Shown: positions 1 through 54,826 of the stretch, in pieces
Layout: the number at the start of each line of letters is the position of its first letter
How positions within the stretch are numbered: position 1 is the first letter of the stretch
DNA from: Candidatus Sumerlaeota bacterium
GTDB lineage: Bacteria > Sumerlaeota > Sumerlaeia > SLMS01 > JAHLLQ01
Assembly: GCA_021772755.1 (NCBI GenBank)
Contig: JAJFLJ010000092.1
Location: 1-54,826 of the forward strand
DNA length: 54,826 nucleotides
Direction: 5' to 3'
The notes under the pieces: generated by a model
The model's database searches: none
Told to the model about the DNA's origin: nothing
The model's input: the letters and a program-made list of their open reading frames with translations, nothing else
Translations under genes and position numbers: made by a program

Positions 1-698
1 AGACCATCGAGGTCCGTGAGCCGAATCCAGCGGCCCGACGTATCGACGAGTCCTCTGCTGCGGAATCCCGCGAGGAGCTTGGTGACGAACTCGCGGCTCG
101 TGCCGATCAGGGCGGCCAGCTCGCGGTGGGAAAGCGGCAGCGAGAGCTTGCGGCCTGCCGGGGAGGCATCGACTCCGATCTGCTGGTCGAGCATGAGGAG
201 CGCCTTGGCGAGGCGGGGTTCTGCGGGGAGCATCATCATTTCCGCCAGACGCACCTGCAGCTTCTTCATGCGCAGGAAGGTCATCTTGCGGTAGGTGAAG
301 GCGACGTCGGGATAGCCGTCCAGGAACTTCTCGAATCTGGCGCGGCTGACCCGGCAAAGACAGGCGCCCTTGAGGGTGCGGCAGTGCTCGCCGAACGCCT
401 CGTCGTCGCCGGGTTCCGTGGAGCCGAACACGTCGCCCGGCCCGAGCAGCAGCACCGTGGCCTCGTTGCCGGCGGCATCGGTGTAGTTCAGCCGGACGAA
501 TCCCTTCTTCACGATGTAGATGCAGGCCTCCCCCGCTGCGGGGGGCGGCACGATCTTGTTGGCTCCGAGCTCCACCATCTCGAAGGAACTGTTGAGGTCC
601 TGCATTTCGTCGGCGCTCAGGCACGAGAAGAGGGGGCAATTCTTGAGGTGGAAGAGCTTGGCTTCGTCGATCGACTCGGGCGCTTTGGCGTTAGGCAT
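1..698 (-). CDS. Crp/Fnr-family cyclic-nucleotide-binding transcriptional regulator (C-terminal end runs off the window)
   Basis: Absent from the ORF track because it has no stop in the window. My reverse-strand translation from the ATG (complement of 696-698) gives MPNAKAPESIDEAKLFHLKNCPLFSCLSADEMQDL...GEACIYIVKKGFVRL...LLGPGDVFG (cNMP-binding barrel). This is followed by LSHRELAALIGTSREFVTKLLAGFRSRGLV (Crp-type HTH). The listed 126..725 + ORF is its antisense shadow. Confidence 0.8.
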   Translation of the reverse strand, partial: MPNAKAPESIDEAKLFHLKNCPLFSCLSADEMQDLNSSFEMVELGANKIVPPPAAGEACIYIVKKGFVRLNYTDAAGNEATVLLLGPGDVFGSTEPGDDEAFGEHCRTLKGACLCRVSRARFEKFLDGYPDVAFTYRKMTFLRMKKLQVRLAEMMMLPAEPRLAKALLMLDQQIGVDASPAGRKLSLPLSHRELAALIGTSREFVTKLLAGFRSRGLVDTSGRWIRLTDLDG

Positions 699-709
699 GG
701 GGCAGTCCC

Positions 710-731
710 CGTGAAGTGTGATTAGTTCACG
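710..731. promoter_or_regulatory. Inverted repeat CGTGAA-N10-TTCACG in the crp-like / DUF3179 divergent intergenic region (possible Crp-family operator)
   Basis: Read directly: cgtgaa (710-715) gtgtgattag ttcacg (726-731). It contains a TGTGA half-site, but the spacing does not fit the canonical TGTGA-N6-TCACA. Confidence 0.2.
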
Positions 732-794
732 ACGTGTCCGCTCCCGGGATGGCAGGCGAACGATACTTCATCGGCTGGACCGAAACAAGGACCG

Positions 795-1868
795 ATGACC
801 ACTCCCCCGCCCGCAACCGCCGTTCCATGGCACCGCCGAAACGTCAGCCCGTGGCTGGCGGTGGTAGCGGTTCTGGCCATTGGGGCGGCGGCGGGCGCCA
901 TTTACGTGAATCTGGAAGCGAAGCAGTCGATGGTGGCGGAGGTTTCGGGACCGTTCATGCCTCCCCATACAGCGCTGATTTCATTCGACCTGGACAGCTG
1001 CTCGATTCCCAGGGACCAGATTCTGCGGGGAGGGCCGGCGAAGGACGGGATTCCATCCATTACCGATCCCGCGATGATCCCGGCGAGGGAGGCGGGGTGG
1101 CTGGATGCGGAGGACCTGGTGGTGGGCGTTTCCCGAAACGGCGAAGCCCGTGCGTATCCGATTCGCATCCTGAACTGGCACGAGGCCGTAAACGACGCGG
1201 TCGGAGGCGTTCCCGTCGCGGTGACATACTGTCCGCTTTGCGACTCGGCGCTGGTCTTCGACCGGCGCGCCAACGGCGAAGTGCTGGAGTTCGGAATCAG
1301 CGGCCTGCTCTACAATTCCAACGTGCTGCTCTACGACCGGCGGGAGAATCCGGAGGAGGAGAGTCTCTGGAGCCAGGTGATGATGAAGGCGGTCTGCGGA
1401 CCGGCGACGGGGACGGAGCTGACGCTGCTGCCCGCGAGTCTGACGACGTGGGAGGCCTGGTCGCGGAAACATCCCGGGACGCTCGCGATGAGCGGTGAAA
1501 CGGGCCACGATCGGGACTACGGCACCAATCCGTACGCGGAGTACTTCAGCCACGACGGCTTGATGTTTCCCGTCGCCAGGGCCGCCCACGACGGTGCCCG
1601 CCCGAACAAGGAGCAGGTTCTCGTGCTGGTCGAAGGCGACGAGGCGAGGGCGCTTCTGTTCAGCCGCCTGGAACGAGGGCCGGTGACAGGCGGGGTCGGG
1701 GGACGGACGTTTACGGTGTCGGGGACGGAAGCCGGAACGGTGGAGATAACCGCTGCGGATGGAGGCGAGCCGCCGGGAACCGCCTGGATGTTCTGGTTCG
1801 TGTGGAAAGCGATGCACCCCGACGGTCTGGAGTTTGGGGCTGACAACGAGGATCGCCCGGAACCATGA
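795..1868 (+). CDS. DUF3179 domain-containing protein with N-terminal membrane anchor
   Basis: The 357-aa ORF has TM segment WLAVVAVLAIGAAAGAIYV. Motifs typical of DUF3179: YPIRILNWHEAVND, TYCPLCDSALVF, GISGLLYNSNVLLYDR. AAGGA lies just upstream of the ATG. Confidence 0.8.
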   Translation: MTTPPPATAVPWHRRNVSPWLAVVAVLAIGAAAGAIYVNLEAKQSMVAEVSGPFMPPHTALISFDLDSCSIPRDQILRGGPAKDGIPSITDPAMIPAREAGWLDAEDLVVGVSRNGEARAYPIRILNWHEAVNDAVGGVPVAVTYCPLCDSALVFDRRANGEVLEFGISGLLYNSNVLLYDRRENPEEESLWSQVMMKAVCGPATGTELTLLPASLTTWEAWSRKHPGTLAMSGETGHDRDYGTNPYAEYFSHDGLMFPVARAAHDGARPNKEQVLVLVEGDEARALLFSRLERGPVTGGVGGRTFTVSGTEAGTVEITAADGGEPPGTAWMFWFVWKAMHPDGLEFGADNEDRPEP

Positions 1869-1875
1869 CGCAGGC

Positions 1876-2577
1876 ATGATCTCGGTCGTGATTCCGACAA
1901 TAAACGAGGCGGAACGTCTGGGCCCGTGCCTGAAGAGCGTCGCCGCGTGCGACCGTCCGTCGGAGATCGTGGTGGCGGACGCGGGAAGCCGCGACGGCAC
2001 GGCCGGTATCGCACGGGCGCATGGCGCGCGCGTCGTCGAATGCCCCGTGCAGTCGCGCGCCGCGCAGATGAACGCGGCGGCGCGCGAGTGCGGCGGAGAC
2101 GCCCTGCTGTTTCTGCACGCGGACACGACTCTTCATGCCGATGCGCTGCGCAGCATCGACGAGGCGCTCGCGAACCGCGACGTCGCCGGCGGGGCGTTCG
2201 CCCGGCGGTACGACAAGCCCTCGCGGTTTCTTGCGGCAACGTGCCGGATGGCGGACTGGCGGTGCCGCCGGACGGGATGGTTTCTGGGGGATCAGGGAAT
2301 CTTCTGCCGGCGCGACGTGTTCGATGCCATCGGAGGCTTTCGCGAGGTGGCGCGGTTCGAGGACCTGGAGTTCTCGCGCGGGATGAAGCGACACGGGAGG
2401 ACGGTTCTGCTCGATGCGCCGGTTCTCACCTCGGCGCGGCGGTTCGAACGCGAAGGCGTCGTTCGCCGCACGGTGGGGGATTTTTTCCTGACGGTGCGCT
2501 ATCTTGCCGCCGGCCCGCAGGCGGCGGGCGGCGAAACCCCGGTTGCGGTTCGCAATGAATCGCAACCGAGTTCCTGA
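1876..2577 (+). CDS. Family 2 glycosyltransferase (resembles the TIGR04283-type small GT2 family)
   Basis: In-frame ATG at 1876 within ORF 1759..2577. MISVVIPTINEAERL...EIVVADAGSRDGT...LLFLHADTTL...GGAFARRYD...LGDQGIFCRRDVFDAIGGF...FEDLEFSRGM...LTSARRFE matches the GT-A fold DxD region and the conserved tail of this family. Confidence 0.75.
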   Translation: MISVVIPTINEAERLGPCLKSVAACDRPSEIVVADAGSRDGTAGIARAHGARVVECPVQSRAAQMNAAARECGGDALLFLHADTTLHADALRSIDEALANRDVAGGAFARRYDKPSRFLAATCRMADWRCRRTGWFLGDQGIFCRRDVFDAIGGFREVARFEDLEFSRGMKRHGRTVLLDAPVLTSARRFEREGVVRRTVGDFFLTVRYLAAGPQAAGGETPVAVRNESQPSS

Positions 2578-2596
2578 ACGCGCGGAAGCGCCGGCA

Positions 2597-5335
2597 TCAG
2601 AAGCGCGGGTCGGCTTCCTCTTCTTCGGTCACGCGCTGGATGTCCGACTCGGGACGCGGGGTGATGCGGGCGTCGCCATCGGCATCGACGAAAACGGGCG
2701 CGGAAACGGTGAGGGGAAACTGTCCGGCGCCGACGCCAAGGCTCGGGTTGCTCGGATAGAACGGGTTGACGGGGTCCATCGGCAGTTCCAGCGAGCCTTC
2801 CACCGTTACGTCGAGCACGGAGTCCTCCGTGACGCGAATGACGAGGCGTCCGTTTTCGGGCTTGTCGCTGGGGGGGAAGACCTTCCCCGCGTAGGGATCG
2901 ACGTGGGAGGGGTTGATCAGGATGCGGCGCACGAACTGCCCGTTGAGGTTCACGCTGATGGAGGTGATCTGGGACCAGTTGGCGGCGTACACGGAGATAT
3001 CGACTTCGACCTCGCCGTCGGTGTCGGTCACCATCGATCCCATCGGTTCGCCGTTCACCGCGACGTCGACGAAGGGCCCGTTGGTGACGATGACGTTGCG
3101 TTCCTTGATGTTGCGGGCGAGTTCCGCAGGGTCGATCTTCTGGGGATCGTCGGTGGAGGAGCGAATGTAGACGCGCGGGTAGCCGGGTTCCTCCAGCCAC
3201 GTGCCCCTGGTCGCGCTGGCGCCGAAGGCGGTGACGCGCAATCCGTCGTTCAGCATGCGGTGGTAGATCTCGTAGTCCTGGTCGAAGTTGCCCTGGCGCT
3301 TGCCTTCCCAGATGGAGAGAGCGTCGAAGTCCCTCGGCCAATCGCCGTCGGGAAGGTCGCTGCTTCCCATTCCAAGGCCGTTCAGCGTGAGAAACCCGGC
3401 GACAGGCCAGGCGGCGCGGGATGCGAGAATGGCGGCGTCGGGGCAAAGGTCGCGCATGGCGGCGAGGATTTCGCGGCTGGTGTTCGCCTGGCGCAGGGGG
3501 GCGGTGTCGGGAGTGTCGCCTGCGGAGCAGATGTCCAGGGGGAACACCATGAAGTCGCCCCTGAAGGGCGCCCTGCCCCCCGAGTGGCGGTAGCCGGGCG
3601 ATGTCCTGATCCAGCGCTCCAAACCCAGGTTCGCGACGCTGCCGGAGAGATCGGTGGCGGTACCGTAGTCGCCGGTGACGAGCCACTCGACGCCTTCGGC
3701 GACGGCGGAAACGACGCGCGAGGGCTCGTCGGTGCGGGACTGCGGCGATGCGCTGGTGCGCACGCCGACGTCGGCGGAAATCCAGCCCGGCGTCTCGAAG
3801 GCGCGTTCGATGGCGAAAAGCTGTTCGGTCTCGCTGATGTCGCGGATGACGACGCGTTCCTCGGTGGTGTGGTACTCCGGTCCGCGCGATGCGATGACGC
3901 GATAGGTGCCGGGGGGAAGTTCCACGGTTCCGGCGCCGTGGGAGGAGAAGACGACGTTGCCTGCGCGGACCTCGCCGGGGAATCCGAGTTCGACGCCCTG
4001 GGTGCCGCGAAGCGCCTCGATGGTGAGCTTGCCGGGCACCAGCTGGCCCGTCGCCGCATCGACGATGCGATAGACGAGGCGCGAGGAGGGGGAGGTTCCG
4101 AACTCGACGGCGGCGATCTTGCCGGCGGCAGCGGTGGCGGTGTTCGTCGGAATGGGCGCGAAACGCGAGCGCGGCGCCGGTACGGTGGTGTACTCGCCGA
4201 CGGGAAGCTGCGAGTTGAAGGAGCCGCTGCGCGTGGTCTGGGCGATGATGTAGGGCTTGTTGAGATAGAGTTCCTGCTGCTCGCGGGTCCAGTCGGGGCG
4301 CTTGATGGCGCTGATGAAGACGTCGGCGTTCACGACGGGGGACTTGTCGATGACGGATCCGTCGGGGGCCTGCTCGCGTTCGATCATGCGTCCGACGACG
4401 GTGCCGTAGGAATCGGGGGAGCGGGCCTGCATGACCTTGGAGAAGAGATAGGCGGCGTCGATGTCGGAAACGAGAATCCAGCGGCTGTAGAGACGGGTTT
4501 CGCCGGGCTGCATGTCCTGGGGGGCCGCGTACTGGAGACGCGAGAGGCTGCCGCTGTGGCCGATGTCGAACGTGCCGCCAAGAGGCGCGATCATCATCCA
4601 GACGTCGTGGTTTCGCGCGTAGATGAAGTCCGCGCCGTTCATGCGCTTCGTCCCGCTGGTCCAGCCGAGGCCGGGGACGAAGGGCTTCATGGAACCCCAG
4701 AGAACGAAGTCCGCGGGAACGATGCCCTTCGCGACTTCGTCGGAGGACGTGTTGACGATCGTCGTGGTCACCTGGGCGCCGGGCGTGTCCTTGCGCATGA
4801 CGTATTCGGTGCGAACGGTCAGGAAGGAGTAGCGAAGGTCCCGGCCCTCGACGACGACGGTGGCGGAGCCGTCCGCGTCGGTGCGGAAGTCGATCTTCTC
4901 GTTGATGACGGAAATCTGGACGCCCGTGGAGGTGACGGGGGCGAATATCTGAAAGCTCTCCGGGCTTCTTGCGTCGAGAGTCACGTCGACGATGTTGCCG
5001 GCGCGAAACGCCGCCGGGTTCGCCAGCGGGTTGGCTTCGGGGTCGATATGCCCGAAGAGGAGAAGGGAGAGGTCGTTCTCGAGCCGGATGTCGCGAAGAC
5101 CGGAAGTGACCCAGAAGTCCTCCGGCAGGGAGTCGAAGTCCGCCTGGCGAAGAGCGCGGGCGGGTGCGTAGTCGGGCTGCTCGACGGGATTGATGGTGAC
5201 GGGACGCCGCTCTTCGACGGGGTTGAGCTGGACGTTCTGGGCGTAGGCCGAGGCAACGGCGAGAATCGCCAGAAGGGCGGTCAGGGCGCGGCGTGAAGCA
5301 AAAGGGAGGAGCATGATTGACGGCATTCGGTCCAT
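2597..5335 (-). CDS. Secreted large protein with a carboxypeptidase-regulatory-like beta-sandwich and a CehA/McbA-like PHP-fold domain whose metal ligands appear substituted
   Basis: Signal peptide MPSIMLLPFASRRALTALLAILAVASAYAQ (candidate starts at 5335, 5326 and 5314). GTYRVIASRGPEYHT is the signature beta-sandwich that precedes PHP domains in this family. The expected DLHxHT..S.DG position reads SADVGVRTSASPQSR, and the expected SDSH position reads GASATRG. Confidence 0.55.
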   Translation of the reverse strand: MDRMPSIMLLPFASRRALTALLAILAVASAYAQNVQLNPVEERRPVTINPVEQPDYAPARALRQADFDSLPEDFWVTSGLRDIRLENDLSLLLFGHIDPEANPLANPAAFRAGNIVDVTLDARSPESFQIFAPVTSTGVQISVINEKIDFRTDADGSATVVVEGRDLRYSFLTVRTEYVMRKDTPGAQVTTTIVNTSSDEVAKGIVPADFVLWGSMKPFVPGLGWTSGTKRMNGADFIYARNHDVWMMIAPLGGTFDIGHSGSLSRLQYAAPQDMQPGETRLYSRWILVSDIDAAYLFSKVMQARSPDSYGTVVGRMIEREQAPDGSVIDKSPVVNADVFISAIKRPDWTREQQELYLNKPYIIAQTTRSGSFNSQLPVGEYTTVPAPRSRFAPIPTNTATAAAGKIAAVEFGTSPSSRLVYRIVDAATGQLVPGKLTIEALRGTQGVELGFPGEVRAGNVVFSSHGAGTVELPPGTYRVIASRGPEYHTTEERVVIRDISETEQLFAIERAFETPGWISADVGVRTSASPQSRTDEPSRVVSAVAEGVEWLVTGDYGTATDLSGSVANLGLERWIRTSPGYRHSGGRAPFRGDFMVFPLDICSAGDTPDTAPLRQANTSREILAAMRDLCPDAAILASRAAWPVAGFLTLNGLGMGSSDLPDGDWPRDFDALSIWEGKRQGNFDQDYEIYHRMLNDGLRVTAFGASATRGTWLEEPGYPRVYIRSSTDDPQKIDPAELARNIKERNVIVTNGPFVDVAVNGEPMGSMVTDTDGEVEVDISVYAANWSQITSISVNLNGQFVRRILINPSHVDPYAGKVFPPSDKPENGRLVIRVTEDSVLDVTVEGSLELPMDPVNPFYPSNPSLGVGAGQFPLTVSAPVFVDADGDARITPRPESDIQRVTEEEEADPRF

Positions 5336-5535
5336 GGGATGAGTGGTTGTGCCCTTTCGGGGACGGCGATGGTCTTTGCGCTGCGAACTCCATCCGTACC
5401 GGACCGGGTTTTTCCGGCAACGGTTTGGCGAAATCACGGTCTGGCATTGAGTTCGCCACCGCGGCTCGCAGAGCCTTGCGCGAGGGCCGGAATGCTGGAG
5501 AGACGACTTTGCCCGCCGCAACACGGATTCACCCC

Positions 5536-6231
5536 ATGACCACCCCCGGGAAGAACCCCGAAACCATCCGAGCGATGTTCGGCAGGATCGCGCCCGTCTA
5601 CGATCTGTCCAATCATCTGTTCAGCCTGAACATCGACAAGCTCTGGCGCCGATACGCGGTTCGTTCCGCGATGAGGCCGACGGACCGGGCGGTTCTGGAC
5701 GTGGCCTGCGGAACGGGGGACCTGACGCGGGAGCTGAAGCGCTCTGCCGAGACGGGCTGTCAAGTATATGGAGTTGACTTCTGCCTGCCGATGCTGGAGC
5801 TTGCCCGCCGCAAGCAGGCTCCCCCGGTGCTCCAAGGCGACGGACTGCGGCTGCCCTTTCCCGACGAAAGCTTCGACCTGGTGACCATCGGGTTCGGCCT
5901 CCGAAACATGGCGGACTACCGTGCGGGTCTGCGGGAGATGGCCAGGACGCTGCGGCCCGGGGGGCGGCTGGCGGTGCTGGACTTTACGACGCCCTCGAAC
6001 CCGCTCTTTAGAGCCATCTATCTTCTTTATTTTCAGCACATCCTGCCGCTGCTGGGGGATTTCATCAGTCGCTCGGGGGCGTACCGCTATCTCAGCCGCT
6101 CGGTCCTGGCGTGGCCGTCGCCCCGCGAACTGGCCCGGGATATGCGCGAAGCGGGGCTGGGGAATATCCGGTTTTCGGAGCTGAGCATGGGCATCGCGGT
6201 CCTCCACATCGGGGAGAAACCCTCGCCATGA
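5536..6231 (+). CDS. ubiE: Demethylmenaquinone/ubiquinone C-methyltransferase UbiE/MenG
   Basis: In-frame ATG at 5536. FGRIAPVYDLSNHLFSLNIDKLWRR, SAM motif VLDVACGTGDL, and ITIGFGLRN-type motif VTIGFGLRNM. Confidence 0.85.
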   Translation: MTTPGKNPETIRAMFGRIAPVYDLSNHLFSLNIDKLWRRYAVRSAMRPTDRAVLDVACGTGDLTRELKRSAETGCQVYGVDFCLPMLELARRKQAPPVLQGDGLRLPFPDESFDLVTIGFGLRNMADYRAGLREMARTLRPGGRLAVLDFTTPSNPLFRAIYLLYFQHILPLLGDFISRSGAYRYLSRSVLAWPSPRELARDMREAGLGNIRFSELSMGIAVLHIGEKPSP

Positions 6232-6866
6232 CCGAGCAGCGAATCGTCGTGGGGATTTCGGGCGCGTCGGGAACGGTCTATGGAACGCGGCTCGTGGAGA
6301 CGCTCGTCCGTCTCGGGTGGGAGGTGCATCTGCTGGTCAGCCAGAGCGCCTGGAAGGTGATGCAGGCGGAGCTGGGGATCGAGGGCGCGAGCCCGTCGAC
6401 GCCTCTGACGCGGTGGCTGAAGCTGACGGACGAGGAAGCGCGCGACCGGATTCGCACGTACAACGTTCGCGACATCGCGGCGCCCATGGCGTCGGGGACT
6501 TTCCGCGCGAAGGCGATGATCGTGATGCCGTGCTCGATGAAGACCGTCGCGGCGATGGCGCACGGGTACTCGGACAATCTGCTGACGCGATGCGCGGACT
6601 GTTTCCTGAAGGAGAAGCGGCCGCTGGTGGTGGTTCCGCGCGAGACCCCGCTCTCGTCGATTCACCTGCGGAATCTGGCGACGCTGGCGGACGCCGGTGC
6701 GCACGTCATTCCCGCCATGCCGGGGTTCTATCACAACCCCGCGACGATCGACGACCTGGTGGACTTCATGGTGATGAAGGTTCTCGAATCGCTGGACATT
6801 CCGCTGCGCCACGACATGGCGTGGAAGGGTCCGCAGCGGGCGGACGCGGGTCACTCGGCGGACTGA
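6228..6866 (+). CDS. ubiX: Flavin prenyltransferase UbiX
   Basis: The ATG at 6228 overlaps the ubiE stop (ATGA). RIVVGISGASGTVYG, MIVMPCSMKTVAAMAHGYSDNLLTR and RPLVVVPRETPL are characteristic of UbiX/Pad1. Confidence 0.9.
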   Translation: MTEQRIVVGISGASGTVYGTRLVETLVRLGWEVHLLVSQSAWKVMQAELGIEGASPSTPLTRWLKLTDEEARDRIRTYNVRDIAAPMASGTFRAKAMIVMPCSMKTVAAMAHGYSDNLLTRCADCFLKEKRPLVVVPRETPLSSIHLRNLATLADAGAHVIPAMPGFYHNPATIDDLVDFMVMKVLESLDIPLRHDMAWKGPQRADAGHSAD

Positions 6867-8149
6867 GCGGCCTTCGCGATGTCGGCCTCGATGATGAACT
6901 CGTTGAAGTGGGCGCGCCAGCGAAGTGCAACGGCCCGCCGGTTCCAGGGTTCGAATCCCATGTAGATGCGCTCCTCGGGGAGCACAGCGGCATTGAGTGC
7001 GCGGTCGATCTGCGTGAGCGCCAGGTCCCATGCCTCGCGGCGTTCCAGGGAGCGCGCGAGCCAGATGCGGGCGGCGGCGGTTTCGCCGGGCGCGTTCCGG
7101 CTGTGGCGGCTGACGAAGTCGTCGGCCAGCAGTTCGACGCTGTCCCAGTCGCCGGCGAAGGCAAAGGTCTTCAGATAGACCAGTTCGATGGACGCCAGCG
7201 TGCGGTAGTCGGTCTTCGCGGCGTTGTCCCAAGACTCGCGAAGCGTGGCGCGAACGGTCGGCCACGAGGGCTTGGGCGTCCCGCCGGACGCCGCGAGCTC
7301 GATTTCAAGAGCCGCCCGGCGCAGCAGGTCGCGGGAGCGACCCTCGCGGGTGCGGTGGGAATCGGCAAGCAGGGCGCGCGTCGATGCCCAGGCGGCATGC
7401 CAGTCGCGGCGGTGCTCCGCGAGAAGGTCGGCGGCGAGTTCGGAGCAGAAGAGGCGGTCTTCGTTGGTGGCCGCAGGCCATTCGCGGGACGCGACCTTCG
7501 CGGCGAGAAAAAGGGCGATATCGGGTTCGGTGTGGCCGGCGAGAAGATGGCGCGCGAACGCGGCGGCGGCGGGGCCCTTCTCCGTTTCGGGGGCGCCGGT
7601 CGTCAGGTCCGCCAACCGGGCAACGAGCTGGGTGTGGGCGGGATCGGGGGTCCGGTCCACGATGGTTTCGAGGACGGGGAGGACTTCATTCAGCCGCAGC
7701 GTCTTGCTGCCGTCCTTGTGGCGATCGACGTAGGGGGGAAGAAGCGGGCCTTCCATGCCCTCCTGGTCGGGCCGCTCGCGGCCCAGGGTCGCGACTTGCG
7801 CGTCGGCTATGCGCTGGAGACGAAGCTCTTCGGCGAGGAAGCGGGCGTCGGCACTGCTGTCGAGGTTCCCCACGAGGACGCGGGAGGCGTCGTCGGTCTT
7901 GTCGATGAAGACGGGCGACCAGCCCAGTTCGCGGAGCGATCCGGCGACGGCTTCGGCGAGAAGCGTGGAGGGGAAGGCCTCGACGACGACGGAGTAGCGG
8001 TCGGATTCGGCGGCGACGTCCGAGGTGACCCACTGCTCGGGGAGGGAGAGGGGCCGGGAGGCGTCCTGCGCGGGCGCGACGGCGGCAAGAGAGAGGGGCA
8101 GAATCAGGGCGAGAGCGGCTAGTCGCACGGGGAGGCGTCCTTTCGGCAT
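6851..8149 (-). CDS. Secreted hypothetical protein with an N-terminal SPOR-like domain and an all-helical C-terminal region
   Basis: Signal peptide MPKGRLPVRLAALALILPLSLAAVAPAQ. YSVVVEAFPSTLLAEAVAGSLRELGWSPVFIDKTDDASRVLVGNLDSSADARFLAEEL has the SPOR pattern. The 3' end overlaps ubiX by 16 nt (convergent). Confidence 0.6.
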   Translation of the reverse strand: MPKGRLPVRLAALALILPLSLAAVAPAQDASRPLSLPEQWVTSDVAAESDRYSVVVEAFPSTLLAEAVAGSLRELGWSPVFIDKTDDASRVLVGNLDSSADARFLAEELRLQRIADAQVATLGRERPDQEGMEGPLLPPYVDRHKDGSKTLRLNEVLPVLETIVDRTPDPAHTQLVARLADLTTGAPETEKGPAAAAFARHLLAGHTEPDIALFLAAKVASREWPAATNEDRLFCSELAADLLAEHRRDWHAAWASTRALLADSHRTREGRSRDLLRRAALEIELAASGGTPKPSWPTVRATLRESWDNAAKTDYRTLASIELVYLKTFAFAGDWDSVELLADDFVSRHSRNAPGETAAARIWLARSLERREAWDLALTQIDRALNAAVLPEERIYMGFEPWNRRAVALRWRAHFNEFIIEADIAKAAQSAE

Positions 8150-8253
8150 TGGCTCGGGAATCCTGGCCCGCGCACGGGCACCAGACCAAGTGCAATCATG
8201 GCTGGACCCGGGGTCGCCCGGTCCGCCAGGAAACGGGGCAGAGGAGACTTCGC

Positions 8254-9483
8254 ATGAAACCTTCGATCCTGCTCGCCCTGGCGTTCGCGCCGACCCTGGC
8301 CACGGCCCAGATCACGTTCGACAGTTCCTTCGAGTGCGGCAACGCGACGGGATTCACCGAGACGGCGCCCGGCGCATACGATTTCGCCATCGAGCCGGAC
8401 ACGGCTTCGGACGACCGGCAGTGGTTCTACTTCGCGGCGAACGGCGCCGAAGGACAGACGCTGACCTTCACGATCGTGAACGCAGGCGACACGAACGTTC
8501 CGTCGCACTGGTCGACGGCCGTTCCGGTGTTCTCCACCGACGACGGCGAGACCTGGACGAGAACGACGGGGGCCACGTCGCGCACTTCGACGACCTACAC
8601 CTTCGCGCACACGTTCCAGACGAACGCCGAGCGCATCGCGTTCCACGACCCCTATCCCTTCTCGCGCGCAGAGACGAAGATTCCCGAGTGGGCCGCGCAC
8701 CCGCACGCGGAATCGACGGTTCTGGGCCAGAGCATCCAGGGACGCGACATGACACTGTTTCGCATTACCGACCCCTCCACCGGGCCGGAAGGCAAGATCG
8801 GCGTCTGGGTCATCGCGCGGCAGCATGCCGCAGAGGTCACGGGCTCGTGGACGATGGAGGGGTTCATGGACTTCCTGCTGTCGGACGCGGAAGAGGCGCG
8901 CGCGCTGCGGGCGAATGCGCTCGTCAACGTCGTTCCGTTCATGAATCCCGACGGCGCGACGGCGGGGAACTATCGCGACAACTTCCACGGGGTGAACCTG
9001 AACCGCGTGTGGGACGGCAGCGCGACGATGGCGGACTCGCCGGAGGTGGTTCTCGCGAGACAGGCGATCGACGCGTGGGCGGCCGGCGACAACGACTACT
9101 CGTGGTTCTTCGACTTCCACAGCACGTCGGGCGGGTCCCCGCACTTCGCGTTTCACGCGGCGGTATCGACGTCGTCGGTGGAATACAACGCCATCAGCAG
9201 GGAGTTCCTGGGACTGGTGGAGTCCTTCGCGCCGCACTTCGACGCCGACGGGGGCGAATCCTCGTCGAACGACTCGCGCCTGGCGTACCACAGCCAGCGC
9301 AAGAACCACGGCGTACAGGCATTCACCCCCGAGGGCACGTACAACCGGCAGTTTCACGGGCCGACGCCGAACGCGCCGCAGACGCCGGAGACGCACCGCG
9401 AGGTCGGCGCCGCGTTCGCGAAGGCGCTGGTGGAGTACCACGAGCTGGAGGCGCCGCGCGGCAACGGCATGGCGATCAAGTAG
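8254..9483 (+). CDS. Secreted M14-family zinc carboxypeptidase with a CCP/AGBL-type N-terminal beta domain
   Basis: ATG at 8254 is preceded by GAGGAG. Signal peptide MKPSILLALAFAPTLATAQ. FDSSFECGN (N-domain), ARQHAAE (HxxE zinc motif), PFMNPDG, NLNR and FFDFHS (second His). Confidence 0.75.
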   Translation: MKPSILLALAFAPTLATAQITFDSSFECGNATGFTETAPGAYDFAIEPDTASDDRQWFYFAANGAEGQTLTFTIVNAGDTNVPSHWSTAVPVFSTDDGETWTRTTGATSRTSTTYTFAHTFQTNAERIAFHDPYPFSRAETKIPEWAAHPHAESTVLGQSIQGRDMTLFRITDPSTGPEGKIGVWVIARQHAAEVTGSWTMEGFMDFLLSDAEEARALRANALVNVVPFMNPDGATAGNYRDNFHGVNLNRVWDGSATMADSPEVVLARQAIDAWAAGDNDYSWFFDFHSTSGGSPHFAFHAAVSTSSVEYNAISREFLGLVESFAPHFDADGGESSSNDSRLAYHSQRKNHGVQAFTPEGTYNRQFHGPTPNAPQTPETHREVGAAFAKALVEYHELEAPRGNGMAIK

Positions 9484-9486
9484 GCG

Positions 9487-12400
9487 CTACTCAAGCACCC
9501 ACAGGTCCGCGGGCGGGGCCCTCACGGTGGCGGAAATCCCCAGCACGTCCGCCGGGTCCTCCGCGTCCGTGTAGTCGATTTCGATCATGTCGCCGATTTG
9601 GGCCTGCAACACGCCGTCTTCCGCCACGGTCGCTCCGCTGGCGATGGGCAGCCCGACGGTGTTGAGAAACGTTTCCGACATGACGTTCGTTTCGGAGAGT
9701 TGAAGCGTCTCGGAATCGCCGCTGACGGGGTTCGTCACGACGATTTCGACCGTGTCGATCACGCTCCCGACGGTGTTCTCGTCCTCGTCGACGATACTGA
9801 CGAAAAGTGCGCCGCCGAGAAACGCGTCGCCGGCGGTGCCGTCGGAGGAGGCGACGAAGAGCGACGTGGCGTTGCGAAGAATGACTCCGGTGCCCGGATC
9901 GATCAGCGTCCCCGCGTTCGACACCTCGTCGGCGTTGCGGAGATCGAGCACCGAGCCGTCGTTGACGAAGAACTGGGTGGTGGGGGACTCGATCCGAAAC
10001 TGCGCGGCCGGGCCGAGGATTTCGATACTGCCCTCCAGCTGGATCGGGCCGCCGTTGTTGTAGCTCGTGCTCGATGCGAAGGAGAGGTCCCCGAAGATCG
10101 TCATGTTCTTGACGGGGGCCGTGGCGGTAAAGACGCTTCCGATCGTCAACGGCCCGTTGGGGAACGTGACGACGCTGTCGAAGTCGTCGTCCATTCTGAG
10201 GCGGAATCCCTCGGTGGCGCCGGTGAAGGCCGCGCCGGAGAAGTCGGCGTTGACGCTGACGAAGAGCTGGCTGTTGGCGACGTCGAAGGTTCCGCCGTTG
10301 GCGACGATGCTGCCGTTGATCTCCCAGTCGCAGTCCGTCAGATCGATGACGCCGCCGTAGCCCGGTTCGATGGTCGCGTTCCCGATGGTGATCGGCTGAC
10401 TGCCAAGAACGCAGTCGTTCGATGACGTTCCGTCGAAGATCACGCTGTCGAACACGCCGGGAACGGCGTCCTGGTTCCAGTTCTCGGGGGTCGTCCACGC
10501 GTTGTCGACTCCCCCGGCGTCCCAGATGAACGGGGCGGGCCGCAGAACGGCCATGATCGTGTCGGCGGGGTCCTCGTCGTCGATATAGTCGACGGTCAGG
10601 TTCTCGACGCCATCGTGCTGCAGCACTCCGTCTTCGGGATTCGCGGCGCCCTCTGCGGTGGGAAGCCCCGTGACGTTGCGGAATCTCGTGTCGCGGGTAT
10701 CGACTTCCTGGAGTACGAGGGTTTCGGAGTCGCCGGTCGAGTCGCTCGACACGACGACGGTGGTTTCGTCGATCACCGTGCCGTCCTTGCTCTCGTCGCC
10801 GTCCACGAGCGTGATGTGAACATCTCCGCCGGGGTTGACGAAGGTGACGAGGTTTCCGGAATCGTCCGTAAAGGCGATGGATTCGGCGTTGCGGCGAAAG
10901 ATGCCGGTTCCCTCCTCGACGATGGCGCCGTTCTGGTTGAAGTTGCCGAATCCCGTCGCGTCGTAGAGCGCGCCGTCCTGAACGACGACGGTCGTGCCGC
11001 TGAATATCTGGAAGAGCGACGAGGGACCCGCCACGAGAGTGTCGGCGACGCGGACGGTGGAGGACTGGTCGAGAATCTGGAAGAAGCCCGTGTGGTGGAT
11101 CGTTCCTTCCAGCGTCACGTCGGCTCCGGGCACGGTCTCGGCGAGGAACGTGTCGATCGTGAAGGGGTCGGTGCCGGGATCGATCGTGATCGTCACAGGG
11201 TCCAGAATCCGAAAGCCGGCATCTTCCGCATCGGTGACGCCGCCGGTCAGGGTGAAATCGCCATAGAGGCGATAGTCGATCCTGCCCATGTCGAAGGTGC
11301 CGCCGTGCTGCGAAATACCGCCGCAATGCAGCTGTCCGAGACCCGAGGCCGTGTTCGACGCGATCTCGCCCGTATAGGCGGCGTCGATGACGATCGGCCC
11401 GGCGCCGAGGATTTCGCTCCGCATCAGACAGTCGGCGGTGGAGGTCGCGTCGAACCGAACGGGATCGTAGACCAGGGGCGTCTCGTCCGTGGTCCAGTTC
11501 TCCGGAGTCGACCACCGGTCGTCCGCGCCTCCATTGTCCCAGACGTACTCCGTCCGGACCAGCGGGCGCGTGAACGTGTCGAGAGGGTCCTCGTCGTCGG
11601 TGTAGGAAAGCGTCAGGTTCTCGGCGCCGTCGAACTGGAGCGTGCCGTCGCCCGGCACCGCGACGCCGTTCGCGACGGGAAGCGCCGCCACGTTGCGGAA
11701 CGTGATGAACCGGTCGTCGAGTTCCTGGAGAACGATCGTCTCGGAATCGCCGGTCGAGTCGCTGGACACCGTGACTTCCACCGATTCGGTGGCGAGATCG
11801 TCGAGTCCCTCGTCGGGGTCGATCAGCGTCACATGGACATCCGTCACGGCTCCGGGCGAGGTCACGGGAACTCCGTCCGCATCGGTGAAGGAGGCCCCGC
11901 GAACGAAGCCGCGAACGATACCGCCGGATTCCTGAGTAATGGGGAACCGGCTGTCGATGCGGCCGACTCCGCCGATATCGAACACGCCTCCGTTGCGGAC
12001 GGCGATGGTTCCGAACTGGTTGAGAATGCGTTCCTGGTACCTGGTGAGAGTCAGGTTCCCCTCGATGGCGAGAGTCGCGTCGGCGGAGTCCCGCATGAAG
12101 AGCTGGTCGGTGTCGATGTTCCCGCCGATGGTCGCCGTCACACCGTCGGCGGCCTGGATGTCGATGGCACCGATCTTCTCGACCGGAATGTTCAGCGCGA
12201 GGGTGAAGTCCCCGGCTCCGGTGAAGGTGAAGCGGGCGAAGCCGCCCTGGAAGGTTCCGCCGTTGACGGTCATGCTCCCGTCGAAGACGGGGTCGCTGAA
12301 CGTCCAGTTGACGGCTCCGCCGTTCTGAATGAAGTCGCCGCGAAAGCGGATGTCTGCGGCGATCACCGAGACGAGCGTCCCGCCGTAGCCCGGCTGCATC

Positions 12401-12633
12401 GTGAAGCTGCCGACGTCGATGGTTCCGCCGCTGATATCCGCGTCCTTCGAGGATGTGCCGTCGAAGACCACATCGTCCGCCGGACCCGGCACGACGTCGT
12501 CGCTCCAGTTTTCCGGCGTCAGCCAGTCGTTGTCGGCTCCTTCGCCGTCCCAGGTGATGGTCGCGGAAAACGCGTGGGCGGCGAGCAGCATGGAAGCCGC
12601 GGCCAGGGGCCACGAATACGGTGGTCTCTTCAT
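9487..12633 (-). CDS. Giant secreted surface protein built from three ~338-aa tandem modules
   Basis: Signal peptide MKRPPYSWPLAAASMLLAAHAFSA. Each module opens with W-D-x-G-G-x-D-N/R-W-x-TPENW (aa 28, 365, 704). Each closes with VSSDSTGDSET[IL]VLQE...FRNV..LP...G...DG.LQ....ENLT..Y.D.EDP.D. AAGAGG lies upstream of the ATG. Confidence 0.8.
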   Translation of the reverse strand: MKRPPYSWPLAAASMLLAAHAFSATITWDGEGADNDWLTPENWSDDVVPGPADDVVFDGTSSKDADISGGTIDVGSFTMQPGYGGTLVSVIAADIRFRGDFIQNGGAVNWTFSDPVFDGSMTVNGGTFQGGFARFTFTGAGDFTLALNIPVEKIGAIDIQAADGVTATIGGNIDTDQLFMRDSADATLAIEGNLTLTRYQERILNQFGTIAVRNGGVFDIGGVGRIDSRFPITQESGGIVRGFVRGASFTDADGVPVTSPGAVTDVHVTLIDPDEGLDDLATESVEVTVSSDSTGDSETIVLQELDDRFITFRNVAALPVANGVAVPGDGTLQFDGAENLTLSYTDDEDPLDTFTRPLVRTEYVWDNGGADDRWSTPENWTTDETPLVYDPVRFDATSTADCLMRSEILGAGPIVIDAAYTGEIASNTASGLGQLHCGGISQHGGTFDMGRIDYRLYGDFTLTGGVTDAEDAGFRILDPVTITIDPGTDPFTIDTFLAETVPGADVTLEGTIHHTGFFQILDQSSTVRVADTLVAGPSSLFQIFSGTTVVVQDGALYDATGFGNFNQNGAIVEEGTGIFRRNAESIAFTDDSGNLVTFVNPGGDVHITLVDGDESKDGTVIDETTVVVSSDSTGDSETLVLQEVDTRDTRFRNVTGLPTAEGAANPEDGVLQHDGVENLTVDYIDDEDPADTIMAVLRPAPFIWDAGGVDNAWTTPENWNQDAVPGVFDSVIFDGTSSNDCVLGSQPITIGNATIEPGYGGVIDLTDCDWEINGSIVANGGTFDVANSQLFVSVNADFSGAAFTGATEGFRLRMDDDFDSVVTFPNGPLTIGSVFTATAPVKNMTIFGDLSFASSTSYNNGGPIQLEGSIEILGPAAQFRIESPTTQFFVNDGSVLDLRNADEVSNAGTLIDPGTGVILRNATSLFVASSDGTAGDAFLGGALFVSIVDEDENTVGSVIDTVEIVVTNPVSGDSETLQLSETNVMSETFLNTVGLPIASGATVAEDGVLQAQIGDMIEIDYTDAEDPADVLGISATVRAPPADLWVLE
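9490..12558 (-). repeat. Three tandem coding repeats of about 1.01-1.02 kb (approx 12558-11548, 11547-10531, 10530-9490)
   Basis: The protein-level period is 337 and 339 aa between the W-motifs. DNA-level remnant: tcggagtcgccggtcgagtcgctcgacac (~10725) vs tcggaatcgccggtcgagtcgctggacac (~11741) vs tcggaatcgccgctgacgggg (~9711). Confidence 0.7.
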
Positions 12634-12705
12634 CGGAGAACCTCTTGCCGGGTGGTTTCGCCCTGTATGGACGAACCGACAGGCTCCCGCAACCTGAAAG
12701 GGCCT

Positions 12706-13563
12706 CTACGAGGCAATCAGGACGAGAGCCGTCAGTGCCAGGGTAAAGCCTGCCATCTGGCGCCGCGTCAGCTTTTCCTTCAGAACCACCCGCGCCATCA
12801 GAACGGTCGCCGCCGGGTAGAGCGAGGCGACGACCGCAGCGATATCGAGGCGCCCCGTGCGCGCGGCCAGCGCGAAGAAGGTGTTGCCGCCGGTGTCGAA
12901 GAGGCCGGCGAGAAGAATGAGCGGAAGATGGGGCGCGTAGGGGCCCTTGAGCGAAGCGGGCTTCAGCGCGAGCAGCACAACCGTCAGGACGAGGGCCGAG
13001 GTCATGCGCGCGGAGACGAGCGGCCAGAGGATTTCCTCGGCCGCGACGCTGCCGATCAGGACGAAGAAGCACCCGAACCCCGATCCCGCGACGAAGGGAA
13101 GGAGGAGGTCGGCCATCCGCAATCCGCCGGTCTCGCGCGAAGAGGCGAGCAGCCAAACGGCCGGAAGCGCCAGCGCGAAGCCCGCGATCGTGACGATGCC
13201 GGGAAGTCCTTCCGTCAGAAAGCCGAAGAGCACCGGAATCAGCGCCGTGACGACGGCCGCCAGGGGCGCGACGACTCCCATGCGGCCTTCGGCGAGTCCC
13301 TTGTAGAGCGCGAGCAGTCCGATGCCGCCGGATACGCCGCCGACCGCTCCGACCGCCATGTTGGCGAGACCCGGCGAGGCGCCGGCCAGGCAAAGCGCGA
13401 GCACCAGCAGCAGCGAGCCGCCGATGAACTGAGAGAGCACGACGACGGCGTAGACGCTGGTGCGCTTGGACGCGACTCCCCCGCTGAAATCGCCGGAACC
13501 CCAGCATGCGGCGGAAACCAGGCCGTAGCCGACGGAGGCGAGTTCTGCGAACATGGGGACCAT
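12706..13563 (-). CDS. DMT-superfamily (EamA-like) transporter
   Basis: About 10 hydrophobic helices in two halves, Gly/Ala-rich (GVSGGIGLLALYKGL, LYPAATVLMARVVLKEKL). The start is uncertain (13563 or 13554). Confidence 0.7.
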   Translation of the reverse strand: MVPMFAELASVGYGLVSAACWGSGDFSGGVASKRTSVYAVVVLSQFIGGSLLLVLALCLAGASPGLANMAVGAVGGVSGGIGLLALYKGLAEGRMGVVAPLAAVVTALIPVLFGFLTEGLPGIVTIAGFALALPAVWLLASSRETGGLRMADLLLPFVAGSGFGCFFVLIGSVAAEEILWPLVSARMTSALVLTVVLLALKPASLKGPYAPHLPLILLAGLFDTGGNTFFALAARTGRLDIAAVVASLYPAATVLMARVVLKEKLTRRQMAGFTLALTALVLIAS

Positions 13564-13667
13564 CGGACCCGGTCCGGCGCAGGGCCTCAAGCGGGATGGC
13601 AGTCGTGGTTGCGCATCGGGGCGGGCGGCTGTTGCATGGGGGGCATCGTACCCGAAAGGATCGTCGC

Positions 13668-14570
13668 ATGGGCGAACGTATCGGATTCATCGGTCTTGGC
13701 ATCATGGGCGGGGGAATGGCGGCGAACCTGCTCGGCGCGGGATTCGACGTGACGGTGTGGAACCGGACGCCTGCGAAGTCGGAGGCGCTCGGGGCGAAAG
13801 GCGCAAAGCGCGCGGCGTCGCCGCGTGCGGTGGCGGAGGCTTCCGACATCGTGCTCGTCTGCGTGAGCGACACGCCCGACGTCCGCGAGGTGATCTTCGG
13901 CGAGGAGGGCGTCGCCCGCGGCGCGCGGGAGGGAATGCTCGTCGTGGATCACAGCACGATCGCGCCCGGCGAGACGAAACGCATCGCGGAGGAATTGCGC
14001 GGGCGCGGAGTCCGGTTCGTCGATGCGCCCGTCAGCGGCGGTTCGGAAGGGGCGGCGAAGGGAACCCTGAGCATCATGGCGGGGGGCGAAGCGGAAGACA
14101 TCGAACGGGCGATGCCGTGTTTCAATGCGATGGGGAAGGCCGTCACGCACGTCGGTCCGGCAGGCGCCGGACAACTGGTGAAGGCGGTGAACCAGACGCT
14201 GGTGGTGGGAACGACGCTGGCGATGGCGGAGGCGTTCCTTCTGGCGGAGGCCGGCGGGCTGGATTTGCGAAAGACTCTCGACGCGGTGAAGGACGGTGCG
14301 GCGGGAAGCTGGATGCTGAGCAACCGGGGGCCGCAGATTCTCGACCGGGACTTCCGGCCGGGCTTCACGATCGACCTGCTGCAGAAGGACTTGCGGCTGG
14401 TGCTGGAAACGGCGGACGAACTCGGCGTTCCCCTGCCGGGGACGGCACTCATCTTCCAGCTGTATCGGACGCTTCAGCGGGCAGGGGACGGCGACAGGGG
14501 AAACCACGGTCTCGTGCTGGCGCTGGAGCGGCTGGCGGGATTCGAAGTCGGCGCCGGCGGGAACGAATAG
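13668..14570 (+). CDS. NAD(P)-dependent oxidoreductase of the 3-hydroxyisobutyrate / 2-hydroxy-3-oxopropionate reductase family
   Basis: ATG at 13668 follows AAAGGA. Rossmann motif IGFIGLGIMGGGMAANL, DAPVSGGSEGAAKGTL, and the catalytic-region motif GAGQLVKAVNQ. Confidence 0.85.
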   Translation: MGERIGFIGLGIMGGGMAANLLGAGFDVTVWNRTPAKSEALGAKGAKRAASPRAVAEASDIVLVCVSDTPDVREVIFGEEGVARGAREGMLVVDHSTIAPGETKRIAEELRGRGVRFVDAPVSGGSEGAAKGTLSIMAGGEAEDIERAMPCFNAMGKAVTHVGPAGAGQLVKAVNQTLVVGTTLAMAEAFLLAEAGGLDLRKTLDAVKDGAAGSWMLSNRGPQILDRDFRPGFTIDLLQKDLRLVLETADELGVPLPGTALIFQLYRTLQRAGDGDRGNHGLVLALERLAGFEVGAGGNE

Positions 14571-14591
14571 AAACCACCACGGAACGGTGCC

Positions 14592-16664
14592 ATGAGCAGC
14601 GACCCACTGAAGAGCGCGAAGAACGCCATCGAGGCGACGGACAAGGCCGCGCGCAGCGTCGCGACGGGAACGGCGCGCGAGGCGGAATGGCTCGTGAACC
14701 AGGGCTACTACGCGGCGCGACGGGTGCGAAACCGCATCCGCTTCGTTCTGGAGCGCATGATTCTGCGGGGCGCGATCTTCCGGCTGATGATCATTTCGGC
14801 GGGTATCGCGGCGATCTCGCTGGTGGCGGGTCTGCTGGCGGCGATTCTGACGGGCGGATTCGAATCGCCGGGGCACGCGGTCTGGTGGGCGTTCCTGCGG
14901 ATGACGGACCCCGGCTATCTGGGGGACGACGAGGGGATGACGCTGCGTATCATCTCGACGATCGTGACGGTCTCCGGATACGTGCTGTTCATGGGCGCGC
15001 TGATCGCGATCATGACGCAGTGGCTGAACGACCGCATCAAGAAGCTGGAGATGGGGCTAACGCCGCTCGTTCAGAAGAACCACATTCTGGTTCTCGGATG
15101 GACGAGCCGGACGGCGGACGTGCTCCGCGCGCTGATGATGTCGGAGGGGCGGATGAAGCGCTTCCTGCTGGACCTCGATTCGAGGACGCTGAACGTCGTG
15201 CTGCTGGTGGACCAGGTGACGGCGGAGCTGCGCGTCGAGCTTCAGGAGGACCTGGGGCCCTGGTGGAACGAGCGGCGAATCACGCTGCGGTCGGGCAACA
15301 TGCTGAGCGTCGACCATCTGCGGCGGGCGGACTTCGACAACGCGGCGGCGATCATTCTGCCGGGCGAGGACTATGCCGGCGAGGAAACGATCGCGAACGA
15401 CACGCGGATCCTGAAGGCGATCCTCAGCGTGGAGCGGAATCTGATCGTCAAGCCGGGCCAGCGTCCGCCGTCGATCGTGGCGGAGGTCTTCGACGCGCGG
15501 AAGGTTCCCATCGCGAGAATGGCGTACCGCGACCGGATCGACATCCTGGCGTCGGACGCCCTGGTGGCCCGCATCATGGCCCAGGCGGTCCGCCGCCCGG
15601 GATACACGCACATCGTCACCGAAATGCTGGCGCACAACCACGGGCAGGAGGTCTTCGTGCGCACTGCTCCGGAGCTCGCCGGAAAACGCGTCGGGGGAAT
15701 CCACGCGGGGCTGAAGCGCGGCGTGTTCCTGGGCGTGGTTCGCGGCACGGACGACGACCTGCGTTCGTACCTGAATCCGCCGCAGGACTTCGAGCTCGAA
15801 GCGGGGGACAGTATCATCGTGCTGGCGCAGAGGTTCGAGGACTGCATGCCGGAGGAGTGGCAGACGGATGGCGCCGCCGCTCCGGCACGCGAGTCTTTCC
15901 CGGCGAGTGCGCAGGCCGCCCGCAGGGTGCTGCTGCTGGGGTGGAGCCACAAAGCCGTCAGTCTGCTGGGCGAACTCGGCAGTTTCGAAGGCGAATCCTA
16001 CGACGTGACGGTCTGCTCGATCGTGTCGCCCAAGAAGCGCGAGAAGGAGATCGCGGCCTTCGGCGTCGAAACGGCACGACTTTCCATCACGCATGTGGAC
16101 GGGGACTTCGCCGTTCCCGCCGTCCTGGCGGGTCTGAAACCCGAATCGTTCGACAGCGTGGTGCTCGTCGCGTCCGACCGGTTCCGCCGCGTGGAGGAGC
16201 GCGATGCCCGAACGGTGCTGGGTTGCCTCCTGCTCGATCACACGCTGAAGGGCGAAGCGAAGCGGCCGCCGATCGTGATGGAGCTGATCGACCGCGAAAA
16301 CCGGATGCTCTTTCCGGCGAGGACGGCGGAGGTCGTGCTGAGTCCGATGCTGATCAGCTATCTGCTGGTGCAGGTGGCGCTGCGGAGGGAACTGGGGGTC
16401 GTGTTCGACGAGTTGTTCGGTCCGCGCGGCGCGGAGATCATGTTCGTTCCGGCATCGGACTTCGTGGAGGCGGGGACGCCCGTCTCCTTCCCGGACATCC
16501 AGAGGGTCGTTGCCGCCGCAGGTCCGATCGCCCTGGGAATCCGGATCGCGTCCCAGTGCTCCGAGCCGGGTGGCGGCGTCGAGTTGAACCCCGATCGCGA
16601 TCGCCCGATACTCTTCGGAGAGGCGGACGAAGTCGTCGTTCTTGCTCCCGACAGCCGGGCCTAA
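14592..16664 (+). CDS. CASTOR/POLLUX(DMI1)-like ion channel with two RCK-like domains
   Basis: TM region plus pore-like segment AVWWAFLRMTDPGYLGDDEG...TVSGYVLFMGALIAIM. Two HILVLGWTSR / VLLLGWSHK Rossmann-type starts. RSGNMLSVDHLRRADFDNAAAIILPG and VAEVFDARK match the CASTOR middle region by eye. Confidence 0.7.
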   Translation: MSSDPLKSAKNAIEATDKAARSVATGTAREAEWLVNQGYYAARRVRNRIRFVLERMILRGAIFRLMIISAGIAAISLVAGLLAAILTGGFESPGHAVWWAFLRMTDPGYLGDDEGMTLRIISTIVTVSGYVLFMGALIAIMTQWLNDRIKKLEMGLTPLVQKNHILVLGWTSRTADVLRALMMSEGRMKRFLLDLDSRTLNVVLLVDQVTAELRVELQEDLGPWWNERRITLRSGNMLSVDHLRRADFDNAAAIILPGEDYAGEETIANDTRILKAILSVERNLIVKPGQRPPSIVAEVFDARKVPIARMAYRDRIDILASDALVARIMAQAVRRPGYTHIVTEMLAHNHGQEVFVRTAPELAGKRVGGIHAGLKRGVFLGVVRGTDDDLRSYLNPPQDFELEAGDSIIVLAQRFEDCMPEEWQTDGAAAPARESFPASAQAARRVLLLGWSHKAVSLLGELGSFEGESYDVTVCSIVSPKKREKEIAAFGVETARLSITHVDGDFAVPAVLAGLKPESFDSVVLVASDRFRRVEERDARTVLGCLLLDHTLKGEAKRPPIVMELIDRENRMLFPARTAEVVLSPMLISYLLVQVALRRELGVVFDELFGPRGAEIMFVPASDFVEAGTPVSFPDIQRVVAAAGPIALGIRIASQCSEPGGGVELNPDRDRPILFGEADEVVVLAPDSRA

Positions 16665-16733
16665 AGTCCCGCTTGCGCGAGTCCGCGGGGCGCCGAAGGG
16701 TTTTCGTCGATTCGACTCCTGGAGGAGGACCAC

Positions 16734-19700
16734 ATGCAGACACGTATTATCCCAGGCGCCGCGCTTGCGATGGCCGTGCTGGCCGGCGCCGCCGGTGCGT
16801 TCACGATCCCCGACATGGAGGCGCGCGACGTGCCTCTCGCCGTGCCCGCGCCGGCGAAGAGCGGCGGAACCTTCGCGTTCGACGTCTCCGAAGAGTCCCT
16901 GAACGCGGACACTCTCTACGCCGTCCACGTCGCGGCATCCGGAGATGAGGCGCCGCGGATTTCGATCAACGGCTCGCCGATCCTTTCCGCGCCGATGCCT
17001 GCCGAGGGCGGATGGCTGTATCGCATCGCGCCGCTGACGCTGACGGGCGGAACCAACGAACTGGCGGTCGATGCGACGCCGACCGGAGCGGTTTCGGGCG
17101 TCATGGTCTTTTCGCTTCTCGATTCGTTCGAGGAGGTTCACTTCAACCACGCCTTCGCGCCCCCGGCGACGAAGGCCGCGAAGGCCGCTCCGGCGACGCA
17201 CCCCGACCAGGCGCGAATCGACGTTCTTCACTACGACATCGACATCACGCTGAACATGGCGAGCCCCTCGATCACCGCCGCCACCGTGGACGTGACGGTC
17301 GAAGCGACGGACGACGGGGTTTCGCAGGTGGTGCTGGATTTCCAGAACAACGGCGGGGCCCTGGCGGTTTCGTCCGTCACGCTGCAGCCCGGGGGGACGG
17401 CGCTGGGAGTGTCGCAGTCCGGCGGCCGCCTGCACGCGACCCTGCCCGCGCCGATCAACACGGGCGACCAGCGAACCGTTCGCATCGCGTATTCCGGAAC
17501 GCCGGACAACAGCGCGGGGGCGTTCCAACTCAACGTGTTCAACCGCACATCCAACAACGGCAGCGGGCACCCCGTCATCTACACGTTCAACGAGCCCTAC
17601 AACGCGCGGTACTGGTTTCCCTGCAAGGACCTCCCCGACGACAAGGCCACGGCGGACATCAGCATCACGTGCCCGACGGCCTATATCCCGGTTTCGAACG
17701 GCGTGCTGACGGGGATCGACAGTCTGGGCGGGGGGCTTCACCGCTACAACTGGTCCGAGTCCCATCCGCTGCCCACGTATCTCGTGTCGATCGCATGCAC
17801 GAACTTCGACTACGACTCGACGACGTACACGGCGCTCGACGCCGTGACGACGATGGAGGTCGGACACTACACCTGGCCGGGCGAGATTCCGAACGGAACC
17901 GAGGTGCCGCTTCTGGCGAACACGACGGACATCCTGGCGTTCTTCGCGCAGACCTTCGGCGAGTACGCGTTTCTCGACGAGAAATACGTCACCGCGACGT
18001 GGGGCGGCAGCTTCGGAATGGAGCACCAGACGGCCACCAGCATCAACAACGGCAATCTTCTGAGCGTCGCCCAGCCGGGCAAGTCGCGCCGAAACATCCA
18101 CGAACTGGCGCACTCGTGGTTCGGCAACCAGGTCACGAACGACACGTTCGACCACCTCTGGCTGCAGGAGGGCTGGGCGACTCTCTGCGAGGCGCTGTAC
18201 TACGAGTACGATACGGGGCCCTCCGCGTACTTCGCCCAGATCGCCGCCTGGATGGGATCCTCGATCAACAACGACACGCCGCTCGTGAATACGAACGCGG
18301 ACGCGTTCCAGGGAAGTCTGGTCTACCGCAAGGGCGCGCTCGTGCTGCACATGCTTCGCGGCGTCATGGGCGACGCCGCGTTCTTCCAGGACGCGCGCGA
18401 CTATCTGGCGGCGCACGCCTACGGAACGGTGATCACGCAGGACTTCGAGGACGCGATGGAAGCGGCGCACGGCGCGCAACTGGACTGGTTCTTCGACGAG
18501 TGGGTCTACGGCACGAGCCGCCCGAACTACACGTGGTCGTGGGTGCCCGCGGCGGGGAACTCGATCCGCGTCGATATCAGCCAGTCCGGCACGTTCTTCG
18601 AAATGCCGATCGACGTCCGCTTGTCGCTTGCCGGCGGCGGAACGGAAACCGTCACTCTCCACAACGACACCAACCCGCAGTCGTTCACCGTCACGCCCGC
18701 TTCGGGTACGGTCGCGGACGTCGAGTTCGATCCCGTGGGCTGGATCTACAAGACCGCGACGCAGGTGGCGGCGCCCACCGCTCCGGCTGCGACGATTCGC
18801 TCGGTCATCTACGACGCTCTGGCGGAGACCGTGCGCGTCTCGTGGAGCAGCGGCGGCGGATCGACCGACGGTTTCGAGCTTCAGGCGAGCGAGGACCGGC
18901 AGACCTGGACCACGCTCGCCGACGATGCGACGCTGACTGCGGGGACGACGGAATACGTCGAGGACCTCTTCTCGGCGCCGTACTACACCGCGATGTGCGA
19001 CGGAGGAGTCTCGTTTCGCGTTCGCGCGCTTTCCGACACCGACGCGCCCAGCCCCTGGTCCGACGTCTACCATTTCCGAAACGCCTTCACCGCCGTGGCG
19101 GGGAGGAGGGGGCTTCCCGGTCCGTTCGGATTCCAGGTCCTGGTGGTGGATGCGTTCGACCGCGACAATATCTCCCAGAATCCGCAGCCCCACGCCTGGG
19201 CCGCGATCAACGGCGAGAGCGTCTCCGCGTTTCAGGCAGGCGTCGACACGTGCGCCAACGAGGAGCTTGGCTCGACGGTGGACCTGATGGACTACGCGGC
19301 GGTGATCTGGGTGGCGTCGGAGGAATCGACGCAGGACGAGTCGTTCTCCGACGCGGAGCAGACGCTTGTGAGCGCGTACCTGCAGGGCGGCGGCGCGCTC
19401 TTCGTTTCGGGCGCGGAGATCGGCTGGGACCTGGACCGTCCGTCGGGACCGATGTCTTCCGACCGCGCGTTCTATAACGACTTCCTGAAGGCGGACTACG
19501 TGTCCGACGACTCGAACGACTATACGGTGAGCGGCGTTTCCGGCTCGATCCTCGACGGTCTGGCGTTCGCCTTCGACGACGGCACCGGCCCGACGTACCG
19601 GGCGGAATTCCCCGACGTGCTGGCGCTCTCGGGCGGTTCGACGGCGGCGCTCGCCTACAACGGGTCCAACTACGCCGCCGTTCAGTTCGCCGGGACGTTC

Positions 19701-19862
19701 CCGGGAGGCACGTCGCCCGGCAAGCTCGTGAACATGGGTTTCGGGTTCGAGACGATCGTCGACGACGCGACGCGCGACGAGGTCATGGAGCGCGTGCTCG
19801 TCTTCTTCGGGATCTCTCCGGCGAACTGCGACACGCGCATCGACAACTGGAGCCTGTATTGA
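16734..19862 (+). CDS. Secreted M1-family zinc metallopeptidase with extra N-terminal, FN3-like and C-terminal domains
   Basis: GGAGGAGG lies upstream of the ATG. Signal peptide MQTRIIPGAALAMAVLAGAAGA. HELAHSWFGN plus WLQEGWA (HExxH-E). The GAMEN position reads FGMEHQ. The FN3-like segment is VRVSWSSGGGSTDGFELQASEDRQTW. The C-terminal part contains DYAAVIWVASEE...LVSAYLQGGGALFVSGAEIGWDL. Confidence 0.8.
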   Translation: MQTRIIPGAALAMAVLAGAAGAFTIPDMEARDVPLAVPAPAKSGGTFAFDVSEESLNADTLYAVHVAASGDEAPRISINGSPILSAPMPAEGGWLYRIAPLTLTGGTNELAVDATPTGAVSGVMVFSLLDSFEEVHFNHAFAPPATKAAKAAPATHPDQARIDVLHYDIDITLNMASPSITAATVDVTVEATDDGVSQVVLDFQNNGGALAVSSVTLQPGGTALGVSQSGGRLHATLPAPINTGDQRTVRIAYSGTPDNSAGAFQLNVFNRTSNNGSGHPVIYTFNEPYNARYWFPCKDLPDDKATADISITCPTAYIPVSNGVLTGIDSLGGGLHRYNWSESHPLPTYLVSIACTNFDYDSTTYTALDAVTTMEVGHYTWPGEIPNGTEVPLLANTTDILAFFAQTFGEYAFLDEKYVTATWGGSFGMEHQTATSINNGNLLSVAQPGKSRRNIHELAHSWFGNQVTNDTFDHLWLQEGWATLCEALYYEYDTGPSAYFAQIAAWMGSSINNDTPLVNTNADAFQGSLVYRKGALVLHMLRGVMGDAAFFQDARDYLAAHAYGTVITQDFEDAMEAAHGAQLDWFFDEWVYGTSRPNYTWSWVPAAGNSIRVDISQSGTFFEMPIDVRLSLAGGGTETVTLHNDTNPQSFTVTPASGTVADVEFDPVGWIYKTATQVAAPTAPAATIRSVIYDALAETVRVSWSSGGGSTDGFELQASEDRQTWTTLADDATLTAGTTEYVEDLFSAPYYTAMCDGGVSFRVRALSDTDAPSPWSDVYHFRNAFTAVAGRRGLPGPFGFQVLVVDAFDRDNISQNPQPHAWAAINGESVSAFQAGVDTCANEELGSTVDLMDYAAVIWVASEESTQDESFSDAEQTLVSAYLQGGGALFVSGAEIGWDLDRPSGPMSSDRAFYNDFLKADYVSDDSNDYTVSGVSGSILDGLAFAFDDGTGPTYRAEFPDVLALSGGSTAALAYNGSNYAAVQFAGTFPGGTSPGKLVNMGFGFETIVDDATRDEVMERVLVFFGISPANCDTRIDNWSLY

Positions 19863-20197
19863 GCGAGAAGCCGAAGCCAGGCCGCGTCGAACTCTTCGCG
19901 TACTACTATCTGGGGTTCCAGCCGGATGGGACGTACCGCTTTCCGAACGCGCACCACGTCGCCCGCTGGTACAACGTCGGGCCGGAAGCGGTGCTGCGGT
20001 GGCTGGAGAACTACGACCTCTCCCCCGCCCGCGTCTCGAAGATGCAGGTGGAGCTCTCCGGCCACAGCGTCGATCTGCAGATGGAGGCGCCGAACCTGAC
20101 GCCGGAAGGCATTCAGATGCGCGCGGCGGAGATTCTGGAGGACCTGGACGAGGCGCAGCCGGGCCGCCGCCCCTGGATCGACGGGCCGATCCGGTAG
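19859..20197 (+). CDS. Hypothetical protein (112 aa), translationally coupled to the M1 peptidase gene
   Basis: The TTG start overlaps the upstream stop (TTGA at 19859-19862). It has GC3-rich codon usage and a non-Arg-rich composition (ELFAYYYLGFQPDGTYRFPNAHHVARWYNVGPEAVLRWLENY). I recognise no family. Confidence 0.5.
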   Translation: MSEKPKPGRVELFAYYYLGFQPDGTYRFPNAHHVARWYNVGPEAVLRWLENYDLSPARVSKMQVELSGHSVDLQMEAPNLTPEGIQMRAAEILEDLDEAQPGRRPWIDGPIR

Positions 20198-20203
20198 ACC
20201 GGC

Positions 20204-21691
20204 CTACTCGTCGTCGGGGTCGGCGTCCGCGTCGTGAAGTTCGGGCAGCAGGCCGCCGGTCTGCTGGTCCGGCAGCTCCTCGACGTCGCGGAGCTTTCGC
20301 GTCATCACGCGCGACCGCCGCGAAGTGTCTTCGAGCTTGTTCTGCGCTTCCTGCAGCTTCTTGCCGACGGCGTCGATGGCGGCGCCGAACTTGCCGAACT
20401 CCGTCTTCACTGCGCCGAGAATCTTCCAGACCTCGCTGCTGCGCTTCTCGATGGCGAGCGTCCGAAAGCCCATCTGCAGACTGTTGAGGACCGCATAGAG
20501 GGTCGTCGGGCCGGCGAGCACGATCTGCCAGTCCGTCTGCATGCGCTCGGCGACGCCCTCCATCCGGAGGACCTCGGCGAAGAGCCCTTCCGTCGGGACG
20601 AAGAGAATCGCGAAGTCGGTGGTGTGGGGCGGCGAGACGTACTTGGAGCGAATGCGCTTCGCCTCCTCGATCATGCGGTTGCCGAGCGCCTTGCGGGCGG
20701 CGTCGAGAGCGACGGCGTCGTTGGCCTCGGAGGCCTGCTGGAGGCGGATGTAGTCCTCCTGGGGGAACTTCGCGTCGATGGGGAGCCGCAGCGGGGTGTC
20801 GTCGTCGTCCCGGCCGGGCAGGCGGATCGCGAATTCCACGCGGTCGTTGCTGCCGGGCACGGTCGCGCAGTTCAGTTCGTACTGGCTGGGAACGAGAACC
20901 TGCTCCAGGAGGGCGTGCAGCTGGACCTCGCCGAAGGTGCCGCGCGAGCGGACGTTGGTGAGGACACGCTTCAGATCGCCGACCCCCTGGGCGAGGTTCT
21001 GCATTTCGCCCAAGCCCTTGTGGACCTGTTCGAGGCGCTCGCTGACCTGGCGGAAGGATTCGCCGAGGCGCTTTTCGAGCGTGGCCTGCAAACGCTCGTC
21101 GACGGTGAGGCGGATCTTTTCGAGCCGCTGCTCGTTGTCGGTGCGGATAGCGTCGAGACTCTTGCGCACATCGACGCGAAGGGCCTCGAAGAGCCTGGTC
21201 TGGGCTTCGCGGGACTCGTCGCCGGACTTGCGCAGGGCGGTCAGTGCGTCCGTCAGTTCGCGGCGCGCGAGAGTCTGGGCGTCGGTCTGGCCCTCGCCGA
21301 ACTGCGCGAGGGATTTCGTCACGCGGTCCTGCAGCGCCGTGAACGCGGCAGATGACTTTTCGGCCTGTTCGAGAACCTGGCGGTTCTGCTTCTCGGAGAA
21401 GTCGCGCAGTGCGGCTTCGACCTTGTCGAGGCGTTCCTCCTGTGCGGTCGAGCCCTTGGCGATGGCCTCGGCCTGGCGCGTCTGAAGCGCGTCGAACTTG
21501 AGGCCCAGGGAATCGGAGACGCTGCGGAGGGATTGCTCGAAGCTGTCGCGCGATCCGCGCAGCTCGTCGCTCAGCCGCCGCTCCAGATCGCCCGCCGACC
21601 GCTGGCGCGACCGCACGGAAAGGAGCAGGCCGAGTACGACGGCGAGCGCCAGAAGGGTGAGGGAGAAGAGAACGATTTCGGGAAGCTGCAT
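20204..21691 (-). CDS. rmuC: DNA recombination protein RmuC
   Basis: N-terminal TM, then a long coiled coil, then the RmuC nuclease-like core: RGTFGEVQLHALLEQVL, IDAKFPQEDY, FAILFVPTEGLFAEVL. The ATG at 21691 is preferred over the TTG at 21700. Confidence 0.85.
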   Translation of the reverse strand: MQLPEIVLFSLTLLALAVVLGLLLSVRSRQRSAGDLERRLSDELRGSRDSFEQSLRSVSDSLGLKFDALQTRQAEAIAKGSTAQEERLDKVEAALRDFSEKQNRQVLEQAEKSSAAFTALQDRVTKSLAQFGEGQTDAQTLARRELTDALTALRKSGDESREAQTRLFEALRVDVRKSLDAIRTDNEQRLEKIRLTVDERLQATLEKRLGESFRQVSERLEQVHKGLGEMQNLAQGVGDLKRVLTNVRSRGTFGEVQLHALLEQVLVPSQYELNCATVPGSNDRVEFAIRLPGRDDDDTPLRLPIDAKFPQEDYIRLQQASEANDAVALDAARKALGNRMIEEAKRIRSKYVSPPHTTDFAILFVPTEGLFAEVLRMEGVAERMQTDWQIVLAGPTTLYAVLNSLQMGFRTLAIEKRSSEVWKILGAVKTEFGKFGAAIDAVGKKLQEAQNKLEDTSRRSRVMTRKLRDVEELPDQQTGGLLPELHDADADPDDE

Positions 21692-21742
21692 GATGCGCAA
21701 CGGTGGTCCGCAGGGCGGCGAGTGGCAAGGGAGAGCAGGCCT

Positions 21743-21776
21743 AAAAACAACGAGCGCGCCGGAAGCCGGCGCGCTC
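21743..21776 (-). terminator. Rho-independent terminator downstream of rplY(ctc)
   Basis: Perfect 11-bp GC-rich stem GAGCGCGCCGG/CCGGCGCGCTC (21752-21776) with a 3-nt loop. On the minus strand it is followed by GTTGTTTTTAGG. Confidence 0.7.
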
Positions 21777-21806
21777 GGGAATGGCGGGAACGGGACCGGC
21801 TTGCGG

Positions 21807-22478
21807 TCAGTCCTTCTTCTCTTTCTCTTCCGTCGGCGCAGCGCCCTCTTCGGCGACCGGCTCGGCGGGTGCCGCAGCGGCGTCGGCGGCGGCGGCGTCG
21901 GCTTCGACCTTCGCCTTCGAAATGATCGTGAAGAGCGCGAGATCGGGGGAGCTGGCGTACTTCGCGTTGGGAAGCGCGGGGAGTTCGGACACGTGGACCG
22001 ACTCGCCGACCTTCAGGTTCGTCAGGTCCACGTCGATGTGGCCGGGCATGTCGCCGGGACGGGCCGTGACTTCGACCTCGTGGGCAAGCTGCTCGAGGAG
22101 GCCGCCCTCGCGGACGCCTTCCGGCGAGGAGCCGACGACCTTGACGTGGACGGGCATGGTGAGTTCCTCGTCGGGGTTCACCCGGAGGAAGTCCACGTGG
22201 ATGACCTTGCGGGAGACGGGCTCGCGCTGGAGGTCCTTGATGAAGGCGGACTCGCTGGCGCCGCCGGTGACGTCGACGGTGATGAGCTTCTGCTCGCCGG
22301 CGATGTGCTGGCGAAGCATGAGGAATTCGTGATCGTCCACCGAAACGGCGACGCTCTCGCCGTGGGCACCGTAGATCACGCCGGGGATTCTGCCGTTCCG
22401 GCGGGCCTTCTTGGCGAGTTCCTTGCCGCGCTCGGATCGCTTCTCGGCCTTGATGTTGAGACTTGCAACTGCTGCCAT
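21807..22478 (-). CDS. rplY: 50S ribosomal protein L25 / general stress protein Ctc
   Basis: KAEKRSERGKELAKKARRNGRIPGVIYG, two beta-barrel domains, and an Ala/Glu/Lys-rich tail. It sits downstream of prs, as in many bacteria. Confidence 0.9.
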   Translation of the reverse strand: MAAVASLNIKAEKRSERGKELAKKARRNGRIPGVIYGAHGESVAVSVDDHEFLMLRQHIAGEQKLITVDVTGGASESAFIKDLQREPVSRKVIHVDFLRVNPDEELTMPVHVKVVGSSPEGVREGGLLEQLAHEVEVTARPGDMPGHIDVDLTNLKVGESVHVSELPALPNAKYASSPDLALFTIISKAKVEADAAAADAAAAPAEPVAEEGAAPTEEKEKKD

Positions 22479-22522
22479 TTCAGTGGTTCTCCTTGAAGTC
22501 GGGGGATCGCCCCGGTCGAGCT

Positions 22523-23479
22523 CTATTCCTGGAACATCGCGCTGATGGACGTATGTTCGTGAATCCGGTTGATGGCTTTGGCGAGGAGGGGGGCCACGTC
22601 CAAAACGGTGATCTTGTCCGGCAGTGTACCCGGCTTGTGGCTGATCGTATTGGTGACGATGATTTCCTTGATGGGCGAGTTCTCGAGGCGCTCAAGGGCC
22701 GGGCCGCTGAACACTCCGTGGGAGGCGAGGGCATAGACCTCCGCCGCGCCCTCCGCCTGAAGGGCGGTGGCTGCGTTGCATATGGTCCCTGCCGTGTCAA
22801 TCATATCGTCGAAGATCAGCACGTTTCGGCCCGCAATGTTCGTAACTCCAATGATCGACTTCACCTCCGAGACGTTCGCCTGGGGCCGGTGCTTGTCGAT
22901 AATCGCCAGCGGAACGTCCAGTTTTCCGGCATAGTCCCGGCCGAGTTTGACGTTTCCGACGTCCGGGGAGACCACGCAGCAGTTCGGCAGATTCTTCTCC
23001 CTGATGGACTTGGTCAGAATCGGACCCGCCACGAGGTGGTCCACCGGGATGTCGAAGAAGCCCTGGAGCTGGCCGGCGTGGAGGTCTACGGCGAGAACGC
23101 GCTCGGCGCCGGCTTTGGTGATGAGGTTGGCGACGAGCTTGGCGGAGAGGGCGACGCGGCCCTGGTCCTTGCGGTCGGCCCGGGCGTAGCCGAAGTAGGG
23201 AATAACGGCGGTGATGCGGTCGGCACTGGCGCGGCGCAGGGCGTCGAGCGTCAGGAGGAGCTGCATCAGGTTTTCGTTGGTGGGGCTCTGGGTGGCCTGG
23301 ATGACGAAGACGTCGCGACCGCGGACGTTCTCCTCGACCTTCACGAAAGTTTCGCCGTCCGCGAACGTGCGAACGTCCAGACCGCCGGGTTCGATATCGA
23401 GGAACTTGCAGACCCTGCTGGCCAGATCGGCGGAAGCCGTGCCGGGAATGATCAGTGGTGGATCGTAGTAGCGCGGCAT
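22523..23479 (-). CDS. prs: Ribose-phosphate pyrophosphokinase
   Basis: In-frame ATG at 23479. VIPYFGYARADRK, VDLHAGQLQGFFDIPVDHL, VVSPDVGNVK and IFDDMIDTAGT. Confidence 0.95.
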   Translation of the reverse strand: MPRYYDPPLIIPGTASADLASRVCKFLDIEPGGLDVRTFADGETFVKVEENVRGRDVFVIQATQSPTNENLMQLLLTLDALRRASADRITAVIPYFGYARADRKDQGRVALSAKLVANLITKAGAERVLAVDLHAGQLQGFFDIPVDHLVAGPILTKSIREKNLPNCCVVSPDVGNVKLGRDYAGKLDVPLAIIDKHRPQANVSEVKSIIGVTNIAGRNVLIFDDMIDTAGTICNAATALQAEGAAEVYALASHGVFSGPALERLENSPIKEIIVTNTISHKPGTLPDKITVLDVAPLLAKAINRIHEHTSISAMFQE

Positions 23480-23511
23480 GGGGAGACGGCTCCTGAGGGA
23501 TGCTTTGCGGG

Positions 23512-24915
23512 TCAGGCCTTCTTGCGTCGCGTCGACTTCTTCTTCGTCGCCTTCTTGCGCGAGGCGGGCTTCGCGACCGTGCGGTTGCCGGGGGCGAGGG
23601 TCTCGGCCCGGGCGGCGTCCACGAGCGAGTTGTGGGGCGCCTGGGCGCGCTCGGCAACGCGAACCGGAGCGACCAGAAGGCTGTTGGCGCCGATGAAGGC
23701 GCTGTTGCCGACCTCCGTGCGGTGGGTCGAGTTGCCGTCGTAGTTGCACGTCATGGTTCCGGCGGCGATGTAGCAGTCGGAGCCGACGCCTGCGTCGCCG
23801 AGATAGGAGAGATGGGGAACCTGGGCGTCATCGCCGAGATCGGTACGGGCGACTTCCACGAACGTGCCCAGGCGGGAGCGCTTGCGGAGCTTCGTGCCGG
23901 GACGAACGTGGGCATAGGGCCCGATGGTCACGTCGTCCTCGGCGACGGCCTCCTCCACCACCGCGTTGCGTACGCGGACGCGCTTGCCGATGGCGGAGTC
24001 GCGCATCGTGACGGCGGGGCCGATCTCGCAGCCGACGCCGATGGCGGTCCTGCCCTGGATGATCGTGAAGGGATGGATCGTGGTGTCGATGCCGATGGTG
24101 ACGTCGTTGTCGATGTAGGTGGTGGCTGGATCGACGACGGTGACGCCGGCGTCCATGATGCGGTTGAGTATCCGGCGGCGCAGATAGCGTTCGGCCATGG
24201 CCATGTCGCGGCGGCTGTTGACGCCGATGACCTCGGTGGGGTCTTCGGCGACCTGGGCCTCGACCTCCTCGCCGAACTCGTTGAGGATCTCGACGACGTC
24301 GGTAAGGTAGAACTCCTTCTGCGCGTTGTCGCTCCTGACCTTCTTCAGCGCCCGGAGAAGCGCCTTGCCGTCGAAGCAGTAGGTTCCGGTGTTGATTTCG
24401 GATATCTTGACTTCGTAGGTGTTGGTGTCCTTCTCCTCGACGATCTTGCGGACGGTGTCGTCGCGGTTGCGCACGACGCGGCCGTAGCCGGAGGGGTCGT
24501 CGAGCAGGGTCGTGAGAACGGCGCAGGCGGTGTGATGGCTGCGCCGGCGCTGGATGAGGTTGCGCAGGCTCTCGGTCTCGATGAGGGGCGCGTCGCCGCA
24601 CATCACGAGGACGTCGCCATCGTAGCCGGCGAGGTGCTTGCGCACCATCATGACGGCGTGGGCCGTGCCGAGGCGCTCCTTCTGGAGGATGCAGCGGGCG
24701 CGCCTGCCGACGTGGTCGCGGACCATGTCGTGAAGGTGCCCGGTGACGACGTAGATCTGCGAGACGTCGAGCGGTTCGAGCGAGGCCAGGACATGGTCGA
24801 TCATGGCGGTGCCACAGATCGAGTGGAGAACCTTGGGAATCTGGGAGTTCATCCGGGTTCCCATCCCCGCGGCGAGAACGATGGCCACGAGTTTGCGCCG
24901 GTTGCGAGATGCCAT
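23512..24915 (-). CDS. glmU: Bifunctional UDP-N-acetylglucosamine diphosphorylase / glucosamine-1-phosphate N-acetyltransferase GlmU
   Basis: In-frame ATG at 24915. VLAAGMGTRMNSQIPKVLH, GTAHAV, EINTGTYCF, left-handed beta-helix hexapeptide repeats, and a Lys-rich tail. Confidence 0.9.
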   Translation of the reverse strand: MASRNRRKLVAIVLAAGMGTRMNSQIPKVLHSICGTAMIDHVLASLEPLDVSQIYVVTGHLHDMVRDHVGRRARCILQKERLGTAHAVMMVRKHLAGYDGDVLVMCGDAPLIETESLRNLIQRRRSHHTACAVLTTLLDDPSGYGRVVRNRDDTVRKIVEEKDTNTYEVKISEINTGTYCFDGKALLRALKKVRSDNAQKEFYLTDVVEILNEFGEEVEAQVAEDPTEVIGVNSRRDMAMAERYLRRRILNRIMDAGVTVVDPATTYIDNDVTIGIDTTIHPFTIIQGRTAIGVGCEIGPAVTMRDSAIGKRVRVRNAVVEEAVAEDDVTIGPYAHVRPGTKLRKRSRLGTFVEVARTDLGDDAQVPHLSYLGDAGVGSDCYIAAGTMTCNYDGNSTHRTEVGNSAFIGANSLLVAPVRVAERAQAPHNSLVDAARAETLAPGNRTVAKPASRKKATKKKSTRRKKA

Positions 24916-24988
24916 GGGAGAATCCGTGCGGTCGGGTGGGAAGGGCGGCTTGCGCCGGTGCGAGCGTGTAGCCGCAGGCGCGGGGCGT

Positions 24989-25020
24989 GGAAAAGGAAAA
25001 TTCGCGGCGTGGCCGCGAAT
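24989..25020 (-). terminator. Rho-independent terminator closing the unknown-function cluster, 4 nt after the stop of 25025..25447
   Basis: 9-bp stem ATTCGCGGC/GCCGCGAAT (25000-25020) with a 3-nt loop. On the minus strand it is followed by TTTCCTTTTCC. Confidence 0.7.
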
Positions 25021-25024
25021 CGGG

Positions 25025-25447
25025 TCAGGAACCGGCGCCGGGGAACTGGCCGGCCGCCTGGAGCTCGGCCATCTTCTTGGGCGGGATTTCGGCGATGAGG
25101 CGGCCAAGGGCCTTGTTCATTCCGATGAACAGGGTGTGCCACTCGACCTGGATCTTGCCGAGGGTCGCTGCGGGAAGCTCGCGGATATGGGCGAGGGAGA
25201 CCGCCTCCGTCAGGACCTTGAGGATGCCTTCGGCGTCGTCGAAGAAGCCGCGGGCCAGTTCCTGGAACTTGTAGTGGTTGAGGACGAGAAGGCTGACGAC
25301 GCCGGCGAACTCCTCCTCCTCCTGGTCGGTGAAGACGCGCTCCTCCAGATTGTCGTCCGCGAAGAACGTGAAGAACTGCTGCCAGAGGGCCGCGTAGTCG
25401 CGTACGACGGCGATGCGGTTCGTCAACTCGAGGTGTGGATTTGCCAT
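25025..25447 (-). CDS. Hypothetical helical protein, soluble paralog of 29008..29508
   Basis: 140-aa ORF with GC3-rich codons. It shares LW..F..F, LT..VS..H[IL]R.[IL]P and I...WH..FI......G.L with the 29008..29508 product. Confidence 0.7.
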   Translation of the reverse strand: MANPHLELTNRIAVVRDYAALWQQFFTFFADDNLEERVFTDQEEEEFAGVVSLLVLNHYKFQELARGFFDDAEGILKVLTEAVSLAHIRELPAATLGKIQVEWHTLFIGMNKALGRLIAEIPPKKMAELQAAGQFPGAGS

Positions 25448-25465
25448 GTTGTGCGGGGGTTCGCC

Positions 25466-25597
25466 CTACTTCTTTCCGGGTACGAATATCCTGAGTTCGT
25501 AGAAGCAGTACGCGACGAGTGCGACGATGCCGAGAATGATCCACAACTCGAACTTGTGGACGTGGTTCAGGCTCTGGAAGATGTTCAGATTCGGCAT
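25466..25597 (-). CDS. Putative 43-aa single-pass membrane mini-protein (not in the ORF track)
   Basis: My translation: MPNLNIFQSLNHVHKFELWIILGIVALVAYCFYELRIFVPGKK*. It has one clear TM helix, and most codons end in G/C, as in neighbouring genes. It fills the gap between the lipoprotein gene and 25025..25447. Confidence 0.45.
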   Translation of the reverse strand: MPNLNIFQSLNHVHKFELWIILGIVALVAYCFYELRIFVPGKK

Positions 25598-25637
25598 CGT
25601 TCGCAGCGCGCTCCGTCGCTCGTGTCTCTGTCTTTCC

Positions 25638-28600
25638 TCAGTTCATCGCCGAGGGGATGATCTCGCTGGCGCTGACAAGCCGGAAGCGGACCTCGTCGCC
25701 GAAGAACTGGCGCTGCAGGTCGCGCATGATGCGGTTGCTGCCGTTGATGCGGGCGTAGGCGGCGTCGATGAGGCGCTCCGCCTCCGCGTTGGACGCCTCG
25801 TTGAGAATGATGAACTTCTCGAAGTGCACGGCGGCGATGCGGCCCTCGTTGACGGCCTCGATGACGCTTTCGTGCACGCGCACCATGTTGGCGGGCGGGA
25901 CGATCTTCAGCGCCTTCGAGTAGATGCGGTCGACGTCGTCGCGGAACTCGTTGGGGTTGGAGTTGCCGGCGATGGCGACCAGGTTGCCGCGCGAGCCGCT
26001 GCCGAAGGCGAGAGCCTTGAGCTCGGCGGGATCGAGGGCGAGCACGTTGCGGAAGCGGTACTGGGCCAGCTCGTACTCGCCGAAGAGGGCCTCGATGGCA
26101 TCGACGTAGTTTTCCTGGTCGTGGCGGCGCTCGATCTCGTTGACCGAGCGGATGGCGCGGGTCAGCGAGCTGTGGGAGGACTTGTAGAGGCCCTTGCGGT
26201 AGTCGATCTGGGCGAACTTCAGGTCGTCGCGGGCCGTTGTGATCAGCTCGCCGGCGTAGTCCGACGCGCCCATGCCGGCGAAGTAGTCGAGGCGCTCGCC
26301 CTGCTGCCTGGCGACGGTGGCGACCATGTCGTCGGTGGTGTCGAGCACGCCGCGAAGGAAGCCTTCGAGGACGTTGAGTTCCGCCATGATGTAGTCGTAG
26401 TCGTCGATGTTCCAGCGGTTCTGGATGTCGGCGAGTTCGCGGCGAACGTCGATGGATTCGCCGACCTGGAAGTAGTTGATGCCCTGCTTGGTGCCTTCCG
26501 CCAGGTTGGCTTCGATGCGGTCGATGGCCTCGCGGTAGTTGTTGGTCTTGCTGGAGCGTGCGATCGACTCTGCCGAGCGGCGGGCGGAATCGGCCTGGCC
26601 GGCGGAGTCGCCGTAGTCGCCGGACTCGATGAGCCCGAGGGCTTCGCGCGTCCTGGCGCTGGCCTTGCCGAGTCCGCGGCTGTTGTGGTCCCAGCCCCCG
26701 ACAGCCTTCGCGTCGGCGATGGCGGCTTCGGCGCTGTTGATCTTCTTGTAGAGAGCGGCGTTGGCCTGCTCGGAAGCGCGGAGGGCGAGTTCCTCGGCCT
26801 TGAGGTAGTCCTCGCTGCCGAAGAGCGAACGGGCGGAGGCGATCAGATTGCGGGCGCTTTCCAGTTCGCGACCGGCGTAGAGGGCGGCGTCGGCCTGGGT
26901 GGCGCGGCCGAGCGTGGCGTCGGTGGCGGCGATGGCCGACTCGGCCGCCTGGCGGTCCGCCTGGGTCTTGGCGTCGCGGGCGACGCGGGCGGCCTCGTTG
27001 GCGGACTCCAGTGCGAGCTTGAGCCTGTCCTGCTGGAGATCGACTTCGGCGCGGTCGAGAAGCTGCTTCACTTCCGCCAGCTTGTCCGCGCTCATTTCGG
27101 CGGTTCTGCCCCGGGAAATCTCCTCGTAGAGTTCGCGGGCTTCGCGCAGGTCCTCGACGGCGCGGCCGGAAATGCGGCGTGCCATCAGTTCGATGTCGGC
27201 ACGGGCGCCGGCGGCGAGCTGAGTCGCGGCGTAGAAATTCCCGGCGGCGCGCTCGGACTTGACGGACTCGAGGTTGTCGATGCTGCGGGCGAGCTCATCG
27301 GGGGCGTAGACCCGGGCGCCGTCGCGCTCGTAGCGGCTGATGAGGTTGGAGAGTTCGATGACGGCATTGCCGGAAACGACGTCGTAGATGCGGCTGAGGA
27401 TCTGGTCGGCTTCGCGGCCCTGTTCCTGGGCGAGAAGAATGGAACTGCGGTAGCGGCCGTCATCGCGGCGAACGCGGGCCTCCTCGAGGGAGTCGCGGGA
27501 CTGTTCGAGGTCCTTGCCGATCTGAACGCGGCGGGCGGTCTTGGATGCCTCGAAGGGCTGCATGTCGGCGGGAACTTCGGTTCGGGGCTCGTAGATCTGC
27601 TCCATTTCGACGAAGACGGAGTTCGTCTTGTCGAGCTGGTTGCCGGCCACGCGAATCGCCTCGTCGGCGAGAGCGCGGAAGGCGGTCGTGATCTTCGCGG
27701 ACTCCTCCTCGGACTGGCCGAAGTACACTTTGACCTCGTCGAAGGCGGCCTCGGTGTCGGCCTGGCGGATCTGGATCATAAGGGCCAGGATGCCGTCGAG
27801 GACCTCGACGCGCCCCGGAAGGTACTCGCGGGCGCCGGCATCGACGAAGTCGCCGATCTGCGTGCGGACCTTGCGGATGCGGTCGTCGGCGGCGTCGCGC
27901 TTGGTGTTGACGACGAGGACTTCCGCCCTGGGGAGAAGGTCCTTGCTGGAAAGCTCGACGCGGGTGAAGCGGCCCTCGTCGAAGTCCTGGACGAGGTTGG
28001 TCAGCTGGCCGATGACGGCTTCGTAGTCGTCGGGGCGGAACTGCTTGGCGCCTTCGTCGAGGGCGATGGCGAGGAGTTCCTCGATGCGCTGGATGGCTTC
28101 CTTGCCCTTGAGGCGCTGGACGTTGACCAGACCGGTCTCCGCCGCGCTGATGGCTGCGCGGTACTGGTTGGCGGCGAGGATGTAGTCGCGCTGCTCGGTG
28201 GTGATTTCCTCGGCGCGCGTGATGATGTCGCTGACGTTGACGATCGACTCGGGATCGTAGAACTGGCCGTCGGCGGCCTTGAGCTCCTGAAGCTTCTGCT
28301 CCGCGGTGATGCGCTCGCGGTCCGCGTCGTTCTTCATGGGCGCGATCGCGGTATCGACTTCGTCGGAGACCATGCGGCAGAGCCTGATGACCTCGCGGTA
28401 CTTGTTTTCGGTTCGCGCGGCGTCGGCTTCGTCGCGCAGCGACTTGATTCTGGCGTAGCGGTTGGGGTCGACGCGGGAAACGGCGTTGTTGTCGGCGACG
28501 CGGATGTCGTCCTCGGCCTTGTTCCAGAGACGGCGCGCCTCCTCGGTTTCGACGGTGGCAAGGGTGGACTCGGCCTTTTCCTTGGCCTGGCGGGCGGTAT

Positions 28601-28838
28601 CGAAGGCCTGGGCGTCGGCGCCGGACCCGAGGTAGCCGCTGGTCTGGTCGATGAGCGAGCGAATCTGCTCGAGATCGTCGGGAGCGTGAAGCTGGGCGTT
28701 GAGGTCCTCGAGCTGCGCGACGATTTCGCGGCTCTTGTTGAGCGCCACCTTGGCCCGCTGGGCCTTACAGGCGGTCAGTCCCATCGCGAGGACGAGGATC
28801 ATCAAAGCCAATCGTACTGTCGAAGCGTGGGAACGCAT
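25638..28838 (-). CDS. 1066-aa all-helical lipoprotein made of about 8 DUF4398-like repeats
   Basis: GGAGG lies 5 nt upstream of the ATG at 28838. The lipobox is LAMGLTAC. The recurring unit is [FY]-x-[PA]-x-[DE]-[LY]...L..A......Y..A...A..A. Examples: VYAPDELARSIDNLESVKSERAAGNFYAATQLAAGA; LYAGRELESARNLIASARSLFGSEDYLKAEELALRA; DYAGELITTARDDLKFAQIDYRKGLYKSS. Confidence 0.75.
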   Translation of the reverse strand: MRSHASTVRLALMILVLAMGLTACKAQRAKVALNKSREIVAQLEDLNAQLHAPDDLEQIRSLIDQTSGYLGSGADAQAFDTARQAKEKAESTLATVETEEARRLWNKAEDDIRVADNNAVSRVDPNRYARIKSLRDEADAARTENKYREVIRLCRMVSDEVDTAIAPMKNDADRERITAEQKLQELKAADGQFYDPESIVNVSDIITRAEEITTEQRDYILAANQYRAAISAAETGLVNVQRLKGKEAIQRIEELLAIALDEGAKQFRPDDYEAVIGQLTNLVQDFDEGRFTRVELSSKDLLPRAEVLVVNTKRDAADDRIRKVRTQIGDFVDAGAREYLPGRVEVLDGILALMIQIRQADTEAAFDEVKVYFGQSEEESAKITTAFRALADEAIRVAGNQLDKTNSVFVEMEQIYEPRTEVPADMQPFEASKTARRVQIGKDLEQSRDSLEEARVRRDDGRYRSSILLAQEQGREADQILSRIYDVVSGNAVIELSNLISRYERDGARVYAPDELARSIDNLESVKSERAAGNFYAATQLAAGARADIELMARRISGRAVEDLREARELYEEISRGRTAEMSADKLAEVKQLLDRAEVDLQQDRLKLALESANEAARVARDAKTQADRQAAESAIAATDATLGRATQADAALYAGRELESARNLIASARSLFGSEDYLKAEELALRASEQANAALYKKINSAEAAIADAKAVGGWDHNSRGLGKASARTREALGLIESGDYGDSAGQADSARRSAESIARSSKTNNYREAIDRIEANLAEGTKQGINYFQVGESIDVRRELADIQNRWNIDDYDYIMAELNVLEGFLRGVLDTTDDMVATVARQQGERLDYFAGMGASDYAGELITTARDDLKFAQIDYRKGLYKSSHSSLTRAIRSVNEIERRHDQENYVDAIEALFGEYELAQYRFRNVLALDPAELKALAFGSGSRGNLVAIAGNSNPNEFRDDVDRIYSKALKIVPPANMVRVHESVIEAVNEGRIAAVHFEKFIILNEASNAEAERLIDAAYARINGSNRIMRDLQRQFFGDEVRFRLVSASEIIPSAMN

Positions 28839-29007
28839 CAATGCCTCCAATACGCATGCGCGCGATCGGCCAAGCGCCGATAGTCTGCGGGAATCTCTCC
28901 TTCGATCAAGCCCTTGTTCCGCCCTGGCGGATTCGGACGCAACGAAGAAATGCCTTCAAAATCCGTTGATTCATCACGATTTGCCCTCGTTTCGCCCCAT
29001 GTCCGAA

Positions 29008-29508
29008 CTAGCCGACCAGGCCCATGAAGACCGCCGCCGCGATGGCGATTCCGATCACCACCGCCACGACGATCCCGATGACCATGGGGGTCGGGCCCTT
29101 CTTCTTCTTCGTCTTACCGCCGACGGGAGGGGGCTGGTAGCCCTCCGAGAGGAATTTCAGGGCTCCGACGGTCCGGCTGAGCCGAATGAACACGCTGTGC
29201 CAATCCTTGCGGATCGCCTTCTGGTCGCTCTTGGGAATATTCCTCAGGTGGGAAACGGAGACGCACTTGGTGAGCAGTTCGCGGATGGTCTTCTCGCCGT
29301 AGTCGATGTTGCCGACGGCGCGAATGCGCTCGCTGAGGGCGCGCAGGTTCTTGGAGACCGAGCTCTTGACCTCCAGGAAGTCCGTTTCGTCGGCGGCGGA
29401 GACCTCTGTCTCGGAGTATCCCACCAGCATGAAGCGCTTGAAGCTCAGCCACAGTTCGAGAGTGTTCTGGACGAGCGTCAGATTCTCGTCGATCGCCTGC
29501 TGTTTCAT
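29008..29508 (-). CDS. Hypothetical tail-anchored helical protein (paralog of 25025..25447 with a C-terminal KKKK + TM helix)
   Basis: In-frame ATG at 29508. Helical domain as in the paralog, then GGKTKKKKGPTPMVIGIVVAVVIGIAIAAAVFMGLVG. Confidence 0.7.
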   Translation of the reverse strand: MKQQAIDENLTLVQNTLELWLSFKRFMLVGYSETEVSAADETDFLEVKSSVSKNLRALSERIRAVGNIDYGEKTIRELLTKCVSVSHLRNIPKSDQKAIRKDWHSVFIRLSRTVGALKFLSEGYQPPPVGGKTKKKKGPTPMVIGIVVAVVIGIAIAAAVFMGLVG

Positions 29509-29598
29509 TGGTGAGACCGGCTTCCCGCGTGGTTCGAATGGCAAACAAATGTGCCCCCATGCTTCGGGGGCACAAGTCAAAGATCGTCAGGCGGGGCG

Positions 29599-30678
29599 CT
29601 ACTTTCCTCCGCCGCCGCCGGCACCGCCGAAGTAGGAGCTGCTGGCGGCGTCGTTGCCGGGAATGTTGTTCGCGCCGAAGGCGTTGCGAACACCGTCCTG
29701 GACTCCGTTGCCGCCTGGCCCGCCGTTCTGGCCCTGCCCGCCTGCGACGTCCGCGTTGGGCGGGAAGAATGCCGCCGGGATGTCCTTGAGGGGGGGAAGA
29801 GGCGGGGTGGGCATGTAGGTTTCGTAGAAGTCCCAGCCCTGGACGTCGGACTCGGAGGGATCGACGCGGAAGTCCTGGAGGAACTTCTCGGCCCAGCGAC
29901 CGAGCTTCTCGTCGCGATCACGCTCGAGATCGACCATCTGCGGAACGCCGGCGAGGGGGTCGGTGGAGGCCACGAGGACGTTGAAGAAGTCGTTGGGTTC
30001 GACGGCTTCCAGACTGCGCAGGCCCTGGATGATGCGGGTCATGACGAGGTGCGCCTCGGGGCTCATCACGTCGTCGCGAAGAGTGACGTTGGTGTAGACG
30101 AAGTCGTTGGCCTTGTAGTCCATGCCCGTCTTGCCGTCGTCGTAGTAGGTGTCGCGAAAGGTGTCGAGGACGCGGACCTTGACGGCGTCGTCGAGCATCT
30201 GGCCGGTCACGCGGCAAACCACGCGCGTTCCGTAGACGGCTTCGACCTTGGGAATCTGGGGTGCCTGAAAGCCCTGCTGGCCGGGCTGGGCGCCAAACGC
30301 ACCGCCGCCGAAGGGGTCGCCACCACCGGCGAATCCGCCACCACCGAAGGGATCGCCGCCGCCCGCAAACCCACCACCGCCAAAGGGGTCGGCTCCGCCA
30401 CCTGCAAACCCGCCGCCGCCAAAGGGATCGGCACCACCGCCGCCAAAGGGGTCGGCAAAGGGATCGTTGGCTGCCACGCCGCGGGCGCGGTCCACGTATC
30501 CGGCTCCGCCGCCGGGGCCCGTGGAGGCTCCGCTCAGGGTGTCCAGTGCGGCGGGGTCCGCCAAACCGGCGAATCCGCCTTGGGCGAAGGCCTCGCCGGA
30601 GAGGGCCAAGAGAGCCATTCCGCCGAGAATTCCGGCTCCGAGGACTGAAAATGCTGAAGTTCTAGCCGTTCCGATCAT
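29599..30678 (-). CDS. Secreted protein with DPFGGGGFAGGG tandem repeats, a central globular domain and a Gly/Asn-rich tail
   Basis: GAGGAGG lies 7 nt upstream of the ATG. Signal peptide MIGTARTSAFSVLGAGILGGMALLALSGEAFAQ. Repeats: DPFADPFGGGGADPFGGGGFAGGGADPFGGGGFAGGGDPFGGGGFAGGGDPFGGGAFG. Confidence 0.8.
   Translation of the reverse strand: MIGTARTSAFSVLGAGILGGMALLALSGEAFAQGGFAGLADPAALDTLSGASTGPGGGAGYVDRARGVAANDPFADPFGGGGADPFGGGGFAGGGADPFGGGGFAGGGDPFGGGGFAGGGDPFGGGAFGAQPGQQGFQAPQIPKVEAVYGTRVVCRVTGQMLDDAVKVRVLDTFRDTYYDDGKTGMDYKANDFVYTNVTLRDDVMSPEAHLVMTRIIQGLRSLEAVEPNDFFNVLVASTDPLAGVPQMVDLERDRDEKLGRWAEKFLQDFRVDPSESDVQGWDFYETYMPTPPLPPLKDIPAAFFPPNADVAGGQGQNGGPGGNGVQDGVRNAFGANNIPGNDAASSSYFGGAGGGGGK
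30295..30465 (-). repeat. Coding tandem repeat, about 36-nt period (about 4.5 copies) encoding DPFGGGGFAGGG
   Basis: Visible on the + strand as reiterated ccgccgaaggggtcgccaccaccggcgaatccgccaccaccgaagggatcgccgccgcccgcaaaccc... Confidence 0.8.
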
Positions 30679-30751
30679 GGGCGTGCCTCCTCGTTCGATC
30701 CATCCCCAAGGTGATCCCGAGGGGGCAAGCTGTCAACAGGAACGGCTTCCT

Positions 30752-31948
30752 CTAGCGGCTGGCGAGGCTGAACTCGGGGTCGATGACCTGAAGCTGCTTT
30801 TCGACGGAATCGATCAGGAGAAACAGGTCGTCGGACAGTTGGTTCAGCGCGGGGGCCAGACCCCGCACGGATTCATCGCCGGTCCGGCTGCAAAGAAGGG
30901 CCAGGTCCATGCCCGCCTTCTCGAATTCGCCCTTCGATTTCAGCGCGGTCGCGAGCAGGGTCGCACTCTCCTCGTCCGCCATGGCGCTCTCGTAGCCGTC
31001 CGCGTTCACCTTCTCCACCAGGAGCAGGATCGAATCGGCGACACTCGTCGCCGAAGCGCCGGCCGCGGCGATGAGTTCCTTCGCGCGCGCGCCCTGGGGG
31101 GTGTCGGGCAGGTTCGCGAGATCGATGTCCGTGTTCACCCCTTCGAAGGCCGCAGGGACGATCACGCGGAACTCGGACGCCTCTCCGGTTTCTGGTGAAA
31201 CGTCGATCTGTCCGATCTCGATCTGCTCCTTCGAACCGTACATTTCGGCCATTTCGGCCCGGCGTTTGCCCATGTGGGCGGCGAGAGAGGATTCGGTTCT
31301 CTTGCCGGTCACGGCGACGATGCGGAGAAGTTCGACGCGCTCCTGAAGTTCCCGCTGCGGGAATTCATAGGTAACCTTGGCGACCTGGTCGATTCGCCAC
31401 GTTCCGACGTGGAAGGCCACGGCACGGGGAAAGCCGGGGGACTTGAAGACGATGGTGGCGTCCTCCCAGTAGAAACCCGAGGCGTTCTGTACGCTCATTT
31501 CGAGCTGAATGTTCGTGTCGTCGGGAAATCGGCGGCGATCGACGCGGAAGGGGTAGAGCTCCGGTGCCGGCGGCTCGGCGGGAATTGTCCCGGTCCAGAT
31601 GCCCTTGGAGACGGCGACGGCGGCGGTGCGTGCCACCGATTCGGTGTCGGCATTCGCCCTCGGGGGCGGAGGGCCGGAAGGACGCTTGGGCGGCGGACCA
31701 ACGGTCCTCGGCGTGGTTCCCGTCGTCTCGGAGTCTCCTCCCGCGGTGGAGCGGCCGGTCGCCGCGCCGGCATCGGCCAGAACCAGGTTGCCGGTGTCGG
31801 TGATGGTCTCCATCAGCTTCGCGGTGGTTTCCTCGTCCATGCCGGCGAGGGCACGGACTTCCGCCGGTCTCAGAACGAACCAGCCACAGAGGGCTGTGAC
31901 CGACAGCAGATCGATGAAGAGCGTGATCCAAACGAGGTTTTTTTTCAC
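30752..31948 (-). CDS. Hypothetical membrane-anchored protein (N-terminal TM, Pro-rich linker, beta-rich domain, helical C-terminus)
   Basis: GTG start. TM segment LVWITLFIDLLSVTALCGWFVL. Linker TPRTVGPPPKRPSGPPPPRANA. I recognise no family. Confidence 0.65.
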   Translation of the reverse strand: MKKNLVWITLFIDLLSVTALCGWFVLRPAEVRALAGMDEETTAKLMETITDTGNLVLADAGAATGRSTAGGDSETTGTTPRTVGPPPKRPSGPPPPRANADTESVARTAAVAVSKGIWTGTIPAEPPAPELYPFRVDRRRFPDDTNIQLEMSVQNASGFYWEDATIVFKSPGFPRAVAFHVGTWRIDQVAKVTYEFPQRELQERVELLRIVAVTGKRTESSLAAHMGKRRAEMAEMYGSKEQIEIGQIDVSPETGEASEFRVIVPAAFEGVNTDIDLANLPDTPQGARAKELIAAAGASATSVADSILLLVEKVNADGYESAMADEESATLLATALKSKGEFEKAGMDLALLCSRTGDESVRGLAPALNQLSDDLFLLIDSVEKQLQVIDPEFSLASR

Positions 31949-32060
31949 GGGTTCCCAAGTGTGCCCGGGACGGCTGAACGCCTCCGGGCCGGGTATCGTC
32001 GGGCGTCTGGCGGATGGGACGAGAGGGCCCCGCCCGCGTCGAGGAGAATTTGCCGCGGAC

Positions 32061-32387
32061 CTATTCCTCCAGGTCCTCGAGGGCGTCGAGAAGCTGGTCC
32101 TTTTCGCGGCTGCTGACGGCGATGCGTTCCATCCTGAGCCGCTTCAGGTATTCCAGCCGCCGCTGGCGGTATTCCTCGGCGGACATTCCCGTCGAGACGG
32201 AGTCGCACCCGGCGGCGATATCCTCGAACATGCGCTCGATGAAGGGAATGCACCACCCGCATCCCGTGCCGGCGCTGTAGCACTCGCTGCACTGGGAGAC
32301 GACCTGTGGGTCGTTGAGGCGGATGAACTTCTCGATCTTGTGGGCGGGAACGTGGAAGCAGACGCAGAGGTCGTCGGAGGGTTCCAT
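32061..32387 (-). CDS. BFD-like [2Fe-2S]-binding domain protein
   Basis: CVCFHV...QCSECYSAGTGCGWCIPFI gives the four-Cys pattern of bacterioferritin-associated-ferredoxin-like domains. It is followed by a charged helical tail. Confidence 0.7.
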   Translation of the reverse strand: MEPSDDLCVCFHVPAHKIEKFIRLNDPQVVSQCSECYSAGTGCGWCIPFIERMFEDIAAGCDSVSTGMSAEEYRQRRLEYLKRLRMERIAVSSREKDQLLDALEDLEE

Positions 32388-32431
32388 GACGGTGGCGGCG
32401 AAACAGCAGGAGGGCCCGGGCGGGGCGGCTT

Positions 32432-33010
32432 CTACTCCTCGGCCGCCTGCGTTCTCGCTTCCTCCAGAACCTCGGCGATGTCTTCCTGCTCGGGTTCGAT
32501 GTCCAGGGAGAGTTCCCAGGCTTCGAAGGCCGCCTTGACGTTTCCCGCGGCGTAGTGCAGCGTTCCCTGACTGTTGAGCGCGGGGTAGTATTCGCCGTCC
32601 AGGCCGAGAGCCGTGTCGAAGGCCCCGAGGGCTTCCTCGAAGAGGGAGGTCAGTTCGTCGTCCTCTTCCCAGGAGGGGTTGCCGGTGGCACCGTCGGAGA
32701 AGAGGAGCATTGCTGTGTGTCCGAGGTGGAAGATCGCCTCGGCGCTTTCGTTGTAGCGTTCGGCGGCCTCGCGGAACGTTTCGAGGGCCTCCTGGTAGAG
32801 CCCCTCTTCGATGAGGGCTTCGCCCTCGTCGATGAGTTCCTCGAGTTCGTCCTCCTCGTCGGACTGGATGTCGTCGCCGTCGGCGAAATCCTCCTCGTCG
32901 TCGAAGAGTTCATCGTCGTTCTGCTCGAAGCCGCCGCCGGTCAGGCCGTTCTCGGACTCGTCGAGCCACTCTTCGTCTTCTTCCGCCTCTTCCCAGCCGG
33001 GAGGGATCAT
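32432..33010 (-). CDS. Highly acidic TPR-like repeat protein
   Basis: In-frame ATG at 33010. The N-terminal ~60 aa are almost entirely D/E (EEAEEDEEWLDESE...DDEEDFADGDDIQSDEEDELEELIDEGE). TPR-like helices follow (LYQEALETFREAAERYNESAEAIFHLG; NVKAAFEAWELSLDIEP). Confidence 0.65.
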   Translation of the reverse strand: MIPPGWEEAEEDEEWLDESENGLTGGGFEQNDDELFDDEEDFADGDDIQSDEEDELEELIDEGEALIEEGLYQEALETFREAAERYNESAEAIFHLGHTAMLLFSDGATGNPSWEEDDELTSLFEEALGAFDTALGLDGEYYPALNSQGTLHYAAGNVKAAFEAWELSLDIEPEQEDIAEVLEEARTQAAEE

Positions 33011-33289
33011 GATACACGACCTCGATCGCACGGTTTCTTGTCGGGTCAGTTGTGCCCTTTGGGGTCCGCTATAGATGCGGCGGTGTCGAAAGCAAGCACA
33101 ATCGGGACGGTGAATTCGGTTTTTTCCGCCCGGAAAACGAACCCGTTGGAAGTGCGGGAAAAAACACGCCGCGAGACTTGACATCGCGCCCGCCAACGCG
33201 ACGCTGCTATCGTCGTTCGCGGTTCGAATTCACGAGGGCGCGACCGTCGCCGCAATGAATACCGGCGACCCCGGCCCGTAGGAAACCCC

Positions 33290-33562
33290 ATGACACTCGC
33301 GATCTCCATCCTCGCCGGCCTGGCGTTCTTCGTGATCGTGGGGAGACTGGCGTTCTTCGACAGCTTCGCGGATTTCGCGTGGGGAGTCCTGCCGCTGGGG
33401 ATTCTGGCGGCGATCGGCATTCTGACGGGTCTCGATGGCGACACGGGCGGCCACTGGCCGTCGCTCAAGGCGCTGGTCGTGGCACTTCTGTCGCTTGCCT
33501 TCGGCTGGCAGTTCCACGTCCACGCGGCCGGAGCCGTCGCGGCGTTCCTCGGCGGAGGGTGA
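33290..33562 (+). CDS. Small hypothetical membrane protein (3 predicted TM helices)
   Basis: AGGAAA lies upstream of the ATG. The sequence is hydrophobic (MTLAISILAGLAFFVIVGRLAFF...VLPLGILAAIGILTGL...LVVALLSLAFGW). Its stop abuts the stop of the convergent MscS gene. Confidence 0.5.
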   Translation: MTLAISILAGLAFFVIVGRLAFFDSFADFAWGVLPLGILAAIGILTGLDGDTGGHWPSLKALVVALLSLAFGWQFHVHAAGAVAAFLGGG

Positions 33563-35398
33563 CTATTCCCCCCCGCCGCCGCCGACGCGCTCGCTCATGT
33601 ACTGGTCGAGATCGACGTCGGGGGGAATCTGGATCCGGACGGGGTCGGGCTTTCGGACGCGCGGTCCGAATTCCTGGCGTACGAGCTTGCGCGCGGAGAA
33701 CTGTCCCTTCGACCGGGCGTCCTGCGCCGTGGCCGGCTTGTCCGAGTGGTCGGGCGTGTTCCGGGCGATGTGGATCGTCTGGGTCGGGAAGGCGAATTCG
33801 ATGCCGAGTTCCCTGGCGAGACGCAGAATGTCGAGGAAGAGACGGTGGCGCTCGCGGAGTTCGGTGCCCCAGTCGGGAGCCTCGAAGAAGACGTACAGGA
33901 GGATGTTGAGCGACGCGGCGCCGAACTCGTTGGCGTAGATGTGGTAGTAGTCCTTGCGCGTGTAGGGGTGAAGGCGAACGAGCTCGCAGAGACCCTCGCA
34001 GAAGGCCTCGATCTTCTCGGGCGGGGTGTCGTAGGTCACGCAGAGGGTGGTCTTCCACCGGCGGTAGCGGCGCGCGCCGTAGTTGTCGACGTACGCCGTG
34101 ATGAGCATGGAGTTGGGAACGGTGATGAGCGAGTTGTAGAAGGTGCGGACGCGGGTGCTGCGAAGGCCGACGGTTTCGACCGTGCCGTCGACGCCGTTCT
34201 CGATGGTGATCCAGTCGCCGACGGAGAACGGACGGTCGATGAGGATCGTGAGGGATCCGAAGATGTTGGAGACGGTGTCCTTCGCGGCGAGGGCGAAGGC
34301 GAGACCACCGAGACCGAGGCCCGCCAGCAGGCCGCTGATGTTCACGCCGACGTTGGAGGCGACGAAGACGATTCCGAAGGCGACGACGAATATCTTGGCG
34401 ACGCGGCCAAGAAAGGGGACGATCAGGTCGTCCATCTTCGATTCGGTACCGGCCGCCTTTTCGAGAAAGACGCGTTCGCCGGTATCGACGCCCTTGTAGG
34501 CGGCCCAGACGAAGCTGACGGCGGCGAGGAACTTCACCGCCACGAGGACGATCGCGGCGATTCCCGCGGGGAGAAGCAGCAGGCCGAGACCGGCCGCCCA
34601 GACGCCGGCCATGGCAAGCAGGCCCAGGGGGCGGAGAGCGGCCTTCCGGTCCTCTTTGGAGATGTTGAGCGCGAGCCTGCGCTCGAAGACCCCGGAAAGC
34701 AGCGTGAGGAGGAAGACGAACAGGCGGTCGGCCGCCACGCCGATGGCGATCAGGATCAGGAGGCCAAGCCACTGCCAGGATTCGAGAAGAATGGAATCGC
34801 GCCGGAGTTGTTCGGGAACGCGGGAGCGAACCCACTGGCCCGGTGTCATGGCGACGGTCGCGCCGACTCCCTCGACGACGGCCCGGTCCTCGACCAGGTC
34901 CCAGAGCCTGTCGAGGGACTCGATGGTGTCGGTGCTGAATTTCCATTCGCCGCGTTCGTTCCGGACAAGCTCGATGACGCCGACGCCGGGAAAGCGCTCG
35001 AGCACGTAGCGGTCGGACTTCCCCACCTGGCGGTCGACCTCCTCGATATCGACGTACTCGACGCGGTCGATGACGCTCTTGAGGGTCTTCGCCGCGTCGA
35101 TGCGCTGGTGCTCGCCGAGGAGCGAGAGCGTGCCGGAGAAGTCCATCGTCGCCAGCGCGCCGGACTCGATGGAGGGGGGGCGGCCGGTCTCGTCGTCGCC
35201 GAACGAGTCGAAGAAGGTCTCGAAGGTGGTTCCGGGCGTCGCAAGCCTCGGGTCCGCATCCGACCTGGCGGTTTCCCGCGTGTCGGAGTCTTCGGAGCCG
35301 GAAGCCGCACCCAGGCCGGCGGGAATCTGGGCGCCGGCAGGTCCGAAAGCCAGGAGCGAAAGCAGAAGAAGGAACAGAAACCGGAAGCGGGAGGTCAT
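33563..35398 (-). CDS. Mechanosensitive ion channel (MscS family) with a large N-terminal periplasmic domain
   Basis: In-frame ATG at 35398. Signal peptide MTSRFRFLFLLLLSLLAFGPAGAQ. MscS core FGSLTILIDRPFSVGDWITIENGVDGTVETVGLRSTRVRTF. Confidence 0.85.
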   Translation of the reverse strand: MTSRFRFLFLLLLSLLAFGPAGAQIPAGLGAASGSEDSDTRETARSDADPRLATPGTTFETFFDSFGDDETGRPPSIESGALATMDFSGTLSLLGEHQRIDAAKTLKSVIDRVEYVDIEEVDRQVGKSDRYVLERFPGVGVIELVRNERGEWKFSTDTIESLDRLWDLVEDRAVVEGVGATVAMTPGQWVRSRVPEQLRRDSILLESWQWLGLLILIAIGVAADRLFVFLLTLLSGVFERRLALNISKEDRKAALRPLGLLAMAGVWAAGLGLLLLPAGIAAIVLVAVKFLAAVSFVWAAYKGVDTGERVFLEKAAGTESKMDDLIVPFLGRVAKIFVVAFGIVFVASNVGVNISGLLAGLGLGGLAFALAAKDTVSNIFGSLTILIDRPFSVGDWITIENGVDGTVETVGLRSTRVRTFYNSLITVPNSMLITAYVDNYGARRYRRWKTTLCVTYDTPPEKIEAFCEGLCELVRLHPYTRKDYYHIYANEFGAASLNILLYVFFEAPDWGTELRERHRLFLDILRLARELGIEFAFPTQTIHIARNTPDHSDKPATAQDARSKGQFSARKLVRQEFGPRVRKPDPVRIQIPPDVDLDQYMSERVGGGGGE

Positions 35399-35589
35399 GA
35401 TGCGGGGAAGCCTGGAGAGATGATGCGTCGCGGGGCGACGCCCGGACCCCATCGACCTGCCGCCGCGAGGGGCAACCGGGGATTCCCGGTCCCGGTGCGG
35501 ACGGAGGGATTTCGCGACCGGAATCCTGTTGCGGGGCAATGCGCGTCGCCGCCACCGTTCTCGTCAACGAGACTCGAAAGACGAGGTAA

Positions 35590-36387
35590 ATGGTTCGTCA
35601 TACTCGCGACCTCAAGGTCCTTCTGGCTGCGGACTCTCTCCAGGAATCGGAGACGATCCGAAGTACCCTGAAGAATCACGTTCCCCGGGGCACGAAAGTC
35701 GAGATTCTGGCGTCCGTGGCGGCGGTGCGCGAGCGGCTGGCGTCCGACACGGGGTGGTACGACGCGGCGCTCGTCGCCTGGGATCTGGACGACGGACAGG
35801 GCTATCAGCTGTTTCCGCCGCTGCGGGCCGCGTGCAAGAACAACGGTCGCACGGCTCCGTCGCTGTTTCTGGTGACGGGGCACGGACAGGGTTCCCCCGA
35901 AGAAGTGACTGGCGTTCTGCGCCAGCACCCCGACGTCGTTCTGATCGAGAAGCCGTACTTCGTCGAGGATGTCTGCTCGACGGTGGTGGAGGCGATTCTG
36001 CCGCGTTCGCTCGACAGCGACGGGTACTACGGTCTGCGGCTGGTGGATCTGATCCAGGCGTACACGCTCCCCCGGCGGAGCGCGACGCTGCGCATCTTCA
36101 CGCCGGACGGGCGCATCGGGGTCGTTGCGCTTCGCGAGGGCCATCTCGTGCACGCCACCATCGGCGCGGAGCAGGGGCTGGAGGCGCTGGGCGAGCTGAT
36201 GGCCACGCGGCGGGGCCGCATCCGTCTGGACCGCGGCTGCACGACGGCGCTGCGAACGATCAAGATTCCCACGGAGCAGGCACTGATCCATATCGCGCGC
36301 TACATCGACGAGGTGGAGCGGGACTCGCTGATCGAGGACACCCCGCCGGATATCGAGGGAGAGAACGGCCGGAAAACGGGCTACTGA
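35590..36387 (+). CDS. Response-regulator receiver domain fused to a DUF4388 domain
   Basis: The receiver-like N-terminus has KVLLAADS, LVAWDLDDGQG, LVTGHG and IEKP. The C-terminal LRLVDLIQAYTLPRRSATLRIFTPDGRIGVVALREGHLVHATIGAEQGLEALGELM matches the DUF4388 pattern. Confidence 0.7.
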   Translation: MVRHTRDLKVLLAADSLQESETIRSTLKNHVPRGTKVEILASVAAVRERLASDTGWYDAALVAWDLDDGQGYQLFPPLRAACKNNGRTAPSLFLVTGHGQGSPEEVTGVLRQHPDVVLIEKPYFVEDVCSTVVEAILPRSLDSDGYYGLRLVDLIQAYTLPRRSATLRIFTPDGRIGVVALREGHLVHATIGAEQGLEALGELMATRRGRIRLDRGCTTALRTIKIPTEQALIHIARYIDEVERDSLIEDTPPDIEGENGRKTGY

Positions 36388-36394
36388 ACCAGCG

Positions 36395-37528
36395 CTAGGC
36401 GCCGGGCGCGCCATCCTTCGATATGCGCACTTCCAGGGGAGAGAGCGTGTCGAGATGGACGTCGCGCTGCGGGAAGGCGATGACGATGCCGTTCTCGCGG
36501 CAGAGTTCGTCGATGCGGAAGCGGATATCGCTCTTGATGCGGCGCTGTTCGAGAAACGATTCGACGGTGACCCAGAAGAACACGAGGAACGCGAGGGAGT
36601 TGTCGCCGAACTCCTCGAAGAGGACGTCGGGCGTGGGCGAGGCATCGACGCGCGGGTGTTCCTCCACGGCCTGGCGGAGCAGCTTCTCGAAGAGGCGCGT
36701 GTCGGAGCCGTAGGCGATGCCGACGGAGACCTCGGTGCGCACCTGGCGGTCGGTCAGGGTCCAGTTGATGATGCGGCTTTCGAGAAGCTGGCGGTTGGGG
36801 ACGAGAAGATCGACGTTGCCCGGCATGGCGAGCCGCGTGCTGCGGGGTCCGATTTCCTCGACGCGGCCGTAGTCGCCCTCGAGATCGATGAGGTCGCCCT
36901 CGCGAATGGGCTTTTCGGTCATCAGGATAATGCCGCTGATGAAGTTGGCGAGGAGTTCCTGGCCGCCGAAACCGGCGGCGATGGCGATGGCGCCGCCGAG
37001 AAAGGCGAAGATCGTGAGGGGGATGCCGGCGAACTGGAGGGCCCAGAGGGCGAAGACCGAAGCCAGGATGGCGTGGACGATCTTCTCGAGGAAGAGCGAG
37101 TAGCTGCGCTGGACGCGGAAGCGCGTGAAGAGGCGCTTGCGGACGGCGGTGGACATGCGCTTCGCGACCCAAAGCCCGATCAGAAGAAGCAGAACCGCGA
37201 CGATGATCTTGAGCAGCGTGAGGTCGGTACCCTGAACGCTGAAGAAAGGGGTGTTCAGGATCCTGTCCGCGATTCGGCCGATCGCGGAGCCGGCGGCGAC
37301 CTGGTGGATTTCTTCCTCCAAGCCGGCCAGCGCCTCTCCCACGGGGTAGGTCGCGGTTCCGGACTCGGTTTCCTCCGCACGGGCTTCGACCGCATCCGAC
37401 TCGGCCGCACCGACCGCCACGTCCAGCGCCGGGCTCTCCTGTGCGGCGCCGACTCCCGTGAGCAGGACAAGGGCCGCAAAAGCGAACCCGCGGAGCAGCG
37501 CGGCGAGGATCGTTCGGGGTGTTCTCAT
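36395..37528 (-). CDS. Mechanosensitive ion channel (MscS family)
   Basis: In-frame ATG at 37528. Signal/TM MRTPRTILAALLRGFAFAALVLLTGVGAAQ. Core LANFISGIILMTEKPIREGDLIDLEGDYGRVEEIGPRSTRL. Confidence 0.85.
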   Translation of the reverse strand: MRTPRTILAALLRGFAFAALVLLTGVGAAQESPALDVAVGAAESDAVEARAEETESGTATYPVGEALAGLEEEIHQVAAGSAIGRIADRILNTPFFSVQGTDLTLLKIIVAVLLLLIGLWVAKRMSTAVRKRLFTRFRVQRSYSLFLEKIVHAILASVFALWALQFAGIPLTIFAFLGGAIAIAAGFGGQELLANFISGIILMTEKPIREGDLIDLEGDYGRVEEIGPRSTRLAMPGNVDLLVPNRQLLESRIINWTLTDRQVRTEVSVGIAYGSDTRLFEKLLRQAVEEHPRVDASPTPDVLFEEFGDNSLAFLVFFWVTVESFLEQRRIKSDIRFRIDELCRENGIVIAFPQRDVHLDTLSPLEVRISKDGAPGA

Positions 37529-37571
37529 CTTGAGGCGACGATGCCTTCCGGGAACGCCCCCGTCGCAAGGG

Positions 37572-37614
37572 CAATCGCCCGATTGACACATTTCCGCGTG
37601 TCCCCCATCAATCG
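37572..37614. promoter_or_regulatory. CAATCG-CC-CGATTG palindrome plus a third CAATCG copy in the MscS / sigma-54-activator divergent intergenic region
   Basis: Read directly: gCAATCGccCGATTGacac (37572-37585) and ccatCAATCGggc (37609-37614). A TTGACA hexamer overlaps the palindrome. Confidence 0.25.
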
Positions 37615-37647
37615 GGCTATCAGAATTCGTGGCAGGAGAACCGGTAC

Positions 37648-39072
37648 ATGGCCGAGGCAGCGCGAAGTACCGCCCCGCTGGATCTGAACATTCTCGTTCT
37701 GGACGATCAGCCGCTGGTCGTCGAGATGCTGAAGTTCGTTCTGGAACGGGAGGGGGGAACCGTCGTGGAGGCGACTTCCATCGCGCAGGCGGAGGCTGCC
37801 CTGGGCACGTTCACGCCGGACGTGTCGATCGTCGATGTCTATCTGGGCGAGGAGAGCGGGCTCGATTTCGCCCTTCGGCTGCGGGAGCGCGCACCCGACT
37901 CCGGCATCATCGTGATTTCCGCGGAGGACACCGAGGCGCTGGCGAAGAAGGCGCTGAAGTCGGGTGCGGACAATTTCCTGTCGAAGCCCATCGTTCCGGA
38001 CGCGTTGATCCTGGCGGTCTCGCGGCTGCGCGATTCCGTCCGCGAACGGCGGCGCGCGGAGGACCTGGAACTGGAGCTGAAGCATACGCTCCAGGACAGC
38101 CTGTTTCCGGAAATCGTCACGAACAGCGACTCGATGCAGGCGGTGCTGCGCCTGGTGGAGAAGGTCGGCCCGCGCGACCTCTCGGTCCTGGTGTGCGGCG
38201 AAAGCGGAACCGGCAAGGAGCTCTTCGCGCGCGCCATCCACCAGCAGAGCAAGCGCGCGAAGGGGCCGTTCGTGGAACTGAACTGCGCCGCGCTGCCGCC
38301 GAACCTGGTGGAGAGCGAACTGTTCGGACACGAGAAGGGGGCGTTCACGGGCGCGATCGCCTCGCGGCCGGGAAGGATTCGCCAGGCAGGCGGCGGCACG
38401 CTGTTCCTGGACGAGATCGGAGAGCTTCCGCTGGAGATCCAGCCCAAGCTGCTGCGCGCGCTGCAGGAGCGGAGAATCGTTGCGGTGGGCGGCAAGGAAT
38501 CGGTGCCCTGCGACTTTCGGCTCATCAGCGCGACGAACCGCGATCTCGTCGAGGAAGTGAGGGCGGGGCGGTTTCGCGAGGACCTCTTCTACCGCATCGC
38601 GGTCTTCCCCATCAAGCTGCCGACGCTCCGCGAGCGCGCGGGGGACCTGCGAATGCTGCTCGACCACTTTCTCCGCCAGGAGGGTACGGGCCACCCGCGT
38701 ATCTCGGACGACGCGCTTCCGATGTTGCTGGAGTACCAGTGGCCCGGAAACGTGCGGGAGCTGAAGAACTTCGCGCAGGCCATTACGCTCTACGCGGAAG
38801 GCGAGGAGATCGGGCGCCACCATGTGGAGGAGTACTTCGGATCGCGGCTGGGCAGTCACCCTTCGGCGTTGGGCGGCGGCGTGGCGGCGACAGGCGGTGC
38901 GGAGAGAAAAGTGAGGCGGCTCGCCGACGTCGAGCGCGAGGAGATCGTCCATGCCCTCGGTCACTTCGCCGGAAACGTCGCGGAAGCGGCGCGGGCTCTC
39001 GGGATGGGCCGTGCGACTCTCTACAAGTACATCAAGCGCAACGACATCGACCCGATGAACCCGGCCCCGTAG
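37648..39072 (+). CDS. Sigma-54-dependent response regulator (NtrC family)
   Basis: Receiver (ILVLDDQ, SIVDVYLG, FLSKP). AAA+ domain (VCGESGTGKE, ESELFGHEKGAFTGA, LFLDEIGEL, RFREDLFYR, QWPGNVREL). Fis-type HTH (GNVAEAARALGMGRATLYKYIKR). Confidence 0.9.
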   Translation: MAEAARSTAPLDLNILVLDDQPLVVEMLKFVLEREGGTVVEATSIAQAEAALGTFTPDVSIVDVYLGEESGLDFALRLRERAPDSGIIVISAEDTEALAKKALKSGADNFLSKPIVPDALILAVSRLRDSVRERRRAEDLELELKHTLQDSLFPEIVTNSDSMQAVLRLVEKVGPRDLSVLVCGESGTGKELFARAIHQQSKRAKGPFVELNCAALPPNLVESELFGHEKGAFTGAIASRPGRIRQAGGGTLFLDEIGELPLEIQPKLLRALQERRIVAVGGKESVPCDFRLISATNRDLVEEVRAGRFREDLFYRIAVFPIKLPTLRERAGDLRMLLDHFLRQEGTGHPRISDDALPMLLEYQWPGNVRELKNFAQAITLYAEGEEIGRHHVEEYFGSRLGSHPSALGGGVAATGGAERKVRRLADVEREEIVHALGHFAGNVAEAARALGMGRATLYKYIKRNDIDPMNPAP

Positions 39073-39085
39073 GGCGGGACCGCCG

Positions 39086-39646
39086 TCAGGTACGAACGAC
39101 GAGGGGGCCTGAGAGCCGGAGCGTGGTGCCGACTCCCGGTTCGTGGGTGAAGAGCACTTCGCGCCAGCAGCGGCAGAGCGCCAGCAGGCCAAGCCCGCGA
39201 GGCTGGGCCCTGGCGATCAGAAGCTCTCTGTCGAGAGGCACGCCGTTTCCGTTCGCGGGGGCGGATGCTTCGATACGCACGGACGCGGCGTCCCGAACGG
39301 TCGCCATCAGTCGGCAGTCGAGCACGTCCATATAGTGAACGGTCTTTCCTATGGCTTCGCGGGGATAGGGCGGAAGATCGCCGTTCACGCCAAAGCCGGC
39401 GCCGGAGTCGGTGATTTCCAGAGCGCCGATGCCACCGGTCGCGCCGGGTTTCGGGGAGTGGAAGAACGCAAGCCGTACGGTTCCGATGCGGTTCGCCGCA
39501 GGCCGCCGCGCCAACGCGTTCCGGCACGCTTCGGCGACGGAGAGACGAAGGAACGTGGTCGTATCGTCGGTCTGCCCGGAGGGTCCCGCGATGTGGATTT
39601 CGCAGAGGTCCTCGATGATGGCCATGGAGTCCGGCACGGCCGGCAC
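39086..39646 (-). CDS. RsbW/SpoIIAB-like anti-sigma-factor serine kinase (HATPase_c)
   Basis: N-box-like VAEACRNAL, G1 box ITDSGAGFG and G2 box RGLGLLAL. The start is uncertain. The family-typical N-terminus (SLTVPAVPDSMAIIEDL) lies upstream of the only ATG (39625). GTG at 39646 or 39637, or the CTG overlapping the STAS stop, are therefore candidates. Confidence 0.6.
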   Translation of the reverse strand: MPAVPDSMAIIEDLCEIHIAGPSGQTDDTTTFLRLSVAEACRNALARRPAANRIGTVRLAFFHSPKPGATGGIGALEITDSGAGFGVNGDLPPYPREAIGKTVHYMDVLDCRLMATVRDAASVRIEASAPANGNGVPLDRELLIARAQPRGLGLLALCRCWREVLFTHEPGVGTTLRLSGPLVVRT

Positions 39647-39672
39647 GGTAAGCGAATAGAAGGGCGGGTTCT

Positions 39673-39996
39673 TCAGTCCCCGCAGGAGCGAAGGGCTTCC
39701 TCCGCCGTTTCGTAGAGGGGAAACAGGCGGTCGAGCCGCATCAGATCGAACGTCGAACGAAGAGGCTGCTTCATGGCGCATAACCGAACGTCCCCACCCG
39801 ATGCCGTGGCCCTCTTGAGAAGGATGATCATGAATCCGAGGAAGGAACTGTCGACGAACTCGACATTCTGAAAGTCGAGGACGGCGCGTGCCTTCCCGCC
39901 CGAAACGAAGTCCAGCAGTTCCTGCCGAACCTCCTGGTTCTCGTCGAGCTTGATGCGCGGACCAGGAAGGAGAAACACTCTCGGATCTGAAGTCAT
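39673..39996 (-). CDS. STAS-domain anti-sigma-factor antagonist
   Basis: In-frame ATG at 39996. KARAVLDFQNVEFVDSSFLGFMIILLKRATASGGDVRLCAM carries the conserved phosphorylatable Ser in the DSS motif. Confidence 0.75.
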   Translation of the reverse strand: MTSDPRVFLLPGPRIKLDENQEVRQELLDFVSGGKARAVLDFQNVEFVDSSFLGFMIILLKRATASGGDVRLCAMKQPLRSTFDLMRLDRLFPLYETAEEALRSCGD

Positions 39997-40140
39997 GACA
40001 ACGAAGCCTTGGCGCCGGGTTCCGAATTTGGTACCCGGGGGCGTTTCGCATGAAAGTATCGGACCAACGGGCGAAACTCTTTTTGTCTGCGCCCGGAGGA
40101 TTGATTCCCTTGATGATAGCGGAACGCGGGGGGAAATCAA

Positions 40141-40171
40141 GGGGGTTTTCGCGTCTCGACCGGAAACCCCC
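40141..40171 (-). terminator. Possible intrinsic terminator after the HtrA / pseudo-HtrA pair
   Basis: On the minus strand, the GGGGGTTT...AAACCCCC 8-bp stem with a 15-nt loop is followed by TTGATTTCC. The loop is large, so confidence is modest. Confidence 0.35.
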
Positions 40172-40199
40172 GTTATCATTCTGAGAATCGCCCGGCGCG

Positions 40200-40979
40200 T
40201 CAGTCCTCCCCGTCGGCGGGAATCTGGGCGGCGGCGGCGCGAATGTCTGCGGCTGGAATGACGACTGGGATGACGCGTTCCTCGCTGTAGTCGTCCGCCG
40301 AGTAGCTCGGCTGCGAATGCAGCAGAACGACGCCGAAGAGGGCCCCCTCGTCGGAGAAGACGGGAACGCCGGTGCCTGCTGACACGAGCTCGGCGCTCGG
40401 GATGTAGAAGGGGCGGGGCTTGCTGACGATGCCCTGGACCTCGCCGCTCATGAGGGTGGGCGTGCGGCGCGCGATGCGGCCCATCCGTGCGACGGTGAAG
40501 GCGCCGGAGAGCAGCTGCGGCTCGGCGTCGTTCTCGAGATCGATGAAGGTGAACGGCGTCTCCGTCACCGTTTCCGGAACCAGGAAGGCCATATCCAGGT
40601 CGGAGTCGCGAAGCACGATGCGGGCGGCGATCTCGGTGTTGTCGGCCATGATGTACTTCATGGACTTGATGTTGGCGGAGAAGTCGAGCTCCTGGCCGGG
40701 CCGGCTCATGTTCTCGTAGAGCTTGGTGGGATCGACGGAGGAAAGGGCGGTGACGACCTCGCCCTTCGCGCCGATGACGATTCCCAGGGCTTCGAGCTTC
40801 TGTTCATGGGTCTGCTCGCGACCGCCATAGTTCATCTTCATTTCGCTGACGATCTCGATCGCGATGACGGCGTCTCCCACGCTCGCGAGGGTCTCTCTCG
40901 CCACTTCGCCGCGTTCGGCGGCTGCGGGGCGAATCGCCAGGGAGGGCAGAACAGCCAGTGCAATGAGGTACCGTTTCAA
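40200..40979 (-). CDS. HtrA-like trypsin-fold protein lacking the catalytic His and Ser (predicted pseudo-protease)
   Basis: The TTG start overlaps the HtrA stop (TTGA at 40976-40979). Signal-like LKRYLIALAVLPSLAIRPAAA. ALGIVIGAKGEVVTALSSV aligns with HtrA GSGAIITPEGHIVTNHHV. RDSDLDMAFLV aligns with DPATDIAVIQL. AGTGVPVFSDEGALFGVV aligns with PGNSGGPLVNMRGEIVGV. Confidence 0.65.
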   Translation of the reverse strand: MKRYLIALAVLPSLAIRPAAAERGEVARETLASVGDAVIAIEIVSEMKMNYGGREQTHEQKLEALGIVIGAKGEVVTALSSVDPTKLYENMSRPGQELDFSANIKSMKYIMADNTEIAARIVLRDSDLDMAFLVPETVTETPFTFIDLENDAEPQLLSGAFTVARMGRIARRTPTLMSGEVQGIVSKPRPFYIPSAELVSAGTGVPVFSDEGALFGVVLLHSQPSYSADDYSEERVIPVVIPAADIRAAAAQIPADGED

Positions 40980-43018
40980 TGGACGGGTCCTTTCTCGGGT
41001 TCCCAGAGTGGTTCCATCTCGAGCCAGGCGTCCTGGACGCCGCGGCGAATCTTCACGATCACGTAGTCGGGGCGTTCGTCGCGAACGGCCTTCATCGCGT
41101 CTTCGACGTCGGCGACGCTCTCGATAGTAGTTCCATGGACTTCCAGGATCACGTCGCCAACCCGAAGGTCGCCGAGAGCCGCCCAGCCGCCTTCGGTGAC
41201 GGAATCGGCGACGACCTCGACGTTCGCGCCCTCGAGCTTCGGATTCTGGCGGTCCTGCCAGGTGGCTTTGCGGACGACGAACTCGAACTGGAGGTCGCGC
41301 CAGCGCTTCATCTCGCGCGCCTCGGCCGGCGAGGCGAGAAGCTCCGTTTCGACGGTCAGCGTCGCGTCGTCGCGGACGACCGTGAATTCCGCGGAGGCGC
41401 CGACGCGATACTGGCGGACGAGCTGGCGGAACATTTCGGAGTCGTGGGGCTGGCTGGCGGGAATCTGCTCGCCGTCGATGTGGGTGACGATGTCGCCGGC
41501 CTCGAAGGGAAAACCCTCGGGGCTGTCCTTGTAGACGCGCGTCACGCGAACGCCCTTCATGCCTTCGTGGCCGAGATGGCTGGCAAGGTCGCCGGTCAGC
41601 ACCTGCGTTTCCATGGGAAGCCAGCCCTTGCCGACCTCCAGGTCCGGATCGTTGAGCTTCTCGATGCCGACCTCGACGACGGTGAGGAGCGATTCCTCGC
41701 GCCGCTCGAAGGCGACGAGCACCGGAACGGAATCGCCTTCCTCTTCCGGCTTCACGGCTTTCGTCGCCGCGACCAGGTCTCCGACGGAATTCACGGGCGT
41801 GTCGCCGATCCTCACGATCACGTCGTCGCGCTCGATAGCGGGCTTGGCCTTGGCGGCGGGACCGCCGGGACGGGTGCTGGTGACAAGCACGCCGCCCTTG
41901 TCGTCGCGCGCCAGGCTCAGCTGGGTCAGGGTCGAAAGGTTGCGCGCCGTCATTCCCCAGACGCGAAGTTCCTGCTCCGGAAGACTCGCCGGTTCGCGCC
42001 GGGCGGGCACCAGGGTCGCCGAGTGCGTTTCGCCGCCGCGCATGTAGGCGACCGCCACATCGCTTCCGGCGGGAAGATCGGCGAGCGTGTTGTTCACGAG
42101 AGGAAGGTCCTCGAAGAAGCGCGCGTCGAGGGCCGTGCCGCCGACGCTCAGCAGAAGGTCGCCGGAACGAAGACCGGCCGTTTCCGCCGGCGTGCCCTCG
42201 AGCACGCTGGAAACCAGGACGCCGGTCTCGTGGTCGGAATCGCGAAGGCGCGGCTGGAGAATCAGCCCCGTCCATGCGCGGCTCACCTCTCCGTTCTCGA
42301 TCAGGCTTTCGGCGACCTTGCGGGCGAGATTGCCGGGAATGGCGCCGGCGAGACCGAAGCTGATTTCGTTCACGCCGACGATCTCGCCGCGCATGTTGAC
42401 CAGCGGACCGCCGGAATTGCCCGGATGGATCTCCGCGTCGTGGGCGATCCAGCGGACCAGTTCGCCGACGTTCTCGCCATCGAGTTCGAACGTGAGACCC
42501 CGATAGAGCGAGGGCATGACCATCGCCGTGTTGCTGACGATGCCCCTGGTCACGGACTGGGAAATGCCGCGGGGGCTGCCGAGAGCGAGCACGGAATCGC
42601 CGGCGCGGATTTCGTCGGAGTCGCCGAAGGAAACCGCCGGGTAGACTGTCGGCTCGTCGGGCATGAGCTGGATCACCGCGATGTCCGTGGCGGGATCGGT
42701 GCCGACGAGTCTCGCCGGCACTTCCTCGCGGTTGGGCAGGGTCACGGAGAGCCGGACCGGTTTGCCGGCGACGTGGTGGTTGGTGACGATGTGGCCCTCG
42801 GGGGTGATGATGGCCCCGCTGCCAGAGGCGACGAACTTCACTTCGCGCCCCTGGTAGTAGTCGGGTTCGACGACATGGATGCGGACGAGGGACGGGGCGA
42901 CCTGCGCCACGGCGTACTCGGTCTGCTCCTGGAGCGCCTCGCGGCCCGATCCGGTGGTGGCGCAGGATGCGAGCAGGACGGCGGCTAGCGCCAGGAGAAC
43001 GGCTGTCGGACTTCTCAT
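40976..43018 (-). CDS. HtrA/DegP-family serine protease lipoprotein with four PDZ-like domains
   Basis: In-frame ATG at 43018. Lipobox LLASC. The triad context is VTNHHV, TDIAVIQL and HPGNSGGPLV. Four successive segments show the PDZ pattern (GVLVSSVLEGTPAETAGLRSGDLLL; GVLVTSTRPGGPAAKA..IERDDVIV; GVRVTRVYKDSPEG.PFEAGDIVT; VTEGGWAALGDLRVGDVIL). Confidence 0.85.
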   Translation of the reverse strand: MRSPTAVLLALAAVLLASCATTGSGREALQEQTEYAVAQVAPSLVRIHVVEPDYYQGREVKFVASGSGAIITPEGHIVTNHHVAGKPVRLSVTLPNREEVPARLVGTDPATDIAVIQLMPDEPTVYPAVSFGDSDEIRAGDSVLALGSPRGISQSVTRGIVSNTAMVMPSLYRGLTFELDGENVGELVRWIAHDAEIHPGNSGGPLVNMRGEIVGVNEISFGLAGAIPGNLARKVAESLIENGEVSRAWTGLILQPRLRDSDHETGVLVSSVLEGTPAETAGLRSGDLLLSVGGTALDARFFEDLPLVNNTLADLPAGSDVAVAYMRGGETHSATLVPARREPASLPEQELRVWGMTARNLSTLTQLSLARDDKGGVLVTSTRPGGPAAKAKPAIERDDVIVRIGDTPVNSVGDLVAATKAVKPEEEGDSVPVLVAFERREESLLTVVEVGIEKLNDPDLEVGKGWLPMETQVLTGDLASHLGHEGMKGVRVTRVYKDSPEGFPFEAGDIVTHIDGEQIPASQPHDSEMFRQLVRQYRVGASAEFTVVRDDATLTVETELLASPAEAREMKRWRDLQFEFVVRKATWQDRQNPKLEGANVEVVADSVTEGGWAALGDLRVGDVILEVHGTTIESVADVEDAMKAVRDERPDYVIVKIRRGVQDAWLEMEPLWEPEKGPVH

Positions 43019-43086
43019 TCGGAACCTCGCGGGGCGAATAGTGGACCACTTCCCGCCTGCGGGCGTTTGCAGGGCAAGCAGGGGAT

Positions 43087-45342
43087 TCAGTTCTTTTCGA
43101 TCAGTTCGACGAATCGCGCGACGTCCCGCACGGGGAGCTCGCACGCGTAGTTCCGGCAGACGTACGCGGTGGACTCTCCGCCGACGGGTGGCTGAGAGGC
43201 CACGAACCCGGCGATGCCGGCGATGCCGGATGCGTCGCCGGCAGGTCGGTGAAGAAGAACCGATCGCGGGAGGAAGCGGCTTCTCGCCGCGTCGGCCATC
43301 TCCGCGAGGACCGGATCGCCGGAGTCGCCGGCCAGGACGATCTCGCGCCCGGGCCCCAGCAGAAAGTCCAGGGCGATCAGCATCTGGCAGTTCCCCTGGG
43401 GGCTGCGCCCGATGGACTGGCCGAAGGCCTCCATCGTCTTCCAGGCGAGTTCCTCGTACCTGGCGTCGCCCGTGATGCGCGCGATTCGGGCGAGATTGCA
43501 GGCGGCGACGGAATTGCCCGAGGGAACCGCGCCGTCGTAGGCGTCCTTGCTGCGCACGAGCAGTTCCTCGCTGTCGTCGGCCGTGAGGAAGAACCCGCCG
43601 GTCTCCCCGTCGTGGAAGTGCTCGATCATCGCATCGTTCAGGCGGAGCGCCTCCTTCAGCCAGCGGACGTCGAACGTCGCCTCGTAGAGGTCGAGCAGAC
43701 CCCACACCGTGAATGCATAGTCCTCCAGGTGCGCCGGGAGACCGGCTTCGCCCTGGCGCCAGCGCTTGACGAGGCGTCCGTCCTCCGCGGATAGCTCGCG
43801 GAGCACGAAGTCGGCCGCCCTTTCCGCCGCAGCCGTGTAGCGTTCCTCGCCGAGAGCGCCTCCGGCCTTTGCCAGGGCGGCGATGAAGAGCCCGTTCCAG
43901 TCCGTCAGAATCTTGTCGTCCTTGTACGGGTGCACGCGGCGCTCGCGGTGATCGAAGAGTTTCGCCCGCGCGGCTTCGATGCGCGGAAGCGTTTCCTCCG
44001 GGTTCATGTTCAACTGTTCGATGACGTCGCGAAGCGGACGACGCAGGTGGGGGATGTTGTCGCCGGTGCGGTGCCCGGCGGCTTCCTCCTCGTAGTTGCC
44101 GTCCTTCTCGAAGTTGTAGAGCTTGGCGAAGAGCGCGCCGTCCTCCTCGCCGAGCACCTGCTTCAGCTCGTCGAGGGGCCAGACGTAGAACTTCCCCTCC
44201 ACCCCCTCGCTGTCGGCGTCCTCCGCGCAGTAGAACCCGCCCTCCGGCGAGGTCATGTCGCGCAGAACGTACTCCGCGATCTCTTCGGCGGTGCGGCGGA
44301 ACTCCTCGTCGCCGGTGACCTGCCAGGCTTCGGTGTAGGCGGCGAGCAGCATCGCCTGGTCGTAGAGCATCTTCTCGAAATGCGGAAGGAGCCACTGCCG
44401 GTCCGTCGAGTAGCGGTGAAAGCCGAATCCGACGTGGTCGAAGATACCGCCCAGGCGCATTTCGCGCAGCGTCTTGCGCACGATCTTCAGGGCCTCTTCG
44501 TCGCCCGTCCGGTCGTGATGGCGCAGCAGGAAGGAGAGATTGTGGGGCGTGGGGAACTTGTTCCGCCCCCCGTCGAAGCCTCCGTGAACGGAGTCGAAGT
44601 GGTCGCGGAAGAATTCGAACGCCTCCCTGGAGGCGTCGGCGCCGGGGCGGTCGCCCGGGGACCCCTGGCCGAGAGGACGGATCATCCCGGTGATCTGGTC
44701 GGCGGAGGTCATGACCTCCTCACGGCGCTGCTTCCACGCCTCGGAAAGCGCCGGGACGAGTTCCATCATGCCGGGCCGCCCGTACGCGCCTTCGCGGGGA
44801 AAGTACGTTCCGGCGAAGAAAGGCTTCTTCTCCGGCGTCATGACGACCGTCATGGGCCAGCCGCCCTGTCCCGTCATCGCCTGGGTGACGGTCATGTAGA
44901 CCTGGTCGATGTCGGGGCGTTCCTCGCGATCGACCTTGATGCAGACGAACGCGTCGTTCATCAGCGCGGCGACCTCTTCGACCTCGAAGGACTCGCGCTC
45001 CATGACGTGGCACCAGTGGCAGGTGGAGTAGCCGACGCTGAGAAAGACGGGAACGTCGCGGCGTTTCGCCTCTTCGAAGGCCTCGGGGCCCCACGGCCAC
45101 CAGTCCACGGGGTTGGCGGCGTGCTGGAGGAGATAGGGGCTTTGCGAGAAGACGAGCCGGTTCCAGTCTCCGCCGCCGTCGGGCGGCAGCCGCGCCAGTT
45201 CCTCCGCAGCGGGGATGGCCGGGCGTTCGTGGGGGACGGGATTGCGCATGAGAGATGGCTGGCCTGCGAGAAGGATGAGGACCGCGAGCAAGGCGGAGAG
45301 CGGCTCGCCGCGACGATCGGAGGAGAACCGACGATTCGTCAT
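43087..45342 (-). CDS. Thioredoxin-domain protein of the DUF255 / YyaL (SSP411-like) family with an N-terminal signal anchor
   Basis: In-frame ATG at 45342. [44 protein letters not shown] is followed by a long alpha/alpha-toroid-like region. Confidence 0.85.
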
Positions 45343-45491
45343 GCAATCCCGGGGAGCAAGGCACTTGCCAGGCAGGGGCTTCGGCGGCCGCGGGGACGAA
45401 AGGCTTGACGCGTCGGCCAGCAATCCGCCGATTCGACTGCCGCCGCGGCGGAACCATCCCGACGACCCGACAAACCAGGAGGCCTCCACGA

Positions 45492-47414
45492 TTGGCGATT
45501 GTCCAGGCGCTCAAGAAGATCGAGAAGTGGTCCGTGCAGGACGCGGCCGACCTCTATAATATCCGGAACTGGGGGAAGCGGTTCTTCGACGTGAACGACG
45601 CCGGAAACGTCGTCGTGGTGCCCAACCGGACTCCCGGCGAGGAGATCGATCTCAAGGAGCTGGTGGACAGTCTTCAGGACCGCGGTCTCGGCCTTCCGCT
45701 GCTGATCCGCTTCTCGGAGATCCTGAAGACCCGCATCGCGGAGATCAACGACTGCTTCGCCGGCGCCATCAGCGAGTACTCCTACAAGGGCCAGTACCGC
45801 TGCATCTATCCCATCAAGGTCAACCAGCAGCGGCACCTGGTGGAGGAATACAAGCGGTTCGGCGCGGAGTTCGGCTTCGGCATGGAGGCCGGCTCGAAGC
45901 CGGAGCTTCTGGCGGTGATCGCCCTGACGGAAAACGGCGACACGCCGATCGTCTGCAACGGATTCAAGGACGACGAGTTCATCGAGCTGGTGGTTCTGGC
46001 GTCGAAGATGGGCAAGAACATCACGCCCATCGTGGAGAAGTTCACCGAGCTCCAGCTGATCGTCAAGCACGCCCGCATCCACGGCGCGAGGCCGAAGATC
46101 GGCGTGCGCGTCAAGCTGGCGGCGAAGGGAAGCGGCCGGTGGGAGCAGTCCGCCGGCGTGCGCTCGAAGTTCGGCCTGACGCTGCCGGAGGTCCTTCAGG
46201 CCATCGAATATCTCAAGGAAAACGAGATGCTCGACTGCCTCCAGCTGCTGCACTTCCACATGGGAAGCCAGATCACGAACATCCGCCACGTCAAGTCGGC
46301 GGTGAACGAGGCCGCGCGCATCTACGTGGAGATGCACCGTCTCGGCGCCAACATGAACTACCTCGACGTCGGAGGCGGGCTCGGAATCGACTACGACGGG
46401 TCGCAGACGAACTACGAGTCGTCGATGAACTACACGCTTCAGGAGTACGCCAGCGACATCGTCTTCCGCATCATGTCGGTGTGCGACGAGGCGGAGGTCC
46501 CCCACCCGACGATCCTCTCGGAGTCGGGCCGCGCGCTGGTGTCCTTCAACAGCGTACTGGTCTTCAACGTCCTGGGGGTCTCGCGGCTGGACAAGTTCAG
46601 ACTCCCCGAAAAGCTCGGCGAGGACGTGCCCGAACCGCTGCACGAGCTCCAGTACATCCACGAGAAGATCGGCCAGAAGAACTTCATCGAGTCCTACCAC
46701 GACGCGGTGCAGGCGCGCGAGGGCTGCGCGAACCTCTTCAGCATGGGCTTCCTCAATCTCGACCTGCGTGCGCACGCGGAGTCCTACTTCTGGCACATCT
46801 GCCACAAGGTCCAGCGCATCGCCTCGACGCTGAGCTACGTGCCCGACGAGCTGGAGGGCCTGCAGGAACTCCTCTCGGACATCTATTTCTGCAACTTCTC
46901 GCTCTTCCAGTCCATGCCCGACTCCTGGGCCATCCGCCAGCTCTTTCCCGTGATGCCGATCCACCGCCTGGACGAGGAACCGGTGCGCCGCGGCGTCCTG
47001 GCGGACATCACCTGCGATTCCGACGGAAAGATCGACCAGTTCGTGGATCTGCGGGACGTGAAGCACACGCTGGAGCTGCACGAGTTCGATCCGGAGCGGC
47101 CGTACTATCTCGGCGTCTTCCTGATCGGCGCGTACCAGGAAATCCTGGGCGACCTGCACAACCTGCTGGGCGACACCCACGTCGTCCACGTCTCGATCGA
47201 CGACAAGGGGCGCCCCGTGATCGAGGACGTGATCAAGGGCGACACCGTCAAGGAGGTGCTGGAATTCGTCCAGTACGATCCCAACGGCCTGGTGTACAAC
47301 ATGCGCAAGGGCGTGGAGAGCGCGCTGAGGGACGGACGCATCACGATTCAGGAGTCCGCCCAGATCATGGACTACTACGAGAGCGGCCTGAACGGGTACA
47401 CGTACCTGGAATAG
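45492..47414 (+). CDS. speA: Biosynthetic arginine decarboxylase
   Basis: TTG at 45492 lies 9 nt after [50 protein letters not shown] (PLP Lys), HFHMGSQI and [13 protein letters not shown]. Confidence 0.9.
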
Positions 47415-47475
47415 GGACGCCGCCCCGCCCTCTTTGCGTTGACCTCCCCCGGCCCGACCGGTGACTTGCCGAATC

Positions 47476-49188
47476 ATGCGACAAATCACCTGCTTGTTCA
47501 CCGCGCTCCTCTGCGCCATGGCGATCCTGACGGGCTGCTCACCGGGCGGCGAGCCGGAGCGCCTTCCCCCGGCGTTCGAAATCACGAAGGTGCGGGGCGG
47601 CATCGGCTCGACGGCGTCGGCATCCGTCAAGGTGGGGGCGCTGGACCCCGGCGACGCGGAGACCGTCCGCATCGGGTGGACAGCCGACTTCCGCGCCGAG
47701 AATCTCCAGAGCGTCGCCATCCGCCGCGGGCCCGGAGTCGGGGCCACGGCGGAGGTTTCCGCCGAGCGCGGCGGCGACAGCTCGTGGACGTTCTCCGTCG
47801 AGTCCGCCGCGTCGGACTTCGAGTCCGGCGGAACGATCGCGTACATCGACGTCGAGGCGCCGTCGCGAATCGTCACCCTGAAGCAGATTCTCCTGGAGGA
47901 CTTCTCGGCGACCGCCGACGGCGCGGCGCTGGTCGTGTCGCCCGTGGCCGAGACGCTGGCGTTCTCCCTAGTGACGGATCCCGTACTGCTCTTTTCGCTT
48001 CTCGCGACCGTCGTGGCGGGCGTCTACTGGTGCTCGCAGCGCAAGGCGCTCGCGAAGTTCTTCGACCTCTTCCCGCCGCTCATCTGGATGTACTTCGTTC
48101 CGATGGTGCTGACGACGGCGGGCCTGATCCCCGACTCGTCGCCGGTGTACTCCCCGTTCATGTCGCGGGTGATGCTGCCGGCGATTCTCGTCCTGCTGCT
48201 GATTCCGGCCGACATCCGGTCGATCGTGCAGCTGGGACCGAAGGCCATCCTCGTGATGCTGATCGCGACGCTGGGAATCACCGTCGGCGCGATCACGAGC
48301 TTCGGCATCTTCAACGCGACGATGCCCGACGCCCTGCCCCCCGAGACGTGGAAGGGCGTGGCCGCCATCGCCGGTTCGTGGATCGGCGGCTCTCCGAACA
48401 TGACGGCGGTGATCGAGTCCGTCGGAACGCCGCCGAGCCTGATCGGGCCGCTGGTCATCGTGGACACGGTGCTCGCGTACTCGTGGCTCGGGCTGCTGAT
48501 CGCGATGAGCTCCTGGCAGCGGAAGATCGACACGTGGAACAAGGCGGACGCGCGGGTCATCGACGACATCAGCGCGCGCCTGAAGGCGGAGCAGGACTCG
48601 AAGGCCCGCGCGCCGATCACCGCGGACATCGCGTTCATGGTGGCCGTCGCGTTCCTCGTCAGCCAGGTCTGCCTCGCCATCGGGAAGCCGGTCGACCATC
48701 TGGTGGCGAACGTCTGGAAGATCGACTTTCTCTCGGAGGTCTTCAGCGCGTACGGCTGGGGCATTCTGCTGATCACCGCGGCGGGCCTGCTCCTGAGCAT
48801 GACGAAGGTCCGCGAGCTGGAGTTCTGCGGGGCGTCCTCCATCGGCTACACCGGCCTCTATCTTCTCCTGACGACATACGGCGCGCAGGCGAACCTCGTG
48901 GCGATTCTGGAGGTGCCGGTGTTCTTCGCTCTGGGCTTCGTGTGGCTGGCGATCCACATCGGGATTCTCTTCCTGGGCGTGAAGCTGACGCGCGCGCCGC
49001 TTTTCCTGGGGGCGACCAGCTCCATGGCCAATATCGGCGGCACGGCATCGGCCCCGGTGGTCGCTGCGGCCTATAACCCGTCGATGGCTCCGGTGGGACT
49101 TCTGATGGCGATTCTGGGCGGGGTTCTCGGCACGCCGATCGCGCTGATGGTTATCGCCACGGCCTGCAAGGCCCTCGCCGGAGAGTAG
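47476..49188 (+). CDS. DUF819-family integral membrane protein with an N-terminal ~150-aa lipoprotein domain
   Basis: ATG at 47476. Lipobox AILTGC. Membrane core with IAGSWIGGSPNMTAV and ATSSMANIGGTASAPVVAAAY, both typical of DUF819. Confidence 0.7.
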   Translation: MRQITCLFTALLCAMAILTGCSPGGEPERLPPAFEITKVRGGIGSTASASVKVGALDPGDAETVRIGWTADFRAENLQSVAIRRGPGVGATAEVSAERGGDSSWTFSVESAASDFESGGTIAYIDVEAPSRIVTLKQILLEDFSATADGAALVVSPVAETLAFSLVTDPVLLFSLLATVVAGVYWCSQRKALAKFFDLFPPLIWMYFVPMVLTTAGLIPDSSPVYSPFMSRVMLPAILVLLLIPADIRSIVQLGPKAILVMLIATLGITVGAITSFGIFNATMPDALPPETWKGVAAIAGSWIGGSPNMTAVIESVGTPPSLIGPLVIVDTVLAYSWLGLLIAMSSWQRKIDTWNKADARVIDDISARLKAEQDSKARAPITADIAFMVAVAFLVSQVCLAIGKPVDHLVANVWKIDFLSEVFSAYGWGILLITAAGLLLSMTKVRELEFCGASSIGYTGLYLLLTTYGAQANLVAILEVPVFFALGFVWLAIHIGILFLGVKLTRAPLFLGATSSMANIGGTASAPVVAAAYNPSMAPVGLLMAILGGVLGTPIALMVIATACKALAGE

Positions 49189-49323
49189 AGCGTCCGACGC
49201 GAACAGGCCCACATCTTGCCATTTCGAGCGGTTCGGCGGGAAACCGGACCGTATCTGGCTTATCCAGCTATTTGCAGGCTCGCCTGCCACACTGCGTCTG
49301 AACCTCCGGAATTGGAGCACTTG

Positions 49324-50183
49324 ATGACCACCGAAGCCATCCCCCCCCGGTCGAACCGCGCCACCGCCGCGCTGCCCGACATCCAGAAGACCAAGGACGA
49401 GCGCGGCATCGCCATCGACCAGGTCGGCGTGTCCAACATCCGCTACCCCGTGAAGTTCCCCCTGCGGGACGGGGGCATGATCGACACGATCGCGACGCTC
49501 TCCATGCGGGTCAGTCTGCCCCACTCCGAGAAGGGCACGCACATGTCGCGCTTCATGATCGCGCTTCAGGAGAAGGTGCAGGTGCTCTCCCCCGCCAGCG
49601 TCCAGGAGGTTCTGGCGCACATGCTGGAGCTGCTGAACGCGGAGAGCGCGTACTTCGACATGACGTTCCCGCTGTTCCTCCAGCGCCCCGCGCCGGTCAC
49701 CGGACTTCCGGGGCTGATGGACTACGACTGCGGGTTTCGCGGCGCGATGACGCGCGACGGCGTGTACGACCGCATCGTGGAGGTGCGGGTCAACGCGGCG
49801 AGTCTCTGCCCGTGCAGCCGCGAGATCAGCGAGTACGGCGCCCACAACCAGCGCTCGCGAATCACCATCAAGGTCCGCGAGACGGAACAGATCGTCTGGT
49901 TCGAGGACCTGATCGAAACCGCCGAACGCAACGCGAGCTGCCAGCTCTATCCCATTCTCAAGCGCCCCGACGAGAAACACGTCACGGAACGCGCGTACGA
50001 GAACCCGAAGTTCGTCGAGGACATCGTGCGCGATGTCGCACTGGACATGAACAAGCACCTGGAGTCGGGAACGATCGAGTGGTTCTTCGTCTCCTCCAAC
50101 AACTACGAGAGCATCCACAACCACGACGCCTACGCGCAGATCGAGCGCGGCGACCGGGGCGCGCTGCACTCCGGAATGTCCCA

Positions 50184-50187
<4 letters not shown>
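49324..50187 (+). CDS. folE2: GTP cyclohydrolase FolE2 (type IB)
   Basis: ATG at 49324 lies 7 nt after GGAG. LPDIQKTKDERGIAIDQVGV, HSEKGTHMSRF, SLCPCSREISEYGAHNQRS and ESIHNHDAYA. Confidence 0.85.
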
Positions 50188-51182
<995 letters not shown>

Positions 51183-51191
51183 CCGTTCGGG

Positions 51192-51860
51192 TCAGACTTC
51201 GCCGCCCTCGCTCTTGACCTGGGTGCGGTAGATGTCGCCTTCGCTGATGGTTCCGTTGGTCGCGTCGTAGGCGTTGAAACCGCCGTCGTAGGTCTGGATC
51301 GGCCCGAGCGATCCCATCTTCCATCCGCCGTAGAACGAACCCCAGTCGGTGCCGTTGCCCCAGCCGCCGCCCTGCTTGATGGCCGCATAGTTGGACGCGG
51401 CCGGCGCGACCAGGTACTCCCGCACGACCTGTCCCGTCGCGGCGGCCAGCGAGAGACGGACGTTCTGGTACCAAAGGGTGCGATAGTACTCCTTCGCGAC
51501 CGCGGGAGCGGAGGCGATGCCCTCCTGGCCCTGCTGCACGAAGGGATCGGGTGGGCGTGCCGTCGTGATGTACGCGACCGGCGTGGAAAGACGGTTCGGG
51601 AAGTAGCTGTCCGCCGTGACAAACTCGCCGAGGCCGTTCGTTCGCCGTGCCAGCGGCACGTCGCCGGGGTACTTGTTGTAGTCAACGGCGTAGGACTCGA
51701 CGGCGGTCGCCATCGTGCGAAGGTCCGCACGCACGCGGCTGACCTTCGAGCGCACCTGCGCCTCCAGGAAGTTGGGAACCGCGATGGCGGCGAGAATGGC
51801 GATGATCGCCACAACGATCAGCAGTTCGATGAGTGTGAAGCCGCGCGTGTTCCTGGTCAT
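51192..51860 (-). CDS. Prepilin-type N-terminal cleavage/methylation domain protein (GspG/pseudopilin-like)
   Basis: MTRNTRGFTLIELLIVVAIIAILAAIAVPNFLEAQVRSKVSRVRADLR is a class III signal with the G|F cleavage site and Glu+5. Confidence 0.85.
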   Translation of the reverse strand: MTRNTRGFTLIELLIVVAIIAILAAIAVPNFLEAQVRSKVSRVRADLRTMATAVESYAVDYNKYPGDVPLARRTNGLGEFVTADSYFPNRLSTPVAYITTARPPDPFVQQGQEGIASAPAVAKEYYRTLWYQNVRLSLAAATGQVVREYLVAPAASNYAAIKQGGGWGNGTDWGSFYGGWKMGSLGPIQTYDGGFNAYDATNGTISEGDIYRTQVKSEGGEV

Positions 51861-51962
51861 GGGGGAAGCCTTTGTCCGACGTTTGGAAATCGCGTCCGAA
51901 ATGGCGGGGACTCTTCCTGGTGGTGTACGCGACCGCCCCTGTCAAGGACTTACACAAGGCAT

Positions 51963-52910
51963 CTACGTCGTTTTCCACTGGCGCAGGTGCTTGAGGTACC
52001 CGATGCCAAGCCGGATGGGATTGAAGGTGACGGGCAACAGGTCCGCCTTGAGCCAGCTCGCCGGGCGCATCTCGGGGAGGGACGCCCCGACGAGTTCGAT
52101 CCGCTCCAAATCGGTGGCGCCGGCCTTCATGTCGCGCGCGGCCCGCAGGTGCGGGACCTCGTCGAACGCGTAGCCCAGCGCTTCCGAAACGATGCGGTCG
52201 ACGGCACAGAAATCCGTTCCGGCGACGACCCATCCCCACGGGTTCGGCGTGCCCTTCGTGGGTCCCATGCCCTCCATCGCGACGATGCCATCGACCAGGT
52301 GCAACTGCGCGCCGAGCGTGCGGGCGTTGTCCACCAGCATGCGCGCGAAGAGATAGCGGCTGTTTCCGACCAGGCAGTGCATCAGCGCCTTCCTGCGGCC
52401 CGGAATGCAGCCGTAGAGGTTCTTCGTGGCGCAGGTCACGACCATCTGGCAGTGGGCCTTGGCCTTGGGCAGGTTCACGAGCACGTCGGCGTCGATGGCT
52501 TCGCCGCTCTGCGGGAGCGCCTTGAACCGGCCATTGCCAAGTCCTTCGCGCACGCGGCGCACGTCGCGGAATTCGACGACCCGCCCGCCGGCCTCCGCGA
52601 GAAGTTCCGGCAGACCCATCTTGCGGGCCGCGTTCATCGCGCTGCCGAACGCCGGCGAATCCCCCACCATGACGTCCGAGGCGCCGGCCTCGCGGACGAG
52701 TCGCACGGTCTCCGCGATGAAGACGGGATGCGTGACACCGCCCGTCGCGGGGTCCATGGCACGCACGAAGTTCGGCTTCAGCAGCACGCGCTGGCCGCCG
52801 GAGACGAACGCGCCCATTCCGCCCAGAGGGGCGAGAGCGGCCTGGATGGCGGCGCGGACGGCCGCAGGGTTTTCGTAGTCGGGATGACGGACTGCGGATA
52901 CGATGGTCAT
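51963..52910 (-). CDS. DUF362 domain-containing protein
   Basis: In-frame ATG at 52910 (315 aa counted to the stop). RVLLKPNFV, THPVFIAETVRLV and LPKAKAHCQMVVTCATKNLYGCIP match the DUF362 pattern. Confidence 0.7.
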   Translation of the reverse strand: MTIVSAVRHPDYENPAAVRAAIQAALAPLGGMGAFVSGGQRVLLKPNFVRAMDPATGGVTHPVFIAETVRLVREAGASDVMVGDSPAFGSAMNAARKMGLPELLAEAGGRVVEFRDVRRVREGLGNGRFKALPQSGEAIDADVLVNLPKAKAHCQMVVTCATKNLYGCIPGRRKALMHCLVGNSRYLFARMLVDNARTLGAQLHLVDGIVAMEGMGPTKGTPNPWGWVVAGTDFCAVDRIVSEALGYAFDEVPHLRAARDMKAGATDLERIELVGASLPEMRPASWLKADLLPVTFNPIRLGIGYLKHLRQWKTT

Positions 52911-52978
52911 GCCGGGCTCCAGGTTCGTGCGTGGGGAATGAGAACGAAGCGGAGCCGATCGGTCAACGGGAAGCGCCG

Positions 52979-54220
52979 CTATCCGGGCAAAGCAGCGGGC
53001 ATGGCGCCTTTGGCACTCCTCTCCCGCAAGTGCGCGGGCACGGCCACTTCGACGGCGGGGGCGCGAAGCGTGAGGAGAATCGCCTCGGGCGGGCAAAGGA
53101 CGCGGCCGCTCGTGCGGAACGCGCCGGGGCTCGATCCGATTCCGCGCGAAACGACGAGAACGGTTTCCGGGCCGGCGTCGATCACACCTTCGAGATAGCG
53201 GTGTCCGTAGAGACTCGGAACGACGACGGCTCCGACGAGGGGGAGACAGGCCTGGCCGCCGTGATTGTGTCCGCTGAGAACCAGGTTCGCTCCGTGGCGG
53301 ACGGCGGCCGGCGTGTTGTCGGGCGTGTGACTGAGCAGCACGAGAGAATCGCCGGGGGACTTGCGCAGAAGACGCGGCCAGTTGCTGCGACGACCGCCCC
53401 ACGGGGCGTCGGTGCCGGCGAAGATCAGCCGGCGCCCGCGGCGCTCGATGGTCCAGCGGCGATCGTGCATGAGCCGAAGGCCGTGGCGGCGGCACTCCGA
53501 TCGGACAAGGCGCGGATTCGTCCAGTCGTCGTGGTTGCCGAGCACGGCGAGCGTGGCGAGACGGCCCTTCATCGTCGCGTGGAACGCGACGGAGTCGCGA
53601 ATATCGGTGCGCCGGTTCACGAAGTCCCCGGTAAACGCGACGACGTCGGCATCGAAGCCGTTGACGATCGCGGCGACGTCGCGAAACCAGGGAAGCCGTT
53701 CGTGGCGGGGATCGTAGTGCAGGTCGGACACGACGGCGATGGTCAGACCGTCGAACTCGGCGGCGAGGGAGGGAACCTCGATCTCCAGGCGCCGTTCCCG
53801 CAGGTCGCAGGTGGTCTCCAGAGGGCGCAGGATTCGCGGCAGGGCACCAGGCGGCTTCGCGATGCGCGGAACGCGGATCTGCTCGGAGACGAGACGAGCG
53901 GAGCGAACGGGCACCACCTTCCCCGCGAACCAGGAGCCGAACCGCCAGAGTGCAAAAACCCAAAGAAACCCGAAGGACAGAAAGACGGCCCTCGATTCCG
54001 GGGACCCCGGAGTCCAGGAGAGCGCGTCGGCCACGGGCGGCGACTCCGACACGAGGATCAGCGACACCAGGGGCAGCGCGATCACCAGCAACGCCGCGAG
54101 ATTCGCGATGGTGGATTTGCGCGGCGTGTCCCGCAGCAGCAGAAGGCGCCGGTTGAAGAGCTGCAGCCAGAGATGCGCGAGCCCCAGCCCGACGAGGACG
54201 AGAGTGACGACTTCGATCAA
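52979..54220 (-). CDS. Membrane-anchored calcineurin-like metallophosphoesterase
   Basis: IAVVSDLHYD, FTGDFVN, LGNHD, LLSHTP and SGHNHGGQ. TM helices lie N-terminal to these motifs. The start is ambiguous. I chose the TTG at 54220, just before TM1. The ATG at 54334 would overlap the divergent prmA start. Confidence 0.65.
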   Translation of the reverse strand: MIEVVTLVLVGLGLAHLWLQLFNRRLLLLRDTPRKSTIANLAALLVIALPLVSLILVSESPPVADALSWTPGSPESRAVFLSFGFLWVFALWRFGSWFAGKVVPVRSARLVSEQIRVPRIAKPPGALPRILRPLETTCDLRERRLEIEVPSLAAEFDGLTIAVVSDLHYDPRHERLPWFRDVAAIVNGFDADVVAFTGDFVNRRTDIRDSVAFHATMKGRLATLAVLGNHDDWTNPRLVRSECRRHGLRLMHDRRWTIERRGRRLIFAGTDAPWGGRRSNWPRLLRKSPGDSLVLLSHTPDNTPAAVRHGANLVLSGHNHGGQACLPLVGAVVVPSLYGHRYLEGVIDAGPETVLVVSRGIGSSPGAFRTSGRVLCPPEAILLTLRAPAVEVAVPAHLRERSAKGAMPAALPG

Positions 54221-54332
54221 TGGACAGGTTCCCGCATGGGAGATGGCATCGCGCGGGAGGCGGCGGAGGTCCAGCCCTGATCGCGGCAAGTGGGGGTTGT
54301 GGCCGGGATACGCCTGTGGGTTGCTCTCGCCC

Positions 54333-54826
54333 ATGAAACTCTGGCCCGTCGTCCGACTCGCCGTTCCCTCCGGCACCCCGCCGGAGACGTGGGAGATTCT
54401 CTGCTCGTTCGCGATGGACGGCGGTTGCGAGGGCATCGTGGAGGGCGCCGGCGAGCCGGTGCCGGAGGAAGCGATCCTCTACTTTCCGCCGGTGGAACGC
54501 GCGGACGGCGCCGCTCTCGACGGGGCCGTCGGGCTCGTGCGCGAACTCGCCGCACGGTGGTTCGGCGGCGAAGCGGCGCACGTCGACGGCTCGTTTCTCG
54601 GCGAGCAGGACTGGGGCGCGGCCTGGAAGTCCTTCTACCACGCCACGGAATCCGCGCCGGGCCTGTGGGTCGGCCCCCCCGAGGAGAGGGAGACCACGCT
54701 GGCGCACCATGCGGACGCGTCCTACGTCTCCATCGAGTACGCGCCCGCCTTCGGAACCGGAGGCCATCCGACCACCCGGGGATGCCTGCGCATGTTGCAG
54801 GCGAAAGCCGGCACGTACGATTCGCT
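54333..54826 (+). CDS. prmA: Ribosomal protein L11 methyltransferase (C-terminal end runs off the window)
   Basis: Absent from the ORF track (no stop in the window). My translation: MKLWPVVRLAVPSGTPPETWEILCSFAMDGGCEGIVE...GEQDWGAAWKSFYHA...SIEYAPAFGTGGHPTTRGCLRML, which is the PrmA signature. Confidence 0.8.
   Translation, partial: MKLWPVVRLAVPSGTPPETWEILCSFAMDGGCEGIVEGAGEPVPEEAILYFPPVERADGAALDGAVGLVRELAARWFGGEAAHVDGSFLGEQDWGAAWKSFYHATESAPGLWVGPPEERETTLAHHADASYVSIEYAPAFGTGGHPTTRGCLRMLQAKAGTYDS

Follow-up and report, generated by a model that had tools for sequence, protein, structure and literature searches.

Background

Several described systems share single features with the gene cluster reported here. 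Braun's lipoprotein (Lpp) and Omp-alpha of Thermotoga are long helical proteins with a lipid anchor or a membrane segment, and they set or span the periplasm. The proteins with the domain DUF4398 (PF14346) are described in Pfam as small bacterial lipoproteins; the known ones have a single domain and about 120-150 aa, their function is not known, and in the literature searched they are mentioned only in passing. Bitopic proteins of the TonB/TolA type combine an N-terminal transmembrane (TM) anchor, a Pro-rich basic spacer and a folded C-terminal part. Among eukaryotic rod proteins, vinculin, alpha-catenin, talin and spectrin are long arrays of helical bundles; syntaxins have an N-terminal cytoplasmic helical bundle and a C-terminal TM anchor, with a SNARE motif between the two, and the FG-repeat nucleoporins, with their FG/GLFG repeats, are one example of Gly/aromatic low-complexity phases.

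In this work we analyzed eight consecutive genes (g1 to g8) in a stretch of 54,826 nt of DNA from Candidatus Sumerlaeota (the window). An initial annotation had read these genes as a unit of exported proteins that form an envelope scaffold. From our analyses we conclude that five of them, g4 to g8, constitute a real and novel envelope module; these neighboring genes of unknown function keep their order across an uncultured phylum, and no known system could be matched to them. The proposal that the module works as a scaffold is retained as a tentative reading, and it is weighed below against four other explanations.

Results

The cluster is composed of a conserved core and accessory genes

The eight minus-strand open reading frames were all found where the initial annotation had placed them (Table 1), separated from g1 to g8 by 44, 112, 73, 90, 169, 40 and 18 nt, and all of them are real genes, given that other genomes contain orthologs with conserved protein sequences.

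Table 1. Coordinates of the genes and other features of the cluster in the window.
Feature	Position	Strand	Description	Basis or remark
g1	32432..33010	-	TPR protein, 192 aa, acidic, cytoplasmic (predicted)	accessory, only in the sub-clade of the window
g2	32061..32387	-	BFD-like [2Fe-2S] domain protein, 108 aa, cytoplasmic (predicted)	accessory, sub-clade of g1
g3	30752..31948	-	398 aa, GTG start	accessory to the core
g4	29599..30678	-	secreted protein, 359 aa, first core gene	present in every complete locus
Tandem repeat in g4	30294..30439	-	36 nt, 4 copies, encodes DPFGGGGFAGGG units	TRF
Hairpin between g4 and g5	29550..29574	-	terminator-like, TGTGCCCCC-GAAGCAT-GGGGGCACA, then TTTGTTTG	hairpin search
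g5	29008..29508	-	tail-anchored protein, 166 aa, core gene	AlphaFold2 model, hydropathy
g6	25638..28838	-	lipoprotein, 1066 aa, core gene	lipobox LTAC, tandem helical repeats
g7	25466..25597	-	single-pass membrane mini-protein, 43 aa, core gene	conserved in all loci
g8	25025..25447	-	soluble cytoplasmic paralog of the g5 bundle domain, 140 aa, last core gene	blastp, hhalign
Hairpin closing the module	24989..25021	-	terminator-like, GATTCGCGGC-CAC-GCCGCGAATT + T-tract; stem 25021 to 24999	hairpin search

Domain searches detected no enzyme domain in any of the eight products, as had been proposed, nor a transporter, ATPase or regulator domain. The acidic character of g1 (pI 4.1) and its assignment to the TPR proteins were corroborated (TPR_16, 33.6 bits against a cut-off of 32.7; TPR_2, 32.4 against 27), and so was the BFD-like domain of g2 (PF04324, Fer2_BFD, 29.7 bits against a cut-off of 26), whose cysteine pattern C8-x-C10-x32-C43-x2-C46 is kept in the four orthologs compared. 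Hydropathy analysis revealed no hydrophobic segment in g1, g2 or g8. Apart from the TPR and BFD domains, the earlier statement that the products match no named system holds for the Pfam, NCBIfam, PADLOC and PDB searches: the core proteins gave no match above any Pfam or NCBIfam cut-off, no PADLOC model match and no significant PDB sequence match, and no product matched a characterized family with an unrelated function.

The cluster is indeed conserved and co-directional, but it is a composite rather than one eight-gene unit. The homologs are co-localized and collinear in every related genome examined, and the order g4-g5-g6-g7-g8 is kept in all 13 loci that are long enough to show it (the window, L001-L006, L008, L013, L014, L021, L023 and L026); in shorter contigs the g6-g7-g8 ends were seen. 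This collinearity holds over GC contents of 0.45-0.66 and g6 identities down to 39%, and the core module is specific to Sumerlaeota and vertically inherited. The accessory gene g3 adjoins the core in a single clade (the window, L008, L002, L004, L005 and L001) and is absent beside it in the deep lineages, and orthologs of g1 were found only in L002, L004, L005 and L008.

This partial linkage of g1, g2 and g3, the 169-nt gap between g5 and g6, and a hairpin that parts g4 from g5 (see below) could be taken to mean that the genes share no function, are neighbors by inherited synteny, and look like a system because adjacent hypothetical genes were read together. We consider this very improbable, given that core order and adjacency persist throughout the 13 loci even though the flanks all differ, that in some lineages g4/g5 and g7/g8 lie within 3-12 nt of each other or in overlapping reading frames, and that the paralogs g5 and g8 bracket g6 and g7.

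The extracytoplasmic products: a repeat lipoprotein, a secreted Gly-rich protein and a clade-specific bitopic protein

The targeting signals that had been assigned to g3, g4, g5, g6 and g7 were borne out by hydropathy and by the orthologs, in which the topology signals are kept. The description of the set as exported was not sustained: for g1, g2, g8 and most of g5 a cytoplasmic location is predicted, which leaves only four products predicted to lie largely outside the cytoplasm (g3, g4, g6 and, probably with its N-terminus, g7). Since half of its parts face the cytoplasm, the module spans the inner membrane.

In g6, Cys24 of the lipobox is invariant in the orthologs, and the protein carries about 12-13 tandem repeats of 72 residues, each made of a 43-aa, a 4-aa and a 19-aa helix; self-alignment with hhalign gave shifts of 72, 143, 216 and 288 residues. 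The C-terminus (about 960-1056) is a distinct conserved helical domain. The AlphaFold2 model is confident and all helical (pLDDT 85.2, pTM 0.37), and its low pTM together with the 72-residue period would fit an elongated shape, in agreement with the lipoprotein rod imagined previously. Homologs of g6 are scarce, 11 among 5.8 billion clusters, and their length is kept at 1057-1074 aa. No significant PDB match was obtained, by sequence or by fold (Foldseek), and domain searches detected no peptidoglycan-linking or SLH domain.

The closest family is DUF4398, with which g6 shares the N-terminal lipobox, the all-helical structure and a period near the 78 positions of the model. The match covers three stretches, on several repeats, and at 19.5 bits (E=0.0015) lies under the cut-off of 27.9; PF14346 also appears in the precomputed Pfam column for six of the 11 homologs, and as a "faint" match at the encoding loci. 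In contrast to the single-domain members of this family, g6 has about 12-13 tandem copies and an unrelated C-terminal domain. The top Foldseek match was vinculin (E=3.3e-3, TM-score 0.09, 11% identity); however, the two structures do not superpose in a meaningful way, g6 is a lipoprotein exported by a bacterium, and its likeness to the eukaryotic rods is generic. The resemblance to Lpp and Omp-alpha is a functional analogy only, given that neither is related to g6 in sequence or fold, and g6 has 10-20 times the length of Lpp and a structure other than a simple coiled coil.

The g4 protein has a signal peptide ending in AFA/Q, followed by a conserved N-terminal motif (QGGFAG..A.DTLSG, LDRAR; alignment of eight orthologs), a disordered Gly/Phe/Pro linker, a conserved domain of ~165 aa with the motif YYDDG..G.D..A.D..YTNV, a Pro-rich stretch and an aromatic C-terminal tail; it had no Pfam or PDB matches. 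TRF delimited its tandem repeat with a period of 36, 4.0 copies and 73% matches, and the protein of the window contains six DPF motifs. The DPFGGGG repeats, for which the initial annotation envisaged a mesh, are specific to the clade of the window; the deep orthologs (L006, L013 and L026) have a Pro/Ala/Gly-rich linker and no DPF motif. The same restriction separates g4 from the FG nucleoporins, which its DPFGGGGFAGGG units resemble in composition: the motif is confined to one clade, the deep orthologs have neither DPF nor FG repeats, and g4 is a predicted exported protein.

The g3 protein consists of an N-terminal TM anchor (residues 8-26 by hydropathy), a variable Pro-rich basic linker, a conserved domain of ~100 aa with the motif LYPF..RR.FP...N.SG..W (alignment of five orthologs) and a C-terminal helical region, and it had no Pfam or PDB match. 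Its layout resembles that of the TonB/TolA-type proteins; nonetheless, it matches neither TonB_C nor TolA_C, no ExbBD/TolQR genes adjoin the cluster, and g3 does not accompany the core in the deep lineages.

The membrane-side products and the g5/g8 family

In g5, a cytoplasmic helical bundle (residues 3-121) is followed by a polybasic linker and then by a TM segment at the C-terminus (141-161; 143-161 by hydropathy), and the AlphaFold2 model has a pLDDT of 89.9 and a pTM of 0.72. The proposed paralogy of g5 and g8 was supported by blastp (28% identity, E=5e-12) and hhalign (96.8%), and both proteins have invariant W, F, E, F, WH and G positions. The shared domain is the basis of a family without annotation, which comprises at least 518 clusters and has varied layouts: a single domain, two or three domains in tandem, tail-anchored proteins, fusions to a TM2 domain, and an N-terminal domain followed by a TM segment and an outer domain of ~180 aa. 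The g5 domain recurs with other membrane anchors, including a polybasic tail, in line with a module that spans the inner membrane; the g5 ortholog of L006 lacks the TM segment and ends in KKKKKR. The Limisphaerales member of the family has an unrelated gene context, a point against the scaffold reading.

The mini-protein g7 carries a conserved N(H/Y)V(H/Y)(K/R)xE motif ahead of its TM segment (20-38) and a basic C-terminus. It is present, though uncalled, in two public assemblies, and an HMM built from it gave matches in L006, L013, L014 and metagenome loci, always between g6 and g8; g8 always starts 3-20 nt after g7.

No significant PDB match to g5 was obtained with Foldseek. The top match was the Habc domain of syntaxin-1A (E=0.05, TM-score 0.36-0.48, rmsd >18 Å, 10% identity), but g5 has no SNARE motif between bundle and TM segment, and the likeness is not significant and generic. 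The four-helix sensor domains of Tar/Tsr and QseE are also among its non-significant neighbors. Since the Foldseek matches of g5 and g6 are only generic helical bundles, the fold says nothing on function.

Hairpins and ribosome-binding sites

The closing hairpin reported previously was found 3 nt past the g8 stop codon; it has 10 pairs, 6 of them G-C, is followed by TTTTCCTTTT, and ends 74 nt before the start of glmU (24915). Counterparts with a T-run occur 3' of g8 in L002, L004, L005 and L001. A further hairpin between g4 and g5, missed in the first reading, has 10 pairs, 7 of them G-C, and scores at least as high as the closing one. Strong counterpart stems lie 3' of g4 in L004, L007 and L001, with a GC-rich stem in L005, and the hairpin is absent where g4 and g5 abut or overlap in reading frame (L006, L023). 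Its conservation suggests that in this clade the genes are expressed differentially or on two transcripts, and, placed right after g4, it could increase the expression of g4 over that of the genes downstream.

GGAGG-type ribosome-binding sites precede g4 (-8.3 to -13.5 kcal/mol in seven of nine lineages; weaker in L003, -5.9, and L026, -6.5) and g6 (strong in the nine lineages checked, -9.2 to -10.8), and those of g5 and g8 (+1.0 to -7.9) are weaker than both in most lineages, although such strength is a weak proxy for protein abundance.

Neighboring genes

The flanks of the core vary by locus and include glmU-prs-rplY, GT9 with a PMT_2-like gene, FtsK, HflX, the group of PGM, MBL and a deacetylase, and ClpX/Lon. 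Most are housekeeping genes, inconsistent among loci, which counts against the scaffold reading; neighbors related to the envelope are frequent (glmU, LpxA-like, GT9, an ArnT-like gene, a LysM deacetylase).

In L003 the core is continued, after a spacer of just 17 nt, by GT9 and by a large gene that is PMT_2/ArnT-like; the same neighbors are found in L001, and a few genes away in L002 and L005. Together with glmU, an LpxA-like gene, the LysM deacetylase and a CDP-alcohol phosphatidyltransferase in other lineages, the lipoprotein nature of DUF4398 proteins and the TonB- and TolA-like layout of g3, this would suit an accessory of envelope biogenesis, tethering or transport rather than a free-standing scaffold, one that connects the inner membrane with peptidoglycan or the outer membrane, or aids the export or assembly of an LPS- or glycan-related component. 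It is an unlikely role: the glycosyltransferase neighbors are missing in L006, L013, L021, L023 and L026, and domain searches found no MCE, AsmA-like, OmpA-like, LysM, SLH, TonB_C, ExbBD/TolQR, ABC or other transport or peptidoglycan-binding domain in any product.

FtsK lies directly downstream of the core in L013, and glmU and other wall-precursor genes adjoin it in several lineages. A factor of cell division or morphogenesis, in which g5 and g8, a cytoplasmic pair tethered to the membrane, connect to structural proteins of the periplasm at the septum or along the cell body, would also accommodate the ZipA/FtsN-like layout of g3 (bitopic, Pro-rich linker, globular end) and a tail-anchored bundle compatible with a cytoskeleton adaptor. 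We regard it as improbable, given that the FtsK adjacency is limited to that lineage, domain and PDB searches revealed no likeness to any divisome or elongasome family, and a dcw-cluster context is absent.

Discussion

The core encodes a giant repeat lipoprotein, a secreted Gly-rich protein, a very small membrane protein and a related pair of proteins at the membrane side, and therefore probably builds or organizes a part of the cell envelope. As a tentative explanation, possible but short of probable, we favor that an inner-membrane platform (g5, g7, g8) organizes a periplasmic scaffold of g6 and g4. The two extracytoplasmic proteins would be made in larger amounts; g6 would be an elongated array of about 12-13 DUF4398-like helical repeats, g4 would dock through its conserved N-terminal motif and add a globular domain and a disordered linker rich in Gly and Pro, and together they would form a periplasmic or outer-envelope scaffold. 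The platform, of low abundance, would nucleate or position this scaffold, or couple it to the cytoplasm. It would hold two copies of one cytoplasmic helical-bundle domain: g5, kept at the membrane by its own tail anchor, and g8, for which the neighboring g7 probably serves as the anchor, so that the two reproduce the g5 design in split form. In the clade that has it, g3, with its TM anchor, Pro-rich spacer and periplasmic domains, may act as an extra strut. Our data establish the genes, their topology signals, the paralogy, the repeat architecture, the strict gene order and the lack of matches to known families; the physical interaction of these proteins, their stoichiometry, the inner- or outer-membrane localization of g6 and the structural role are what we infer.

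A less likely alternative is trans-membrane sensing, in which g6 and g4 sense the state of the envelope or a ligand, the signal crosses through the single-pass proteins g5 and g7 (and g3 where present), and the g5/g8 bundles receive it, acting like adaptor or anti-sigma domains by retaining a partner in the cytoplasm or setting it free. The g5/g8 family is modular like signaling adaptors, and its layout with an outer domain is that of anti-sigma factors; the sensor domains among the structural neighbors of g5, though not significant, and the TPR and [2Fe-2S] proteins upstream in the clade of the window point the same way. However, no output gene, such as one for a sigma factor, a kinase or a response regulator, adjoins the core consistently, the anti-sigma Pfam families gave no match, and g6, with its length, its repeats and its strong ribosome-binding site, would be an unusual sensor. 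Within the platform-and-scaffold reading the g5/g8 domain keeps a double aspect, given that its invariant W, E and WH positions could equally well belong to a ligand-binding or signaling domain.

A five-gene core keeps its order and orientation

The eight consecutive minus-strand reading frames described in the initial annotation were all found where it had placed them, between window positions 33010 and 25025. They are designated here g1 to g8, g8 being the last before glmU, and encode a TPR protein (g1), a BFD-like protein (g2), a TM-anchored protein (g3), a secreted protein (g4), a tail-anchored protein (g5), a repeat lipoprotein (g6), a 43-aa TM protein (g7) and a soluble paralog of g5 (g8). 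The successive intergenic gaps from g1 to g8 are 44, 112, 73, 90, 169, 40 and 18 nt, and a crude codon-position check covering g1 to g6 gave a third-position GC of 0.76-0.90.

DNA was fetched around the relatives of g6, g5, g8 and g4, and the eight genes were mapped with custom HMMs on these loci, numbered with the prefix L. Gene order and orientation within the block g4-g5-g6-g7-g8 are shared by 13 loci (the window, L001-L006, L008, L013, L014, L021, L023 and L026); in addition, g4-g5-g6 is present in L007, where the contig ends, and g6-g7-g8 lies at the ends of six further short metagenome contigs. The helical paralogs, the repeat lipoprotein and g4 are thus co-localised in the same order across relatives, as the initial annotation had proposed to check. 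The GC content of the loci ranges from 45% to 66%, and the flanks vary: glmU-prs-rplY in the clade of the window, GT9 and a PMT_2-like gene in L001 and L003, FtsK in L013, HflX, with PGM, MBL and a deacetylase upstream, in L021 and L026, ClpX/Lon in L006, and ArgS/TrkH in L023. Judged by shared gene order and orientation amid changing flanks, g4 to g8 form a conserved module and g1, g2 and g3, which are restricted to a clade, do not belong to it: g3 lies beside the core only in the window, L008, L002, L004, L005 and L001, and g1 and g2 only in the first five of these. Therefore, the cluster consists of five core genes, to which clade-specific genes are added in two layers, and the proposed eight-gene system holds for g4 to g8, leaving out g1, g2 and g3.

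The five core genes very probably constitute a functional unit, a conclusion that is much better supported than any specific mechanism; that the loci reflect synteny alone, with no shared function, is scarcely credible given the same order and orientation next to such different neighbours. An accessory role in envelope biogenesis or tethering, tied to the GT9 and ArnT-like neighbours, is unlikely, since flanks differ at other loci. A division or morphogenesis factor, with FtsK as the flank at L013 and other genes elsewhere, is quite improbable.

The phylum Sumerlaeota occurs worldwide, and knowledge of it comes to date from metagenome-assembled genomes. A pattern scan of the GTDB species representatives with a narrow g5 alignment recovered four loci, all of them from Sumerlaeota, and no relative was found on viral contigs in an IMG/VR search. 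The module is deeply conserved and confined to Sumerlaeota within present sampling. No description of the Sumerlaeota cell envelope was found in the literature, and searching it for DUF4398 and Sumerlaeota returned nothing bearing on the cluster. Kept intact across the Sumerlaeota loci sampled, the block makes a good candidate for an envelope structure that would define the lineage; the module is novel in kind, and candidate phyla contain many such conserved clusters of unknown function. If it were only a clade-specific set of structural proteins, its value would lie mainly in annotation.

Two loci deserve separate mention. In L014 (an ENA contig; 1-9300 and 11250-15385) the module adjoins the Mu-like phage genes Portal_Mu and Gp36, and g6 and g8 are split over several reading frames, reflecting errors in long-read assembly or else decay of this copy. 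The phage origin raised by these neighbours was rejected, given the lack of relatives on viral contigs and the chromosomal flanks at all other loci. L007 (GCA_016215675.1) carries the NCBI label 'Candidatus Poribacteria', yet it contains g4-g5-g6, with g4 and g5 56-57% identical to those of the window; probably the label is outdated or the contig was mis-binned.

The repeat lipoprotein and the secreted protein

Among 5.8 billion protein clusters, only 11 were related to the g6 protein, with identities of 39-81% and lengths of 1057-1074 aa; those with a named source all come from Candidatus Sumerlaeota or Sumerlaeia MAGs. The g6 protein is among the largest lipoproteins of the genomes concerned. 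When its profile was aligned with itself using hhalign, significant off-diagonal alignments appeared at shifts of 72, 143, 216 and 288 residues. The AlphaFold2 model is confident (pLDDT 85.2) and wholly helical, with about 12-13 copies of a unit made of helices of 43, 4 and 19 residues, followed at the C-terminus by a separate, highly conserved helical domain; its pTM is only 0.37, as expected of an elongated multi-domain chain.

Against DUF4398, g6 scored 19.5 bits (E=0.0015, three stretches) and its deep orthologs 15.7-15.8 bits, all under the gathering cut-off of 27.9. The likeness extends to the lipobox LTAC, with an invariant Cys24, and to a helical period of 72 residues as against the ~78-residue unit; DUF4398 lipoproteins are taken as an analogy to the g6 repeat unit only. 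The g6 profile had no real match among PDB sequences, and a Foldseek search of the PDB returned only generic helical bundles, the best being vinculin 6nr7 (E=3.3e-3, TM 0.09). With a fold match set at Foldseek E<=1e-3 and a TM-score of ~0.5 or more, g6 is not assigned to the spectrin/vinculin/talin-type rods. Lpp and Omp-alpha spacers are likewise an analogy, to its proposed role.

The g6 of L026 (6122-9835) has 1237 aa, ~170 residues or roughly two repeats more than elsewhere, and in this lineage, for which L021 5702-9835 is also listed, g4 is longer too (388 aa). In L013 g6 appears as two genes because a run of X marks a gap in the assembly; this split is not biological.

The g4 protein starts with a cleavable signal peptide and a conserved N-terminal motif, after which a disordered linker leads to a conserved domain of ~165 residues that holds the acidic motif YYDDG..G.D..A.D..YTNV; a Pro-rich stretch and then an aromatic tail complete it. 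No match was found in Pfam or the PDB. The DPFGGGGFAGGG units of the linker arise from a 36-nt tandem repeat present four times. DPF/FG units occur in g4 of the window, L001-L005 and L007, and are missing in L006, L013 and L026, where the deep orthologs have Pro/Ala/Gly linkers in their place. These FG-like repeats are the most eye-catching feature of the module, yet they are not conserved, and the Gly/Phe mesh that the initial annotation proposed for the system would not extend to the deep orthologs. Unlike FG-repeat cohesive domains, recognised here by aromatic-Gly repeats conserved across orthologs, g4 resembles them by analogy only, in its composition in one clade.

A helical-bundle domain shared by g5 and g8

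The products of g5 and g8 are paralogous (28% identity, E=5e-12 by blastp; 96.8% by hhalign), with W, F, E, F, WH and G positions invariant in both. The g5 model (pLDDT 89.9) consists of a helical bundle (residues 3-121), a Gly/Lys-rich linker and a TM helix. Foldseek returned nothing below E=0.05 in the PDB, and the top hits were generic bundles, namely syntaxin Habc and chemoreceptor sensor domains; the comparison with syntaxin 1ez3 was not significant (E=0.053, TM 0.36/0.48, rmsd 18.7 Å). In contrast to syntaxins and SNAREs, the segment between the bundle and the TM helix is a low-confidence Gly/Lys-rich stretch, and not a helix or a SNARE heptad motif; syntaxin-like tail-anchored bundles are therefore cited as an analogy to the g5 layout only. 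The profiles of g5/g8, g4, g6 and g3 retrieved nothing under E=0.04 from the PDB sequences, and hhalign gave no relation of g3 to g5/g8, g6 or g4, nor of g5/g8 to g6.

An exhaustive HMM search collected at least 518 representatives of the domain, as clusters at 50% identity, at E<=1e-3, and 324 at E<=1e-10. Its architectures include single-domain proteins, tandems of two or three, tail-anchored forms, TM2-domain fusions, and a form of ~340 aa with the domain at the N-terminus, a TM segment and an outer domain of ~180 aa; the C-terminal domains of these ~340-aa paralogs are unrelated to g3 by hhalign. Source names include Sumerlaeota and Limisphaerales. A Limisphaerales gene with three repeats has a neighbourhood unrelated to the module, and therefore the family extends beyond it. 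The domain, recurrently fused to membrane anchors, has no Pfam model and represents a new, widespread and unannotated family; it is a candidate Pfam entry, open to curation already and to tests in bacteria that are easier to handle. The family forms are listed at P0055-P0204 (family members) and L012 8001-9101, and the named sources of the tandem forms are Limisphaerales and a 'Binatia' label. A TipAS match in a Limisphaerales tandem protein was discarded, being weak (23.7 vs 23.8 bits) and lying across the repeat boundary.

The g5 ortholog of L006 is without the TM segment and ends in KKKKKR, which again indicates the cytoplasmic side of the membrane. The 43-aa g7 also exists at loci where public annotation has no call for it, and is separated from g8 by 18 nt in the window and 3-20 nt elsewhere; from this close spacing we infer that g7 and g8 may be a split version of a domain plus its anchor.

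Accessory genes of the window's clade

The g1 protein is acidic (pI 4.1) and passes the TPR_16 (33.6 vs 32.7 bits), TPR_2 (32.4 vs 27) and TPR_14 (27.6 vs 23.5) models. That of g2 passes PF04324, BFD-like [2Fe-2S], with 29.7 bits against a cut-off of 26, and its predicted cluster ligands C8, C10, C43 and C46, located with the pattern C-x-C-x(30-35)-C-x2-C, are kept in the four orthologs aligned. In g3 a basic, Pro-rich spacer links the TM anchor to a conserved domain of ~100 residues, and the C-terminus is helical; no Pfam match was obtained in five orthologs, and none in the PDB sequences. This layout is analogous to that of TonB/TolA, but g3 has neither a TonB_C nor a TolA C-terminal domain, and no MotA_ExbB or ExbD gene adjoins any Sumerlaeota locus.

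In L001 (GCA_020444065; 4808-8109) g3 sits between the genes for the large and small subunits of an aconitase-family enzyme (LeuC/LeuD-like), its stop codon overlapping the start of the latter; in L003 the small-subunit gene is directly upstream of g4.

Hairpins and translation signals

The terminator reported after g8 is present as a predicted G+C-rich hairpin with a T-tract, right behind the g8 stop codon (Table), and glmU starts at 24915, 74 nt beyond it. A hairpin with a T-run also follows g8 in L002, L004, L005 and L001; in L003 the gap from g8 to GT9 is only 17 nt. A second hairpin, overlooked in the initial annotation, follows g4.

Table. Positions of predicted hairpins and of other features in the window
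Feature	Position	Strand	Remarks
Intrinsic-terminator-like hairpin after g8 (predicted)	24989-25021	(-)	hairpin 25021-24999, 10-pair stem with 6 G-C, then TTTTCCTTTT; dG -22 kcal/mol
Hairpin after g4	29550-29574	(-)	24 nt past the g4 stop; scores equal to or higher than the g8 hairpin
Secreted 1048-aa protein	9487-12633	(-)	no Pfam match
Hydrophobic 90-aa ORF	33290-33562	(+)	third-position GC 0.85
MscS-family channel gene	33563-35539	(-)	
DUF4388 (PATAN-like) protein gene	35590-36387		between the two MscS-family genes
MscS-family channel gene	36395-37591	(-)	
Sigma-54 activator response-regulator gene	37648-39072		after the MscS/DUF4388 genes (region 33563-39072)

Strong stem-loops right after the g4 stop were also seen in L004 (~9200-9235), L007 (~8112-8142) and L001 (~9260-9292); they share the position but not the sequence, and L005 carries a GC-rich stem at this point. 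No hairpin is present in L006, where 12 nt separate g4 from g5, or in L023, where the two reading frames overlap. The element may act as a partial terminator, or stabilise mRNA, and so determine how much g4 is made relative to g5-g8; together with the 169-nt gap between g5 and g6, it makes either one or two transcripts possible. No Rfam RNA family was found in window positions 24000-34000.

The ribosome-binding site of g6 is of the GGAGG type in each of the nine lineages examined (duplex energy -9.2 to -10.8 kcal/mol), and that of g4 ranges from -8.3 to -13.5 kcal/mol in seven of the nine, being weaker in L003 (-5.9) and L026 (-6.5). The sites of g5 and g8 (+1.0 to -7.9) are weaker than those of g4 and g6 in most lineages, L026 being an exception with respect to g4. 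These strengths and the hairpin positions weakly suggest that g4 and g6 would be bulk products, and g5, g7 and g8 minor ones.

Predicted topology and possible roles

A simple hydropathy scan recovered the targeting signals claimed for g3 (N-terminal TM segment), g4 (signal peptide), g5 (C-terminal TM segment), g6 (signal and lipobox LTAC) and g7 (single TM segment), and found none in g1, g2 and g8. On the predicted sides, the g5 domain and g8, with g1 and g2 in this clade, are cytoplasmic, g4, g6 and g3 are periplasmic, and the single-pass helices of g5, g7 and g3 join both; the description of the cluster as an exported set therefore applies to g4, g6 and g3, and not to the g5 domain, g8, g1 and g2.

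Pfam, NCBIfam and PADLOC scans of the eight proteins and their ortholog sets yielded only TPR, Fer2_BFD and the sub-threshold DUF4398. Enzyme domains are absent from all eight products in Pfam and NCBIfam, in agreement with the initial annotation, and the profile searches that it recommended left the core proteins without a match to any described family above cut-off; none of the eight matched a PADLOC model of anti-phage defence. As far as these comparisons reach, no described system appears detectably related to the module, and the resemblances are analogies only.

No energy source, enzyme, channel or regulator is present among the module products. The most economical reading, which we put forward tentatively, is that of a small inner-membrane platform that would nucleate or position a periplasmic structural assembly, with the repeat lipoprotein g6 and g4 as its building blocks. 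A module for sensing across the membrane, in which the g5/g8 domain would serve as adaptor, is rather unlikely. A new envelope substructure of g6 rods decorated with g4 is decidedly improbable: here the disordered Gly/aromatic linker of g4 would form a cohesive periplasmic mesh, nucleated by the cytoplasmic g5/g8 domain, which would act close to the membrane as a general adaptor for single-pass membrane assemblies.

Other features of the window

Upstream of g1 there is a 552-nt gap (33011-33562) that holds the plus-strand hydrophobic ORF, which abuts the stop codon of the first MscS-like gene. The secreted 1048-aa protein contains three long internal repeats, each opening with W-D-x-G-G-x-D-N-x-W-x-T-P-E-N-W and closing with an acidic 'DSTGDSETLVLQE' segment.
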